Below are positions 1 through 64,000 of a stretch of 64,000 bases of DNA, piece after piece. A program made the position numbers and the translations under genes. Origin of the DNA: an uncultured Acidimicrobiaceae bacterium (GTDB lineage Bacteria > Actinomycetota > Acidimicrobiia > Acidimicrobiales > Bog-793); contig CAWHOY010000006.1 of assembly GCA_963831155.1 (NCBI GenBank), positions 138,987-202,986 of the forward strand, read 5' to 3'. Under the pieces are notes generated by a model. It searched no databases, was not told the DNA's origin, and saw nothing but the letters and a program-made list of their open reading frames with translations. Position 1 is the first letter of the stretch. Every line of letters begins with the position of its first letter.

Positions 1-52
1 AGATACTCTCCGACCCAAGCACCGACAGAGCACCGCGGGAGGATCGCGCGAG

Positions 53-460
53 ATGGCGAAACACGACTTTCTGAGCCAGCAATGGGTCGACGCTGCCCGT
101 GCGATCTATGCCAACCACCGGTCCACGGCCGAGTCGCCGATCATGCCGTTGAGGATGAACCTCGTCGTCGAAAACGTTCCATTCGACGAGCAGCGATTCG
201 ATGCGCACCTCGACACCTCGTCCGGCGTCGCCGAGGTTGAAGTCGGCCACGTCGAGGACCCCGACCTCACCGTCACGCTGCCTTACGATCTCGCCAAGTC
301 GGTCTTCATCGACGGCAACGCTCAAGCTGGCGCCGAGGGATTCATGATGGGCCTCGTGCGGGTCGACGGTGACGTGACAAGGTTGCTCGCCTTCCAGCAG
401 CAGCCTCCGTCTGCCGAGCAAGCTGAAATCGCCGGCGAGATCCGCGCAATCACCGCCTGA
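53..460 (+). CDS. SCP2 (sterol-carrier-like) domain protein
   Basis: 135-aa ORF that looks coding. It is a small protein with the hydrophobic-pocket pattern and C-terminal GDxxxL helix typical of the SCP2 fold. Recognised by eye only. Confidence 0.5.
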   Translation: MAKHDFLSQQWVDAARAIYANHRSTAESPIMPLRMNLVVENVPFDEQRFDAHLDTSSGVAEVEVGHVEDPDLTVTLPYDLAKSVFIDGNAQAGAEGFMMGLVRVDGDVTRLLAFQQQPPSAEQAEIAGEIRAITA

Positions 461-474
461 GGCGACGCGCGCCC

Positions 475-3638
<3,164 letters not shown>

Positions 3639-3641
3639 CGC

Positions 3642-4811
3642 TCAGACCTTCGAGCCGGCCATTCGCGAGGACAGCGCTGCCGTCGCGTCTTCGATCGCGC
3701 CCAGCGCGTAGTGGATCTCGTCTTCGGTCGTCGACTCGCCGAGGCTGAAGCGCACTGCCTCGCGTGCCGTCGTCGACGGAATCCCGATCGCCACCAGCAC
3801 GTGGCTCGGTTCGATCGCACCCGAAGAACACGCCGAGCCCGCTGAAGCGGCGACACCCCGCTCGTCGAAAAGGACAAGCAGCTCCTCGGCGAGCAGGCCG
3901 GGAAATCGAACGTGCGCGAATCCTGGCGCGGTCGTCGATCTCGACACGGTCTCGACCGCACCCGCGGATGTCGTGATTCCGTCCAGGAAACGGTCGCGTA
4001 GTCGGCGCACACGGACGACGCGCGCTTCGCGCTGCGCGGCAGATTCGTTCGCCGCTGCCGCCATGCCGACGATTCCTGCCACGTTCTCCGTGCCCGGTCG
4101 AATCGACCGCTCTTGGCCGCCGCCGACGATGATCGGCAGGAGTTTCCCCCTCGCCCGCTTCCGAATGATGAGCGCCCCGACCCCTTTCGGCCCCCCGATC
4201 TTGTGCCCGGAGATCGAAACGAGGTCGCACGCGCCGCAAAGTTCGGCTAGATCGAACCAGGGAGCAGCTTGCACAGCGTCGGTGTGCACGAGAGCATTCG
4301 GCGCCAGGCGTCGCGCGAGATCGACGACCTCCGCGATCGGCTGAATCGTGCCGAGTTCGTTGTTCACGGTCATCACGCTGACGAGCGCGACGGACTCGTC
4401 GAGGGTACCTTCAAGTGCTTGGGGATCGATTATCCCGGCGTCGGTCGCACCGACAAGGCGCGCTTTCACGCGTCGCGACGGATTCAAGACCGCGTGGTGC
4501 TCTATCGTGGAGGTGACGACTGGTCCGGCGCCGCGGCTCGCGACGCCTTGGACCGCGAGGTTGTCGGCCTCGGTCCCTCCCGAGGTGAAGACGACCTCCC
4601 CCGGTTCACATCCACAGAACCCGGCGATCGCGTCGCGCGCGTCGTCGACAGCCCGGCGCGCGGCACGCCCGGCGCTGTAAACCCCGGACGGGTTGGCATA
4701 GTTCTCCGCCAAGAACGGCAACATCGCTTCGAGCGCGACAGCACGCACCCGAGTCGTCGCCGCGTGGTCGAGGTAGCTCGACATGGCGGTGTTGTGCGCG
4801 CTTCTGGGCAT
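3642..4811 (-). CDS. iscS: cysteine desulfurase (IscS/NifS family)
   Basis: YLDHAATT N-terminus, PLP lysine motif SISGHKIGGPKG and active-site SAGSACSSG. ATG 4811 has a GAAGG Shine-Dalgarno and overlaps the upstream stop (TGATG). ATG 4784 is an alternative start. Confidence 0.85.
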   Translation of the reverse strand: MPRSAHNTAMSSYLDHAATTRVRAVALEAMLPFLAENYANPSGVYSAGRAARRAVDDARDAIAGFCGCEPGEVVFTSGGTEADNLAVQGVASRGAGPVVTSTIEHHAVLNPSRRVKARLVGATDAGIIDPQALEGTLDESVALVSVMTVNNELGTIQPIAEVVDLARRLAPNALVHTDAVQAAPWFDLAELCGACDLVSISGHKIGGPKGVGALIIRKRARGKLLPIIVGGGQERSIRPGTENVAGIVGMAAAANESAAQREARVVRVRRLRDRFLDGITTSAGAVETVSRSTTAPGFAHVRFPGLLAEELLVLFDERGVAASAGSACSSGAIEPSHVLVAIGIPSTTAREAVRFSLGESTTEDEIHYALGAIEDATAALSSRMAGSKV

Positions 4812-5947
4812 CACGCCTTCAATCCTTGAGCTCCGATGTAACACATCGTGGATGACTGGGTCAGTGGCGTCATAGCCGGCGCTGAGGCGCCGGTCGTGAT
4901 CTTGGCGACCTGCGGTTCGGAGTCACCGATTTTCGCCAGTTTCGCGCCGCTCGCGCCGCCCGCCACCTCGATTTCGAAGAACCGGGTCGTCGCCCGAGCG
5001 ACGATCGCGAGGTCGGCGGCGTTGGTGCCGATGTAGGGCGCGAGGTGGTCCGCGTCGAAGATCTCGAGGAACCATTTGTTCTGGTTCGCGTCGTCGTCGT
5101 AGAGCTTCGCCGAATCTTGCGGCGGGTTGCAGGCGTCGGTCGCGCTCTGGACGACGAGCAAAGGCGGCGCTTTCGGGTGGTTCGCGTACGGGTCTGGAGC
5201 ATTCGGGGGGAAGTACCACTCGGCTCCCGACAGCACCGCGACCGCCCGGTAGCTCAGACTCGGGTGATAGTCGTATCGGCTGTCGTACGCCGCCATCGCC
5301 ACCGTGTCGCCTCCATCGGATTGGCCGGCGAGGCCGATACGCGAGGCGTCAATGAGTCCCGAGAGGCGGCTGCACGCTGACGAGCGCTGCTCGGAGTCGT
5401 CGATCATCGAGTGAATCACGAACGCGACATCTCCGGGTTGTTCGACCTCATCTTCCTCGGCGTCCTGGATCTTGTTCTCTTGGACGGCTAAGGCGTTCGT
5501 CTCAGGGAAGATCGGCGCGGCGACGACGAACCCGGCCCTCACCCACTGTTTGATCAACGGTGTGTACCAGTCGGGCATCGTGCCGTAACCGTGCGCGAAG
5601 ACGATGAGCGGGAACGGCTTCATCGGTGCCGGCTTGGCGCCGCCGCCGCCTTGGGAGTACGTCGGGTAGCGGATCTCGGTCTGAAGGACCCGGTACGAAA
5701 GCGGCGCGCCGGTCGCGGCATCAACTGAGGGGCGCGTGTGGTCGACGAATTCGCACGTCATCTCCGCGACGTAATACCGGTGATGTCGGCGACTGGCCTT
5801 CGGAGCGTGTGAGCCGTGATCGGTCGCCGACGCGACGACCGCGCCGATCACGACGAGCGCCGCGACGACCACGATGACGAGCAGCGCCCGGCCGCGACGG
5901 TGGGCGGCCAGGCGCGCCGCATCGGCGCGAGAAGGACTCCGGGGCAC
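4811..5947 (-). CDS. membrane-anchored alpha/beta hydrolase (PAF-acetylhydrolase/chlorophyllase/dienelactone-hydrolase-like)
   Basis: N-terminal TM helix (LLVIVVVAALVVIGAVV), FAHGYG oxyanion region and nucleophile elbow GQSDGG. Confidence 0.6.
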   Translation of the reverse strand: MPRSPSRADAARLAAHRRGRALLVIVVVAALVVIGAVVASATDHGSHAPKASRRHHRYYVAEMTCEFVDHTRPSVDAATGAPLSYRVLQTEIRYPTYSQGGGGAKPAPMKPFPLIVFAHGYGTMPDWYTPLIKQWVRAGFVVAAPIFPETNALAVQENKIQDAEEDEVEQPGDVAFVIHSMIDDSEQRSSACSRLSGLIDASRIGLAGQSDGGDTVAMAAYDSRYDYHPSLSYRAVAVLSGAEWYFPPNAPDPYANHPKAPPLLVVQSATDACNPPQDSAKLYDDDANQNKWFLEIFDADHLAPYIGTNAADLAIVARATTRFFEIEVAGGASGAKLAKIGDSEPQVAKITTGASAPAMTPLTQSSTMCYIGAQGLKA

Positions 5948-5992
5948 GTAGAAAACGGTACCGGGCGCGCTGGCGCCGGTATCGGCGTCCTC

Positions 5993-6478
5993 TCAGACGG
6001 GCTGCCAGACCATGACGACGAGTGCCGCGACGAAACACACAGAGGTCACGGCCGACCAGCGCTCGCACGTCCTCGCCGAAAGACGGATCGCCGCGACGTC
6101 GGTACTCAGCGCGAGGTGCTCTTGGATCCGCCGCTCCGCTGGGAAGACGCCGCCCGTCGCGACGCCGGCGGCGGCGAGCCAGATGCCGAGACCGATCCAC
6201 GGCCAGGCGTGGTCGGCGATGGCGGCCCCGCCCATGCCGACGAGCGTCCCGCCGAACAGCGGAACGAGGAACAGCGCCCACTCGGCCCAGTTCCGCCCCG
6301 ACTTGAAGTAACGCCTGGCGGACGCGTCCGACAGAGGATCGGCGCGCTGGCGCAACGAAGACGAGTATCGCCCCGTCGCTGCGAGCGACCCGAACGCGAC
6401 GACCGCCGAGGCAACGTGCAGCACTTCGACGATGTCGTAGGCGGGTCCGCTTACCGCCATGGTTCGATGACGGCCCAA
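5993..6478 (-). CDS. integral membrane protein, unknown function
   Basis: 161-aa ORF with about four hydrophobic helices. No recognisable motif. Confidence 0.5.
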   Translation of the reverse strand: MGRHRTMAVSGPAYDIVEVLHVASAVVAFGSLAATGRYSSSLRQRADPLSDASARRYFKSGRNWAEWALFLVPLFGGTLVGMGGAAIADHAWPWIGLGIWLAAAGVATGGVFPAERRIQEHLALSTDVAAIRLSARTCERWSAVTSVCFVAALVVMVWQPV

Positions 6479-6672
6479 CTCAGGTGATGCAGGCCCGGGT
6501 TGCTTTTCGGATCGCGGAAGCCCTCGGTCCCAAGGTGCGAGGGGGCGTGAAACCGCTCCTCAGAGCTGCCGGCGTGCAGCCGGGTGTGCGCTTCGTCCGA
6601 AGCTGGGCTACTACCCCATGGTCCGTTTCGTACCGCGCGCTCGCTAGCGTGGCATGGCATGTTGAACGTGCG

Positions 6673-7704
6673 GTGCGTCGGAGCGCCTTGAACCAACTCC
6701 GCCTCGATCCGCTCTCGGGTCGGTGGGTCGTTGTCTCGACGGGCCGGAACCCGAGCCCCGGCCTCTTCCGCCCTCGCGAGACTCACCCGCCCAGCCAACG
6801 CGCCCAGTGCCCGTTTTGCCCTGGACACGAAGGTTCGACCCCGCCGGCGCTCGAGACCTACGGTGCCGAGGGTCACTGGCTCGTCAGGGTGGTCCCGAAC
6901 CTCTACCCGGCGTTCTCCGGCTCTCAGCAGTTCGTCGTCACGAACAAGGGCCCCGTGTTCACCGAGGCGCCGGCGAGCGGGATCCACGAGATCCTCGTCT
7001 TCTCCCCTGACCACGACCTTTCGTGGGCAAGCTTCAGCGATGAGCAGTGCGGCCTCGTCATGGCGACGATCCGTGACCGCATCGAGGAGCACCATGGAAC
7101 CCCGGGGCTGCGCTACAGCCAGGTCCACGTGAACTACGGCGTCGAAGCGGGCGCCTCCCAGGAGCACCCGCACGGCCAGCTGCTCGGCATCCCCTTCGTC
7201 CCCCGCGAGCTCGTCGACGAGCAAGGCAGCTTCAGCCGGTTCCACGGCGGTTGTCTGATCTGCACTGCGGCCGCGTCCGAAGAGCGCGTCGGTTATCGCC
7301 TCGTCGAAGTGACCGATCAGGCGGTGACGATCGCACCGTTTTGGAGCGGAACGCCCTACGAGATGCTCGTGGTCCCCCGCTCGCACGAGGCGCAGCTGCA
7401 GCTGTCGCCCCCGGACACGCTCGTCGGCTTCGGCACCGCGATTCGCGACGCGCTGGCCGCGCTCGACAAGACCGCGGGAAGTCCCGCGTACAACCTGATT
7501 TTCCACTCGGCGCCGTACCGCTCGACGGCGCCGTTTCACTGGCACGCCCACATCCTCCCGAAACTCACGACGCACGCCGGCTTCGAACTCGGCACCGGCA
7601 TCTACGTCAACGTCGTCCCGCCGGAGCTCGCCGCCGAGGAGCTCCGCTCAGCACTCCCGTCGGCGTCGAACGGACCTCACGCCGCGACGAGCGTCGCTTC
7701 GTAG
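6673..7704 (+). CDS. galT: galactose-1-phosphate uridylyltransferase family protein
   Basis: CPFCPGHE zinc/His motif and HPHGQL His-Pro-His active site. The start is uncertain (GTG 6673 or GTG 6649). The ORF-track start at 6484 adds non-homologous residues. The 3' end overlaps convergent mak by 28 nt. Confidence 0.8.
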   Translation: MRRSALNQLRLDPLSGRWVVVSTGRNPSPGLFRPRETHPPSQRAQCPFCPGHEGSTPPALETYGAEGHWLVRVVPNLYPAFSGSQQFVVTNKGPVFTEAPASGIHEILVFSPDHDLSWASFSDEQCGLVMATIRDRIEEHHGTPGLRYSQVHVNYGVEAGASQEHPHGQLLGIPFVPRELVDEQGSFSRFHGGCLICTAAASEERVGYRLVEVTDQAVTIAPFWSGTPYEMLVVPRSHEAQLQLSPPDTLVGFGTAIRDALAALDKTAGSPAYNLIFHSAPYRSTAPFHWHAHILPKLTTHAGFELGTGIYVNVVPPELAAEELRSALPSASNGPHAATSVAS

Positions 7705-9002
7705 TCGGCGATCCGGGCGCGGCTGAGCTCGGAGACGACTGGCCGCAAGAGCTCGACAGGGATCAGCGCCTCGACGCCATGCGTCGAGGCGTAACCGTCC
7801 AAGAAGGCGAGCTGGTTCCGTCGCACCCAGGCGCCGGCGAGGATTCCGGCGAGCGGACGCTCCGAAACGGGGCGCTGCGCGACGGCATCGCGAGCGATCC
7901 TTTCGATCGAGAACCACATGTCGGCGAGGTCCTCGGCGGGCGATCCCCGCTGGGCGAGCACCGAGGTAAACGAACCGGGGTCGACGTTCAGCGGGTCGTC
8001 ACCGAAGCCCGAGATGATCCATCCGACGTCGGCGCGCATCACACGACGGAGGTGGAAGTCACCGTGAATCCGGATCTCGACGCCTGCGGGCACGTCCTCG
8101 AGTGTGCGGAGGATCTCTCCGTTGACGCTGTCGAGCCGGGCGCCGAGCGCCGACTCGATAGACGCGAGCAGCTCGTCGCAGCCAAGCGGGCGCGTCCCGA
8201 ACACGTCAGCCATCCCACGATGAAGGTGCGCAGCCGTCGCTCCGAGGCGCCGCATTTCCGAAGCGAGGTCCCCTCCCGCCGAGGCGGCGACCGCGTCCGG
8301 ATCCTGGGACGCTTCGTCTGCACTAAAGGTCGCGCGCGGATCGCTCGCCGAGACGCGTGCGAGGAGGTCGCGCAGCGAAGTCAGCGCGAGCAGACGTCCC
8401 TCGAGACCTGTCGACAGGAACTCGCGCACGAGCGCGAGGTCGTTTCCGTCGGATTCCCAGAACGCGATCGGCGCGAGCATCGCATTGAACCCGTACGCAT
8501 CGAGGCCGCGTAGAACTTCGATCTCCGGTCGAGTCCCTTCTTCGAGGACCCGGTAGCACTTCATCATTACGCGCTCGTCGTAGACCAACGACGCGTGCGA
8601 CGCGAGAGACGACAGCTGGCGAACGCGCTTCGCGATCACCTCGCCGTTCGTCGCGTGTCGCAGCAGCTCGAGCGCGAGTTCGTCGTCGGCGAGCGCGTCG
8701 TAGACGAGCACGCCGCCATCCCGCCTCGTCGCGGAGCCGTAGATCGCGCCTTCGCGGCCATGGAGGAGTTCGGACACATCGGCTGCCGGCCGCCATCCCG
8801 CGAAGCAGCTGTAGCTACGCGAGCGGCACGACAACACGAGGTGCGTGAGCGGCACCGGCGCCTCGACGAGCTGGTGCTCAAATACGAGCGTGATCTCGGA
8901 GGGGGCGGCGCCGCCCGATGTCTTCTGGAACCACGGCTGGCGGTCGAGGTGCGCCCGGGCGAGGGTCTCGAGCGAAGCGTGGACGAGCTCGTCGGCGGTC
9001 AT
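7677..9002 (-). CDS. mak: maltokinase (Mak/Pep2)
   Basis: Kinase-like protein of about 440 aa directly downstream of treS. ATG 9002 overlaps the treS stop (ATGA). The ORF-track start at 9455 runs into treS in another frame. Confidence 0.75.
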   Translation of the reverse strand: MTADELVHASLETLARAHLDRQPWFQKTSGGAAPSEITLVFEHQLVEAPVPLTHLVLSCRSRSYSCFAGWRPAADVSELLHGREGAIYGSATRRDGGVLVYDALADDELALELLRHATNGEVIAKRVRQLSSLASHASLVYDERVMMKCYRVLEEGTRPEIEVLRGLDAYGFNAMLAPIAFWESDGNDLALVREFLSTGLEGRLLALTSLRDLLARVSASDPRATFSADEASQDPDAVAASAGGDLASEMRRLGATAAHLHRGMADVFGTRPLGCDELLASIESALGARLDSVNGEILRTLEDVPAGVEIRIHGDFHLRRVMRADVGWIISGFGDDPLNVDPGSFTSVLAQRGSPAEDLADMWFSIERIARDAVAQRPVSERPLAGILAGAWVRRNQLAFLDGYASTHGVEALIPVELLRPVVSELSRARIADYEATLVAA

Positions 9003-10690
9003 GGCTGTGCGAGCTCGAGCCAGTAGTACCCGTATGGGCCCAACGTGACCGGGTAGCCCTCGGCGGTGATCGGCGGGAACGTCGAGCGCCCGATGAGCTC
9101 GACGGGACGCGACCCGACAAAGGCCGACAGGCTCAATTCCGTCGATTGCGCGAAGCGCGACAGGTTGTTCACGCACAACACCGGCGGATCTGCGTCCTCG
9201 CCCTCTCCTTCGCGCAGATAGGCGAGCACCGAGGGGTTGTCGGAAGGAAGGATCGAGATCAGCCCGGTCGCGAAAAGTGGCGTCTGGTGGCGCACGGCGA
9301 GCATCCGTTGCAGCCAGCGCAAGAACGACGACCGATCGAGCAATGAGCTCTCGACGTTGACCGATGGATAGCCGTACACGGGGTCGACCAGAGTCGGCAA
9401 ATAGAGCCTGTCCGGGTCCGCATTCGAAAAGCCGCCGTTGCGGTCGTTCGACCACTGCATCGGCGTGCGGACGCTGTCGCGGTCTCCGAGGCGGATGTTG
9501 TCACCCATCATGATCTCGTCGCCGTAGTAGAGCACGGGCGCGCCGGGAAGCGAGAGCAAAAACGCGTAGAGGAGCTCAGAGACGCTGCGGTCCTTGTCGA
9601 CGAGCGGTGCCAGCCGACGTCGGATCCCGAGATTCTTGCGCATCTGCGGATCGCGCGCGTATTCGTTATAGAGGTAGTCACGATCTTCGTCGGTGACCAT
9701 CTCCAAAGTGAGCTCGTCGTGGTTGCGTAAGAAGATTCCCCACTGTGCGCCCTTCGGGATCGGCGGGGTCTGCGTGATGATCTCGGTGATCGGGAAACGG
9801 TGCTCTCGACGAATTGCCATGAACATGCGCGGCATCAACGGGAAGTGAAAGCACATTTGGCATTCGTCGCCGTCGCCGAAGTAGTCGACGACGTCGGCGG
9901 GCCACTGGTTCACCTCGGCGAGCAGGACGCGATTCGGGTAGTCACGGTCGATCTCTGAGCGCAGTCGACGCAAGAAGGCGTGCGTCTCTGGCAGATTCTC
10001 GCCGATGCCGTCACGTTGAAACAGATACGCGGCGGCGTCGAGACGGAAACCGTCGATTCCGAGATCGAGCCAGAAACGCACGACCGACAAAAGCGCTTCC
10101 TGCACCTCAGGATTGAACAGATTGAGGTCGGGCTGGTGATGGAAGAAGCGGTGCCAGTAGTACTGCTGGCGGCTCGCGTCCCAGGTCCAGTTCGACGTCT
10201 CGGTGTCGGAGAAGATGATGCGGATGTCCTTCCAGGACTGGCCGTCGTCAGCCCAGATGAACCAGTCGGCCTTCGGGTTGTCCCTCGATGAGCGCGACTC
10301 GATGAACCACGGATGTTGGTCGCTCGTGTGCTGCAAGACCAGATCGGTGATCACGCGGATCCCGCGGTCGTGCGCCTCTTTCACGAGGCGGCAGATGTCT
10401 TCGACGTCGCCGAGTTCGGGTGCGACGGCGCGGTAGTCGGATACGTCGTACCCGCCGTCGCGCAGCGGCGAGGGATAAAAGGGCAGAAGCCAGATGCAGT
10501 CGACACCGAGCCAGGCGAGATAGTCGATCTTTGCGATCACTCCCGGGAGGTCACCGATCCCGTCGGCGTTCGAGTCGTAAAAGCCCCGCGGCAAGATCTC
10601 GTAGAAGACGGCCCGCTCGTACCAGGTCGGGTCGTCGTCGAGTTCGCGCGCAGGGCTCTGATCGAGCGGTGTCGTCCGGTTCGCCGTCAT
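8999..10690 (-). CDS. treS: trehalose synthase / maltose alpha-D-glucosyltransferase
   Basis: GH13 signature DPTWYERAVFYEI...GIGDLPGVIAKIDYLAWLGVDCIWLLPFYPSPLRDGGYDVSDY. Start chosen at ATG 10690, just after the murA stop. ATG 10723 is an alternative. Confidence 0.9.
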   Translation of the reverse strand: MTANRTTPLDQSPARELDDDPTWYERAVFYEILPRGFYDSNADGIGDLPGVIAKIDYLAWLGVDCIWLLPFYPSPLRDGGYDVSDYRAVAPELGDVEDICRLVKEAHDRGIRVITDLVLQHTSDQHPWFIESRSSRDNPKADWFIWADDGQSWKDIRIIFSDTETSNWTWDASRQQYYWHRFFHHQPDLNLFNPEVQEALLSVVRFWLDLGIDGFRLDAAAYLFQRDGIGENLPETHAFLRRLRSEIDRDYPNRVLLAEVNQWPADVVDYFGDGDECQMCFHFPLMPRMFMAIRREHRFPITEIITQTPPIPKGAQWGIFLRNHDELTLEMVTDEDRDYLYNEYARDPQMRKNLGIRRRLAPLVDKDRSVSELLYAFLLSLPGAPVLYYGDEIMMGDNIRLGDRDSVRTPMQWSNDRNGGFSNADPDRLYLPTLVDPVYGYPSVNVESSLLDRSSFLRWLQRMLAVRHQTPLFATGLISILPSDNPSVLAYLREGEGEDADPPVLCVNNLSRFAQSTELSLSAFVGSRPVELIGRSTFPPITAEGYPVTLGPYGYYWLELAQP

Positions 10691-10706
10691 CGAAATCGCC
10701 TGCAAA

Positions 10707-11972
10707 TCAGAGATCGTCGACATCGTGGCGTTCGATCGGCGCACCGAGGGATCGCAGCTTGTCATCCAAGTGCTCGTAACCCCGATCAATGTGCTCGATG
10801 CCGGTAATCGTCGATTCCCCTTCGGCGGCGAGTCCGGCGAGGACGAGCGCCGCGCCAGCTCGAATGTCGGGAGCGCGCACCGTCGTGCCTGACAGCCGCT
10901 CGACGCCGCGGACGACCGCGTGGTGGCCTTCGGTCGTGATGTTCGCTCCCATCCGCCGCAGCTCATCGATGTAGCGGAACCGCCCGGCGTAGATGTTCTC
11001 GCTAACGATCGCGACCCCAGTCCCGATCGAGAGCGCCGTCACCAAGAGCGGCTTGTAGTCGGTCGCGACTCCGGGGTAGGGCAACGTGACGACGTCGACC
11101 GACCTCAGACGTTCCTTTGATAACACCCCAACACCCGACGGGGTCACATCGATCTCCACGCCCATCTCGTTGAGCTTTGAGAGGTACATATCCATGTGGT
11201 CGGCGCGCGCACCAGAGACGAAAACGGATCCCTGAACGATCGCGACCGCTGCCAAGAACGTCGCCGCCTCAACGCGGTCACCGATCACACGGTGGCGCGT
11301 CGGGCGCAATTCATCGACGCCTTCAACCTCGATGCGTGACGTGCCGGCCCCGGAGATGCGCGCGCCCATCGCCGAAAGCATGTCCGCGAGGTCTTGGACC
11401 TCGGGCTCGCGAGCCGCGTTCTCGATCACGGTCGTTCCCTTGGCGAGCACGGCCGCGGACAAAACATTGTCGGTTGTCGTGTGACTCGGGTATTCGAGGA
11501 CGATGCGCGCACCGACGAGACCGTCGCACCGCCCCTCGACATAGCCGTGCTCAGTCGCGAACTCCACGCCAAGCGCTCCAAGCGCTCGCAGATGCATATC
11601 GATCGGTCGCGGACCGAAGTCATCGCCGCCGGGAAGTGAGATCCGAGCGAAGTGATGGCGCGCGAGTAGCGGACCAAGAACGACGATCGACGCACGCATC
11701 TTCTCGACGAGTTCGTACGGCGCGATCGGGGTCGCGTTCTCTGGAGCGTCGATCTCCAGGATGCCGTCGTCGCGGCGTGTGACCTCGGCCCCGATCGCGC
11801 GCAAAACATCTGCCATGATCGTGACGTCAGTGATCTCCGGTACGTTCGCGAGTTGCGTCGATCCGGTCGTGAGGAGCGACGACGCCATCAGCTTCAATGC
11901 CGAGTTCTTCGCTCCCTGCAAAAAGACGGTGCCGGAAAGCGTCGGCGCCTGATTTACCGTGAGGACCTGCAC
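10707..11972 (-). CDS. murA: UDP-N-acetylglucosamine 1-carboxyvinyltransferase
   Basis: Typical MurA N-terminus (GTVFLQGAKNSALKLMA) and loop LPGGDDFGPRPIDMH. Full length, 421 aa. Confidence 0.92.
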   Translation of the reverse strand: MQVLTVNQAPTLSGTVFLQGAKNSALKLMASSLLTTGSTQLANVPEITDVTIMADVLRAIGAEVTRRDDGILEIDAPENATPIAPYELVEKMRASIVVLGPLLARHHFARISLPGGDDFGPRPIDMHLRALGALGVEFATEHGYVEGRCDGLVGARIVLEYPSHTTTDNVLSAAVLAKGTTVIENAAREPEVQDLADMLSAMGARISGAGTSRIEVEGVDELRPTRHRVIGDRVEAATFLAAVAIVQGSVFVSGARADHMDMYLSKLNEMGVEIDVTPSGVGVLSKERLRSVDVVTLPYPGVATDYKPLLVTALSIGTGVAIVSENIYAGRFRYIDELRRMGANITTEGHHAVVRGVERLSGTTVRAPDIRAGAALVLAGLAAEGESTITGIEHIDRGYEHLDDKLRSLGAPIERHDVDDL

Positions 11973-12073
11973 CGACGGAACGCTACCGTCCGCGTCAGGT
12001 TCGAAAATCCCCGCCCCGCTAACGTCGCTTCACCGATTCCCGTGTGGTCAGACCCCCGACATAGGAGGATCGC

Positions 12074-13069
12074 GTGGACTCCTCAAGAATTCGTCCCGAT
12101 CGCAACCTCGCGATGGAGCTGGTCCGCGTCACCGAGGCGGCGGCCGTCGCCGGCAGCCGCTGGATGGGACGTGGTGACAAAGACGGAGCCGATGCGGCTG
12201 CCGTCGACGCGATGCGTTTCGTGCTGTCGAACGTGGCGATGGACGGCGTCGTCGTCATCGGCGAAGGCGAAAAGGATCGGGCGCCGATGCTGTACAACGG
12301 GGAACGCATCGGCGACGGCTCGGCTCCCGAAGTAGACATCGCCGTCGACCCCATCGACGGCACCCGGCCCACTGCCCTCGGGCGCGGCGGCGCGCTTTCG
12401 GTGATCGCGCTCGCAGAACGCCACCACATGTTCGATCCAGGACCGGTCGTGTACATGTCGAAAATCGCGGTCGGCTCGGAAGCTGTCGGTCGCGTTTCTC
12501 TCGAACTTTCGGTAAAGGAAAACCTCGTCGAGATCGGGAAGGCAAAACAGTCTGAGGTGAGCGACTTGACGGCGATCGTTCTCGACCGACCACGCCACGA
12601 AGAACTCATCGAAGAGATCCGATCGGCAGGTGCCCGTATCCGTCTCATCACTGACGGCGACGTCGCAGCGGCTATCTCGACGGCGTGGCAGGAAAGTGGT
12701 GACGACGTCTTGTTCGGCATCGGCGGTACGCCCGAAGGTGTCATCGCCGCCGCCGCGCTGAAAGCGATGGGCGGTGAGATCCAAGGCCGGTTGTGGCCCC
12801 GCGACGACGCCGAGCGGAAAGCGGCGGTCGACGCCGGCTACGACGTCGACAAGGTGCTCACCACCGACGACTTCATCAGGGGCGACAACGTCTTTTTCGC
12901 TGCAACGGGAGTGACCGACGGCGAATTACTGCGCGGCGTCCGCTATCACGCCGGAGGCGCGACGACGCAATCGATGCTCACTCGCTCTCGAACTGGCACA
13001 ATCCGATTCGTCACCGCCTACCACCGGCGCGAGAAGCTCAGCCAGTTCCGGCTGCTCGAAGGCATCTGA
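12074..13069 (+). CDS. glpX: fructose-1,6-bisphosphatase class II
   Basis: GlpX signature LVRVTEAAAVAGSRWMGRGDKDGADAAAVDAMR. GTG start preceded by AGGAGGA. Confidence 0.92.
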   Translation: MDSSRIRPDRNLAMELVRVTEAAAVAGSRWMGRGDKDGADAAAVDAMRFVLSNVAMDGVVVIGEGEKDRAPMLYNGERIGDGSAPEVDIAVDPIDGTRPTALGRGGALSVIALAERHHMFDPGPVVYMSKIAVGSEAVGRVSLELSVKENLVEIGKAKQSEVSDLTAIVLDRPRHEELIEEIRSAGARIRLITDGDVAAAISTAWQESGDDVLFGIGGTPEGVIAAAALKAMGGEIQGRLWPRDDAERKAAVDAGYDVDKVLTTDDFIRGDNVFFAATGVTDGELLRGVRYHAGGATTQSMLTRSRTGTIRFVTAYHRREKLSQFRLLEGI

Positions 13070-13112
13070 TCGGAAAGCGCGAGCTCGCCAGCTGTCCACT
13101 CGTGTGCCGATG

Positions 13113-14096
13113 TCAGGAGATCTGTCTCTCGGCGCTCCCGGCCGGAAGACGCCGGGGCGCAAACCAGACCCTCGCGGCAGAAATCGGCGCGCGTTCGACG
13201 GCTTGAAAGCCAAGGTGTGCGAGAAACGCCGCTTGTTCTTCGGCCGACGCCGCGACGTACAACCATTCGGCGCCGAGGCCGGACGCGGCCCGCTCGATCG
13301 CCCTGACAAGCGCCCGGCCGATCCCTTTACCGCGGCGAGCGTTCTCGACACACCACTTCTCGATGACAAGTTGGGATCCCACCGTCGCGCCAAGCGCCTG
13401 GGCGACGACCTCGTTGCCCTCCCGTCCGATCACCGCGACTGGCTGACCGCCGTCGAGACGCCGCATCTCGTTCTCTTCGAACACTGCATCCGGACCGGGT
13501 TCGCGCGATACGGCGAAGGCGATCGCCAGGCCGCCGCGATCCGCTTGCGTCCCCGCACCGAGTAGGACGTCAGCGAGTGGCTGCCAGGGATGGCGATCTT
13601 GTTCGTGGTGCTGTTCGTACAGCCTGAGCACCGACAGCACGGTCCCTTCCCTGAAATTTCCGAAGAGCTCAATTGCGGACGCGATCGCGTGCCGTTCCAT
13701 GCGGCTCGAGAGCGTGACGTGCGCAGAGAACGGGCGGCTCGGTCGACTCGTCGGTGCCGTCAGCGGTGGAGCGTCGAGGCGCCGCTGCAGCCGTGCGATG
13801 CGAGCTGACGGATCGCTGACCGCGAGGTACAGGACCGGTGATCTCGACGAGAACGAGCGGGCGGGACCGAGCTCGACCGCGATCGGCTCCTCGTGTGCCA
13901 CGGAGCGAAGCAATGCGAGCGCGCTCGGAAGGTCGGACTGCGCGACGTTCACCGGCGGGACGAGCGTGAGGTGGGGCGAAATCCGGCCGAGGGACGAAGA
14001 GCCGATCGCGCGACGCAGCCCGTCGACCTCGGACGCGACCGCACCGGTGATCTCGAGGGCGACGAACAACCGGCGTCGCGCTCGAAATGGCGTCAC
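13113..14096 (-). CDS. fusion protein: 2H phosphoesterase (LigT-like) N-terminal domain + GNAT acetyltransferase C-terminal domain
   Basis: Two HxT/S motifs (SPHLTLV, SAHVTLS) lie in the first ~190 aa. An acetyl-CoA motif (RRGKGIGRALV) is in the last ~120 aa. GTG 14096 overlaps the atpC stop (GTGA). Confidence 0.7.
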   Translation of the reverse strand: MTPFRARRRLFVALEITGAVASEVDGLRRAIGSSSLGRISPHLTLVPPVNVAQSDLPSALALLRSVAHEEPIAVELGPARSFSSRSPVLYLAVSDPSARIARLQRRLDAPPLTAPTSRPSRPFSAHVTLSSRMERHAIASAIELFGNFREGTVLSVLRLYEQHHEQDRHPWQPLADVLLGAGTQADRGGLAIAFAVSREPGPDAVFEENEMRRLDGGQPVAVIGREGNEVVAQALGATVGSQLVIEKWCVENARRGKGIGRALVRAIERAASGLGAEWLYVAASAEEQAAFLAHLGFQAVERAPISAARVWFAPRRLPAGSAERQIS

Positions 14097-14566
14097 GTCG
14101 ACGCGTCCACCCCCGACGCCTCGAGGCGGGCGCGAGCGCGCCGGAGGGCTGATTCGGCGGCGGAGATTTCGGCGTCGGTGCTCTCGCCCGTCTCGCCAGC
14201 AGCCTCACCACGGTGTTCACTGAGGGAGGCGAGGCGTTGTTCGGCTCGCTCGGCCGCACGGCGCGCCCGATCGATGTCGATCTCATCGGAGAGCTCGCCG
14301 ACCGGGGCGAGGATGACGAGGCCCTCTTCGAAGACGTGCACCGTCCCGCCGTCGACGGCCGCACGCACGACCCGTGCCTCGGAATCGGATTCGGCGCCAG
14401 CGGTCGTGATCCGAACCGCTGTGACGCCTGACGCCCCGATGAAGTCTTCGTGGTGCGCGAGGAAGGCAATCTCGCCGATTTCGGTGCGCATCGAGACCTC
14501 CTCGGCATCACCGTCGAAAAGCGAGCGCTCGGGAGTGACGAGCGCGACGTGGAACGGGGTTGCCAT
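14093..14566 (-). CDS. atpC: F1 ATP synthase epsilon subunit
   Basis: Position after atpD and typical N-terminal beta-sandwich sequence. It has a longer than usual C-terminal helical tail (157 aa). Confidence 0.9.
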   Translation of the reverse strand: MATPFHVALVTPERSLFDGDAEEVSMRTEIGEIAFLAHHEDFIGASGVTAVRITTAGAESDSEARVVRAAVDGGTVHVFEEGLVILAPVGELSDEIDIDRARRAAERAEQRLASLSEHRGEAAGETGESTDAEISAAESALRRARARLEASGVDAST

Positions 14567-14569
14567 CGA

Positions 14570-16968
<2,399 letters not shown>

Positions 16969-16986
16969 GCCAGGGTTCCCTTGACC

Positions 16987-18567
16987 TCAGCCCGCCTGCT
17001 CGTCCGACTTCGGTTCTTCGCTCTCATCGGCCGTAGCCGGTTGCTCCTCGTCAGACGATCCGGCGAAGGACGAGGCGATCTGTTTGATCACCTCGTCGAC
17101 CTCTTTTTCGTCCGGCATCGTGCCTGTCGTGCGGATGTGTTCCAAAAGCTCCGGATGCGCCGTCTTGAACTCGGTACGCAGAACCTGTTCGAACTGGCGG
17201 ACTTCCTCTGTCGGGATCTTGTCGACGAAGCCTTTTACGCCGGCGTAGATGACGATGATCTCTTCTTCGACCGGCAACGGCTCGTTCTGCCCCTGCTTCA
17301 ACAGTTCGACCAACCGGTAGCCGCGGTCGAGCTGTGCCTGCGAGGCGCGGTCGAGTTCGGAGCCGAACGTTGCGAACGCCTCGAGGTCCCGGAACTGCGC
17401 GAGGTCGATCTTCAGCGAGCCGACGACCGACTTCATCGCCTTGATCTGCGCCGCGCCGCCAACCCGGCTGACAGAGTTGCCGACGTTCATCGCCGGGCGG
17501 ACGCCAGAATTGAACAGGTCGGTCTCCAAAAAGATCTGGCCGTCTGTGATCGAAATGACGTTCGTCGGGATGTAGGCGGAGATATCGCCGCCTTTCGTCT
17601 CGATGATCGGCAACGCCGTTAACGAGCCGCCCCCGCGCTCGTTTGAAAGCTTCGCCGCCCGCTCGAGCAGCCGGCTGTGGAGATAAAAGACGTCGCCCGG
17701 GTACGCCTCGCGCCCCGGTGGCCGACGCAGGAGCAGCGAGATCTGGCGGTAGGCGTCTGCTTGCTTTGACAGGTCGTCGTAGACGATCAGCGCGTGCTCG
17801 CCGCGCTCCATCCAGTGCTGGCCCATCGCACAGCCCGAGTACGGGGCGAGGTACTTGAACGGCGCGGGCTCCGACGCCGGAGCCGCAACGACGACCGTGT
17901 ATTCGAGCGCGCCGTGAGCCTCGAAGGTGGCCACGGTCTGCGAGACGGTCGAGCCCTTTTGGCCGATCGCCACGTAGATGCACTTCACGCCGGTACCCTT
18001 TTGATTGAGGATCGTGTCGACGGCGACGGTCGTCTTTCCGGTCTTGCGATCACCGATGATCAGTTCGCGCTGACCCCTTCCGATCGGTGTCAACGCGTCG
18101 ATGACCTTGATCCCGGTTTGGAGGGGCTCGGAGACCGGCTGGCGGTCGACGATGCCGGGAGCCTGGACTTCGAGACGGCGCAGCTCGACGTCGCCGAGGG
18201 GACCTTTGCCATCGAGGGGCTCGCCGAGCGGGTTCACGACACGACCCAACAGCGCATCACCGACGGGGACCGAGAGGATGCGGCCGGTCGCTCGCACCGT
18301 CTGACCCTCGTCTAGGCCCTCGACGTCGCCGAGGACAACGGCGCCGATCTCGTCCTCGTCCAGGTTCAACGCCAGGCCGAGCGTGCCGTTCTCGAATTCC
18401 AACAACTCGTTCACCGAGGCGTGCGGCAGCCCGGCGATGTGCGCGATGCCGTCGCCGACCTCGGCGATCCGGCCGACTTGCTCCGTCGAGATCTCGGTAC
18501 GCAGCTCCGCGACGTGTCGCTCCAAGACCGCGGCGATCTCTTGCGCGTCGATCGTCAGCTCAGACAT
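16987..18567 (-). CDS. atpA: F1 ATP synthase alpha subunit
   Basis: Walker A GDRKTGKT. 526 aa with an acidic C-terminal extension. Confidence 0.97.
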
Positions 18568-18614
18568 CGAATAGCTCCTTTTTCCTGGCCGATCTCGTCA
18601 TTGGCCTTTTGACC

Positions 18615-19517
18615 TCAGGATGCCTTGACGAGCAAGTCGCGGAGCCGCTCGACGCGCAGGCGTACCGTGCCGTCGAGTATCAGGTCTCCGACGTTGACGC
18701 GGATCCCTCCGATCACTGACGGGTCGATGATCCCGCGCACCTCGACGTTGCGATCCGTGAGACGCGAAAGCGCTGTGCCGACGCGCTCACTCTCGTCGTC
18801 GTCGAGGGGCACCGCGCTGCGCACGTCGGCAATGCGGCGTCCACGCTCATCGGCTGCCAGTTGGACGAGCCAGTCGATCGCGCCGACCAGATCGCGCAGC
18901 CGCCCGGCTCGGATCACGTAGTCCACGAGACGCACCGTCGTTTCGTGGAAGGATCGCGCGAACAGGTCGCCGATGACCGCCGCGCGTCCCGAGTACGTGA
19001 GATTGCCGTCGCTGAGGACCTCGCGCAGATCCCGGCTCGACTCGAGGACGCGCGCGATTTGGAAGAGTTCGTCCTCGACGACGTCGATATCGGACCTCGA
19101 CTCGAGCTCCTGCAGCAGACGCTCGGCGTAGCCGCTGATCCGCCCGAGGATCTCTCCGCGGCTCGCCGGCGGTTCGGGTTCGATCGGGGCGCCGCTTTCG
19201 ACACGGTCGATCTCTGCTTCAGCGAGCTCGACAAGTTCGGCAAGCGTCGAGGGGATCTCCGAGGCGCGCTCGCTCGCGACGGTGAAGCCGGCTAGCGAGA
19301 CCGAGATGCGTTCGGCCTTTCCTTCCAAGAGCTCGATCACGATGGCACGCCGCGCCGCGGGCGGGATCACCGCGTCCGTGAGCACGAGGCGCAAGTCGTC
19401 CGACGAGTTCACCGCTCGCGCGATGCCGACCAGGTCCCCGCGCAGGGTTGCCAACGTGCGTGAGCGGTCCGCCGATTCCAAGATCGCAGCGGCATAGCCG
19501 CGGATCGTCTCGCGCAC
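18615..19517 (-). CDS. atpH: F1 ATP synthase delta (OSCP) subunit with duplicated N-terminal domain
   Basis: 300 aa. Residues ~5-100 and ~125-220 align with each other (I.GYA...DL..IARV..SS.DLR.VL.D...R.AVI). A canonical delta C-terminus follows (IGGIRVNVGDLILDGTVR). Confidence 0.88.
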   Translation of the reverse strand: MRETIRGYAAAILESADRSRTLATLRGDLVGIARAVNSSDDLRLVLTDAVIPPAARRAIVIELLEGKAERISVSLAGFTVASERASEIPSTLAELVELAEAEIDRVESGAPIEPEPPASRGEILGRISGYAERLLQELESRSDIDVVEDELFQIARVLESSRDLREVLSDGNLTYSGRAAVIGDLFARSFHETTVRLVDYVIRAGRLRDLVGAIDWLVQLAADERGRRIADVRSAVPLDDDESERVGTALSRLTDRNVEVRGIIDPSVIGGIRVNVGDLILDGTVRLRVERLRDLLVKAS

Positions 19518-20020
19518 TAGACGGCCCGCTCGGATTCGGCTGCCGCTATCGCTTCGGCGATGAGTCGGCGATGGACCGGCTCGTCAAGCTCCGCTGCGAC
19601 GACTCGCGCTGCGGCGCTGACGATCGCGGAGCCGACCTCTTCGAGGATCTCTTCGCGGATCTGGGCCCGGGCGAGATCGATGGCGGAAGCGGCACGGACG
19701 AGCGCGCGCTGGTACTCCTCGTCGGCTCGTTCCCTGCCCTGAGCCAAAAGTCCTTCGGAGTTGCGCTGCGCCTGGGCGACGATCGACTCCGCCTCGGCTC
19801 GTGCTCTCTCGAGCGCCGCTTTCCGCGCTGTCAACAGCTGCTCTGCTTCTTCGCGGATCCGTTCCCCGGCGGTCAGCTGCTCCCGGATCGCATCGGTCTG
19901 GCGGTTCATCGCCCGACGCAACGGCGGTGCGACGAACCGCCAGATGAACGCGACGAACAGGACGATCGCGACCCACTCAAGCGCGTAGGAAATTCCGAAG
20001 TTCGACGAAGCGAGGATCAC
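19517..20020 (-). CDS. atpF: Fo ATP synthase subunit b
   Basis: One N-terminal TM helix then a long charged helix. GTG 20020 overlaps the upstream stop (GTGA). Confidence 0.88.
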   Translation of the reverse strand: MILASSNFGISYALEWVAIVLFVAFIWRFVAPPLRRAMNRQTDAIREQLTAGERIREEAEQLLTARKAALERARAEAESIVAQAQRNSEGLLAQGRERADEEYQRALVRAASAIDLARAQIREEILEEVGSAIVSAAARVVAAELDEPVHRRLIAEAIAAAESERAV

Positions 20021-20553
20021 TGACGTCGTCCGCTCTGCCGGGCGCGCTCGTCGGCAAGTGCGAGTTCCTCGGCGATTAGCCCGCGGTGTCGACTGGTGTC
20101 CAGGCCACCGCCGACGATGCGCTCTGCCGCCTCGACGACGAGCGCCTCCGCACGCGCGAGCAACTCGGCACGGACCCGATCCCGCTCGCGGTCGATCCCC
20201 TCGGATGCTGCTTGGACCCGACGATCGTGTTCTTCCTGACCGCGAGCACGCGCGTCGTGCAGGAGGTCGTCAACTTCGCGCGAGGCATCTTGGAGGATCT
20301 GCCGCGCCTTGGCGCGCGCGTCGGCGAGCGCCTTCAGCCTCTCGGCTTCGAGACGCGCGGCCTCCCGGCGTGCCGATTCGGCGGAGTCCTGCTCATTCCG
20401 CACCGACTCGTCCCGATCCCGCATCACCTTTTGGATCGGCGGGAGGATGAACTTCGCAACGATCCCGAGGACGATGATGAAAAGGATCAGTTCGACGAAG
20501 AATGTCGCGTTCGGAACGATGAAGTTGTTGCTGCTACTGGAGCTCGCGAGCAC
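20017..20553 (-). CDS. atpF: Fo ATP synthase subunit b' (second b paralog)
   Basis: Same architecture (TM helix FFVELILFIIVLGIVAKFILPPI followed by a charged coiled helix), directly after atpE. Confidence 0.85.
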   Translation of the reverse strand: MLASSSSSNNFIVPNATFFVELILFIIVLGIVAKFILPPIQKVMRDRDESVRNEQDSAESARREAARLEAERLKALADARAKARQILQDASREVDDLLHDARARGQEEHDRRVQAASEGIDRERDRVRAELLARAEALVVEAAERIVGGGLDTSRHRGLIAEELALADERARQSGRRQ

Positions 20554-20571
20554 AGCGATTCGCCCTGGTTC

Positions 20572-20889
<318 letters not shown>

Positions 20890-21624
20890 TCAGTGATCTC
20901 CCGCGACGGCGGATCCGAAGTACAGCACGGTCAGCAGCGAGAAGATAAACGCCTGTACCGGACCCACGAATAATCCGTCGAAGAGTTTCCAGATCAGGTC
21001 GAGTATCGGGATCGACGGATAGAGAACCGGGATCACGCCGGCGATAATGACGAGCAGAAGGGCGCCGGAGAAAATATTGCCAAAGAGTCGCAACGCCAGC
21101 GTGACCGGCTTCACGAGCTCTTCGATGACGTTGATCGGAAAGAGCGCCTTGAACGGCTTGAAGTAGTGCGCGAGATAGTTGCGCAAACCGTGCTTGGCGA
21201 TCCATGTCGCGTGCATCAGCAAGATGACGAACACGGCGAGCGCGGCGGTGAAGTTCACGTCCGCGGCCGGAGCGGGGAGATATTGGGGCGTGTGACCAGT
21301 CGGGATGAGCTCGAGCCAGTTCGCGATCAGGATGAAGACGAAAAGCGTGAGAGCAAGAGGGATGATCGGATCCCCGGCGTCGCCCATCGAAGAGTGCACT
21401 TGGTTCTCGACGCCGCGGATGATCGTCTCGAACGCGAGCTGGAACTTGCCAGGTACCCCTGAAGTCGCCTTGGCACGGAGATAGAAGCCGAGGGCGAGCA
21501 CGATCGCTCCGGCGACAACGGTCGAAAGCACGGTGTCGACGTTCACGGTGAGGCCGAACCACTTCTCCGTGATGTGCTTGCCGACGTCGTTCGAGTTCAG
21601 CCCGGCGAGCACCGGTCCGATCAC
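20890..21624 (-). CDS. atpB: Fo ATP synthase subunit a
   Basis: Polytopic membrane protein with the conserved LALRLFGNIFSG arginine helix. Confidence 0.95.
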   Translation of the reverse strand: MIGPVLAGLNSNDVGKHITEKWFGLTVNVDTVLSTVVAGAIVLALGFYLRAKATSGVPGKFQLAFETIIRGVENQVHSSMGDAGDPIIPLALTLFVFILIANWLELIPTGHTPQYLPAPAADVNFTAALAVFVILLMHATWIAKHGLRNYLAHYFKPFKALFPINVIEELVKPVTLALRLFGNIFSGALLLVIIAGVIPVLYPSIPILDLIWKLFDGLFVGPVQAFIFSLLTVLYFGSAVAGDH

Positions 21625-22046
21625 AGAGTGACCCCCGTGGTTCCCTGCGCGAAGAGGCTTCGAACGAGGCTCCCGAGCAACAGGAAGTAGAACAGCGCGA
21701 TCCCCCCAGCGGCGCAGATGCCGAGCGTCACCGACGCGAACGCCAGCCCCACGACGACGACCGTCGTCACGCCGAGCCGGGCGAGGGTGCTCGAGGCGAG
21801 GGCCCGGCGAGGATGTGCGTGCCCGGATGCGTTCACCTTCGCCACCGAGCGCGCGACGAGACGGATGTTGGCGAGGCCGAGGGCGAGACCGATGCAGACG
21901 CCAAGGCCGATCAACGGACGGGAGAACGCGAGCGAAATCCCGAACGCGATCGCCCCGACGATGAGGCCGCCGAAGACCGTCCGGCGCACGACGCGGGTCA
22001 TCTCGGACAGCGGTAACTGTTCGAACAGTTGGGAGAGTCGATCCAT
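21621..22046 (-). CDS. ATP synthase protein I-like membrane protein
   Basis: About four TM helices, immediately upstream of and overlapping atpB. Start taken at ATG 22046. Confidence 0.6.
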   Translation of the reverse strand: MDRLSQLFEQLPLSEMTRVVRRTVFGGLIVGAIAFGISLAFSRPLIGLGVCIGLALGLANIRLVARSVAKVNASGHAHPRRALASSTLARLGVTTVVVVGLAFASVTLGICAAGGIALFYFLLLGSLVRSLFAQGTTGVTL

Positions 22047-22100
22047 ACTCGTCTTCGTTGCGCGTCGGGTCCGGCGCAAACCGGACCGCACGTTAGTGAC

Positions 22101-22304
22101 TCAGAGACATCTCTTGATCATGAAATACGTGGCCACCACCGCGGCGGCCACGCCGATTCCGAGTCCGGCGAAGGTCACCGCCGGCCCGGCACCGGTCGCC
22201 TCCGCGATCCAGTAGCCGACGCCGACGCCGATCGCGACGCAGGCACCGGCCGTCAGCCCGACCCCGGCGAGCTCAGCGAGCGTCGGAGACGGCCGCCTTG
22301 CCAC
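22101..22304 (-). CDS. AtpZ/AtpI-type small membrane protein (putative F0F1-ATPase accessory subunit)
   Basis: 67 aa with two Gly/Ala-rich TM helices. It sits at the head of the atp operon. Confidence 0.6.
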   Translation of the reverse strand: MARRPSPTLAELAGVGLTAGACVAIGVGVGYWIAEATGAGPAVTFAGLGIGVAAAVVATYFMIKRCL

Positions 22305-22313
22305 CGGGGCGGC

Positions 22314-23705
22314 TTATCCTCGCATCTCGCCACGCGACTCGCCAAAACGCGCCGCGTGTGTGTCAACACCCGGCGCAGGCTGCTCGCTAGGCGGCCGGAG
22401 ACGCCGCCTCGGGATGAGCACATGGCGACGCCGGCGACGACGCCGGGGGGAAGCGAGGTCGGACTCCCCGGCCACAGCCACACCCGCCGCCGTCGACATC
22501 ACGACCGAGATCGGAGGGGTCACCCCTTCTGGTGCGGTCGGCTCCGGCGTCGCCAGTTCCGGCGTTTCCTCGGTGGGCTCGACGGCGGTCGAGGGCCGCC
22601 CAGCCGGACGGAAGATCGTGTAGAGCACGGCGACCGAGAACGCCGCCACGAAGGGGACGAAGGCGTTCACCTTCAAGACGAACGTCGGCAAAATTGCGAA
22701 GGCGGAGAGCACGGCCGTCCACGCCCAGAGGATCAGCACCGACCGGCGCTGGCCGTGACCGAGGCGGATCAGCCGGTAGTGCAAGTGCCCGAGATCGCGT
22801 TCGGCGATGCTCACCCCGCGCACGGTACGGCGCACGATCGCGAAGACCGTGTCGAGGATCGGGACTCCGAGAATGAAGATCGGGATGAAAAGCGGTGCGA
22901 ACCGGAAGAAAGTGAGGCCGGATACGTCGGTCCCGGCAACCCCGTTCACCGTCGTCCGCCCGCCGATCACCATCGTCGCTGCCGCAACCAGCAGCCCGAG
23001 GAACAGCGCCCCCGAGTCCCCCATGAACTGGCGTGCCGGATAGAAGTTGTGCGGTAGGAACCCGATACAGACTCCAAAGGTGATCGCCGCGACCAAAGGG
23101 CCGAGGTTGTCCGGGGTCAGGTTGCCGAGCGTTTCCAGTCGCAGGCCGTAGACGCACAGCGCCGCGGCACCGATCGCGACGACGCCGGCCGCGAGTCCGT
23201 CCAGGCCGTCGATCAAATTGACGGCGTTCGCCATGCCGACGACCCAGATCGCGGTGACGAGCGGCAGCACCGACGGCGAGAGCACGTAGATCGTCGGGAA
23301 GAAGGGCAACTTGAAGTACTCCATCGTGACGCCCAAAAAGACGAGCACCATCGCCGCGAACACCTGGCCGGCGACCTTCGCCGGTGGCGAAATGTTCCTC
23401 ACGTCGTCGATCAGCCCGACCGCATAGATAAAGAGCGCCGCGAGCCCGACTCCGAGCGGTTCGGTCGAGCCGCGGAAGATCGACGACAGGTCGCCGAGCT
23501 GCGACGCGACCAGCAACGCGACTCCGAAACCGAGCAGCATCGACGTGCCGCCGATCGTCGGAACAGGGCGGGCGTGGACGCGCTCGAGACTCGGCTGATC
23601 GACCGCTCCAAAGGCGGTCGCCACCTTGCGGACCGGGTAACCGAGAGCGAACGTCGCCACGGCGGCGATCGCGACGACGAGCCCGTACTCGTCGTAGAGG
23701 TTCAT
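22314..23705 (-). CDS. wecA: undecaprenyl-phosphate GlcNAc-1-phosphate transferase (MraY/WecA family, GT4)
   Basis: Motif NAVNLIDGLDGLAAG and many TM helices. ATG 23705 overlaps the glyA stop (TGATG). It has a ~100-aa Pro/Thr/Glu-rich and poly-Arg C-terminal tail. Confidence 0.85.
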   Translation of the reverse strand: MNLYDEYGLVVAIAAVATFALGYPVRKVATAFGAVDQPSLERVHARPVPTIGGTSMLLGFGVALLVASQLGDLSSIFRGSTEPLGVGLAALFIYAVGLIDDVRNISPPAKVAGQVFAAMVLVFLGVTMEYFKLPFFPTIYVLSPSVLPLVTAIWVVGMANAVNLIDGLDGLAAGVVAIGAAALCVYGLRLETLGNLTPDNLGPLVAAITFGVCIGFLPHNFYPARQFMGDSGALFLGLLVAAATMVIGGRTTVNGVAGTDVSGLTFFRFAPLFIPIFILGVPILDTVFAIVRRTVRGVSIAERDLGHLHYRLIRLGHGQRRSVLILWAWTAVLSAFAILPTFVLKVNAFVPFVAAFSVAVLYTIFRPAGRPSTAVEPTEETPELATPEPTAPEGVTPPISVVMSTAAGVAVAGESDLASPRRRRRRRHVLIPRRRLRPPSEQPAPGVDTHAARFGESRGEMRG

Positions 23706-25009
23706 CAAGTACTCCGGTCTGACTCCCGCATCGCTGCGAGCGCCGCGTACGGGTCGAACTTCGCACACAACTCGTGCACTTCGGCTTGCACCTCGTCGAG
23801 GACCTTTTCGTCGTTGCGGTTGCGCAGCACCGTCGCCAACAACTCGCCGATGCGGCGCATCTCGGGCTCCCCCATCCCTGCCGTCGTCTCAGCGGCGCTG
23901 CCCAGGCGAAGTCCGCTCGTCACGAACGGCGAGCGCGGGTCGTTCGGGATCTGGTTGCGGTTGCAGGTGATCCCGACCCGATCGAGCACGTCCTGGGCTT
24001 CTTTCCCGGTCAGTTCGGCGTCGAAGGTGCGCAGGTCGACGAGGACGGTGTGGTTCTCCGTCCCGCCGGCGACGAGGCGGAAGCCCTCCGCGTTCAGCGA
24101 GCCGGCGAGCATCGCCGCATTGACGAGGATCTGTGCCGCATACGCCTTGAACGACTCGGTGGCCGCCTCACCGAACGCGACTGCCTTCGCCGCGATGACG
24201 TGGTCCAGCGGTCCGCCCTGCAGGCCGGGGAAAACCGCGGCGTCGATCGCGCGGGCGTGGGCTTCGTCGGTCAGGATCGCCCCGCCCCGCGGTCCGCGCA
24301 AGGTCTTGTGGGTGGTGAAAGTGACGACGTCGGCGATGCCGACGGGATTCGGGTGCACGCCACCGGCGATCAGCCCGGCGGGATGCGCGGCGTCGAACAT
24401 GAACAACGCCCCCACTTCGTCGGCGATCTCGCGGAACGGTTGCGGGTCGATGATGCGGGTGTACGCCGTCGTGCCGGCGACGATGAGCTTCGGGCGCTCT
24501 TGGCGGGCCAAGTCGGCGACCTGGTCGAGGTCGATGCGCTCACCGGAGCCGTCGTCGGCCGCCGGCGTGACCCCATAAGCGACGAATCGATAGAGCTTGC
24601 CCGTCACGCTGACGGGGGAACCGTGCGTCAGGTGCCCGCCTTGGTCGAGCCTCATCGCGAGGACCGTCTCTCCGGGCTCGATGAGCGCGAGATAGGCGGC
24701 GAGATTCGCCGACGCCCCGGCGTGGGGCTGGACGTTCGCGTGCTCGGCGCCGAAGAGCGAGGTCGCCCGGTCGCGGGCGAGCGACTCGATCTCGTCGGCG
24801 AACACGTTGCCGCCGTAATAACGACGGCCCGGGTAGCCCTCTGAGTACTTGTTGGTCAGAACTGACGCGGTCGCGCTAAGCACCGCGGGCGACGTGAAGT
24901 TCTCCGACGCGATGAGTTGCACCGTCGTCCGTTGGCGTTCGAGCTCGCGATCAAGGATCGCTTTGACTTCCGGGTCACCCGCGAGCACGTCGGCGTCCAT
25001 TCTCGTCAC
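23705..25009 (-). CDS. glyA: serine hydroxymethyltransferase
   Basis: PLP-lysine motif [14 protein letters not shown]. Full-length 434 aa. Confidence 0.95.
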
Positions 25010-25449
25010 CTTTCTGCGTCGAGCGCGCTGATCTTCTCGATGCGAATCTCATGTCGACCGCCGTCAAACGATGAATCGATGAAGGCGTCGAGCGCGTCGA
25101 CCGCCACGAAATCGCCGAGGAGCCGAGCGCCGAAGCAGACGACGTTCGCGTTGTTGTGGTGCTTTGCGAGGCGCGCGGACGAGACGTCGTGGACAACGGC
25201 GGCGCGGACACCGGGGATCTTGTTCGCCGCGATCGAGATGCCGATCCCGGTTCCGCACACGCAAACACCGACATCGGCGCCGCCCCCGACGACCGCTCGT
25301 CCCACCGCGGCTCCGTAGTCCGGATAGTCGACCGGCGTCTCGTCGTACGTGCCGAGATCGGTGACCTCGTACTCTGACTTTTCGAGGTGTTCACGCAAAA
25401 GCTCTTTCAGCGGGAAACCGGCGTGATCCGACCCGACCGCGAAGCGCAC
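25006..25449 (-). CDS. rpiB: ribose-5-phosphate isomerase B
   Basis: [11 protein letters not shown] and [13 protein letters not shown] motifs. The start is trimmed to GTG 25449. Confidence 0.9.
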
Positions 25450-25530
25450 GACAGGCGAGTTTAGGCAGCTATGAGGGAATTTCTCGGACGCTCGTCCAAT
25501 GGTTGAGATCGCACAACACGACCCCGACAA

Positions 25531-26136
25531 TCAATCAGCCGGGGCGGTTGACAGTGCCGAGACGATCTCCTGCCAGGCGATCGGCCCTTCGCGTAGGCAT
25601 CGCGCCTCAGGAGCAACCAGTGAGACGACGCTCGAGGGCACGCCGTCTCGAGTCCCCCCGTCCAACACCACTGTGACTCGGCCGCCGAACACCTCGTCGA
25701 ACTGGGCCGGGTCGGTGATCGGGGGTTCGCCGTGGCGGTTGGCACTCGTGACTGCCAGCGGCCCGACCTTGCGGCAAAGGTCGCGCACCACCTCGTCAGC
25801 AGGACAGCGCAATCCCACGCTCACGCCGTCACCCCCAAGGTGCGCGGACATTGGTGCATTGAGTGCGACGACGATCGTCAGCGCGCCTGGCCAGAAGAAG
25901 CGCGCCAGTTGCGAAAGCTTCGGTTCGGGCCGTCCGATGAAGTCCTCGGCCTGCTCAAGATCAGCGACGAGGACGGGCAACGCGAGGTCGAGCGGTCGCC
26001 CCTTCAGTTCGAAAATCTGTTCGAGGGCGTCCTCTGACGACGCCAACGCGGCGAGCCCGTAGACGGTGTCGGTGGGGATCCCGACGACACCTCTCAAGGA
26101 GAGCGCCATGCCGACTCGCGCTGGGTCCGACGTCAC
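25531..26136 (-). CDS. tsaC: L-threonylcarbamoyladenylate synthase (Sua5/YwlC/TsaC family)
   Basis: PTDTVYGLAA and KGRP motifs. GTG 26136 overlaps the prmC stop (GTGA). Confidence 0.85.
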   Translation of the reverse strand: MTSDPARVGMALSLRGVVGIPTDTVYGLAALASSEDALEQIFELKGRPLDLALPVLVADLEQAEDFIGRPEPKLSQLARFFWPGALTIVVALNAPMSAHLGGDGVSVGLRCPADEVVRDLCRKVGPLAVTSANRHGEPPITDPAQFDEVFGGRVTVVLDGGTRDGVPSSVVSLVAPEARCLREGPIAWQEIVSALSTAPAD

Positions 26137-26979
26137 CAACGCGCGATCAGGGCCCGGTCGCGCCCGGCGAGGTCGCGTCGGACTTCGACCGACCGTGCGC
26201 CAGCCGCGCGTGCACACGAGCGCGCGGCGTCCGACTGCGACGGAGCGATCTCGACGACAACGGCACCTCCTCTAACGATCACGTCCGGGGCACCCGAGAT
26301 CACGGCGACTATTGCTTCTGTCCCGAGCGGCCCGGCAACGAGCGCCGTCTTGGGGTCGAAGTCGCGGACGACGGGGTCTAGTCCTCCCCATTCGTGCTCC
26401 GCGACGTACGGGGGGTTCGACACCACGACGTCGACGCGTCCCCGAAACTGTTCGGGGATTGCCTCAAACCAGTCGCCGATTCGCACATCGATACGGCTGG
26501 CGACGGATGCGGCGAGCCGATCACGATTCGACTTCGCCAACGCGACCGCGTCCTCGGACACGTCGACCGCGATCACTGTCGCTTGCGGGTGTTCGCTCGC
26601 GATCGAGCAGGCGATCGCACCTGATCCGGTGCCGAGATCGACGACGATCGGAATTCCTTGCACTCGTGCCAACTCACCGAGCGCGTACTCGGCAATCAAT
26701 TCGGTCTCTGGCCGGGGAACGAGCGCGCGTCGATCGACGAGCAGGTCAACCGTGCGAAAGGGCCAGTGTCCGAGCACGTGTTGCAGCGGCTCGCCGGCAA
26801 GTCGGCGTTCGACGAGGCGAAGGAACCTGGCTCTCTCGGACGCGCGTGGAACCGAGTTCTTGACGTCCCGATAAGTCGGGCCGGCTGACTTCGTAACGTC
26901 ATCAGCGATCCAACGCGCCTCAGTCGACGTTCCGAGCGAGATGCCCGCATCGCGGACGAGCCCACTCCAAGTCGGAGTG

Positions 26980-28050
<1,071 letters not shown>

Positions 28051-28116
28051 CAGATGCAGCTACCAATCGTGATCGGGCGTCCCCCGGTCGCGCCTACGTT
28101 CACATCCGGAATGCGG

Positions 28117-28332
28117 TCAGCGCTTGCGCTTTCCCCGCTGTCCGTAACGACGTTCGAAGCGCTCGACTCGGCCACCGGTGTCGACGAGCTTCTGCTTGCC
28201 CGTGTAGAAGGGGTGGCACTCGTTGCACAGCTCGACATGGAGCTCCGCCTTGGTCGAGCGCGTCGTAAAGGTGTTGCCGCATGAACAGCGCACCGTCGCG
28301 ACGACGTAGTTCGGGTGAATTTCAGCCTTCAT
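28117..28332 (-). CDS. rpmE: 50S ribosomal protein L31 (Zn-binding type)
   Basis: MKAEIHPNY..., CxC...CxxC cysteines, HPFYTGKQ. Confidence 0.95.
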
Positions 28333-28377
28333 GGTGACCTCGATGCTAACGGCGGGACGACGTGCCTCCGAGAACGC

Positions 28378-30066
28378 TCAGGCGCCCGGCGTCGGCGCCT
28401 TCGCGATCTCAGCGAGGAACTCGTCATTCGACGAAGTGGTCTTGATCTTGTCCATCAACAGCTCGAGGCCCGCTGCCGAGTTCCCTTCGCTGCTCAGCGC
28501 GTTGAGCACGCGGCGGAGCTTCCACACCTGCTGGAGCTGTGACCGTTCGAACAACAGCTCTTCGTGGCGGGTCGAACTCGCGTTCACGTCGATCGCCGGG
28601 TAGATCCGCCGCTCCGCGAGTCGACGGTCGAGGCGGATCTCCATGTTTCCGGTGCCCTTGAACTCCTCGAAAATGACCTCGTCCATTTTCGAACCGGTCT
28701 CGACGAGCGCGGTCGCGAGGATCGTCAGCGAGCCGCCTTCTTCGACGTTTCTTGCCGCACCAAAAAACTTCTTCGGCGGATAGAGCGCGCCGGAGTCGAC
28801 GCCACCGGACATGATTCGGCCGGTCGCGGGCTGCGCGAGGTTGTAGGCGCGGGCGAGGCGGGTTATCCCGTCGAGCAGGATCACGACGTCGCGCCCCATC
28901 TCGACGAGGCGCTTTGCCCGCTCGATCGTGAGCTCGGAAACCGCGGTGTGCTCATCCGCGGGGCGATCGAAGGTCGACGCGATCACCTCACCCTTCACGG
29001 TGCGCCGCATGTCGGTGACTTCTTCAGGACGCTCGGCGACCAGCAGCACGATGAGATGGACATCGGGATTGTTCGCCTCGATCGAGTGAGCAATCTGCTT
29101 CATCACCGTCGTCTTGCCGGCCTTCGGGGGCGAGACGATCATCCCGCGCTGGCCGCGACCGATCGGCGAGATCAGGTCGACAATGCGCGCCGTGAGGTTG
29201 CCCGTGTCCCCGGGCATCTCAAGACGCAGTTGGCTGTCGGGGAACAGCGGCGTGAGATCTTCAAAACGCGGCCGCTGACGTGCTTCATCGGGCTGCAGTC
29301 CGGACACCGAGTCGATGCGGACGAGCGCGGGGTACTTCTCGCTCGGTCCAGCAGGGCGGCAGGCGCCTTCGATTGCGTCGCCGCGGCGCAGCGCGAAGCG
29401 GCGCGCCTGGCTGACCGAGACGTAAACGTCCTTCGGGCTCGGCAGGTAGCCGCCGGTTCGCAAGAACCCATAGCCCTCTTCGCGTAGATCGAGCAGCCCC
29501 TTTACTGGGACGAGCTCGCCTTGCCAGGTGGCGTCCTTGTCCGCCGGTTCGCTGCGGTCGCGCCCACGACGACGGCGTCCGCGCCGGTTCGCCGCGTCGA
29601 CGTGTCCCGGACCCTGACCTTGGTGGGGCCGACGATCGGTCCGATGACGCGGGTCGTCCGTTACCGTTTCGACGACGACGCCCGAGTCCTCTTGCTCGCG
29701 CTCACCGTTTTGCTGAACGATCTCGGTCAACTCGTCGACCGAGTCGTCGGTCTCGTATTCCTCTCCGAGATCCACCTCCGGTGCTGCCTCCTTCAACTCT
29801 GTTGCTTCTGGGGATTCGTCGGCATCGAGCACAGTCGCCTGCGTTGCGCTTTTGCGGGTGCCGTTCGGGGAACGGCGGCGCGTCGAGGTCGATCCGTTCT
29901 TCGACGCGGCACCGTTGCCGACGCCCGTCGCCTCCAAGATGAGGTCGATGATGTCGCCCTTTTTCGATCGGGGCGCTGGTTCCAAGGACATCGCGTTCGC
30001 GATCGCTTGGAGCTCATCTCGCTCTTTGGACTCGAGGATCGAGCGCTCGAGCTGCTCTTCGGCCAT
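28378..30066 (-). CDS. rho: transcription termination factor Rho (with long charged N-terminal insertion)
   Basis: Rho_N helix motif, RNA-binding OB domain (GYGFLR), Walker [10 protein letters not shown] ~140-aa Arg/Asp/Glu/Gly-rich insertion is present, as in other Actinobacteria. AGGAG lies 9 nt upstream of the ATG. Confidence 0.95.
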
Positions 30067-30407
30067 TAGATCTGCTCCTGATTGTCATGATTCGGTTGCA
30101 CAGGACACCGCTTTGCCGCCTGGGGAGGTAACCCGATTCCTCTGTGTCAGTCCTTCACCGACGTTTCTGGGATCAGGTCCGCCGTGGTCACGTGAGGGGG
30201 CGGTGAAAGGCGTCGAGGCGGCACCACGACGCCGATCGGGGGTGCGGCGGTTGGAACCGGACGCGACCTCGACGGAAACGGAATGTGCCCACCACCGACC
30301 GGAGGCCATTCGCAGACGCGCGAATTCGCCTCTGTCCGATCAGGTAGTGGTCCTAGTGTACCGGCTGGAGAGAGGACCGGCAACGCAATCGGGATTCCTG
30401 CGTGGAA

Positions 30408-31733
30408 TCAGACCTCGAGCCTCAGCAGGTCCTCAGGCGTCTCTCGACGGATGACGACGCGGGCGTCTCCCTTTTCGACGAACACGACCGCCGGTCGCCC
30501 GAGGCGGTTGTAGTTCGAGGCCATCGACATGCCGTACGCGCCGGTGACCGGGGTGGCGAGCAGGTCGCCGACCTCGACGTCGTCGGGCAGGCGCGCGTTC
30601 GAAACGAGGACGTCGCCGGACTCGCAGTGCTTTCCGACGACGCGACACTGAAACGGCCGTGGCGCACCGGTCGCGCGCGGCAAGAACGCCTCGTAGCCGC
30701 TGCCGTACAGCACCGGTCGCGGGTTGTCGCTCATCCCCCCGTCGACGGCAACATACGTACGCACGTCGGGGAGGCGCTTGATCGTACCGACCCGGTAGCA
30801 GGTAACCGCCGAGGTGGCGACGATCGCACGGCCGGGCTCGGCGCCGACACGAATCGACTCGTGGAGGCCCGCCGCGCGGCGCCCGTCGCTGACGGCGTCG
30901 GCCCACTGCGCAATCGTCGGCGCGTCCTCGTCGGTCAGGTACGCGACCCCGAGTCCTCCGCCCACCGACAACTCCTCCAGTTCGTACTTTGCGATCAGCT
31001 GCGAGAGCGACTCGACGAGTCGCTCGAACGAGTCGAGCCGAAGGATCTGACTGCCGATGTGCGCGTGCAATCCGACAACTTCGACGCCTCGCAGCCGTCG
31101 CAACAGCTCGATTGCCCGCGCCGCCTCGCCGGTCGCGAGGGGAAGGCCGAACTTCGAGTCAACGCGACCCGTTGCGACAAAATCGTGGGTGTGAGCCTCG
31201 ATCCCCGGGTTCACCCGAACGAGAACCGAGATCGCACCCGGAGAAGACTCATCGAGAAGTCCGGCGACTCGTTCGATCTCGTCGAACGAGTCAACGACGA
31301 TCCGACCGACCTTGTGATCGAGCGCCAACGCGAGTTCTTCATCGGACTTGTTATTGCCGTGCAGAACGATGCGTTCCCCGGCTGCGCCCGCCGCGATCGC
31401 AACCGCGAGTTCACCACCAGTCGATACGTCGATGTTCAACCCCTCGTCAAGCACGACTTCGAGCACCGCCTTGCAGATGAACGCCTTTGATGCGTACGTG
31501 ACGAGGCCGCCGAAGGCTGCCATCGCTTCGCGACAGCGGGCGCGAACGGTTGCGACGTCGTAGACGAAAAGTGGCGTTCCGTAGGCTTCGGCGAGACCTT
31601 CAAGTTCTATCCCTCCGACAAGCAACTGGCCCTTCGAAGAGACCTCTGCACTGTCGGGCAGGAGATGTCGTCCGATCGGCGCCTCGCTCGGGGCAGGACC
31701 GACTTCGGACTCGAGCTGTTCGGGATCGATCAC
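30408..31733 (-). CDS. lysA: diaminopimelate decarboxylase
   Basis: YGTPLFVYD, PLP lysine in TYASKAF, and CESGD near the C-terminus. GTG 31733 overlaps the argS stop (GTGA). Confidence 0.93.
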   Translation of the reverse strand: MIDPEQLESEVGPAPSEAPIGRHLLPDSAEVSSKGQLLVGGIELEGLAEAYGTPLFVYDVATVRARCREAMAAFGGLVTYASKAFICKAVLEVVLDEGLNIDVSTGGELAVAIAAGAAGERIVLHGNNKSDEELALALDHKVGRIVVDSFDEIERVAGLLDESSPGAISVLVRVNPGIEAHTHDFVATGRVDSKFGLPLATGEAARAIELLRRLRGVEVVGLHAHIGSQILRLDSFERLVESLSQLIAKYELEELSVGGGLGVAYLTDEDAPTIAQWADAVSDGRRAAGLHESIRVGAEPGRAIVATSAVTCYRVGTIKRLPDVRTYVAVDGGMSDNPRPVLYGSGYEAFLPRATGAPRPFQCRVVGKHCESGDVLVSNARLPDDVEVGDLLATPVTGAYGMSMASNYNRLGRPAVVFVEKGDARVVIRRETPEDLLRLEV

Positions 31734-33340
31734 ATCGACTCCGGCGCGCTCACACCGAGAATGCCGAGACCTATCAACAATCCCGCCCTTACGGCTTCGA
31801 CGAGAACAAGACGTGCGCCGCTCAGCTCGTCGCTGATCTCATCGCCGAGCACTCGACAATCGTGGTAGAAGGCGTGAAAGTCTGATGCGAGCTGGCGCAC
31901 CCAGTTCGTCACCTTGTACGGCGCGCGCTCGATCGCCGATTCCTCGACGACCGAGGGAAGGTCGATCAACCGCCGGATGAGCTCGATCTCTCGGGGGTGG
32001 ACGAGCAGCGAGAGCTGCGCTTTTTCGACCGACGGTGTCTTCACTCCGCGGTCTTTCGCCACCCGGCCGATCGACTCGATCCGCGCGTAGGCGTACTGGA
32101 CGTAATAGACGGGATTCTCCATCGACTGGCGTTGCACCGCATCGAGGTCGATCGTCGTCGATTGATTGATCGAGTTCATCAAAGTCAGCAAGCGCGTCGC
32201 ATCCGGGCCAACGGTGTCTATGAGCTCGTCGAGGCGAACGAAATGACCAGCGCGCTTGGACATCTTTCCGCTGACAAGCGAAACGACCTGTCCCAAAAGG
32301 ATTTCGAGACGTCCCGGGTCAATTCCGAGCGCAGAGACACCGGCGCGCAGGCTCGCGACCTGGCCGTGGTGGTCGGCGCCCCAAACATCGATAACGCGGT
32401 CAAACTCTCGAGTGACGAACTTGTCGCGGTGGTACGCGAGGTCCCCCGCCAGGTACGTCGGCTGACCATCCGAGCGCACGAGGACGCGATCGCGACTGTC
32501 CCCAAAGGCCGACGAGCGGAACCACGTCGCGCCGTCCGCGTCGTATAAAGCCCCGCTGTTTCGCAGGATCGCGATCGTCTGGTCGACGAGGCCTGACTCT
32601 TCGATCGATGCCTGGCTGTACCAACGATCGAAGACGATCCCGAGCCGTTCGAGCGTCGCTGTGATGTTGGCAACGATCTTGTCGGAGGCGAACTTCCCCG
32701 CGGTCATCGCTTCGTCGGGTCCTTCGTAGTCGGTAGCCAACTCAACGAGGTACTCCCCTTGGTAGCCCTCCTCCGGCGGCGCGTCGCCGGCGCGACGAGC
32801 AAGCAAGCTTTCACCGAGCAACTTGATCTGGTTCCCGGTGTCGTTGAGGTAGTACTCCCGCTCGACGGCGAACCCGCAACGTTCAAGGAGTCGACCGAGC
32901 GCGTCGCCGTACGCGCCGAACCAGCCGTTGCCGACATGGAGGGGCCCGGTCGGATTCGCCGAGACGAACTCGATCTGGACACGCTCATCGTGGCCGAGGT
33001 TCGGCCGGGCGTAGTCCGCCTCGCCTTCGGTGACGATCGACGCGAGGGCGTCGTGGTAGTAGCTCGACCGAAGACGGAAGTTCACGAATCCCGGACCGGC
33101 AACTTCGACGGATTCGACGTGCTCGACGCCCGCGACTCGAAGACGCGCCGCGAGGTCGTCGGCCACCTGTCTCGGCGGCTCGGATGCCCGCTTCGCGACG
33201 ACTAGGGCGATGTTCGTCGACAGATCGCCGTGCTCTTCTCGTTGCGGGCGCTCGAGGAGGATCTCGTCGCGCGAGGTGTCGATCCCTGCTGATGACAAGG
33301 CCGCTGAGATCGCATCGACGAGGAAATCTGTCGTCGTCAT
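31730..33340 (-). CDS. argS: arginine--tRNA ligase
   Basis: HIGH-type motif ANPTGPLHVGNG and KMSK motif GKMSKRAG. The start is trimmed to ATG 33340 (MTTTDFLVD...). Confidence 0.93.
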   Translation of the reverse strand: MTTTDFLVDAISAALSSAGIDTSRDEILLERPQREEHGDLSTNIALVVAKRASEPPRQVADDLAARLRVAGVEHVESVEVAGPGFVNFRLRSSYYHDALASIVTEGEADYARPNLGHDERVQIEFVSANPTGPLHVGNGWFGAYGDALGRLLERCGFAVEREYYLNDTGNQIKLLGESLLARRAGDAPPEEGYQGEYLVELATDYEGPDEAMTAGKFASDKIVANITATLERLGIVFDRWYSQASIEESGLVDQTIAILRNSGALYDADGATWFRSSAFGDSRDRVLVRSDGQPTYLAGDLAYHRDKFVTREFDRVIDVWGADHHGQVASLRAGVSALGIDPGRLEILLGQVVSLVSGKMSKRAGHFVRLDELIDTVGPDATRLLTLMNSINQSTTIDLDAVQRQSMENPVYYVQYAYARIESIGRVAKDRGVKTPSVEKAQLSLLVHPREIELIRRLIDLPSVVEESAIERAPYKVTNWVRQLASDFHAFYHDCRVLGDEISDELSGARLVLVEAVRAGLLIGLGILGVSAPESM

Positions 33341-33431
33341 GAGAAGAGGCCCGGTTCCATCAGGCAAGTAGCATCGCAGCACCGCAGCGCGATGCCGACT
33401 GGCTGTGGATGCGACGGTTCCCGCACAACCA

Positions 33432-33503
33432 GCCCTCGTAGCTCAGGGGATAGAGCACCGGCCTCCGGAGCCGGGCGCGTGGGTTCGAATCCCGCCGAGG
33501 GCA
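33432..33503 (+). tRNA. tRNA-Arg (anticodon CCG)
   Basis: Hand-folded cloverleaf: acceptor GCCCTCG/CGAGGGC, D stem GCTC/GAGC, anticodon stem CCGGC/GCCGG with loop CTCCGGA (U33, CCG, G37), 4-nt variable loop, T arm GTGGG-TTCGAAT-CCCGC, discriminator A. CCA is not fully encoded. Confidence 0.9.
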
Positions 33504-33504
33504 C
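33458..33504. repeat. attL-like 47-bp direct repeat (3' part of tRNA-Arg)
   Basis: ccggcctccggagccgggcgcgtgggttcgaatcccgccgagggcac is identical base-for-base to 43105..43151. Confidence 0.9.
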
Positions 33505-33575
33505 CTACAGAAAGTCCAGCTCAGCACGCTTATTTACCTCTTGCTCGGAGTCGCACGAGGGCCACGATCCTCCGA

Positions 33576-33595
33576 TCGGCCACAAATCGGCCACA
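33576..33595. repeat. two direct TCGGCCACA copies, 11-bp spacing (candidate arm-type recombinase sites, P' side)
   Basis: TCGGCCACAaaTCGGCCACA lies 72 nt inside the attL repeat. The same 20-mer occurs at 42957..42976. Confidence 0.6.
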
Positions 33596-33883
33596 CGCGC
33601 GTGACGCGCGTTAGGGAACACAGCGGTCACTCACGCAAGACGACGGTCTCTACTCGACACCGACGAGCACGATCGTCATCTTCATAGTTTGACTCTCGAG
33701 TGTCAGACGTCGGCCGCTGAACGAAGCCGCGCCCGTTTCCGACTGCAGCTTGCGGGTGAGTGGAGTCGTGATAGATGAGACCGGGCAACCGGCAGCGTTC
33801 TCGAGTGTTATGGGATGGCCACGACACGACACGACAAGAGGGGCCCCGGAACCTGAATGACCGCTGGCCTCCTGAGTTCGCGC

Positions 33884-34066
33884 TCATGCCTCTCCTGATT
33901 GATCGAGCGGACCGACCCGGAAGCCCGCAGCAGCCAACCACTCGCGCGCGCGGCCGCGTTGGCGTTCGTCAGAGAAGCGATACCAACGCTTCTGGTCGTC
34001 GGGCCAGCGAGCGGCGACGTCGGCCTCGCGATCCTCTCGGCGCCCATCGCGAGCATCGCCGGTCAT
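33884..34066 (-). CDS. small basic protein, unknown function
   Basis: 60-aa ORF (…WPDDQKRWYRFSDERQRGRAREWLAAAGF…). ATG 34066 overlaps the stop of the upstream membrane-protein gene (ATGA). Third codon positions are GC-rich. Confidence 0.5.
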   Translation of the reverse strand: MTGDARDGRREDREADVAARWPDDQKRWYRFSDERQRGRAREWLAAAGFRVGPLDQSGEA

Positions 34067-34728
34067 CGACTGTCGCGGCGTTGCTCTCGTTCCCGTAACG
34101 CTCGGAGGGACCGTCGCGTTCTGTCGGTGGACTTGTCGAGTCGTGTTTCCTGACGTCTGAGGGTGGCCAGGCGCCTTTGGGATTGCTGGACGCGACGTGA
34201 GTCAATGGGACGACCGGAAGAGGCGTCTGCTTCCATCGAGCGGACTTCGGCGCCCAGCTCGCCAATTGTTCGATCTCGTTGTTCGGCGAGTCGATCCAAG
34301 TCTTCTTCGAAGGGGACCGGCTCGCGATCTCCTACTGCAATTGCCCAGAACAGGGTGACAGTTGGAAGCGCGATTACAGCCGGCAGGACGAGGACCTGAG
34401 CTGCCTCGCTGACAGTTCGGCGGTCCAATGCAATAAGCCCTGCCACCTCCGCCGCCCAACCCAGGAAGGTAACAGCAGGTAAGAGCGCAGTGAGGAGGAG
34501 CAACAGCCCCCTGAAGATCCAGTGCATCCGCTCCCGGAACGACTCAAAGCGTCGAAGCTTCCTGTACCGGTAGAGCGCGACCATGCGCCCCAAGAGTGGC
34601 GAGCGCGCCGCGCGTAACTCGACCGCCAACGTGATGAAGAAGATGGGTATCACCGTCACCGACGCTGTGTAGAAGGCGCTATTGAACGGTCGCTGCGCCG
34701 CAACCAACAACGCTGCGAGATCGTTCAT
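34063..34728 (-). CDS. 4-TM membrane protein with C-terminal coiled-coil, unknown function
   Basis: Starts at MNDLAALLVAAQ. ATG 34728 overlaps the MerR-like stop (ATGA). Four hydrophobic helices are followed by an Arg/Glu-rich helical tail of about 80 aa. Confidence 0.6.
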   Translation of the reverse strand: MNDLAALLVAAQRPFNSAFYTASVTVIPIFFITLAVELRAARSPLLGRMVALYRYRKLRRFESFRERMHWIFRGLLLLLTALLPAVTFLGWAAEVAGLIALDRRTVSEAAQVLVLPAVIALPTVTLFWAIAVGDREPVPFEEDLDRLAEQRDRTIGELGAEVRSMEADASSGRPIDSRRVQQSQRRLATLRRQETRLDKSTDRTRRSLRALREREQRRDSR

Positions 34729-35060
34729 CTCTTGCCGGCCAGCTTGTCCTCGAGCTCGATGATTCGACGGATCCCGATCATCGGTATTCCCTCCCCAGCA
34801 AGCAGGACAGCGCGAGCAAGGCGAGCGATGTCGTCTCGCGAATAACGGCGCTGACGACCAGTGCTGCGCTGCGGGGTGATCAAGCCCTCGGTGTCGTAGC
34901 GACGGACAATCTGGACGTCGATGCCGAGCAGATCGGCCACGACCCCGACGGTGAACAGTGCGTGCGCGCCGAGGTGTTGGCCCGCCACCTCGATCCGGCG
35001 GGCCTTGGAGCCTTCGGCGACCGGGATGGTCACGTGGATGAGCAACAGTCCGACAGCCAT
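34725..35060 (-). CDS. MerR-family (HspR-like) transcriptional regulator
   Basis: HTH FTVGVVADLLGIDVQIVRRYDTEGLITPQRSTGRQRRYSRDDIARL followed by GIRRIIELEDKL, which resembles HspR. The start may be GTG 34988 rather than 35060. Confidence 0.75.
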   Translation of the reverse strand: MAVGLLLIHVTIPVAEGSKARRIEVAGQHLGAHALFTVGVVADLLGIDVQIVRRYDTEGLITPQRSTGRQRRYSRDDIARLARAVLLAGEGIPMIGIRRIIELEDKLAGKR

Positions 35061-35083
35061 CTCGAATCACTCCTTCCTGCACA

Positions 35084-35284
35084 ATGAGATGTGCCGCTGA
35101 GCGACAAACAGCTGGAGAGATCCTGCGCCTGATCGCGGCGGGCTTCTCCGACCGAGAGATCGCCAGCCGCGTCTATCTCAGCGAGAACACCGTCAAGTCA
35201 CACGTTCAGGAGATCTTTCGGAAGTTGGACGTCGGGAACCGCGTGGAAGCCGCGCTCAGAGCCAGCAAGGAGGGTCGGATCTGA
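35084..35284 (+). CDS. stand-alone LuxR/GerE-type HTH protein
   Basis: 66 aa: EILRLIAAGFSDREIASRVYLSENTVKSHVQEIFRKLDVGNRVEAA matches the LuxR C-terminal HTH. There is no receiver domain, so it could be a remnant. Confidence 0.6.
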   Translation: MRCAAERQTAGEILRLIAAGFSDREIASRVYLSENTVKSHVQEIFRKLDVGNRVEAALRASKEGRI

Positions 35285-35346
35285 GCAGGTCGGCGAAGAA
35301 AGCAGCTTCCTCTCGTTCCGAGATTAGAGCCTCCCACGCAGCGACA

Positions 35347-36663
35347 TCAGGGGTGCCGAGTCAATTGCCGCGCGCGAAGCACGTAGCACCCGGGCGTGCG
35401 CACACTCGCCCGGAGCGAGGTCGTAGAGGTCACGCACGGTTCACCATCGAGAGACACGATCAAGGGCGTGTCGCTTCTGACTTCGATGACCTTTCCGGCA
35501 GCAATCGTCGCGCCTCGCCGCTGGTCGACGTTGCCGAACATGAGCCGTATCAACCCCGCAGCAGTAAGCCGCAGCGCGCCGCGGAACGACACGATCGTCT
35601 CGAGCAAGCCATCGTCGACTGCCGATCCGGGCAGGGGAATGCCAACCCGACCCCCGAGACGTGGGGCGTTAACGATGGCGACCTGGAATGCTGCACTGGG
35701 GGCGACCAACGGCTCGCCGTCAACCAAGATCCTGACCGACAAGGGTGTGCGCTCCCTCCAGGCTTGCCAGGCCCGAAACGGGTAGACAAGCGGCCGACGC
35801 CACCCGCGGATATCTCGAATGCGCTGGGCGAAGTCGGCTGTCATGCCGTAGGTCGCTGCGTGAGCGAACGAACCGTGGCCGGTCGTTCCAAGATCCATCG
35901 GCGCTGGGTCAGCTGTGGCAACAAGATCGATGGCTTCCTCCGGGCTGAGCGGAAGACCGAGCGACCGGGCCACGTCGTTGCCGGTTCCTGTCGGCACGAT
36001 CGCAAGTGTCCGCCCCGCGTTGCCGGCTTCGAACGCAGCGCGCCCGACCGTTCCGTCACCTCCAGCGACGACGAGGATTCCCTCAGCCGGTAGTGACGCC
36101 AACGATTCGGTCAACGCCCGGCCAAGGCCAGCTCCGGTCGTGCGCACGATGCTCACGATCTCGACTGGCTGGCGCCGTAGGGCCCGCACGGCGCGCCTTG
36201 CGAGATGCGGGGATCCCGAGTGAATGTTGATCACCATCGCGACTTGCCGGCCGCTGCTAGGCCGGGGCCGGCGGTCCGCCGCCTCCTCGGCAGCAGCTAC
36301 CGCAAGCATCGCTCCGGCGAGGCCGCAGATGAACGCAGTCAGGCCCTCCTTCGTGCTCCGTCCCGATCGGAGGGCGGTTCTCGCCTCCAGCATGCCGGCC
36401 GCTAAAAGGAGGGGAATCCGCCATGACGGGACGACGCGACCAATCCCGTACGCGGCGCTAGCGGCACTCAATCGCCAGCTTGGAGAGCCTCCCCTCGCGC
36501 TGAGCTGACCCCCGATGCTGGCCGCGCAAAGCGTGCCGAGGGCGCGCCACCGCTTCTCCTTCACGAGGCGGCCCAGCCCAAAGAGCACGATGGACCCCGA
36601 GACAAGCGGGGTCCATCGCTTGCCCATGACCGACACTCGCCTAGCGGTCATGATCCCCTTCAT
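35347..36663 (-). CDS. diacylglycerol-kinase-family lipid kinase with N-terminal hydrophobic domain
   Basis: DAGK catalytic motifs ILVVAGGDGTVG and AIVPTGTGNDVARSLG. About 130 N-terminal residues carry hydrophobic segments. The start is taken at ATG 36663 (alternatives 36651, 36627). The upstream part of the 552-aa ORF uses A/T-ending codons. Confidence 0.75.
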   Translation of the reverse strand: MKGIMTARRVSVMGKRWTPLVSGSIVLFGLGRLVKEKRWRALGTLCAASIGGQLSARGGSPSWRLSAASAAYGIGRVVPSWRIPLLLAAGMLEARTALRSGRSTKEGLTAFICGLAGAMLAVAAAEEAADRRPRPSSGRQVAMVINIHSGSPHLARRAVRALRRQPVEIVSIVRTTGAGLGRALTESLASLPAEGILVVAGGDGTVGRAAFEAGNAGRTLAIVPTGTGNDVARSLGLPLSPEEAIDLVATADPAPMDLGTTGHGSFAHAATYGMTADFAQRIRDIRGWRRPLVYPFRAWQAWRERTPLSVRILVDGEPLVAPSAAFQVAIVNAPRLGGRVGIPLPGSAVDDGLLETIVSFRGALRLTAAGLIRLMFGNVDQRRGATIAAGKVIEVRSDTPLIVSLDGEPCVTSTTSLRASVRTPGCYVLRARQLTRHP

Positions 36664-37314
36664 CCATCCGGGATACTTGGAAGCAATCGTGAGATTGGCA
36701 CGATCGCCCGGTACCCGACAGCTCCGTCCAGGCAGAGATATCGGGGATGGAAATACCTCTTTAGTGGGAGTCAAGTGCATTCTCGAGGCGGGTCTCATGT
36801 AGGGCGAGTCGAGGCCGTCCACGTCTAACCCATCTACCTGGAGATTTCCTGGAACGGGGAATCTGGTCGCAGCAATATTTTCTAAATCTTCGACTCGCCG
36901 ATCTTGGATCAATGTTCCTTTGTGGGTGAGCCGGCAAAGCAGCATGGGAACGTTTCCAACGAATACAGACGGCGCATCGCGCGCTCGTCGACGTGAACCG
37001 CACATCTAGCGGCTTAGGCGAACCGGCCCAGTCTCGTTGCCTGGCGCGTCGCGTTATCCATCCGGCGTTGTGAGACACCAAGATCCAGGATTCGCTGACG
37101 TTATGGGGCGCGCCGAGCACCGGCGCGTGGGCTCGCTTGCGCGAGCGCTCGTGCATTCGTTAACGGCTCTCGCGCGTGCCATCGCTTGAACGGGTTCGCG
37201 CGCGCTGATGTGGAGAACTGCTGACTTCTCAACCAGTGTTCTAGCGTCAGTCGCATCTCGCACTGGTATGCAGATGCCGCACTACTCCTCGGGGCTGGTG
37301 TCCTTGCCGGCGCG

Positions 37315-38013
37315 GTGGGGTCTGCTGGCGGCATCACCTCGTTGATCTCCTACCCGGCGCTACTCGGTGTCGGTCTTGCGCCGCTGCCAGCGAACGTTAC
37401 GCAAGCTGTCGCTTTCGTCGCGAGTTGGCCTGGATCAGTGTTGGGCTCCCGGCCAGAGTTGCGGGGACAGGGATACTGGCTGCGGCACTGGGGGCTGCTC
37501 ATCGCCGCGGGTGGGGCTAGTGGTGTCGCGCTGCTGCTCGGTGTCCCAGCGAGAGTCTTCGGTCACGTCGTGCCGTTCCTTCTCGTGTTCGCCTCGTGCG
37601 CCCTGCTCCTCCAGCCGAGGCTCAGCGCGTGGCATGAGCGCAACTTCGGTCGTGGTAGTCGCTTGTTGCTGCCCTGTGGGCTGTTCGCGGTCTCGGTGTA
37701 CAGCGGCTACTTCGGAGCTGGTGCGGGGATCATTCTTCTCGCCCTGTTGCTCGTGACTGCTCACCAGGACTTGTCACGGGCCAATGCCCTTAAGAACATG
37801 CTTCTCGGTGTGGCCGACGTCGCCGCCGCGGTCGGCTTTGCCGCTTTCGGACCCGTCGACTGGACAGCTGCGGCACCGTTGGCACTCGGCATGCTCGCCG
37901 GGAGCAGGGTCGGGCCCTCCATCACTCGCCGGGTGTCAGGAAACGTGCTTCGTGTGCTGGTCGCGCTCGCGGGATTCGGGCTGGCAGTCCGACTCTGGAT
38001 CAGCCCCGGCTAG
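37315..38013 (+). CDS. TauE/SafE-family (DUF81) anion exporter, start codon problematic
   Basis: GSAGGITSLISYPALL and a repeated internal GAGAGIILL motif, polytopic. The first canonical start (GTG 37315) lies inside what looks like TM1. Confidence 0.7.
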   Translation: MGSAGGITSLISYPALLGVGLAPLPANVTQAVAFVASWPGSVLGSRPELRGQGYWLRHWGLLIAAGGASGVALLLGVPARVFGHVVPFLLVFASCALLLQPRLSAWHERNFGRGSRLLLPCGLFAVSVYSGYFGAGAGIILLALLLVTAHQDLSRANALKNMLLGVADVAAAVGFAAFGPVDWTAAAPLALGMLAGSRVGPSITRRVSGNVLRVLVALAGFGLAVRLWISPG

Positions 38014-38383
38014 CGATCAAGTCGCAATCCTGACGGGTTCGCGTAAACGGCAGCCGTCCGCTGTGCTCGACTGACCGGAAGCAAAGATGAGACGCACCCG
38101 GTTATCAGTGGCACCTCTTTTCGCAACTTTCGTTGCGCGTAATGAGAACGCTCGCTCGCGCGGTTTGCGGTCATCAGCCGCAGATTGGTGCGGCAGGGCC
38201 GCGTCAGGTGGTCGTCGCGCCTGCCGCGCGCCTCGCCAGGGACCGGCGTCTACCGCTGGATCAGGGCGTGGCGATTGCCCAAGACCCGGGATTACACGCG
38301 CGATCGCGCTCAGTTCGTGCCCACCAAAATGGGGCGTCGAAACTCGACTGCTAGCCGCCCATCAGCCTGAAGGGCAGCAGCCC

Positions 38384-39169
38384 TCACTCAATGATTTCGC
38401 CCGATCGTGCCATCGTGACGGAGAGCACCCCTTCGATCTCTGACAATGCGGACGCGAGACGATGAACGACGGGCGATCCGAGGATTTGTAGAGCGACATC
38501 TACCGTGTCGCCGTGATCATGCGTCGGCGAATGACCAACCGCGCCATTGGAGTCGAGATTCGTTGGCTCTCGTCCGCGCCGTGTTTCGATGGAGGTCACC
38601 GAGAACCCGGAGGCTGTAGTCGACGCAAGGATCGTGCGGAGCAACCCTCGCCCGTCGACATAGCGAACTTGGATTGTCGAAGACGTAAAGCGGGAGAGCC
38701 CGAAATGTCGAGTCAGTCGAGGGTACCCCTGAGCGACGAGGAAGTGCCCTCCGGTCGCAACCGCCGCGAGCACAGGAAGGCCTGCGCCGCAGGCAGCGCC
38801 GACCGCCGCGGTCAGCCAAACGACCGCGGCGGTCGTGAGTCCCTGAACGGCGTCGCGACGCACGAAGATGAGACCGCCACCGATGAAGCCGATGCCCGTC
38901 ACGATCTGTGCGGCGACCCGGGATGGATCGAGGATGACTTTGCCCGTCTCGAGCACGTTCGTGAAGCCGTACTTGCTTATAAGCACGAATAATGCAGCGC
39001 CAACACCGACGAGAGCATGCGTGCGAAGGCCGGCGCTTTTTTGACCGAGTTCGCGCTCCAAGCCGATCAGCGACGAGAGCACGAGAGCGGTCGCGAGATC
39101 GATGACCTGCGCCCATCCCTGCCCGGTGGGTTCGCTAAGCACCAGCGCCATAAGTCCTGGTCCGTGCAA
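38384..39169 (-). CDS. mgtC: MgtC/SapB-family membrane protein
   Basis: [28 protein letters not shown] and [11 protein letters not shown] motifs plus a soluble C-terminal domain. Confidence 0.85.
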
Positions 39170-39199
39170 GCTGGCGGCTCGCTCCTTTGGTCGAGAAAG

Positions 39200-39462
39200 A
39201 CGCTCTCAAACACCCGGGGTCAAGGTTAACCAATGATGACTGGAAGGTAAAAAACAGGTAAACGAAGTCAAGTCGCTGGTCGCCACGCTGCCGACAGCAC
39301 CTCCAGCTAAGACGGCAACCAGAATGGCTGAACAAGGCCTGGCCCGATGCGAACCTGCAGGACTACCGAGTTCGCCGTGATACCGGCCGTCATGCCGATG
39401 GCGCCGTCGAGTAGCAACCAGACGAGCGTCAGCCACGAGATCCGCCTCACGCTGCGGACCAA
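39200..39462 (-). pseudogene. possible remnant of a cation-efflux (CDF-like) transporter gene
   Basis: A short frame reads VRRISWLTLVWLLLDGAIGMTAGITANSVVL, like the first TM of ArsR-associated cation transporters. It ends at TAG 39307. Weaker similarity continues in another frame. It is divergent from arsR. Confidence 0.3.
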
Positions 39463-39530
39463 GGTTGCGTGTTCGAAGGGTTTAGCGCAACCTCACTCAT
39501 GCGATTCAGAATATCAATAGCGCCTGCTGT

Positions 39531-39548
39531 CATCAAATATACTTGATG
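39531..39548. promoter_or_regulatory. inverted repeat CATCAA-N6-TTGATG upstream of arsR (candidate operator)
   Basis: Perfect 6-bp arms 5 nt upstream of the arsR ATG. Functional assignment is inference only. Confidence 0.3.
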
Positions 39549-39552
39549 CGTT

Positions 39553-39867
39553 ATGGACCAACCTGATCCGGGTGAGGTCGCGGAGTGCCAGCGCTTGGCG
39601 TCGCTGTGGGCACCGGTGCTTCATGCGCTCGCCAACCCCGAGCGGTTGTTGATCGCCCTCTGGCTCGCCGGCTCGAAGAGCTCGGTGCGCGAGCTGGAAG
39701 CAGTGACCGGGCTCAGCCAATCTCTGGTCTCGTACCACCTTCGTGCACTTCGCGAGGCTGGTCTCGTGACGGTCACAGCCGACGGACGCAGCAATCGCTA
39801 CAGCCTGTCGAACGCCGACCTCGACAAGTTGGCACTCCTCCTCGGGGGCGTCGAAGGCAACTCTTGA
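39553..39867 (+). CDS. ArsR/SmtB-family metalloregulator
   Basis: HALANPERLLIALWL...SVRELEAVTGLSQSLVSYHLRALREAGLV winged-helix signature. Confidence 0.85.
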   Translation: MDQPDPGEVAECQRLASLWAPVLHALANPERLLIALWLAGSKSSVRELEAVTGLSQSLVSYHLRALREAGLVTVTADGRSNRYSLSNADLDKLALLLGGVEGNS

Positions 39868-39939
39868 GGACGAATACACACAGCTCAGACTTGGAGAAGA
39901 GTCACCTGCCACGCGATCTGTGACGCTCTCGTCAAATCT

Positions 39940-41350
39940 TCCACGGGCACGTTTAGACACCCCATGTCCGCAAGGAGTCAAGCGGCAATGCCGTCTCGAT
40001 GGCTCCAGGCGGTCGGTTCGTCGTAGAAGACGCCGTCTTCAAGACAGGTGTGAAGGATTCCCACCCATCGATTCGCCAGCTGCCGGAGCGCCTGTCGATG
40101 GGTCTTGCCGCGACCTCTCAGCTCGTTGTAGTAGCGCCGAGCGCCTTTCGATTTGGTGATTGAACAAAAAGCCCACCGATCGAGCGCATCGCCGAGTCGT
40201 CTATTGCGAGCGAATCGTGCGAGCACGACACGACTGTGCCCGGAGGCTTTGGTCACCGGCGACGTGCCGGCGTAGTTCTTGCGAGACTTCGCATTCGAGA
40301 AACGAGTCCGGTCATCTCCGAACTCGCCGAGCACCCGGGCGCCAAGGACCGTCCCGATTCCTGGCAGGGAGCGGACGATTTTCGCGTCCGGGTGCGTCTC
40401 AAAATGCTGCGACAGCGCGTCTTCGAGCACTGCGATTTCCCGGGTGAAGCTCGCTATTAGACCGAGGGCCGACCGGGTGACGATCCCGTAGGCACGAGCG
40501 ACCGCCGGTGGCGCTTCTAAGTAGTTGGCCCGCAGCGCGGTTTGGATCTCTTCTGCTCTCCGTTCGATGTTGCGGAGTCGACCTCCTCGACGAAGCGCCG
40601 AGGCGATCTTCGACTGGGAGAGTCCCCGCCCGAGCTCGGGGGTCGGAGCGATCTGCAGCACTGCGAGCGCATCGACGTGGGATAGATCGGTCCCAAAGAC
40701 CGCGAGGGCTCCCGGGTAGTACTCGCGAAGGGCGGACCGCAGCGCGTTCACCTGTCGCTGGCGGCCCCAGATCGCGGACTGGTGTGCTCTTGCAAGCAGC
40801 TTGATCTCTTCGACGAGCTCGGAATCACCAGACACCGGCCGGTGGTTGTGGCGGTCGGTTCGCACAAGGTCGGCGAGCACTTTGGCATCGCCCGTGTCGG
40901 ACTTCGCTCCCGAGACAGCGTGCCGATCCCGATAGCGAGATGACGCCATCGGGTTGATCGCGAAGACCTCATAACCGGCACCGAGGAGGGCCGTGACGAT
41001 GAGCCCCCGGTCGATCTCGATGCCAACGATGACCGGTTCTTCGTCGTCAGCGTGTTCGGCGACAAGTTCGTGCAACTCGCCGATCCCCGCCGCGCTGTCA
41101 GGGACCCTGCGTCTCCCGAGCACCTGGCCGTCTTCGGCCATCACGCAGACGTCGTGGTGGTCCTCGGCCCAGTCGACTCCGACAAAGATCACTACTCCTC
41201 CTCTCGACAACCCACACGAGCCAGAGGAGAACAGCGGCGACCTAATGGATCAGTGCTCGAGGCACGACACCCCAACAGCCGTCAGACTCCTCGCCGACTC
41301 GTCGGGGCACGCTCTAAACATAGAGATCGAAGTCTCTGGGACACCGAGTG
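39940..41350 (-). mobile_element. IS110-family insertion sequence (boundaries approximate)
   Basis: Single DEDD/Transposase_20 gene with short non-coding ends. An imperfect direct repeat flanks the coding region: GGCACG(tttag)ACACCCCA at 39945-39963 and GGCACGACACCCCA at 41261-41274. No terminal inverted repeats were seen, as is usual for IS110. Confidence 0.6.
39978..41210 (-). CDS. IS110-family transposase
   Basis: N-terminal VFVGVDWAEDHHDVCV (RuvC-like DEDD) and C-terminal LPGIGTVLGARVLGEFGDD...YAGTSPVTKASG motif. 410 aa. Confidence 0.92.
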   Translation of the reverse strand: MSRGGVVIFVGVDWAEDHHDVCVMAEDGQVLGRRRVPDSAAGIGELHELVAEHADDEEPVIVGIEIDRGLIVTALLGAGYEVFAINPMASSRYRDRHAVSGAKSDTGDAKVLADLVRTDRHNHRPVSGDSELVEEIKLLARAHQSAIWGRQRQVNALRSALREYYPGALAVFGTDLSHVDALAVLQIAPTPELGRGLSQSKIASALRRGGRLRNIERRAEEIQTALRANYLEAPPAVARAYGIVTRSALGLIASFTREIAVLEDALSQHFETHPDAKIVRSLPGIGTVLGARVLGEFGDDRTRFSNAKSRKNYAGTSPVTKASGHSRVVLARFARNRRLGDALDRWAFCSITKSKGARRYYNELRGRGKTHRQALRQLANRWVGILHTCLEDGVFYDEPTAWSHRDGIAA

Positions 41351-41361
41351 CTCACCGACGA

Positions 41362-41766
41362 GTGGCTCGGAGAACAGCCTGCTGCTCAGCAACCGGCTAC
41401 TCCAGTCCCATTAGGAACCTCGGCTGGCCCGAGACCCCCGACAGCGACGAGCACCACCGGACCTTCCAGTGCACGAACGGCGTCGTGGTCGCGCTTTACG
41501 GCGCCAACAACTACGAGCCGCACTTCGGCCCGCCGACGACGGGCTTCCGTGGCATCACCATCTCGGTCAACCTCGAGTCCTTCGAAGAGTGCCAAGCCGT
41601 CTATGAGACTTTGCGCGGCGTCCCCGACGTCGAGCTGCTTGAGGAGCCCACCGAGGCCTTCTGGGGCGGGGGGTTCAGCTGGCGGGACCCGGAAGGGAAC
41701 ATCTGGGACGTCGCCTGGGCGAAGGGCACGAGCTTCGACGAGCGCGGCGGGTTGCGCTTCCCCTGA
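41362..41766 (+). CDS. VOC (glyoxalase/bleomycin-resistance) family protein, probably 5'-truncated
   Basis: C-terminal FWGGGFSWRDPEGNIWDVAWAKG signature. Homology starts near LGWPE. No convincing first beta-strand or start codon (GTG 41362 is only a guess). It abuts the IS110 end. Confidence 0.55.
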   Translation: MARRTACCSATGYSSPIRNLGWPETPDSDEHHRTFQCTNGVVVALYGANNYEPHFGPPTTGFRGITISVNLESFEECQAVYETLRGVPDVELLEEPTEAFWGGGFSWRDPEGNIWDVAWAKGTSFDERGGLRFP

Positions 41767-41938
41767 GCGATACCGCCCTCCTCCCGCGATCCTTCACCTT
41801 CTCCTTCCCATCCCCGGGGGCGCCGGTCCACCAGTCGCCGACCCCATGCACATGTCTGCTACGCAGCGCGCGGACCCGGCGTTTGAGGGCACCTTCCGCC
41901 CGCGCATTATGGGTCAGGCACGTGGTGCGCCCTATTCG

Positions 41939-42514
41939 TTATGGGCCTCCAAACGCGTCGCCGCAGACTTTCTGCGCGGCCTGGAACTGGGGCGAACGCG
42001 GATCCACCCCAGCAAGCTGGATCCCGAACTGGCGGCTATTCGAGATGATCTTCGGATCGGGGAAATTCGGCAGACCGTGGGTGCGCATGCAATGCGCCCA
42101 CTCCAACAACTTGGTCGTTTCGGCGGCGATCTGGGCGGCAGTCGGCAGCCCGCCGTTGTCCGGCAGGAGGTGCTTGCAGTTGTTGTTCGCCGATGTGAAC
42201 TGGGGTGAGTTCGAGTCGGCCTTCGGGTTGAAGCTGATGTTGCCGCCGCTGCGCACCGGGTCGGGGAAGTTCGGCACCCCGTGGGTGCGCATGCACTCGG
42301 CATACGACAGCACGTATTCGTACTGCTCGTTGGCGCCCGCGAAAGGCGACGGGTTTGCCGTGCCGAGTGCGACGGTGGATGTGGTCGTCGATCCGATGCT
42401 CGCGACTCCCGGCGCGGCCGAGCCATTTCCGCAGGCGGCAAAGAGGGTCGCCACGGCGGCAAGCGCCAGTCCGACCCCGGCAGTTCTCATCTTCCTTGTT
42501 TGAGCGGCTCGCAT
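41939..42514 (-). CDS. lipoprotein with two tandem Cys-containing repeats
   Basis: Signal peptide with lipobox LFAAC. Two ~50-aa repeats each contain CMRTHG(V/L)PNFPDP ... SPQF ... C. The start is ATG 42514 (or 42490). Confidence 0.7.
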   Translation of the reverse strand: MRAAQTRKMRTAGVGLALAAVATLFAACGNGSAAPGVASIGSTTTSTVALGTANPSPFAGANEQYEYVLSYAECMRTHGVPNFPDPVRSGGNISFNPKADSNSPQFTSANNNCKHLLPDNGGLPTAAQIAAETTKLLEWAHCMRTHGLPNFPDPKIISNSRQFGIQLAGVDPRSPQFQAAQKVCGDAFGGP

Positions 42515-42589
42515 CACTCTCGGTTCTGGAACCTTCGCTTCATCGTTCCTCGCTGACGTTGTACCCCGTACGAGACTGCGATGGGGAGA

Positions 42590-42955
42590 GCTAGCGGGGC
42601 TGAAGCGTGTGATCGTGACCGAGCTATGACCGATGCGCTGGGCAACCGCTGCGCGGGCACCGTCGTCGAGATCGGAGACCGGGGCGTCGTCACGATCGCG
42701 CTCGACCTCACCACCCTCATCCATGGCAAGGAGCCGGCGTCAGCGGAGCGGTAACGCGGTTGAGCGGGAGACGAACCGGAACTCGCTGCGAGCAGACGCG
42801 TCGATCTTTTGCACCGGGAGTTGACGGTCGTTGAGCAACTCACCGAGTTGAAACTGCCTCCTCGAACAAGGTTACCGGGCGACCGGATTCGGGATCGGCG
42901 GCCCGAAGACCTTTTCCATCGAGCGGTACTTCGACGCGGGGGAAAGACGTTCGCC
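42590..42955 (-). pseudogene. tyrosine-recombinase (integrase) remnant, catalytic-domain part only
   Basis: Hand translation gives one frame reading VEVPLDGKGLRAADPESGRPVTLFEEAV. After a frame change it reads RSEFRFVSRSTALPL, then an in-frame TGA (42740), then ...GGEVERDRDDAPVSDLDDGARAAVAQRIGHSSVTITRF. This matches the spacing of the HxLRH...LGHSS...T...Y box with the catalytic residues replaced. The N-terminal half is absent. Confidence 0.4.
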
Positions 42956-42956
42956 G

Positions 42957-42987
42957 TCGGCCACAAATCGGCCACATTTCGGCCACA
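42957..42987. repeat. three direct TCGGCCACA copies at exact 11-bp phasing (candidate arm-type sites, P side)
   Basis: TCGGCCACAaaTCGGCCACAttTCGGCCACA ends 118 nt before the attR repeat. Same orientation as the pair at 33576-33595. Confidence 0.6.
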
Positions 42988-43104
42988 TTCGAACGGCAAA
43001 TCGAGGTTTGCCAACGGTCGGTCCCGGACAGTAATTTAGGTTACCTGACCAGCATTTATGAGTCCTACTGGTCGGTCGCGGTCAATGGCGGAAAATGCCC
43101 CGAT

Positions 43105-43151
43105 CCGGCCTCCGGAGCCGGGCGCGTGGGTTCGAATCCCGCCGAGGGCAC
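43105..43151. repeat. attR-like 47-bp direct repeat (partial tRNA-Arg 3' end, not a gene)
   Basis: Identical to 33458..33504. The preceding 26 nt are unrelated to the tRNA 5' half. Confidence 0.9.
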
Positions 43152-43176
43152 GCGAGGCGTCGCCGCCGCGGATCGA

Positions 43177-43740
43177 TCATGAGCGGTCGGCGATCGGAAC
43201 GCGGGCGAGTTCGTCTTCGGCCAACCCGAGGAGGTCGCTCGCGCCAGCGTCCGAGGACACCGACACCGCGAGGTATCCCTGGTCGACGACGACGTACGTC
43301 ACGTGACCCCTCCGAAAGCTGATCGCCCAGTCCCCGACGTCGTGGACGCGATGCAACTTCACCCCTTTCGGATTTCGTAACGACATCGGAGGGAACAGCT
43401 CGTAGTTCACGACCACCGAGCTACGCGGAGATCGGGCGAGGTCGCCGTAGCTGCACGTGACCGTCGGACTCGTACTTTGATCGAACGACCGCTCCCTCGT
43501 CGCCGCCGTTGTCGGCACGGGGACGTAGAAGTCGAGCTCACTCACGGGTGGACACAACATCGACGCGGACGGAAGCCGTGCGTCGATCGGAAACGATTGG
43601 GAAGATGGCGGGGCGGCGGCGCCGCAGCCTGCAACCGCGAGCGCGAGCGCAACGAGTCCGATTCCAGCGGCGCATCGCGCACGGTGCTGCACCATTCGCC
43701 CTGCGGCTCCGTTGCTTCGGCGGACTCGCGGTCGGGTCAT
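43177..43740 (-). CDS. lipoprotein, unknown function
   Basis: Arg-rich n-region, hydrophobic core and lipobox LAVAGC. The start is ATG 43740 (or 43695). The longer ORF-track N-terminus was rejected. Confidence 0.55.
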   Translation of the reverse strand: MTRPRVRRSNGAAGRMVQHRARCAAGIGLVALALAVAGCGAAAPPSSQSFPIDARLPSASMLCPPVSELDFYVPVPTTAATRERSFDQSTSPTVTCSYGDLARSPRSSVVVNYELFPPMSLRNPKGVKLHRVHDVGDWAISFRRGHVTYVVVDQGYLAVSVSSDAGASDLLGLAEDELARVPIADRS

Positions 43741-43836
43741 GCGAATTCGAGAGACCGCATCGAGGAAGCATACGAAGTGAGCGCATCTGCTCCCAGAACG
43801 ACGGCGCCCGGCCGCGCGTCGGTCCGCGCGGCGGCG

Positions 43837-43852
43837 TTGACAAAAACTTGAT
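43837..43852. promoter_or_regulatory. direct repeat TTGAC-N6-TTGAT upstream of the kdp operon (candidate KdpE/OmpR-type box or -35 region)
   Basis: Two TTGA(C/T) half-sites 11 bp apart, about 60 nt upstream of the first kdp ORF. Purely positional inference. Confidence 0.25.
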
Positions 43853-43908
43853 GCGCCGAGCTCGAGCTTTGACGACTTCTTCACGACATTCGCAGCACAC
43901 TCCCAGTC

Positions 43909-43992
43909 ATGGCTGACTTCCTCGCCGTGATCGGAATCGTCGTGTTCACTGCGGCGTTCCTCGGTTACATCTGGCTGTTGGAGCGAGTATGA
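43909..43992 (+). CDS. 27-aa hydrophobic peptide, KdpF-like, upstream of kdpF
   Basis: MADFLAVIGIVVFTAAFLGYIWLLERV. Its stop overlaps the kdpF start (ATGA). It is too short for the ORF track and was found by hand translation. Confidence 0.5.
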   Translation: MADFLAVIGIVVFTAAFLGYIWLLERV

Positions 43993-44078
43993 CCTCGATC
44001 CAGGCCCTGCTGCTCGCCGTTTCGGTAGTCGTGTTCATCTACCTCGGCGTCGCCATGTTCAAGCCCGAGTGGTTTTAG
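43989..44078 (+). CDS. kdpF: K+-transporting ATPase subunit F
   Basis: 29 aa, MTSIQALLLAVSVVVFIYLGVAMFKPEWF. It matches the KdpF pattern (TM helix, YL..A...PE.F). Its stop is immediately followed by the kdpA GTG. Confidence 0.75.
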   Translation: MTSIQALLLAVSVVVFIYLGVAMFKPEWF

Positions 44079-45770
44079 GTGGGTTACTTCTGGACGATCG
44101 TCACCCTCGTCGTCGCGCTGGGTCTGACGTGGCGCTATCTCGGTTCCTACATGGCCGCCGTCTTCGACGGCCGCGTGCACTGGCTCGCCTGGGCGGAACG
44201 ACCGATCTACCGCGCTCTGGGTACCAGCCCCGAGCAGGAACAGACCTGGAAGCGCTACGCGGTCTCGCTGATCATTTTCTCGGGTATCTCGTTCGGGCTC
44301 ACGTATCTCATCTTGCGTCTCCAGGGTTCGCTGCCGCTCAACCCCCAACACCTTGACGCGGTCGGCCCAGCACTGAGCTTCAACACTTCTGCCTCGTTCC
44401 TCACCAATACGAACTGGCAGAACTACGGCGGCGAAGAGACGATGTCGTACTTCTCCCAGATCGGCGCGCTCACCGTCCAGCAGTTCGTCTCCCCGGCCGT
44501 CGGCATCGCCGCTGCCATCGCGATGGCGCGCGGCTTTTCCCGGCGGAACTCTCCGACGATCGGCAACTTCTGGGTCGACCTCACCCGGTGCATGTTCTAC
44601 ATCCTGCTTCCCATCGCTTTTGTTGCGGGGATCATCTTCGTCGGTCAAGGTGCGGTCGAGACGCTCGCCGGCACGATCAGCATCCACGACGCCCTGAACG
44701 GCGTGACACAGACGATCGCCCGCGGACCTATCGGATTCATGGAGGCGATCAAGCAGCTCGGTACGAACGGTGGTGGCTTCCTCAACGCGAACTCGGCGAC
44801 GACGTTCGAGAACCCGACCGCCCTCACCAACTGGCTCTCGATCTACCTGCTCCTCTCGATCCCGTTCGCCCTCACCTACACCTTCGGGAAGATGGTGGGC
44901 AGCATCCGCCACGGGGTGGCACTGCTGGCGGCGATGCTTGTGATATTCGGGAGCTGGGTCGCCTTCACGAGCTACGCCGAGCACCAGGGCAACCCGGCGA
45001 TCGCCGCCGCCGGCATCAAGAGCCAGCCGACCGGAAACATGGAGGGCAAGGAGGTTCGCTTCGGCGACACGACCTCGGCGCTTTTCGGTGTTTCCTCGAC
45101 GAACACCTCGACGGGATCGGCTGACGCCTCGTACGACCAGTTCAACCCGATCGGCGGATTCGGACTGCTCACCGGAATGATGCTCGGTGAGGTCACCCCT
45201 GGCGGAACGGGCAGCGGCCTCTACACGCTTTTGATATACGCCATCATCGCCGTGTTCATCGGCGGGCTGATGATCGGGCGAACACCGGAGTACCTCGGGA
45301 AAAAGATCCAGGCCACCGAGGTGAAACTCGCCGGCCTCGGCTCGCTCGTCATGCCACTCATCGTGCTGATCTTCACAGGCATCGCGGTGTCGATCGCCGA
45401 GGGACGCGCCGGTCCTCTGAACCACGGCCCGCACGGGTTCACCGAGATCCTTTACGCCCTCACGTCACAAGGCAACAACAACGGCTCGGCCTTCGACGGG
45501 ATCTCAGGCAACACACCCTTCTACAACATCGTCGGAGCCGTCGACATGTTGATTGGACGGTTCGGCATCCTCATTCCGGGGATCGCGCTCGGAGGCGTGC
45601 TCGCCAGAAAAAACGTCGTCCCTGCCTCGCTCGGCACGTTCCGCACGGACAACACGATGTTCGTCGGGCTCGTCGTGGGCGTGATCTTGATCATCGGCGG
45701 ACTGACCTTTTTCCCCGCCGTCTCCCTCGGACCGATCGTCGAGCAACTCAGCCACGGAAGGTTCTTCTAA
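44079..45770 (+). CDS. kdpA: K+-transporting ATPase subunit A
   Basis: 563-aa polytopic protein with typical KdpA sequence (NTNWQNYGGE, selectivity-filter-like GTNGGGF). Confidence 0.95.
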   Translation: MGYFWTIVTLVVALGLTWRYLGSYMAAVFDGRVHWLAWAERPIYRALGTSPEQEQTWKRYAVSLIIFSGISFGLTYLILRLQGSLPLNPQHLDAVGPALSFNTSASFLTNTNWQNYGGEETMSYFSQIGALTVQQFVSPAVGIAAAIAMARGFSRRNSPTIGNFWVDLTRCMFYILLPIAFVAGIIFVGQGAVETLAGTISIHDALNGVTQTIARGPIGFMEAIKQLGTNGGGFLNANSATTFENPTALTNWLSIYLLLSIPFALTYTFGKMVGSIRHGVALLAAMLVIFGSWVAFTSYAEHQGNPAIAAAGIKSQPTGNMEGKEVRFGDTTSALFGVSSTNTSTGSADASYDQFNPIGGFGLLTGMMLGEVTPGGTGSGLYTLLIYAIIAVFIGGLMIGRTPEYLGKKIQATEVKLAGLGSLVMPLIVLIFTGIAVSIAEGRAGPLNHGPHGFTEILYALTSQGNNNGSAFDGISGNTPFYNIVGAVDMLIGRFGILIPGIALGGVLARKNVVPASLGTFRTDNTMFVGLVVGVILIIGGLTFFPAVSLGPIVEQLSHGRFF

Positions 45771-47879
45771 ATGGCGCCCAATGACATGAACGATCCCGTG
45801 TCAGGCGAGGCGCGCTCCGCGACAGCAATTCATGAGGGTGTCCGTCCTCAGACGATCGCCCGCGGAGTGGCGCAGTCGCGCAGCCTGTTCGACAGGGAGA
45901 TCCTCTCGCAGGCGCTCATCGGTTCCTTCCGAAAGCTCGACCCCCGGGTGCAGTTGAAGAACCCCGTCATGTTCGTCGTCCTCGTCGGGTCCTTCGTCAC
46001 CCTCATCTACGCCATCAGGCAGCCCGGCATCTTCACGTGGTCGATCACGATCTGGCTCTTTCTCACCGTTATCTTCGCCAACTTCGCCGAGGCAATGGCC
46101 GAAGGCCGCGGCAAAGCACAATCGGACACGCTGCGGCGCATGCGCTCGGAGACCGAGGCACGTCGCTTGAACGCCGACGGCACCGAGACCCGGGTGGCGG
46201 CGGCCGAGCTCGCCAAAGGCGATCTCGTCGTCTGCGAGGCAGGCGACGTCATCCCTTCGGACGGCGAGATCGTCGAGGGGATCGCGTCGGTCGACGAGTC
46301 GGCAATCACCGGCGAGTCCGCGCCGGTCATCCGCGAGTCTGGCGGCGACCGTTCCGCGGTGACCGGCGGGACCAAGGTGCTCTCCGACCGCATCGTCGTG
46401 CGCATCACCGCCGAGCGCGGGCACACCTTCCTCGACCGGATGATCATGCTCGTGGAAGGTGCGAACCGCCAGAAGACGCCGAACGAAATCGCGCTCACAA
46501 TCCTGCTTGCCGTCCTGACGATCATCTTCATCCCCGTCGTCGTCGTGTTGCAGCCCTTCGGGCACTTTGCCGGCGCGACGGTGTCGGTCGTCATCTTGGT
46601 GTCACTGCTCGTCTGCCTGATCCCGACGACGATCGGTGCGCTGTTGTCCGCGATCGGTATCGCCGGAATGGACCGTCTCGTACAACGCAACGTGCTGGCG
46701 ATGAGCGGCCGAGCGGTCGAGGCGGCCGGAGACGTGCAGACACTGTTACTCGACAAGACCGGCACGATCACCCTCGGCAACCGGATGGCGTCAGCGTTCG
46801 TCCCCGTCGGCGGCCAGAGCGAACAGGAACTCGCGGACGCGGCACAGCTCGCCTCGCTCGCCGATGAGACGCCCGAGGGTCGTTCGATCGTCGTCTTGGC
46901 CAAAGAGCGTTTCCAGATCCGCGAACGAGCCCTCCCGCCGGACCACGTCTTCGTCCCCTTCTCCGCGACGACACGGATGTCCGGACTCGACGTCGACAGC
47001 CGAAAGATCCGGAAGGGGGCCGCCGAATCCGTCAAGACCTGGGTCACAGAACAAGGCGGATCGGTGCCGGCCGACCTCGACCCGATCGTCGAGCGCATCT
47101 CGCGCGCCGGCGGGACCCCGCTCGTCGTCGCCGACGGCTCAACCATCCTCGGAGTCATCGAGCTGAAAGACGTCGTGAAACAGGGCATCCGCGAGAAATT
47201 CGACGAGATGCGCCAGATGGGTATCCGCACGGTGATGATCACCGGTGACAACCCCCTCACTGCGGCGGCGATCGCCCAAGAAGCCGGCGTCGACGACTAC
47301 CTCGCCGAAGCGACGCCCGAAGCGAAGATGGCGTTGATCCGTTCGGAACAAGAGGGCGGAAAGCTGATCGCCATGACCGGCGACGGAACGAACGACGCGC
47401 CCGCTCTCGCGCAGGCCGATGTTGGCGTGGCGATGAACACCGGGACGACTGCCGCGAAAGAAGCCGGAAACATGGTCGATCTCGACTCGAACCCGACGAA
47501 ACTCATCGACGTCGTAGAAATCGGCAAACAGCTCCTCATCACACGCGGCTCGCTCACGACTTTCTCGATCGCCAACGACGTCGCCAAGTACTTCGCGATC
47601 ATCCCAGCGCTATTCGTCGCCACCTACCCGCAGCTCGAGACGCTCAACGTCATGAAGCTCCACAGTCCACAGAGCGCCGTCCTCTCGGCAGTGATCTTCA
47701 ACGCCCTCGTCATCGTCGCCCTGATCCCCCTCGCGCTTCGCGGCGTGAAGTTCCGCCCGGCCAGCTCGGCTGCGATCCTTCGCCGCAACGTATGGATTTA
47801 CGGCGTCGGGGGCGTCATCGCTCCCTTCATCTTCATCAAGCTGATCGACCTGATCTTGACGGCGATCCACTGGTACTGA
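45771..47879 (+). CDS. kdpB: K+-transporting P-type ATPase subunit B
   Basis: DKTGTIT phosphorylation site, [14 protein letters not shown]. Confidence 0.96.
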
Positions 47880-47892
47880 GGAGAACGTTCTG

Positions 47893-48534
47893 ATGCTGAC
47901 CAATCTCCGCCGCTCAATCGTCATGGCTGCGATCTGTCTCGCGTTCTTCGGATTCATCTATGCACTCGCCGGCACCGGCGTGTCCCAGCTCTTCTTCCGC
48001 CACCAAGCTGACGGCTCGATAACCCCTCGTGGCTCGACGCTGATCGGCCAGAACTGGGCCGACGCGCAATGCCCCGGGCATCCACTGGGCAGCTGCGTTT
48101 TCCACGGCCGGCCCGACGACACTGGTCCCTATGCGGCAGACCCGAAGAAGAACATCGCCGGTGGCGACAACCCACTCGTCGCCAACGGCGTCCCCGGAGA
48201 GTCGGGCGGCACCAGCCTCGGCCCGCGCTCGAAGGTGCTCGTCGAAGACACGAAGGAGCTCATCGCTTACTGGCACAAGCTCGGCGTCAACCCGACACCC
48301 GACCTCGTGACGACCTCCGGCAGCGGCTATGACCCCGACATCTCCGCTTGGGACGCGACCGTTCAGATTCCGATGATTTCGAAGGCCACCGGGATCTCCC
48401 CAAAGAAGCTGCGTGCCCTCATCGCGCGGGAGAACAACAGCGCGCCGCTCGGGTTCCTCGGGTCGAGCTATATCGACGTGCTCCAGCTGAACGACGGGCT
48501 CGCGACGCTCGAGGCGCACCGACGCAGCGCTTAA
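47893..48534 (+). CDS. kdpC: K+-transporting ATPase subunit C
   Basis: N-terminal TM helix. The C-terminal region includes SGSGYDPDIS. Follows kdpB. Confidence 0.9.
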   Translation: MLTNLRRSIVMAAICLAFFGFIYALAGTGVSQLFFRHQADGSITPRGSTLIGQNWADAQCPGHPLGSCVFHGRPDDTGPYAADPKKNIAGGDNPLVANGVPGESGGTSLGPRSKVLVEDTKELIAYWHKLGVNPTPDLVTTSGSGYDPDISAWDATVQIPMISKATGISPKKLRALIARENNSAPLGFLGSSYIDVLQLNDGLATLEAHRRSA

Positions 48535-49205
48535 GAGCCAACAAGCTCGTAGCCGATACCCGGGTGGTTGCGGAGGACTTCGCCGTGCTCGTCGCCGAGC
48601 TTGCGCCGTAAACGGTGGACGTAGACACGGACGTAGTTCTGCTCCTTGCCGTATCCGGCTCCCCAGACCTGTTTCAAGATCATCTCGTGAGTACAGACCT
48701 TCCCGGAGTGCTTCGCCAAGTACGCGAGCAGCGCGAACTCGTGTGAGGTGAGCTCGAGAGAGGCGCCGTCGTGCATCGCTGTCTTGCGCGCGAAGTCGAA
48801 CATCAAGCTCCCGACGCGCAGCTCGCTCGGCTCGTTTCGCGGCACGCCCGCGTGACGAAGCGCGGTGCGCAGCCTCGCCTCGAGCTCTCCCATCGAGAAC
48901 GGCTTCGTCACATAGTCGTCGGCTCCGAGATCGAGCGCCGCCACCTTACGTTCCTCGGTGCCAGCGGCTGAGAGCACGATTACTGGCACCGTCGACCACG
49001 AGCGGATCTGTCGACAGACGTCGATTCCGTCGACGTCGCCCAAGCCGAGGTCGAGCACCACGACGTCCGGCGACGCGAGTGCGACCTGCGCGATTCCATC
49101 GGTTCCGGTGTTTGCCGCCACGACCGAATACCCGCGCGCTTCGAGACCGATCCGCAGCGCCTTGCGCAACGACGGATCGTCGTCGACAACGAGCACGCGG
49201 GTCAT
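48531..49205 (-). CDS. kdpE: OmpR-family response regulator KdpE
   Basis: Receiver domain MTRVLVVDDD...DLGLGDVDG plus a winged-helix output domain. The start is trimmed to ATG 49205, 1 nt after the kinase stop. Its stop overlaps the convergent kdpC stop (cTTAAg). Confidence 0.9.
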   Translation of the reverse strand: MTRVLVVDDDPSLRKALRIGLEARGYSVVAANTGTDGIAQVALASPDVVVLDLGLGDVDGIDVCRQIRSWSTVPVIVLSAAGTEERKVAALDLGADDYVTKPFSMGELEARLRTALRHAGVPRNEPSELRVGSLMFDFARKTAMHDGASLELTSHEFALLAYLAKHSGKVCTHEMILKQVWGAGYGKEQNYVRVYVHRLRRKLGDEHGEVLRNHPGIGYELVGS

Positions 49206-49206
49206 C

Positions 49207-50670
49207 TCAGGCGCCGGCGATGGGCAAGGTGAAAACGAAACGTGCACCCCCGCCCCTCCGTTCCTCGACGCGTGCCGATCCGCCGTGCGCCGCGACGAAC
49301 GCATCGACGATCGCAAGGCCGAGTCCGGCCCGGCCACCGCCGGAAATCCGGTTGAACATCTTGAATACCCGTTCGCGCTCCCGGTCCGGTATGCCAGGCC
49401 CCCGGTCCTCGACGGAAACCTCGACGCGATCGGCGACTCGACGAGCGGACACTTCGATCGTCGTTCCCTCCGGAGCGTGGCGTTCGGCATTTTCCAGAAG
49501 GTTCACGAGCACCTGACCAATGAGGACATGATCAACGCTGACCGGCGGTGTGCCGAGCGGGATCGACACCGCGACCCGATCGATCCACGGCGCGGCGCCG
49601 AACGCGTCGAGCGCCTCAGCAACAAGCTTGTCGACCGACGTCGTCTCGATGCGCAACTCGAACTCTCCGAACTCGATCCGCGACATGTCCAGCAGATTGG
49701 CGACGAGTCGGTCGAGGCGATCCGCTTGCGTCTCGATGAGTTCAAGCAATTCGGCGCGATCTCGCTCACTCAGGTCGACGACGTCGTTGCGCAGGTCCGA
49801 AACCGCGGCTTTCACCGAAGCGAGCGGTGTGCGAAGGTCGTGGGAGACCGCACCCAACAGCGCGTTGCGCCACGTGTCGACCTGGCGCAAGAGGGCTGAC
49901 TCGAGCGCGCGCTCGCGAAGGCGCGCGCGCTCGATCGCGAACGCGGCCTGATTGGCGTAAGCGCGCACGGCACCCATCCGCTCCTCTTCGATCTCGGGGC
50001 CCAAACAGACGAGCAGGCCGACCGCCTGTCCCGAAGCGGCGAGCGGAACACCGACAAGGTGGCGTCCGTCGATCGCAATGCCGCCCAGGCTGCGCGGCGA
50101 GCCGCCGCTCGGCGTCACGAGACGCAGCTCGTCGCGATCGATCGGACGCCCAGATCGCGCCGCGCGGCTGAATCGGGAGCCGCTCGCAAGCAAAAGCTCG
50201 ACGCCATCGAGACCGAAGGTGTCGCGGACCGACTGGGCGAGCTCTGCCAAGAGGTCATCGAGCGGCTGGTTCGTCGCCAAGGTTCCGATCACATCGACGA
50301 GATACTGACCCTCGAGCGCGCGACGCCGGTCCGCCGCCCACGAACGTCGAAGCGAACTCACGACGGGACCGATCACCACAGCGACGAGGGCATAGAAAGC
50401 GATGGGGATCGCATCCTTCGCCTCAGAGAACGCAAGCATCCCGTACGGGGGGACGAAGACGGCGTCGTAGAAAAGGAACGTTCCGACGGCCGCGAGAACA
50501 CCGACGAACGGCCCCGCGATGGCGGCGGCGACCGCGAGCGGAACAACGAGCAGGAGGCCGATCGCGATCGCGTCGTCGGCGTTGCGCAACGGCAGAAGCG
50601 CGAAGCCCACCGCACCAACGAGTGCCAGGGCGGCGATCAACCGCACGAGTTGCTGCCTTGTATTGGCCAT
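49207..50670 (-). CDS. kdpD: sensor histidine kinase, C-terminal portion of KdpD (TM/DUF4118 - GAF - HisKA - HATPase)
   Basis: Four TM helices, GAF-like segment, H-box AVSHDLRTPL, N/G boxes. It lacks the KdpD N-terminal sensor and Usp domains. Confidence 0.88.
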   Translation of the reverse strand: MANTRQQLVRLIAALALVGAVGFALLPLRNADDAIAIGLLLVVPLAVAAAIAGPFVGVLAAVGTFLFYDAVFVPPYGMLAFSEAKDAIPIAFYALVAVVIGPVVSSLRRSWAADRRRALEGQYLVDVIGTLATNQPLDDLLAELAQSVRDTFGLDGVELLLASGSRFSRAARSGRPIDRDELRLVTPSGGSPRSLGGIAIDGRHLVGVPLAASGQAVGLLVCLGPEIEEERMGAVRAYANQAAFAIERARLRERALESALLRQVDTWRNALLGAVSHDLRTPLASVKAAVSDLRNDVVDLSERDRAELLELIETQADRLDRLVANLLDMSRIEFGEFELRIETTSVDKLVAEALDAFGAAPWIDRVAVSIPLGTPPVSVDHVLIGQVLVNLLENAERHAPEGTTIEVSARRVADRVEVSVEDRGPGIPDRERERVFKMFNRISGGGRAGLGLAIVDAFVAAHGGSARVEERRGGGARFVFTLPIAGA

Positions 50671-50795
50671 GTCGCCTCGTCACCGCCTGTTCGAACCATC
50701 GTAGCGACGACCGCTTGCGCGAAAGTCGAGGTCGGGCGCGCGAACGATGGCATTCTGATCGACACGACGCACCAAAAGATCGGGGAGAATGTCAC

Positions 50796-51959
50796 ATGAC
50801 CGACATCCCCGCCGAAGCGACCGAAGACGTCGCCGATGTCGTCACGGCGACCGGGAAATTCCGGATCTACCTCGGAGCCGCCGCCGGCGTCGGTAAGACG
50901 ATCGCGATGCTCGAAGAGGGCAAACGCAGACACGACCGCGGGCGAGACGTCGTCGTCGGATTCGTCGAGACGCACAACCGCGCGCACACCGCCGAAGCGA
51001 TCCACGACTTGGAGGTCGTTCCCCGCAAGAAATTCGAGTACCGCGGCTCGATCTTCGAAGAAATGGACGTCGACGCGATCCTCGCCCGTCACCCTGATGT
51101 CGCTCTCATCGACGAGATCGCCCATACGAACGTGCCGGGATCAGGACGCAACGAGAAACGCTGGCAGGACGTCCTCGAGCTGCTCGACGCTGGTATTGCT
51201 GTGGTGAGCACGCTCAACGTCCAGCACCTCGAATCCATCGCCGACGCGGTGGAATCGATCACCGGAATCCAGGTCCGCGAACGCGTGCCCGACTGGGTCG
51301 TCCGCAGGGCCGACCAGATCGAGCTGATCGACTCGTCGCCCGAACAGCTCCGCCGGCGCATGCTGCACGGCAACATCTACAAGCCCGACAAGGTGCCAAA
51401 GGCGCTCGCCGGCTTCTTCCGCACCGAGAACCTCGTCGCGCTGCGTGAGCTCGCACTGCGATTTGTCGCCGACGAGACCGAAGAAGAGCTTCTCGACTAC
51501 CTCGCGCGTCGCAAGCCGACGTCGACGTGGGAGACGAACGAGCGGATTATGGTCGCGGTCACCGACGCGCCGGGAATGACCGGCATCGTGCGACGCGCAG
51601 CGCGCATGGCGCAACGTCTCAAGACGGACCTCGACATCGTCAACGTCGCCGATGACCGGGCGTCCGGGAGGTCCGCGCGGGAGCAGCTCGAGAACGTGCG
51701 CAAGTGCGTCGACAACGTTGGCGCCACCTGGCACGAGCTCAACGGGGACGACGCCGCAAAGGCGATCGTCGATTTCGCGCGGGCACACCAGATCACCCAG
51801 ATCGTCCTCGGCTCGAGTCGGCGCTCCCGCTGGCAAGAGTTGTTTCGCGGCTCGATCGTCTCGGCTGTGCTGCGCTATGCCGCGCAGGACGAGATCGACG
51901 TTCACGTCATCGCGCGCCAGAAGCCCCACGAACTCGCCGAGGCCGAAGAAGAAGGCTGA
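50796..51959 (+). CDS. kdpD: stand-alone KdpD N-terminal sensor domain + Usp domain protein
   Basis: FRIYLGAAAGVGKT Walker-A-like motif, ...DEIAHTN..., VSTLNVQHLES, RELALRFVAD, then a Usp domain. ATG 50796 is preceded by GGGGAGAA. Divergent from the kinase gene. Confidence 0.88.
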   Translation: MTDIPAEATEDVADVVTATGKFRIYLGAAAGVGKTIAMLEEGKRRHDRGRDVVVGFVETHNRAHTAEAIHDLEVVPRKKFEYRGSIFEEMDVDAILARHPDVALIDEIAHTNVPGSGRNEKRWQDVLELLDAGIAVVSTLNVQHLESIADAVESITGIQVRERVPDWVVRRADQIELIDSSPEQLRRRMLHGNIYKPDKVPKALAGFFRTENLVALRELALRFVADETEEELLDYLARRKPTSTWETNERIMVAVTDAPGMTGIVRRAARMAQRLKTDLDIVNVADDRASGRSAREQLENVRKCVDNVGATWHELNGDDAAKAIVDFARAHQITQIVLGSSRRSRWQELFRGSIVSAVLRYAAQDEIDVHVIARQKPHELAEAEEEG

Positions 51960-52050
51960 TCCGGCAACGCGCCCCTCTGATTCCCAAACGCGCCGCGGGG
52001 GCCGGGCCGGTTTCCCCGACCCGACCCCCGTGCCGTCGAACGAGAGAAGC

Positions 52051-52635
52051 TCAGGCTTGGAGGGTCGCCTCGGCCTCTATCTCAATCCGAACCTTGTCGG
52101 CGACGATCGCCGCGCCGTCCGCCAGGGCGTGGCCGAAGGAAACGCCGAAATCCTGACGGTTGATCTCGCCGGTCGCCGAGAAACCGAGACGCGAACCGAA
52201 GTGGGCGTCCGACACCCCTCCGTTGAACTCGAGGTTCAAGGTGACGGGCTTCGTCACGCCACGCAACGTCAGGTCGCCGGTCAGCTTCCACTCGTCACCG
52301 GCGGGCTCGATCTTCGTGCTCGTGAAGGTCATCGTCGGATAGTTCTCGACGTCAAAGAAGTCGTTCGTCCGAAGGTGCCCGTCACGGGTCTCGTCGTCGG
52401 TCGTGACGCTCGCCATGCGGACCTCCGCCGTGACCTTCGAGTCGGCCGGGTTCTCTCCAACCACGACCGTCCCGTCGAAGTCCGGGAAATGTCCCCGCAC
52501 CTTCGTCACCATCAGATGACGGGCAACGAAACTGACCTTCGTGTGGGCCTTGTCGAGGGCGTAGGCGCCCGCCGCCGGAACTACCCGGCCATCGACAACT
52601 CGCGTAATCGTCTGTTCGACGGCTTCCGTGCTCAT
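52051..52635 (-). CDS. YceI-family polyisoprenoid-binding protein
   Basis: HTKVSFVARHLMVTKVRGHF...TRDGHLRTNDFFDVENYPTMTF...GDLTLRGVTKPV signature. Confidence 0.88.
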   Translation of the reverse strand: MSTEAVEQTITRVVDGRVVPAAGAYALDKAHTKVSFVARHLMVTKVRGHFPDFDGTVVVGENPADSKVTAEVRMASVTTDDETRDGHLRTNDFFDVENYPTMTFTSTKIEPAGDEWKLTGDLTLRGVTKPVTLNLEFNGGVSDAHFGSRLGFSATGEINRQDFGVSFGHALADGAAIVADKVRIEIEAEATLQA

Positions 52636-52687
52636 CTGCTTCCTCCTGGCTTGGCATGGTCCGCCACTCGACGAACTCCCTTACTCA

Positions 52688-52706
52688 AACAATTGTTGTG
52701 TGCACA
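52688..52706. promoter_or_regulatory. adjacent palindromes AACAATTGTT and TGTGCACA in the yceI-marR intergenic region (candidate MarR operator)
   Basis: Perfect 10-bp and 8-bp palindromes between the divergent genes. Function is inferred only. Confidence 0.3.
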
Positions 52707-52730
52707 AGTATTCCCACGCGAACCGCTAAG

Positions 52731-53282
52731 ATGCTCACCATGACGGGCCGCCTGGTCAGACGGTCCGAACAGGGGTCGAGCGCAGCCATTTCCCATCGGA
52801 GCTGCAATTCCGGCATCCGGATCACCCTCGTCGGACTGCTCTTCGAGATCTCCTCGTCGCTCCAGCGGGCGCTGTTGCCCGAAATCGAGCGAAACCTCGG
52901 CCACAGCGGCCTCGCCTTCCAGGTTCTCGTCCGTCTCGCCCGGTCCCCCGGCGAGCAGCTGCGGATGACCGATCTCGCCACCCAGACCGGCCTCACGCCC
53001 GGCGGGCTCACCCGGACGATCGACCGACTCGTCGAAGCGGGTCTCGTCGCTCGCCGGTCCTGCGCCGGCGACCGCCGGGTGGTCTATGCCGAGCTCACCA
53101 GCGCCGGGCACGATCAGTGCGCGCAGCTCTTGGAGCGCCACGAACGCGACATCGCCGCGGTCCTCGACGGCGTCTTCGACGAGAAAGACGGTGCGCTCCT
53201 GCTCGCGATGCTGCAACGCTTGCGCGATCGTGTCCACCCGGGCGCGACGACGATCTCCGACGTCGAGGTGTCCGCGCGCTGA
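52731..53282 (+). CDS. MarR-family transcriptional regulator
   Basis: Winged-helix region LRMTDLATQTGLTPGGLTRTIDRLVEAGLVARRSCAGDRRVVYAELT. Start uncertain (ATG 52731 or 52740). Confidence 0.85.
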   Translation: MLTMTGRLVRRSEQGSSAAISHRSCNSGIRITLVGLLFEISSSLQRALLPEIERNLGHSGLAFQVLVRLARSPGEQLRMTDLATQTGLTPGGLTRTIDRLVEAGLVARRSCAGDRRVVYAELTSAGHDQCAQLLERHERDIAAVLDGVFDEKDGALLLAMLQRLRDRVHPGATTISDVEVSAR

Positions 53283-53350
53283 CGATCGCTTCGTTCGCTC
53301 TCAGTTCCTCGCGTTAGCGTCGACTGAGAGCAAAAAGACGGGGAGCGGAG

Positions 53351-56017
53351 ATGGGCGCGAACAGCTTCGGCACCGAATCGAATCAGATGGTCGGCGGTGC
53401 GATCTACCGCATCGATCGTCTGTCGAAGCTTCCGTCTGAGTTCGGCGTCGAACGTCTGCCCTTCTCGCTGAAGATCCTGCTCGAGAATCTGCTTCGTCAC
53501 GAAAATGGCGTCGACGTCACCGCGGAGGACATCGCCGCGCTCGCGGCGGCGGCGTCTTCGCCGATCGGAGAACGCGAGATCGCCTACTCGCCGGCGCGCA
53601 TTTTGCTACAGGACTTCACCGGCGTTCCGTGCGTCGTCGACCTCGCCGCGATGCGGGACGCCGTCGGAGAGCTCGGCGGCAATGCGGAGCGCGTCAACCC
53701 CAACGTCCCCGTCGACCTCGTGATCGACCACTCGGTGATCGTCGACGTCGCCAATCGTCCGGACGCGTTTGCAATCAACGCACAGCTCGAGTTCGACCGC
53801 AACGGCGAGCGCTACCGCGCGCTGAAGTGGGCGCAGCAGTCACTCGCCAACTTCCGCGTCGTGCCGCCCGACACCGGCATCTGCCACCAGGTGAACCTTG
53901 AGCTCTTGAGCCAGGTTGTCTTCCGTGACGCGGAAGGCCGCGCCTATCCGGACACCGTCGTCGGCACCGATTCGCACACGCCGATGGTGAACGGGCTGAG
54001 CGTGCTCGCCTGGGGTGTCGGCGGGATCGAGGCCGAGGCCGCGATGCTGGGCCAGCCGATCTCGATGCTCGTGCCGACGGTGGTCGGTCTGCGTCTCGAC
54101 GGCGCGCTCCCCGAAGGTACGACCGCTACCGACCTCGTGCTCACGATCGCGCAGCTTCTCCGCTCGCACGGCGTCGTCGGAAAGTTCGTCGAGTGCTACG
54201 GCCCGGGGCTTTCGAGCATTCCCGTCGAGAACCGGGCGACCATCGGCAACATGTCGCCGGAGTACGGCTCGACGGTGACGATTTTCCCGATCGACGAGCA
54301 GACCCTGCACTACATGAAGATGACCGGGCGACCCGACGACCTCGTCGCCCTCGTCGAGGCGTACGCGAAAGAGCAGGGTCTCTTCCACGACCCCGAGAGC
54401 GAGGCCGTCTACGACGAGCAGCTCTCCCTCGACCTGTCGAGCGTCGTTCCGAGCCTCGCCGGCCCGGCGCGGCCCCAGGACCGCGTCCCGCTCGACAAGT
54501 CGAAGTCGATGTTCCACGAGGCACTATCGAGCTCGCGGCCTGCCGACGCGCCGGCGGACACCACGGCGCGCGTCTCGGTCGGAGGCGGACCGGAATTCGA
54601 ACTCCGCGACGGCAGCGTCGTGATCTCGGCCATCACGAGCTGCACGAACACCTCGAACCCACAAGTGATGGTGGCGGCGGGCCTCATCGCAAAGCGCGCC
54701 GTCGAACGCGGGCTTCTGACGAAGCCGTGGGTGAAGACGTCGCTCGCGCCGGGGTCGCGAGTCGTCTCGGACTACCTTGACCGTGCCGGCCTAACCCCGT
54801 ACCTAGAAAAGCTCGGCTTCGGACTCGTCGGCTTCGGCTGCACGACCTGCATCGGCAATTCCGGTCCACTCGCGTCGGAGATCTCGGCGGCGATCGATGA
54901 GAACAAGTTGTCGTGCGTCTCGGTGCTGTCAGGCAATCGCAACTTCGAGGGCCGCATCCATCCCGAGGTGCGAATGAACTACCTCGCCTCACCGCCGCTC
55001 GTCGTCGCCTACGCCCTGGCGGGAACGATGGACGTCGACCTGTACAACGAGCCGATCGGTGAAGGCTCCGACGGCTCGCCGGTGTTCCTTCGCGACCTGT
55101 GGCCGACGACAACCGAGGTGACAACGGTCGTCGGAGGCGCCATGGAGTCGTCGATGTTCGCGACCGACTACGCCGACGTCTTCGCTGGCGACGACAACTG
55201 GCGCTCGATCTCGGTCGGCGAGAGCTCACGCTACCAGTGGGACGCGGAATCGACTTACATCCAAGATCCGCCTTTCTTCGACGGAATGGGCAAGGAGCCC
55301 CGACCCGTCTCCGACATCGCAGGATGTCGCGTCCTCGCCATGCTCGGCGACAGCGTGACGACCGACCACATCTCGCCCGCCGGCTCGATCAAGCTCGATA
55401 GCCCGGCGGGGCACTTCCTCACGGATCACGGCGTTGCGCAGTCCGATTTCAACTCGTACGGAACGCGCCGCGGCAACCACGAGGTGATGATCCGCGGCAC
55501 CTTCGCCAACACGCGCATCCGCAACGCGCTGGCCGGCGGCAAAGAGGGCGGATTCACGGTGCACTTCCCCGATGGCGAACTGGGCACGATCTATGACGTC
55601 GCGATCCGCTACACACAAGACCGCGTCCCACTCGTCGTCCTGGCGGGAAAGGAATACGGCTCGGGGTCTTCGCGCGACTGGGCTGCGAAGGGTCCCGCGC
55701 TTTTGGGCGTGAAGGCGGTGATCGCCGAGAGTTTCGAGCGCATCCACCGCTCGAACCTGATCGGGATGGGCATCGTCCCGTTGCAGTACGCCGATGGCGA
55801 GAACGCGCAATCTCTCGGGCTATCGGGCGGTGAGGTATTCTCGATCGAGGGTCTCGCCAACGCGAACGAGGGCGAACTGTTGGGCAAGCGCGTACAAGTC
55901 CGCGCAGACGACAAGACGTTCTTTGCGATCGTCCGCATCGATACCCCGACCGAAGAGGCGTACTACCGAAACGGGGGGATCTTGCTCTACGTCGCGCGTC
56001 GCTTGGCGGCCGCGTAG
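53351..56017 (+). CDS. acn: aconitate hydratase
   Basis: 888 aa with typical AcnA/IRP-like sequence ([27 protein letters not shown] Fe-S cysteines). Confidence 0.96.
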
Positions 56018-56024
56018 CTGTCCG

Positions 56025-56795
56025 TCAGCCGAGGGTGATCAACCTCCCGAGGCCGACGTCGCGCATCCAGCTCTCGAGAACCGATGTAACCCAGCTCAGA
56101 CGATTGAGAACCAATAAGACGCCGAACACCGCGAGCAGCACCGAAGATCCAAGGGTGATCACGCGTAGATGCCGACGGACCACCTTGATAGCTCCGGCCG
56201 CAGTGCCGAGGCCGCAACCGACGATGAGGAAAGGCACCCCGAGACCGAGCGCGTAGAACGCGAGCAGCACGGCGCCGTTGCCGATCCCGCGGTCGCTGAG
56301 CGCGACCACGAGGACCGAAGAGAGCACCGGACCGATGCACGGCGTCCAGCCGAACCCGAAGGCGGCGCCGGCGATCGGTGCCGCGAATGGTCCATAGCGC
56401 GACGCGTTGATGTGGAAACGCGCCTCGCCGTACAGCGCGGGGAGATTGAGCACGACGGAACCCGCCAGGAATGCGGCCATCGCGAGAATGACGCCTCCGG
56501 AGATGCGCGTCAGCAGGGCGTGATTATGGACGAGCGCGGAGCCGATGGCGGTCGCCGATATGCCCAAGAGAACGAAGACGACGCCGAAGCCGAGGATGAA
56601 TAGTCCGGTGTCGCGGGCGATTCGTGCGATCTGACGCTTGCGCCCTCGCTCAAGCTCTCCGAGGTCGAGTCCGGTGACCATCGATAGATAGGCAGGCACG
56701 ACGGGTAAGACGCACGGCGACGCGAACGAGACGATCCCGCCACCAAAGGCCACGAGATCATTCACGTTCGTCGCCATCGCTTCCCATGATGACAC
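56025..56795 (-). CDS. ccdA: cytochrome c biogenesis protein CcdA (DsbD-family thiol-disulfide transporter)
   Basis: FASPCVLPVVPAYLSMV and a second Cys motif WTPCIGPVL. Six TM helices. Confidence 0.88.
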   Translation of the reverse strand: MSSWEAMATNVNDLVAFGGGIVSFASPCVLPVVPAYLSMVTGLDLGELERGRKRQIARIARDTGLFILGFGVVFVLLGISATAIGSALVHNHALLTRISGGVILAMAAFLAGSVVLNLPALYGEARFHINASRYGPFAAPIAGAAFGFGWTPCIGPVLSSVLVVALSDRGIGNGAVLLAFYALGLGVPFLIVGCGLGTAAGAIKVVRRHLRVITLGSSVLLAVFGVLLVLNRLSWVTSVLESWMRDVGLGRLITLG

Positions 56796-56858
56796 CGCTC
56801 GTCGTGAGCGGAACTCAGAAGAGCCGAGGATGCTTGCATCCGCTGGCAGTCGACGGCA

Positions 56859-57149
56859 ATGTCAGGGCGTGGAGTTTGCGCCGTGACGCTGACAGCAGTT
56901 GAGATCGCCGTGCTCGACCTCGAACGGAGCTGGCCAGTGATGACGAATCGACCAGCGAAGCGAGACGTCATCCGCGAAAACATCGGTCTCTCGAGCACGC
57001 GTTATTACGAGATCGTCCACACGCTTTGCGACTCTGAGGAGGCCGTGGCGTACGACCCGTTGACAGTCCGTCGATTGCGGCGACGCCGTCACGAACGTCG
57101 TGCCGCGAGGTTCTTCGCAGATCTGACCCGGAAAAGCCGACCTCGCTGA
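56859..57149 (+). CDS. DUF3263-family protein
   Basis: ILDLERSW...IRENIGLSSTRYYEIVHTLCDSEEAVAYDPLTVRRLRR matches the actinobacterial DUF3263 pattern. The start may be GTG 56883. Confidence 0.7.
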   Translation: MSGRGVCAVTLTAVEIAVLDLERSWPVMTNRPAKRDVIRENIGLSSTRYYEIVHTLCDSEEAVAYDPLTVRRLRRRRHERRAARFFADLTRKSRPR

Positions 57150-57937
57150 CCGCTGAAGCGCACGCGGTCGGGCGACTTGTCGCGTCCCCTCGGACGACCG
57201 GCATCGCGGTCGATTTCGACGGCACCCTTGCAGAGATCGTCGCCGATCCGGCACAAGCGCGGCCGCTTCCGGGCGCTACGGGGGTGATCGGCAAGCTGGC
57301 GGCGCGCTTTGCGAAGGTTGCCGTCGTCTCAGGACGTCCGGTCGCCTTTCTCGTCGAGCAACTCGCACTCGACGACACGCCGATCCCCATCGAGCTCTTC
57401 GGTCAATACGGGCTCGAGCACCGCCTGGTGGACGGCACGATCATCGGTCCACCGGATGAACGGCGCTACGTCGAAGCGGTCAACGGCGCCCTTTCGGAGG
57501 CGCGCGATCGAGCTCCCCATGGCGTGATCGTGGAAGCAAAGGGCATCGCGCTCACCTTGCACTGGCGCAATGCACCGCAAGCAAAGGACGCATCGATCGC
57601 CCTCGCCGGCGAGCTGGCGGAGCGTTACAGGCTGCACGCCCGGGTAGGCAAGATGGCGATAGAGCTCGTCCCGAGCGCGGCACAGGACAAGGGCGCGGCG
57701 ATCCGCTCGATCTTCGCCGAGCTCGCGACGGGGGGCGTGCTCGGAGACGACGTGGGCGATATTCCGGCGTTCCGCGCCGCGCGTGAGCTCGGGCGCGCTC
57801 GTAACTTCGATGCGGTACTCGTCGTCGCGACGAGCGACGAGGCACCCCCCGAGCTGCTCGAGCTCGCGGATGTCATCGTCGACGGCCCTCGTGGCGCCCT
57901 CGCGTTCTTGGAGAGCCTTGCCGCGGCGCCCAGTTAA
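57146..57937 (+). CDS. otsB: trehalose-6-phosphate phosphatase (HAD family), non-canonical start
   Basis: HAD motif I, DFDGTLAEIV, lies at 57212-57241. That is upstream of the first canonical start in this frame (GTG 57284). The frame is open from 57038 with no ATG/GTG/TTG. CTG 57146 overlaps the DUF3263 stop (CTGA) and is the proposed start. Confidence 0.7.
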   Translation: MTAEAHAVGRLVASPRTTGIAVDFDGTLAEIVADPAQARPLPGATGVIGKLAARFAKVAVVSGRPVAFLVEQLALDDTPIPIELFGQYGLEHRLVDGTIIGPPDERRYVEAVNGALSEARDRAPHGVIVEAKGIALTLHWRNAPQAKDASIALAGELAERYRLHARVGKMAIELVPSAAQDKGAAIRSIFAELATGGVLGDDVGDIPAFRAARELGRARNFDAVLVVATSDEAPPELLELADVIVDGPRGALAFLESLAAAPS

Positions 57938-59340
57938 GCAAAACGATTCTCGGCGAGCGAGGCGCTCGCGACGACCTCGCTCATCCAGACGGCCGGAGGA
58001 TGACGCGCCGCGATCGCCGCGAGGTTCTCGGATCGGGCGCGTCGTTCGCGTTCGTCGAGCTCGAGGGCACGACGGAGCACATTTGCAGTTCCCTCGATGT
58101 CGAACGGCTCGATCGGGAGTGCGAACGCACCGAGCTCTTCGAATGCCCCCGCACGCACGCTCAGTCCGAGCGCTGCGGGCGTGCGCGTCAGCACGGCGCC
58201 CTCTTTCGCGACGAGGTTCATGCCGTCCCGGACTGGGTTGACGAACAGGACGTCGGCGACTGTCATCGCGGCAATCGAGGCATCGAGGTCGTCGGCGATC
58301 TCGAGATCGATCGGCTGGCGACGTGCGGACGAGAAGCGCTCGTTGATGCGCGAACAGATCTGCTCGACTGCGTTGCGGTAGGCGATGTACTCCGGAATCT
58401 CCGTTCGCGATGAATAAAGGCGCGCCGAAAAGACGACCTCCTCGACGAGCGACTCATCCTCTTCGAGGAGGGCTTCGAACGCGAGAAAGCCGCGCACGAT
58501 GTTCTTCGCGGGGTCGACGCGGTCGGACCGGAAGATGAGGCGCCGTCCATCGAGAACGGTGACGAGGTCATTGCGCGATCGCTCGACTCCCTCGGTATCG
58601 GCGATTCGCCGAAGTTCCTCCGCGTCGACGCCGAGGGGGATGACGGCGAGTTCCGTTTCGGTCATAAGTGTCTCCGAGACGCACTGCTCGAACGCGCCGG
58701 CCCAATGGCGGGTGTGGAACGCCGTCGTTCCGAACGAGCAGAGGCCCTGGAGGAACTCCCTGCGGATCTCGGTGGGCAGGATCTCGAGCTCGTCGGGACC
58801 GCAGAACGGAGTGTGCGAGAAGTAGATCGTGCGCAGGTCGGGGCGAGCCTTTGCGAGCTGCGCGCCGCAGAGCGCGAGGTGGTAGTCGTTCACGACAACC
58901 GTCGCTCCCTCGTCGGCGACGCGAACGATCTCGTCAGCGAAGGCCGCGTTGTAGGCGCGATACCCGGCCCACGCCTCGTGCCAGCGTCGGTCGAGAACGG
59001 GACGGTAGGTCGCGTCGAAGAGGCCGTGGACGAGCGGCCAGAGGGTGCCGTTCGCGATCACCCGGTAGGCCGCGCCGAGGAGGTCTTCGGATACCTCGAC
59101 GAGGCGCACCGTGACGCCGCCTGGCGTCTTGATCGACACGTGCTCGCTCGACGCGCGCCGCTCCGCGTCGTTCATGGTCGCCGCCACCCACAGTGCGTCG
59201 GCGCCCTCGAGTCCACGCGCCAGGCTCGGGGCGAGACCGCCGGCGGCGTGTCCGGCGACGATCCGCCCCCCACGGGTCGAACGCAGCGAGAGCGGGCCGC
59301 GGTTCGAGGCAACGACGAGTCCGACACGGCGATCAACCAT
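57934..59340 (-). CDS. otsA: alpha,alpha-trehalose-phosphate synthase (GT20)
   Basis: VVASNRGP N-terminus and GT20-type sequence throughout. Convergent with otsB with overlapping stops. Confidence 0.9.
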   Translation of the reverse strand: MVDRRVGLVVASNRGPLSLRSTRGGRIVAGHAAGGLAPSLARGLEGADALWVAATMNDAERRASSEHVSIKTPGGVTVRLVEVSEDLLGAAYRVIANGTLWPLVHGLFDATYRPVLDRRWHEAWAGYRAYNAAFADEIVRVADEGATVVVNDYHLALCGAQLAKARPDLRTIYFSHTPFCGPDELEILPTEIRREFLQGLCSFGTTAFHTRHWAGAFEQCVSETLMTETELAVIPLGVDAEELRRIADTEGVERSRNDLVTVLDGRRLIFRSDRVDPAKNIVRGFLAFEALLEEDESLVEEVVFSARLYSSRTEIPEYIAYRNAVEQICSRINERFSSARRQPIDLEIADDLDASIAAMTVADVLFVNPVRDGMNLVAKEGAVLTRTPAALGLSVRAGAFEELGAFALPIEPFDIEGTANVLRRALELDERERRARSENLAAIAARHPPAVWMSEVVASASLAENRFA

Positions 59341-59457
59341 CGGGGGAGTTTTCCACCTCTGACGTGCACGACCGCGGAAATCGCGGCAGGTTGTGTGGCC
59401 GTGCCACCGTGTCCCAGTTCGTCCACCTTGCGGCGCATGCCCTGACGTGGTTTGCTG

Positions 59458-61150
<1,693 letters not shown>

Positions 61151-61169
61151 ACGGCTCGAATTCGTGATC

Positions 61170-61196
61170 GAAGCGGGGCGCACTGCGCCCCGCTTC
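61170..61196 (+). terminator. GC-rich hairpin after groEL (I-shaped intrinsic terminator candidate)
   Basis: GAAGCGGGGCGC-act-GCGCCCCGCTTC, a perfect 12-bp stem 20 nt after the stop. No U-tract, which is common in high-GC Actinobacteria. Confidence 0.6.
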
Positions 61197-61244
61197 GTCG
61201 CTTCACGAGGCGTGGGACTTCGGACTCGGTCCTACGATGACGAC

Positions 61245-61943
61245 GTGAGCGAGGCTCCCAAGCAAGCACCCGAAGAACTCGACGGGTGGTCGGTTCTGCA
61301 CCTGTTTTTCTCCGTCGCCCGCGAGGTCGATGCCGAGGCGGTCGCGTCCGCGATCAAGTCGTGCGAAACCGACGGCCACCAGACGTTCGCCGCTGAGCTC
61401 CTCGGCCACAAGGCCGACCTGGCGGTCGTGGGCATCGGCCCGTCGTTTCACCGCCTCCGCCAACTGCAGACCGAGCTCGTGCAAGCAGGCCTGACGCTCG
61501 AGTGGTCGTACGTGTCGCTCACCGAGGTCTCGGAGTACGCGAGCGGCTTGCCGGATGAGATGAAACGGGCGCGCCTTCGACCGGTCCTGCCGCCCGACGG
61601 CCTCAAGGTCTTCTGCTTCTACCCGATGTCCAAACGCCGGGAGGAGGAAGAGAACTGGTACCGGCTCGATTACGAGGACCGTCTGCGATTGATGATCGGC
61701 CACGGCACGACGGGCCGGAAATTCCGCGGTCGGGTCCTCCAACTCGTTACCGGCTCGACCGGTCTCGACGACTGGGAGTGGGGTGTGACGCTGTTCTGCC
61801 GCAACTTCGACGACTTAAAAGAGTGCGTTTACACGATGCGCTTCGACGAGGCCTCGGCGCGCTTTGCGGAGTTCGGGCCATTCCTCACCGGGACGATCGG
61901 TGACGCGACCGAGATCATCGCCGGACTCACCGCTCGAGGATGA
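61245..61943 (+). CDS. hemQ: coproheme decarboxylase / chlorite-dismutase-family protein
   Basis: GWSVLHLFF..., YPMSKRR..ENWY, LVTGSTGLDDWEWGVTLF signature. The start is GTG 61245 or GTG 61212, both after the groEL terminator. Confidence 0.85.
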   Translation: MSEAPKQAPEELDGWSVLHLFFSVAREVDAEAVASAIKSCETDGHQTFAAELLGHKADLAVVGIGPSFHRLRQLQTELVQAGLTLEWSYVSLTEVSEYASGLPDEMKRARLRPVLPPDGLKVFCFYPMSKRREEEENWYRLDYEDRLRLMIGHGTTGRKFRGRVLQLVTGSTGLDDWEWGVTLFCRNFDDLKECVYTMRFDEASARFAEFGPFLTGTIGDATEIIAGLTARG

Positions 61944-61944
61944 G

Positions 61945-62769
61945 ATGACCACTGTCACCGCCGATTCCGCCACGCCCGAGCTAGAGCGCCTGCAAGTCGA
62001 GGTGTCTCGCCACGGTCGTGTCGTCGTCGCGTTCTCCGGAGGCGCGGACTCGGCACTGCTCGCCTACGTCGCCAACCGGACGCTCGGGAAGGACCGGGTG
62101 CTCTGCGTCACCGCCTCGTCGCCATCGCTACCGAGTGAAGAGCTCGCCCACACCCGCGCGCTCGCCAAAGAGTGGTCGCTGCGCCACCTTGTCGTTGAAA
62201 CCCACGAAATCGAGGACGCGTCCTACGTCCGCAACGATCCCGATCGCTGCTACCACTGCAAACGCGAACTGATGGATGCGCTCGAAGAGCCGGCCGACAA
62301 GGAATCGGCCGTCGTCGCCTTGGGGGTTAACGTCGACGACCTTTCCGACTTCCGACCCGGACAACGCGCAGCTCGCGACCGTGGCGCAGTGTTCCCGCTC
62401 GTCGACGCCGGGTTCACGAAGACAGCCGTACGCGATCTATCCCGTCGACTCGGCCTGCGGACCTGGGACAAACCGGCCGCGGCGTGCCTCGCGTCCCGAG
62501 TTCCGCACGGCACCCCGGTGACGATCGCCACGCTGGCGCGCGTCGAGGCCGCGGAATCCGCGTTGCATGCGCTCGGATTCACCCAGCTGCGGGTGCGTCA
62601 CTACGGCGATATCGCCCGGGTCGAGCTCGATTTGCGCGATCTCGGCGCGGCGATCGAACGCCGAAAAGATGTCGTCGACGCGGTTCGGGGAGCGGGGTAC
62701 CGTTACGTGACCCTCGATCTCGAAGGCTTCCGCTCAGGCAACCTCTCGCGCGCCCTCCCAAACAGTTGA
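61945..62769 (+). CDS. PP-loop ATP pyrophosphatase, LarE-like sulfur transferase family
   Basis: PP-loop VVVAFSGGADSALLA, CYHCK motif, AAACLASRVPHGTPVT. The ATG lies 2 nt after the hemQ stop. Confidence 0.8.
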   Translation: MTTVTADSATPELERLQVEVSRHGRVVVAFSGGADSALLAYVANRTLGKDRVLCVTASSPSLPSEELAHTRALAKEWSLRHLVVETHEIEDASYVRNDPDRCYHCKRELMDALEEPADKESAVVALGVNVDDLSDFRPGQRAARDRGAVFPLVDAGFTKTAVRDLSRRLGLRTWDKPAAACLASRVPHGTPVTIATLARVEAAESALHALGFTQLRVRHYGDIARVELDLRDLGAAIERRKDVVDAVRGAGYRYVTLDLEGFRSGNLSRALPNS

Positions 62770-62779
62770 CGGCACCCTT

Positions 62780-63223
62780 TCAACCAACAAGCGTCTTTCG
62801 ATAGACGTTCGTCTCGCGCCTTTCGAATCCAAGCCTCTCGTACAACCGATTCGCTTCGATGCGCGACGGCCGCGACGTCAGATCGACGGTGCGACAGCCA
62901 AGTCGCGCTGCACGCTGCAGTGCCTCCTCGATGAGTGCCGTTGCGACACCCTGCCCTCGCGCATCGGGCCCGACGACAACATCTTCGATCCACGCCCGCA
63001 TACCGGTGAGCAACGAGAAGGTAACGAGCGAAAGCGTGCCAACAATGCGGCCTTCGACCTGGGCGCACAAAAGCGTCGTCACGGAGGAACGAGCGATCGA
63101 CGCGAACTGAGCCGCATCGGGTGGCTCCGCGCTCGAAAGGTGTGCGAGGAGACCACTCACCGCAGCATGATCGGCTGCGGTCGGATCGGTGATCTCTTCG
63201 ATGACGATCTCCGTCGGCGACAT
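62780..63223 (-). CDS. GNAT-family N-acetyltransferase
   Basis: Acetyl-CoA motif VGPDARGQGVATALIEEA. The start is trimmed to ATG 63223. Confidence 0.8.
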   Translation of the reverse strand: MSPTEIVIEEITDPTAADHAAVSGLLAHLSSAEPPDAAQFASIARSSVTTLLCAQVEGRIVGTLSLVTFSLLTGMRAWIEDVVVGPDARGQGVATALIEEALQRAARLGCRTVDLTSRPSRIEANRLYERLGFERRETNVYRKTLVG

Positions 63224-63315
63224 ACAACGAGCGTATCGAGGCGGCGCAGTGCACTTCTGAACCAAGCCGTTCGCCGTTAGGCTCGGGTGGGCAAAAGGAG
63301 ACCGCGTGCAGTTCG

Positions 63316-64000
63316 ATGGCGACAACCAGGACAGCCTCCATCCGTTCCGATTCCGATCGCTTCCGCGAACGCGACCGTTCACTGCGGCTGCCAGAACAGC
63401 TGGGCGTCGATCATCCGGTGCTGCTCGGCGCGTTCGAGGGTTGGAACGACGCCGGTGAGGCGGCATCGTCGGCGATCGACCGGCTGGCGCGCGCCTGGAA
63501 GGCGACGGCGTTCTGCGATATCGACCCCGAGGAGTTCTTCGACTTCACCGAAGTTCGACCGGAAGTGAACGTCGTCGACGGAGAAGTGCGCTCGATCACG
63601 TGGCCGTCCACGACGTTCGCCGTTGCGCCTGGCGCCGTCGACGTCGTCATCGCGAGCGGGCCGGAGCCGCAGATGCGATGGAAGGCTTACTGCGAAGCCT
63701 TCGTCGAACTTGCGCTCGAGCTCGAGGTGTCGCGCGCGATTTTCCTCGGTGCGTATCTCGGCGAAGTGACCCACCGCGGGCCGGTGATGCTTTCGGCGAC
63801 TTCGAGCGACCCAGACGCGATCGCATCCGAGGGGCTTTCCGCCTCGTTCTACGAGGGCCCGACGGGGATCCTCGCGGTGTTGCAGAGCGCGCTCGACGAG
63901 GTCGGCATCACGACGATGACGATCTGGGCGAGTGTGCCGGTGTACTCGGTAACGATCGCCGCCAAGCCGGCGCTCGCGCTCGCTGAAATCGGCGCGCGCA
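63316..64000 (+). CDS. PAC2 (proteasome-assembly-chaperone-like) family protein, 3'-partial at window end
   Basis: The ORF runs off the window, so it is absent from the ORF track. Hand translation gives LLGAFEGWNDAGEAASSAIDRL...EEFFDF...GPEPQMRWKAY...FYEGPTGI, typical of actinobacterial PAC2 proteins. Confidence 0.7.
   Translation, partial: MATTRTASIRSDSDRFRERDRSLRLPEQLGVDHPVLLGAFEGWNDAGEAASSAIDRLARAWKATAFCDIDPEEFFDFTEVRPEVNVVDGEVRSITWPSTTFAVAPGAVDVVIASGPEPQMRWKAYCEAFVELALELEVSRAIFLGAYLGEVTHRGPVMLSATSSDPDAIASEGLSASFYEGPTGILAVLQSALDEVGITTMTIWASVPVYSVTIAAKPALALAEIGAR

Follow-up and report, generated by a model that had tools for sequence, protein, structure and literature searches.

An att-flanked island without a detectable integrase, probably a decayed mobile element, at a tRNA-Arg(CCG) gene of an uncultured Acidimicrobiales bacterium

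A 64-kb stretch of DNA from an uncultured Acidimicrobiales bacterium (the window) carries an insert of 9,647 bp just 3' of a tRNA-Arg(CCG) gene, bounded by a perfect 47-bp direct repeat of tRNA origin. The insert very probably stems from an element that integrated into the tRNA gene and then decayed to an att-flanked, integrase-less island with a remodelled interior. Relatives with an empty site are on record, no integrase is detectable in the island and its interior is a mosaic.

In the 64-kb window, ARAGORN places the tRNA at 33432-33505 and the Rfam tRNA model matches it over its full length with 65.1 bits. A repeat search and reading of the sequence revealed two copies of a 47-nt repeat, 100% identical and on the same strand, which extend from tRNA position 27 (33458), the first base of the anticodon stem (stem-loop CCGGC-CTCCGGA-GCCGG), to 33504, one base beyond the discriminator at 33503. 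Chance recurrence of a perfect 47-mer within 64 kb is effectively impossible. The duplication is confined to these tRNA-derived 47 bp, with the flanks of the two copies otherwise not duplicated, and only the left copy is part of a real tRNA. ARAGORN additionally calls a 78-nt 'tRNA-Arg' at 43074-43151, which was rejected because Rfam gives no tRNA match there (E ≤ 0.1); it is a displaced 3' fragment in which island DNA replaces the 5' half. An earlier, sequence-only reading of this DNA had described just such a repeat at tRNA-Arg(CCG), lacking the tRNA 5' half on the right, and ARAGORN, Rfam, the repeat search and the sequence itself bear it out. The features of the island are collected in Table 1.

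Table 1. Features of the island and its boundaries (window positions; a dot marks features without a strand)
Feature	Position	Strand	Evidence or remark
tRNA-Arg(CCG), intact	33432..33503	+	ARAGORN, Rfam RF00005; probable regenerated integration target, divergent from argS
attL core, 47 bp	33458..33504	+	tRNA-Arg position 27 to one base past discriminator
Left arm (P' arm), element-specific	33505..34011	.	No detectable coding capacity; present in L087
Two TCGGCCACA 9-mers, 11 bp apart, 72 bp inside attL	33576..33595	+	Repeat family; presumed arm-type sites
Membrane protein of unknown function, 221 aa	34063..34728	-	ORF; translationally coupled to MerR gene
MerR-family regulator	34725..35060	-	Pfam MerR_1, 1.9e-14
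LuxR/GerE C-terminal fragment, HTH only	35084..35284	+	Pfam GerE, 6e-15
Diacylglycerol-kinase-like lipid kinase, hydrophobic N-terminal extension, 438 aa	35347..36663	-	Pfam DAGK_cat 6e-18, YegS_C 2e-11
TauE/SafE-family membrane transporter	37315..38013	+	Pfam TauE, 1e-29
MgtC-family protein, 255 aa	38384..39151	-	Pfam MgtC, 3e-36
Cation-diffusion-facilitator (CDF) gene, 5' remnant	39358..39501	-	Alignment to L083
ArsR-family regulator	39553..39867	+	Pfam HTH_5, 8e-13; exact protein on record
IS110-family insertion sequence; transposase gene 39978-41192 (404 aa)	39951..41418	-	Pfam DEDD_Tnp_IS110, Transposase_20
Glyoxalase/VOC-family gene, ~112 nt missing at 5' end	41411..41766	+	Weak Pfam Glyoxalase match
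Lipoprotein, intact, 183 aa, lipobox LFAAC	41939..42490	-	Exact protein P0016
Right arm (P arm), element-specific, non-coding	42568..43104	.	Homology with L219 ends at 42568
Three TCGGCCACA 9-mers, 11-bp spacing, 118 bp inside attR	42957..42987	+	Presumed arm-type sites
attR core, displaced 3' fragment of tRNA-Arg	43105..43151	+	Repeat copy; not tRNA by Rfam
Chromosomal right flank (B' side), incl. 172-aa ORF of unknown function (43177-43695)	43152..43695	-	Adjoins tRNA in empty-site relatives L081, L217

Evidence for insertion comes from two independent contigs from different samples, each short on one side. L081, a JGI metagenome contig, has 9.65 kb of left flank that match window 23858-33504 at 96.2% identity, but only 89 bp of right flank beyond the tRNA. 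L217, a Logan contig, is 99.0% identical to window 43105-44349 and covers, besides the core, 12 nt of the tRNA D-arm and 1.2 kb of right flank. In both, the tRNA is joined straight to the sequence starting at 43152, which is the empty site that the sequence-only reading had proposed to look for in relatives. The insert is therefore polymorphic between strains and, as expected of a genomic island, its locus is empty in close relatives; the two empty sites also support that reading's claim of site-specific integration at tRNA-Arg, with attL and attR and without a working recombinase. In an independent assembly, L087, the site is occupied, with attL and island 99.83% identical to the window, so that flanks 99% identical accompany an empty site in L217 yet an occupied one in L087. 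These observations make it extremely improbable that the second repeat copy arose by local segmental duplication or in assembly, without any mobile DNA: the repeat comprises exactly the tRNA-derived 47 bp with no other flank duplicated, both empty sites match the precise junction and L087 reproduces attL and island, although the cargo genes do resemble chromosomal genes of close relatives and the GC content lies near the backbone value. The island has 63.3% GC against 65.2% elsewhere in the window, a small difference of about 2 points, with low-GC patches at 36601-36900 and 39201-39400 and a tetranucleotide distance that peaks at 0.21-0.26 across 32.5-42.5 kb against 0.09-0.15 elsewhere, a deviation that coincides with the island. 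The suggested compositional contrast thus holds weakly.

No integrase or integrase remnant is detectable in any frame of the island. Pfam scans of annotated ORFs and of six-frame translations of unannotated stretches (E ≤ 1) gave no Phage_integrase or other recombinase domain beyond IS110, a regular expression for the catalytic motif had no match in the whole 64-kb window, and a search of 5.8 billion proteins with a conceptual 199-aa peptide next to attR gave nothing at E ≤ 10. A minus-strand peptide near 42650, RIGHSSVTIT, resembles by eye the C-terminus of a tyrosine recombinase and was rejected, being negative in six-frame Pfam at E ≤ 1. Thus, the integrase remnant announced by the sequence-only reading was not found by Pfam, peptide search or motif, while its statement that no intact recombinase of the element is present agrees with the Pfam and motif scans. 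The sole recombinase of the island is that of the IS110 copy, which was active recently; a second copy, at locus L095, matches it over 1468 bp at 99.86% identity. The MerR protein, with weak matches to the PHROG 'excisionase and transcriptional regulator' and to Pfam HTH_17, was considered as an excisionase and rejected; in relatives the same gene adjoins HSP20 and DoxX, so that a stress regulator is more likely.

Both arms appear specific to the element. The left arm has no counterpart in cargo-sharing relatives (the comparison included L081-L089, of which L087 has it) and yielded nothing in a six-frame Pfam scan (E ≤ 1); the right arm, where an integrase gene would be expected, likewise gave no Pfam match in six frames. 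The 9-mer TCGGCCACA occurs nine times in the window against 0.65 expected, with five of the nine inside the two arrays near attL and attR, which have the same orientation. The arrays, phased at 11 bp and placed symmetrically with respect to the two cores, are presumed to be arm-type sites for a tyrosine integrase.

In the course of events that we infer, the attP of a mobile element, identical over 47 bp to the 3' part of tRNA-Arg(CCG), would have recombined with the chromosomal tRNA gene through what was most likely a tyrosine integrase, with the crossover most likely in the anticodon-loop region. Integration would have restored a complete tRNA gene at attL and displaced the 3' fragment to attR, with the TCGGCCACA arrays on both arms as leftover putative arm-type sites. 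Afterwards, the element would have lost its integrase along with every gene for transfer, replication or phage functions, and the interior would have been remodelled by deletions, insertion of IS110 and recombination with a circulating stress and ion-homeostasis module of this Acidimicrobiales lineage (MerR, DAG-kinase-like, TauE, MgtC, CDF, ArsR, glyoxalase), leaving an island presumably unable to move by itself. As neither an integrase nor a fragment of one was found, the assignment of the enzyme follows by analogy: the recombinases known to target tRNA genes are tyrosine integrases (PMC4383910).

Remodelling is visible in the interior itself, a patchwork with at least eight junctions when mapped against L082-L089. 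In the MerR gene, scraps of HSP20/DoxX DNA (34985-35093, from breakpoints against the L083 gene table) stand in place of the first ~14 native codons, and the GerE fragment has as its homologue in L082 a 344-aa GerE protein. The TauE gene apparently lacks the start of its first helix, with a match that opens at profile position 13 and no in-frame start codon upstream. From the CDF gene, ~608 bp kept by relatives are deleted at 39358, where the alignment jumps from L083 position 6881 to 7489; L083 6976-7632 is a Cation_efflux gene. The glyoxalase gene is 97% identical to L083 from 10981 on, the L083 gene beginning at 10869. Among the other genes, that for the 221-aa membrane protein, which has no Pfam or PHROG family, shows 93% DNA identity to L083, L088 and L089; the diacylglycerol-kinase-like protein has an exact 438-aa product on record and is 96% identical to L088 and L089; and the MgtC gene is 98% identical to L083 and L085.

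Relatives 93-98% identical hold the cargo module at other loci without the repeat, and the interior is a rearranged derivative of this stress and ion-homeostasis module. Of the contents listed by the sequence-only reading (IS110, MgtC, TauE, a DAG-kinase-like enzyme, ArsR and gene fragments), most were confirmed by Pfam, the integrase remnant excepted. The cargo is ion- and membrane-related, as that reading proposed, but it is not exotic, being a rearranged copy of the module in those relatives. The same reading had named the same genes without the repeat in relatives as an observation that would count against integration; they do occur, at other loci, and are overridden by the empty sites. 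In L088 and L089 the module lies near tRNA-Val, and this locus was rejected as a second att-flanked island, there being no tRNA-derived repeat.

The parent element was sought through the tRNA 3' end, an arm 20-mer and both attP-specific junctions in IMG/VR, with nothing related found. In JGI metagenomes the arm motif gave 120 matches, all unrelated; neither arm has blastn similarity to phages, and among plasmids only the IS110 was matched (66-68%, blastn). No intact parent, be it a prophage, an ICE or an integrative plasmid, and no attP or circular form was present in the viral, metagenome, phage and plasmid collections searched. The lipoprotein next to attR was tried as a handle on the parent and rejected: the surroundings of its closest homologues are IS-rich or ordinary chromosome, and neither an integrase nor a tRNA lies close by. 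The lipoprotein carries an internal duplication with the motif CMRTHG[VL]PNFPDP and is one of a large family, without annotation, that has its centre in the Acidimicrobiales.

L087 raises the question of whether a prophage remnant, and not an ICE, integrative plasmid or other island, lies between the repeat copies, the phage-like DNA of this sister strain being the rest of the phage. Beyond the point corresponding to window 42320, L087 continues for 10 kb or more with small unknown genes, and one of these matches a PHROG major head protein (1.2e-7). However, the junction with this DNA falls inside the lipoprotein gene, 785 bp short of the attR core and not at the core, and the L087 lipoprotein product has no signal peptide, unlike the window product. 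Further, in L216, from the same sample as L087, window 42321-44228 (including attR and the kdpA 5' end) is replaced, and IMG/VR contains nothing closely related to the head-like protein. The phage-like DNA of L087 thus looks like a separate insertion-deletion event. In the island itself, PHROGs detected no phage structural genes among ten proteins, the Pfam functions are regulatory, transport or metabolic, and no structural, packaging or lysis genes lie between the att sites. A prophage remnant is therefore very unlikely, and integration of an element followed by decay is the better account.

The decayed island fits a known category. Like the tDNA islands of class A catalogued by Islander, it has an intact tRNA at one end (65 bits in Rfam, called by ARAGORN), the displaced 3' fragment, directly oriented and 47/47 identical, at the other, a block that starts in the anticodon stem at position 27, which would put the crossover at a known sublocation (PMC4383910), the usual size range and a site empty in relatives; anticodon-centred attP sites with 3' fragments form the commonest class (PMC4383910). 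It differs in having no tyrosine-recombinase gene, so that it would fail Islander's integrase filter, and in an interior that is a lineage-native patchwork, not a phage or ICE backbone. With attL and attR both kept and no integration or transfer genes in Pfam and PHROGs scans, it is CIME-like. CIMEs (cis-mobilisable elements), however, are decayed ICE/IME derivatives described in streptococci and can be mobilised once a related element has integrated beside them, whereas the host here is an uncultured Acidimicrobiales bacterium, the att site has no accretion partner and, with no parent found, ICE/IME descent would be an assumption. A composite transposon or IS-mediated insertion does not match, as the one IS110 is internal and the ends are the tRNA-derived repeat. 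Among actinobacterial tRNA-integrating elements, pSAM2, SLP1 and mycobacteriophage L5 encode Int, Xis and replication/transfer or phage genes. Like them, the island resides in an actinobacterium, is integrated into a tRNA gene at its 3' part and shows repeated, here presumed, arm-type motifs on both sides of the core, but it has no Int, Xis, replication, transfer or phage genes, no similarity to phage records and, among plasmids, a match to its IS110 only. Having lost its integrase, it would be an ordinary decayed genomic island.

Immobilisation, as proposed by the sequence-only reading, is probable, although a cognate integrase may still excise the island in trans, given two perfect cores and intact presumed arm sites. 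It is conceivable, if unlikely, that the island is not dead but mobilisable in cis or trans, an integrase of its own having never been needed or being needed no longer. A related element in another part of the genome or in the community would supply an integrase and an excisionase that act on the cores and the TCGGCCACA arrays, and the island would still be gained and lost among strains. Besides the identical cores and the intact arm arrays on both sides, its presence varies among genomes 99% identical in their flanks, and CIMEs are documented, with transfer in tandem with ICEs observed (PMC5704250). On the other hand, the 64-kb window holds no cognate integrase, the collections searched hold no attP junction or related element, and a single gain followed by integrase loss explains the polymorphism equally well. 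Quite unlikely is the bolder version, a living cassette in which the stress and ion-homeostasis module sits between functional att arms and is shuttled between strains by an integrase encoded elsewhere, which would explain presence and absence among the 99%-identical genomes.

For integration followed by decay, the value is local rather than general: the category is already known and the island reveals no new mechanism. Regardless, it provides a mobile-element footprint whose ends are mapped to the base, in an uncultured Acidimicrobiales lineage from which few elements of this kind are described. The candidate attB/attP core and the candidate arm-site motif could help to find the cognate integrase, a potential genetic tool for this group. 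Further, the genes for ion and stress functions (MgtC, TauE, ArsR/CDF, DAG-kinase-like) vary between strains: they are accessory and lie outside the core genome.

The target locus was also compared across GTDB representatives, on the basis of ArgS, whose best match among those listed is 64% identical. A comparable distant second tRNA fragment was seen in none of the 40 relatives with tRNA-Arg(CCG) among the matches listed; one locus (L038) has just an adjacent scrap. The argS/tRNA-Arg(CCG) arrangement recurs in at least 21 Acidimicrobiia loci, and in the GTDB relatives synteny is kept on the argS side and lost beyond the tRNA.

tRNA-Arg(CCG) occupies 33432-33505 on the plus strand (ARAGORN), and the Rfam tRNA model matches it at full length over 33432-33503 with 65 bits. 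The direct repeat reported from sequence alone, running from the anticodon stem to one base past the discriminator, proved exact both in a repeat search and when the two stretches were read by eye. Its copies at 33458-33504 and 43105-43151 are 47 nt long and 100% identical; the first begins at tRNA position 27, where the anticodon stem starts (CCGGC/CTCCGGA/GCCGG, anticodon CCG), and ends one base beyond the discriminator at 33503. ARAGORN also called a 78-nt 'tRNA-Arg(CCG)' at 43074-43151 on the plus strand, for which Rfam gave no tRNA match at E ≤ 0.1. This call is a displaced 3' tRNA fragment following unrelated DNA. It is likely to stand as a false tRNA in automated annotation, the miscalling of tRNA fragments being a known problem (PMC9897764).

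The proposed comparison with empty sites yielded two relatives, L081 and L217, in which the island is missing and the tRNA core is joined straight to the right flank. L081, a JGI metagenome contig of 9,722 bp, is 96.2% identical to 23858-33504 and continues past the tRNA directly into sequence 99.3% identical to 43105-43240; in the alignment it corresponds to attL's left half followed by the right half of attR. L217, a Logan contig from a different sample, is 99.0% identical to 43105-44349, and its core is preceded by GGGGATAGAGCA of the tRNA D-arm, not by the island's GAAAATGCCCCGAT. A further contig, L218, ends inside the core. The ENA contig L087 (contig_102930, positions 135198-164501) is 99.83% identical to 31936-42320 and has the same island in place at this tRNA. 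As the island is absent from L081 and L217 and present in L087, the 9,647 bp represent an insertion that is present or absent among close relatives. A plain duplication or an assembly artefact as the source of the repeat is excluded by these empty sites and by the recovery of the island in the independent assembly L087.

The divergent argS/tRNA-Arg(CCG) pair is kept in all 21 loci checked, and the ArgS relatives among GTDB representatives come from Acidimicrobiales or Acidimicrobiia MAGs, with identities of at most 64% among the matches listed. A cluster-mate of the DAG-kinase-like protein carries the name 'Acidimicrobiales bacterium'. Samples containing the lineage are ERZ25039501, ERZ25039509, ERZ25039519 and ERZ25039587 (ENA), SRR30413545 and ERR12036785 (Logan) and 3300082202 (JGI). 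In the GC and k-mer profile that had been suggested for the window, GC is 63.3% in the island versus 65.2% elsewhere, and the tetranucleotide distance reaches its maximum, 0.21-0.26, exactly over 32.5-42.5 kb versus 0.09-0.15 elsewhere. Such values are in keeping with a separate history of the island DNA. The lowest-GC stretch of the window (20401-21100; 0.54-0.59 in 300-bp windows) lies outside the island.

Features of the island and its chromosomal surroundings (window positions)
Feature	Position	Strand	Remark
lysA	30408-31733	minus	left of tRNA
argS	31730-33382	minus	left of tRNA, divergent from it
Membrane protein and MerR	34013-34967		matched in L082-L086 set
LuxR fragment	35095-35285		matched in L082-L086 set
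DAG-kinase-like gene	35288-36817		matched in L088 and L089
MgtC region	37923-39358		matched in L082-L086 set
ArsR	39358-39956		matched in L082-L086 set
Glyoxalase	41411-41893		matched in L082-L086 set
172-aa ORF, function unknown	43177-43695	minus	right of attR
kdpA, kdpB, kdpC			right side, past the 172-aa ORF

Both ends of the island carry arrays of the 9-mer TCGGCCACA, which occurs nine times in the window versus 0.65 expected from shuffles. Two copies, 11 bp apart, lie in the left arm (33576-33595, 72 bp inside attL) and three, also 11 bp apart, in the right arm (42957-42987, 118 bp inside attR), all five in identical orientation. The attP junction is deduced as …GGAAAATGCCCCGAT + 47-bp core + CTACAGAAAGTCC…; in the circular form the core would have an array on either side, a layout typical of the arm-type sites of tyrosine integrases, which the 9-mers may by analogy represent. 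Neither arm (33505-34011 and 42568-43104) is matched in relatives sharing the cargo, and no coding capacity was detected in either. Abutting the left-arm pair, the self-complementary 8-mer ACGCGCGT occurs twice at 33595-33611 with one base between the copies; it is not enriched in the whole window (4 observed versus 6.8 expected).

The claimed integrase remnant could not be confirmed by Pfam, homologue search or catalytic-motif regex. Pfam searches of all sizeable ORFs and of six-frame translations of every unannotated stretch gave no recombinase besides the IS110 DEDD transposase, and the integrase catalytic-motif regex had zero matches in the 64 kb. For a peptide that seemed to resemble the C-terminus of an integrase, a search of 5.8 billion proteins gave no homologue at E ≤ 10. 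PHROGs detected no phage structural genes in the island, and neither the arms nor attP had relatives in viral contigs, JGI metagenomes, phage records or plasmid records. Candidates for the parent element are an ICE or IME, a prophage and an integrative plasmid.

The integrase remnant excepted, the reading as an element integrated at tRNA-Arg is supported, and classical integration is the best-supported account. Recombinases known to target tRNA genes are tyrosine integrases, and the largest class comprises anticodon-centred sites with 3' fragments (Islander paper, PMC4383910). The element's attP would have shared 47 bp with the 3' part of the tRNA and recombined site-specifically, regenerating the tRNA and displacing its original 3' fragment. 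Integrase and backbone would have been lost afterwards, and the interior would have been reshaped through deletions, insertion of an IS and recombination with a stress module native to the lineage. The perfect cores, intact arm arrays and strain polymorphism are compatible with mobilisation of the island in trans, which we consider unlikely. The island is a well-delimited, ordinary, decayed tRNA-associated genomic island of a kind already known.

Phage-like DNA in L087 could point to a prophage remnant; however, this DNA breaks into the lipoprotein gene at a point 785 bp before the core is reached, and L087 and L216 show that 42321-44228, attR included, was replaced in that strain. The replacement looks like a separate event, and a prophage origin is improbable, more so than mobilisation in trans. 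The strain is a sister, 99.8% identical (ENA sample ERZ25039509), in which positions 1-10081 of L087 and 1-4698 of L216 stand in for this interval. At least 15 kb of foreign DNA, spread over two unjoined contigs, takes the place of the 5' end of the lipoprotein gene, the P arm, attR, the 172-aa ORF and the initial ~150 nt of kdpA. Besides many unknown genes, this DNA contains one PHROG major-head-protein match, a DDE_3 transposase and FliM-, FliN- and FliG_C-domain genes.

The interior of the integrated island is a mosaic. Its pieces are 91-98% identical to contigs of related organisms, where their surroundings differ and the att core is absent. The relatives' module additionally contains DoxX, HSP20, HtrA, ferritin and a cation-diffusion-facilitator (CDF) exporter. 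In the window, HSP20 and DoxX survive only as scraps of about 55 bp (34985-35093), and ~608 bp of the CDF gene are missing at 39358. The glyoxalase gene is truncated by ~112 nt at its 5' end, and in TauE the first helix is incomplete at its start. In L088 (10001-14257) and L089 (635-4889), relatives 93-96% identical, the DAG-kinase/HSP20/DoxX/MerR/membrane-protein module has a tRNA-Val(GAC) 2-3 kb upstream of it, with no tRNA-derived repeat within the 17 kb examined.

The IS110 copy (39951-41418) shares 99.86% identity with one at another locus, L095, and has therefore been recently active. L083, one of the related contigs, holds an IS3 element and a different IS110-family element between arsR and the glyoxalase gene (8087-10981, against window 39956-41411); their occupation of the same interval suggests an insertion hot spot. 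Antisense within the IS110 transposase gene, 40287-40368 (plus strand) matches the actinobacterial sRNA Ms_AS-4 in Rfam (54.8 bits versus a gathering score of 50). The lipoprotein at 41939-42490 (minus strand) has an internal duplication with a CMRTHG[VL]PNFPDP motif and belongs to a family of >3,000 homologues with no Pfam domain, whose named members come from Acidimicrobiales MAGs and are often multicopy, with three in tandem in L219.
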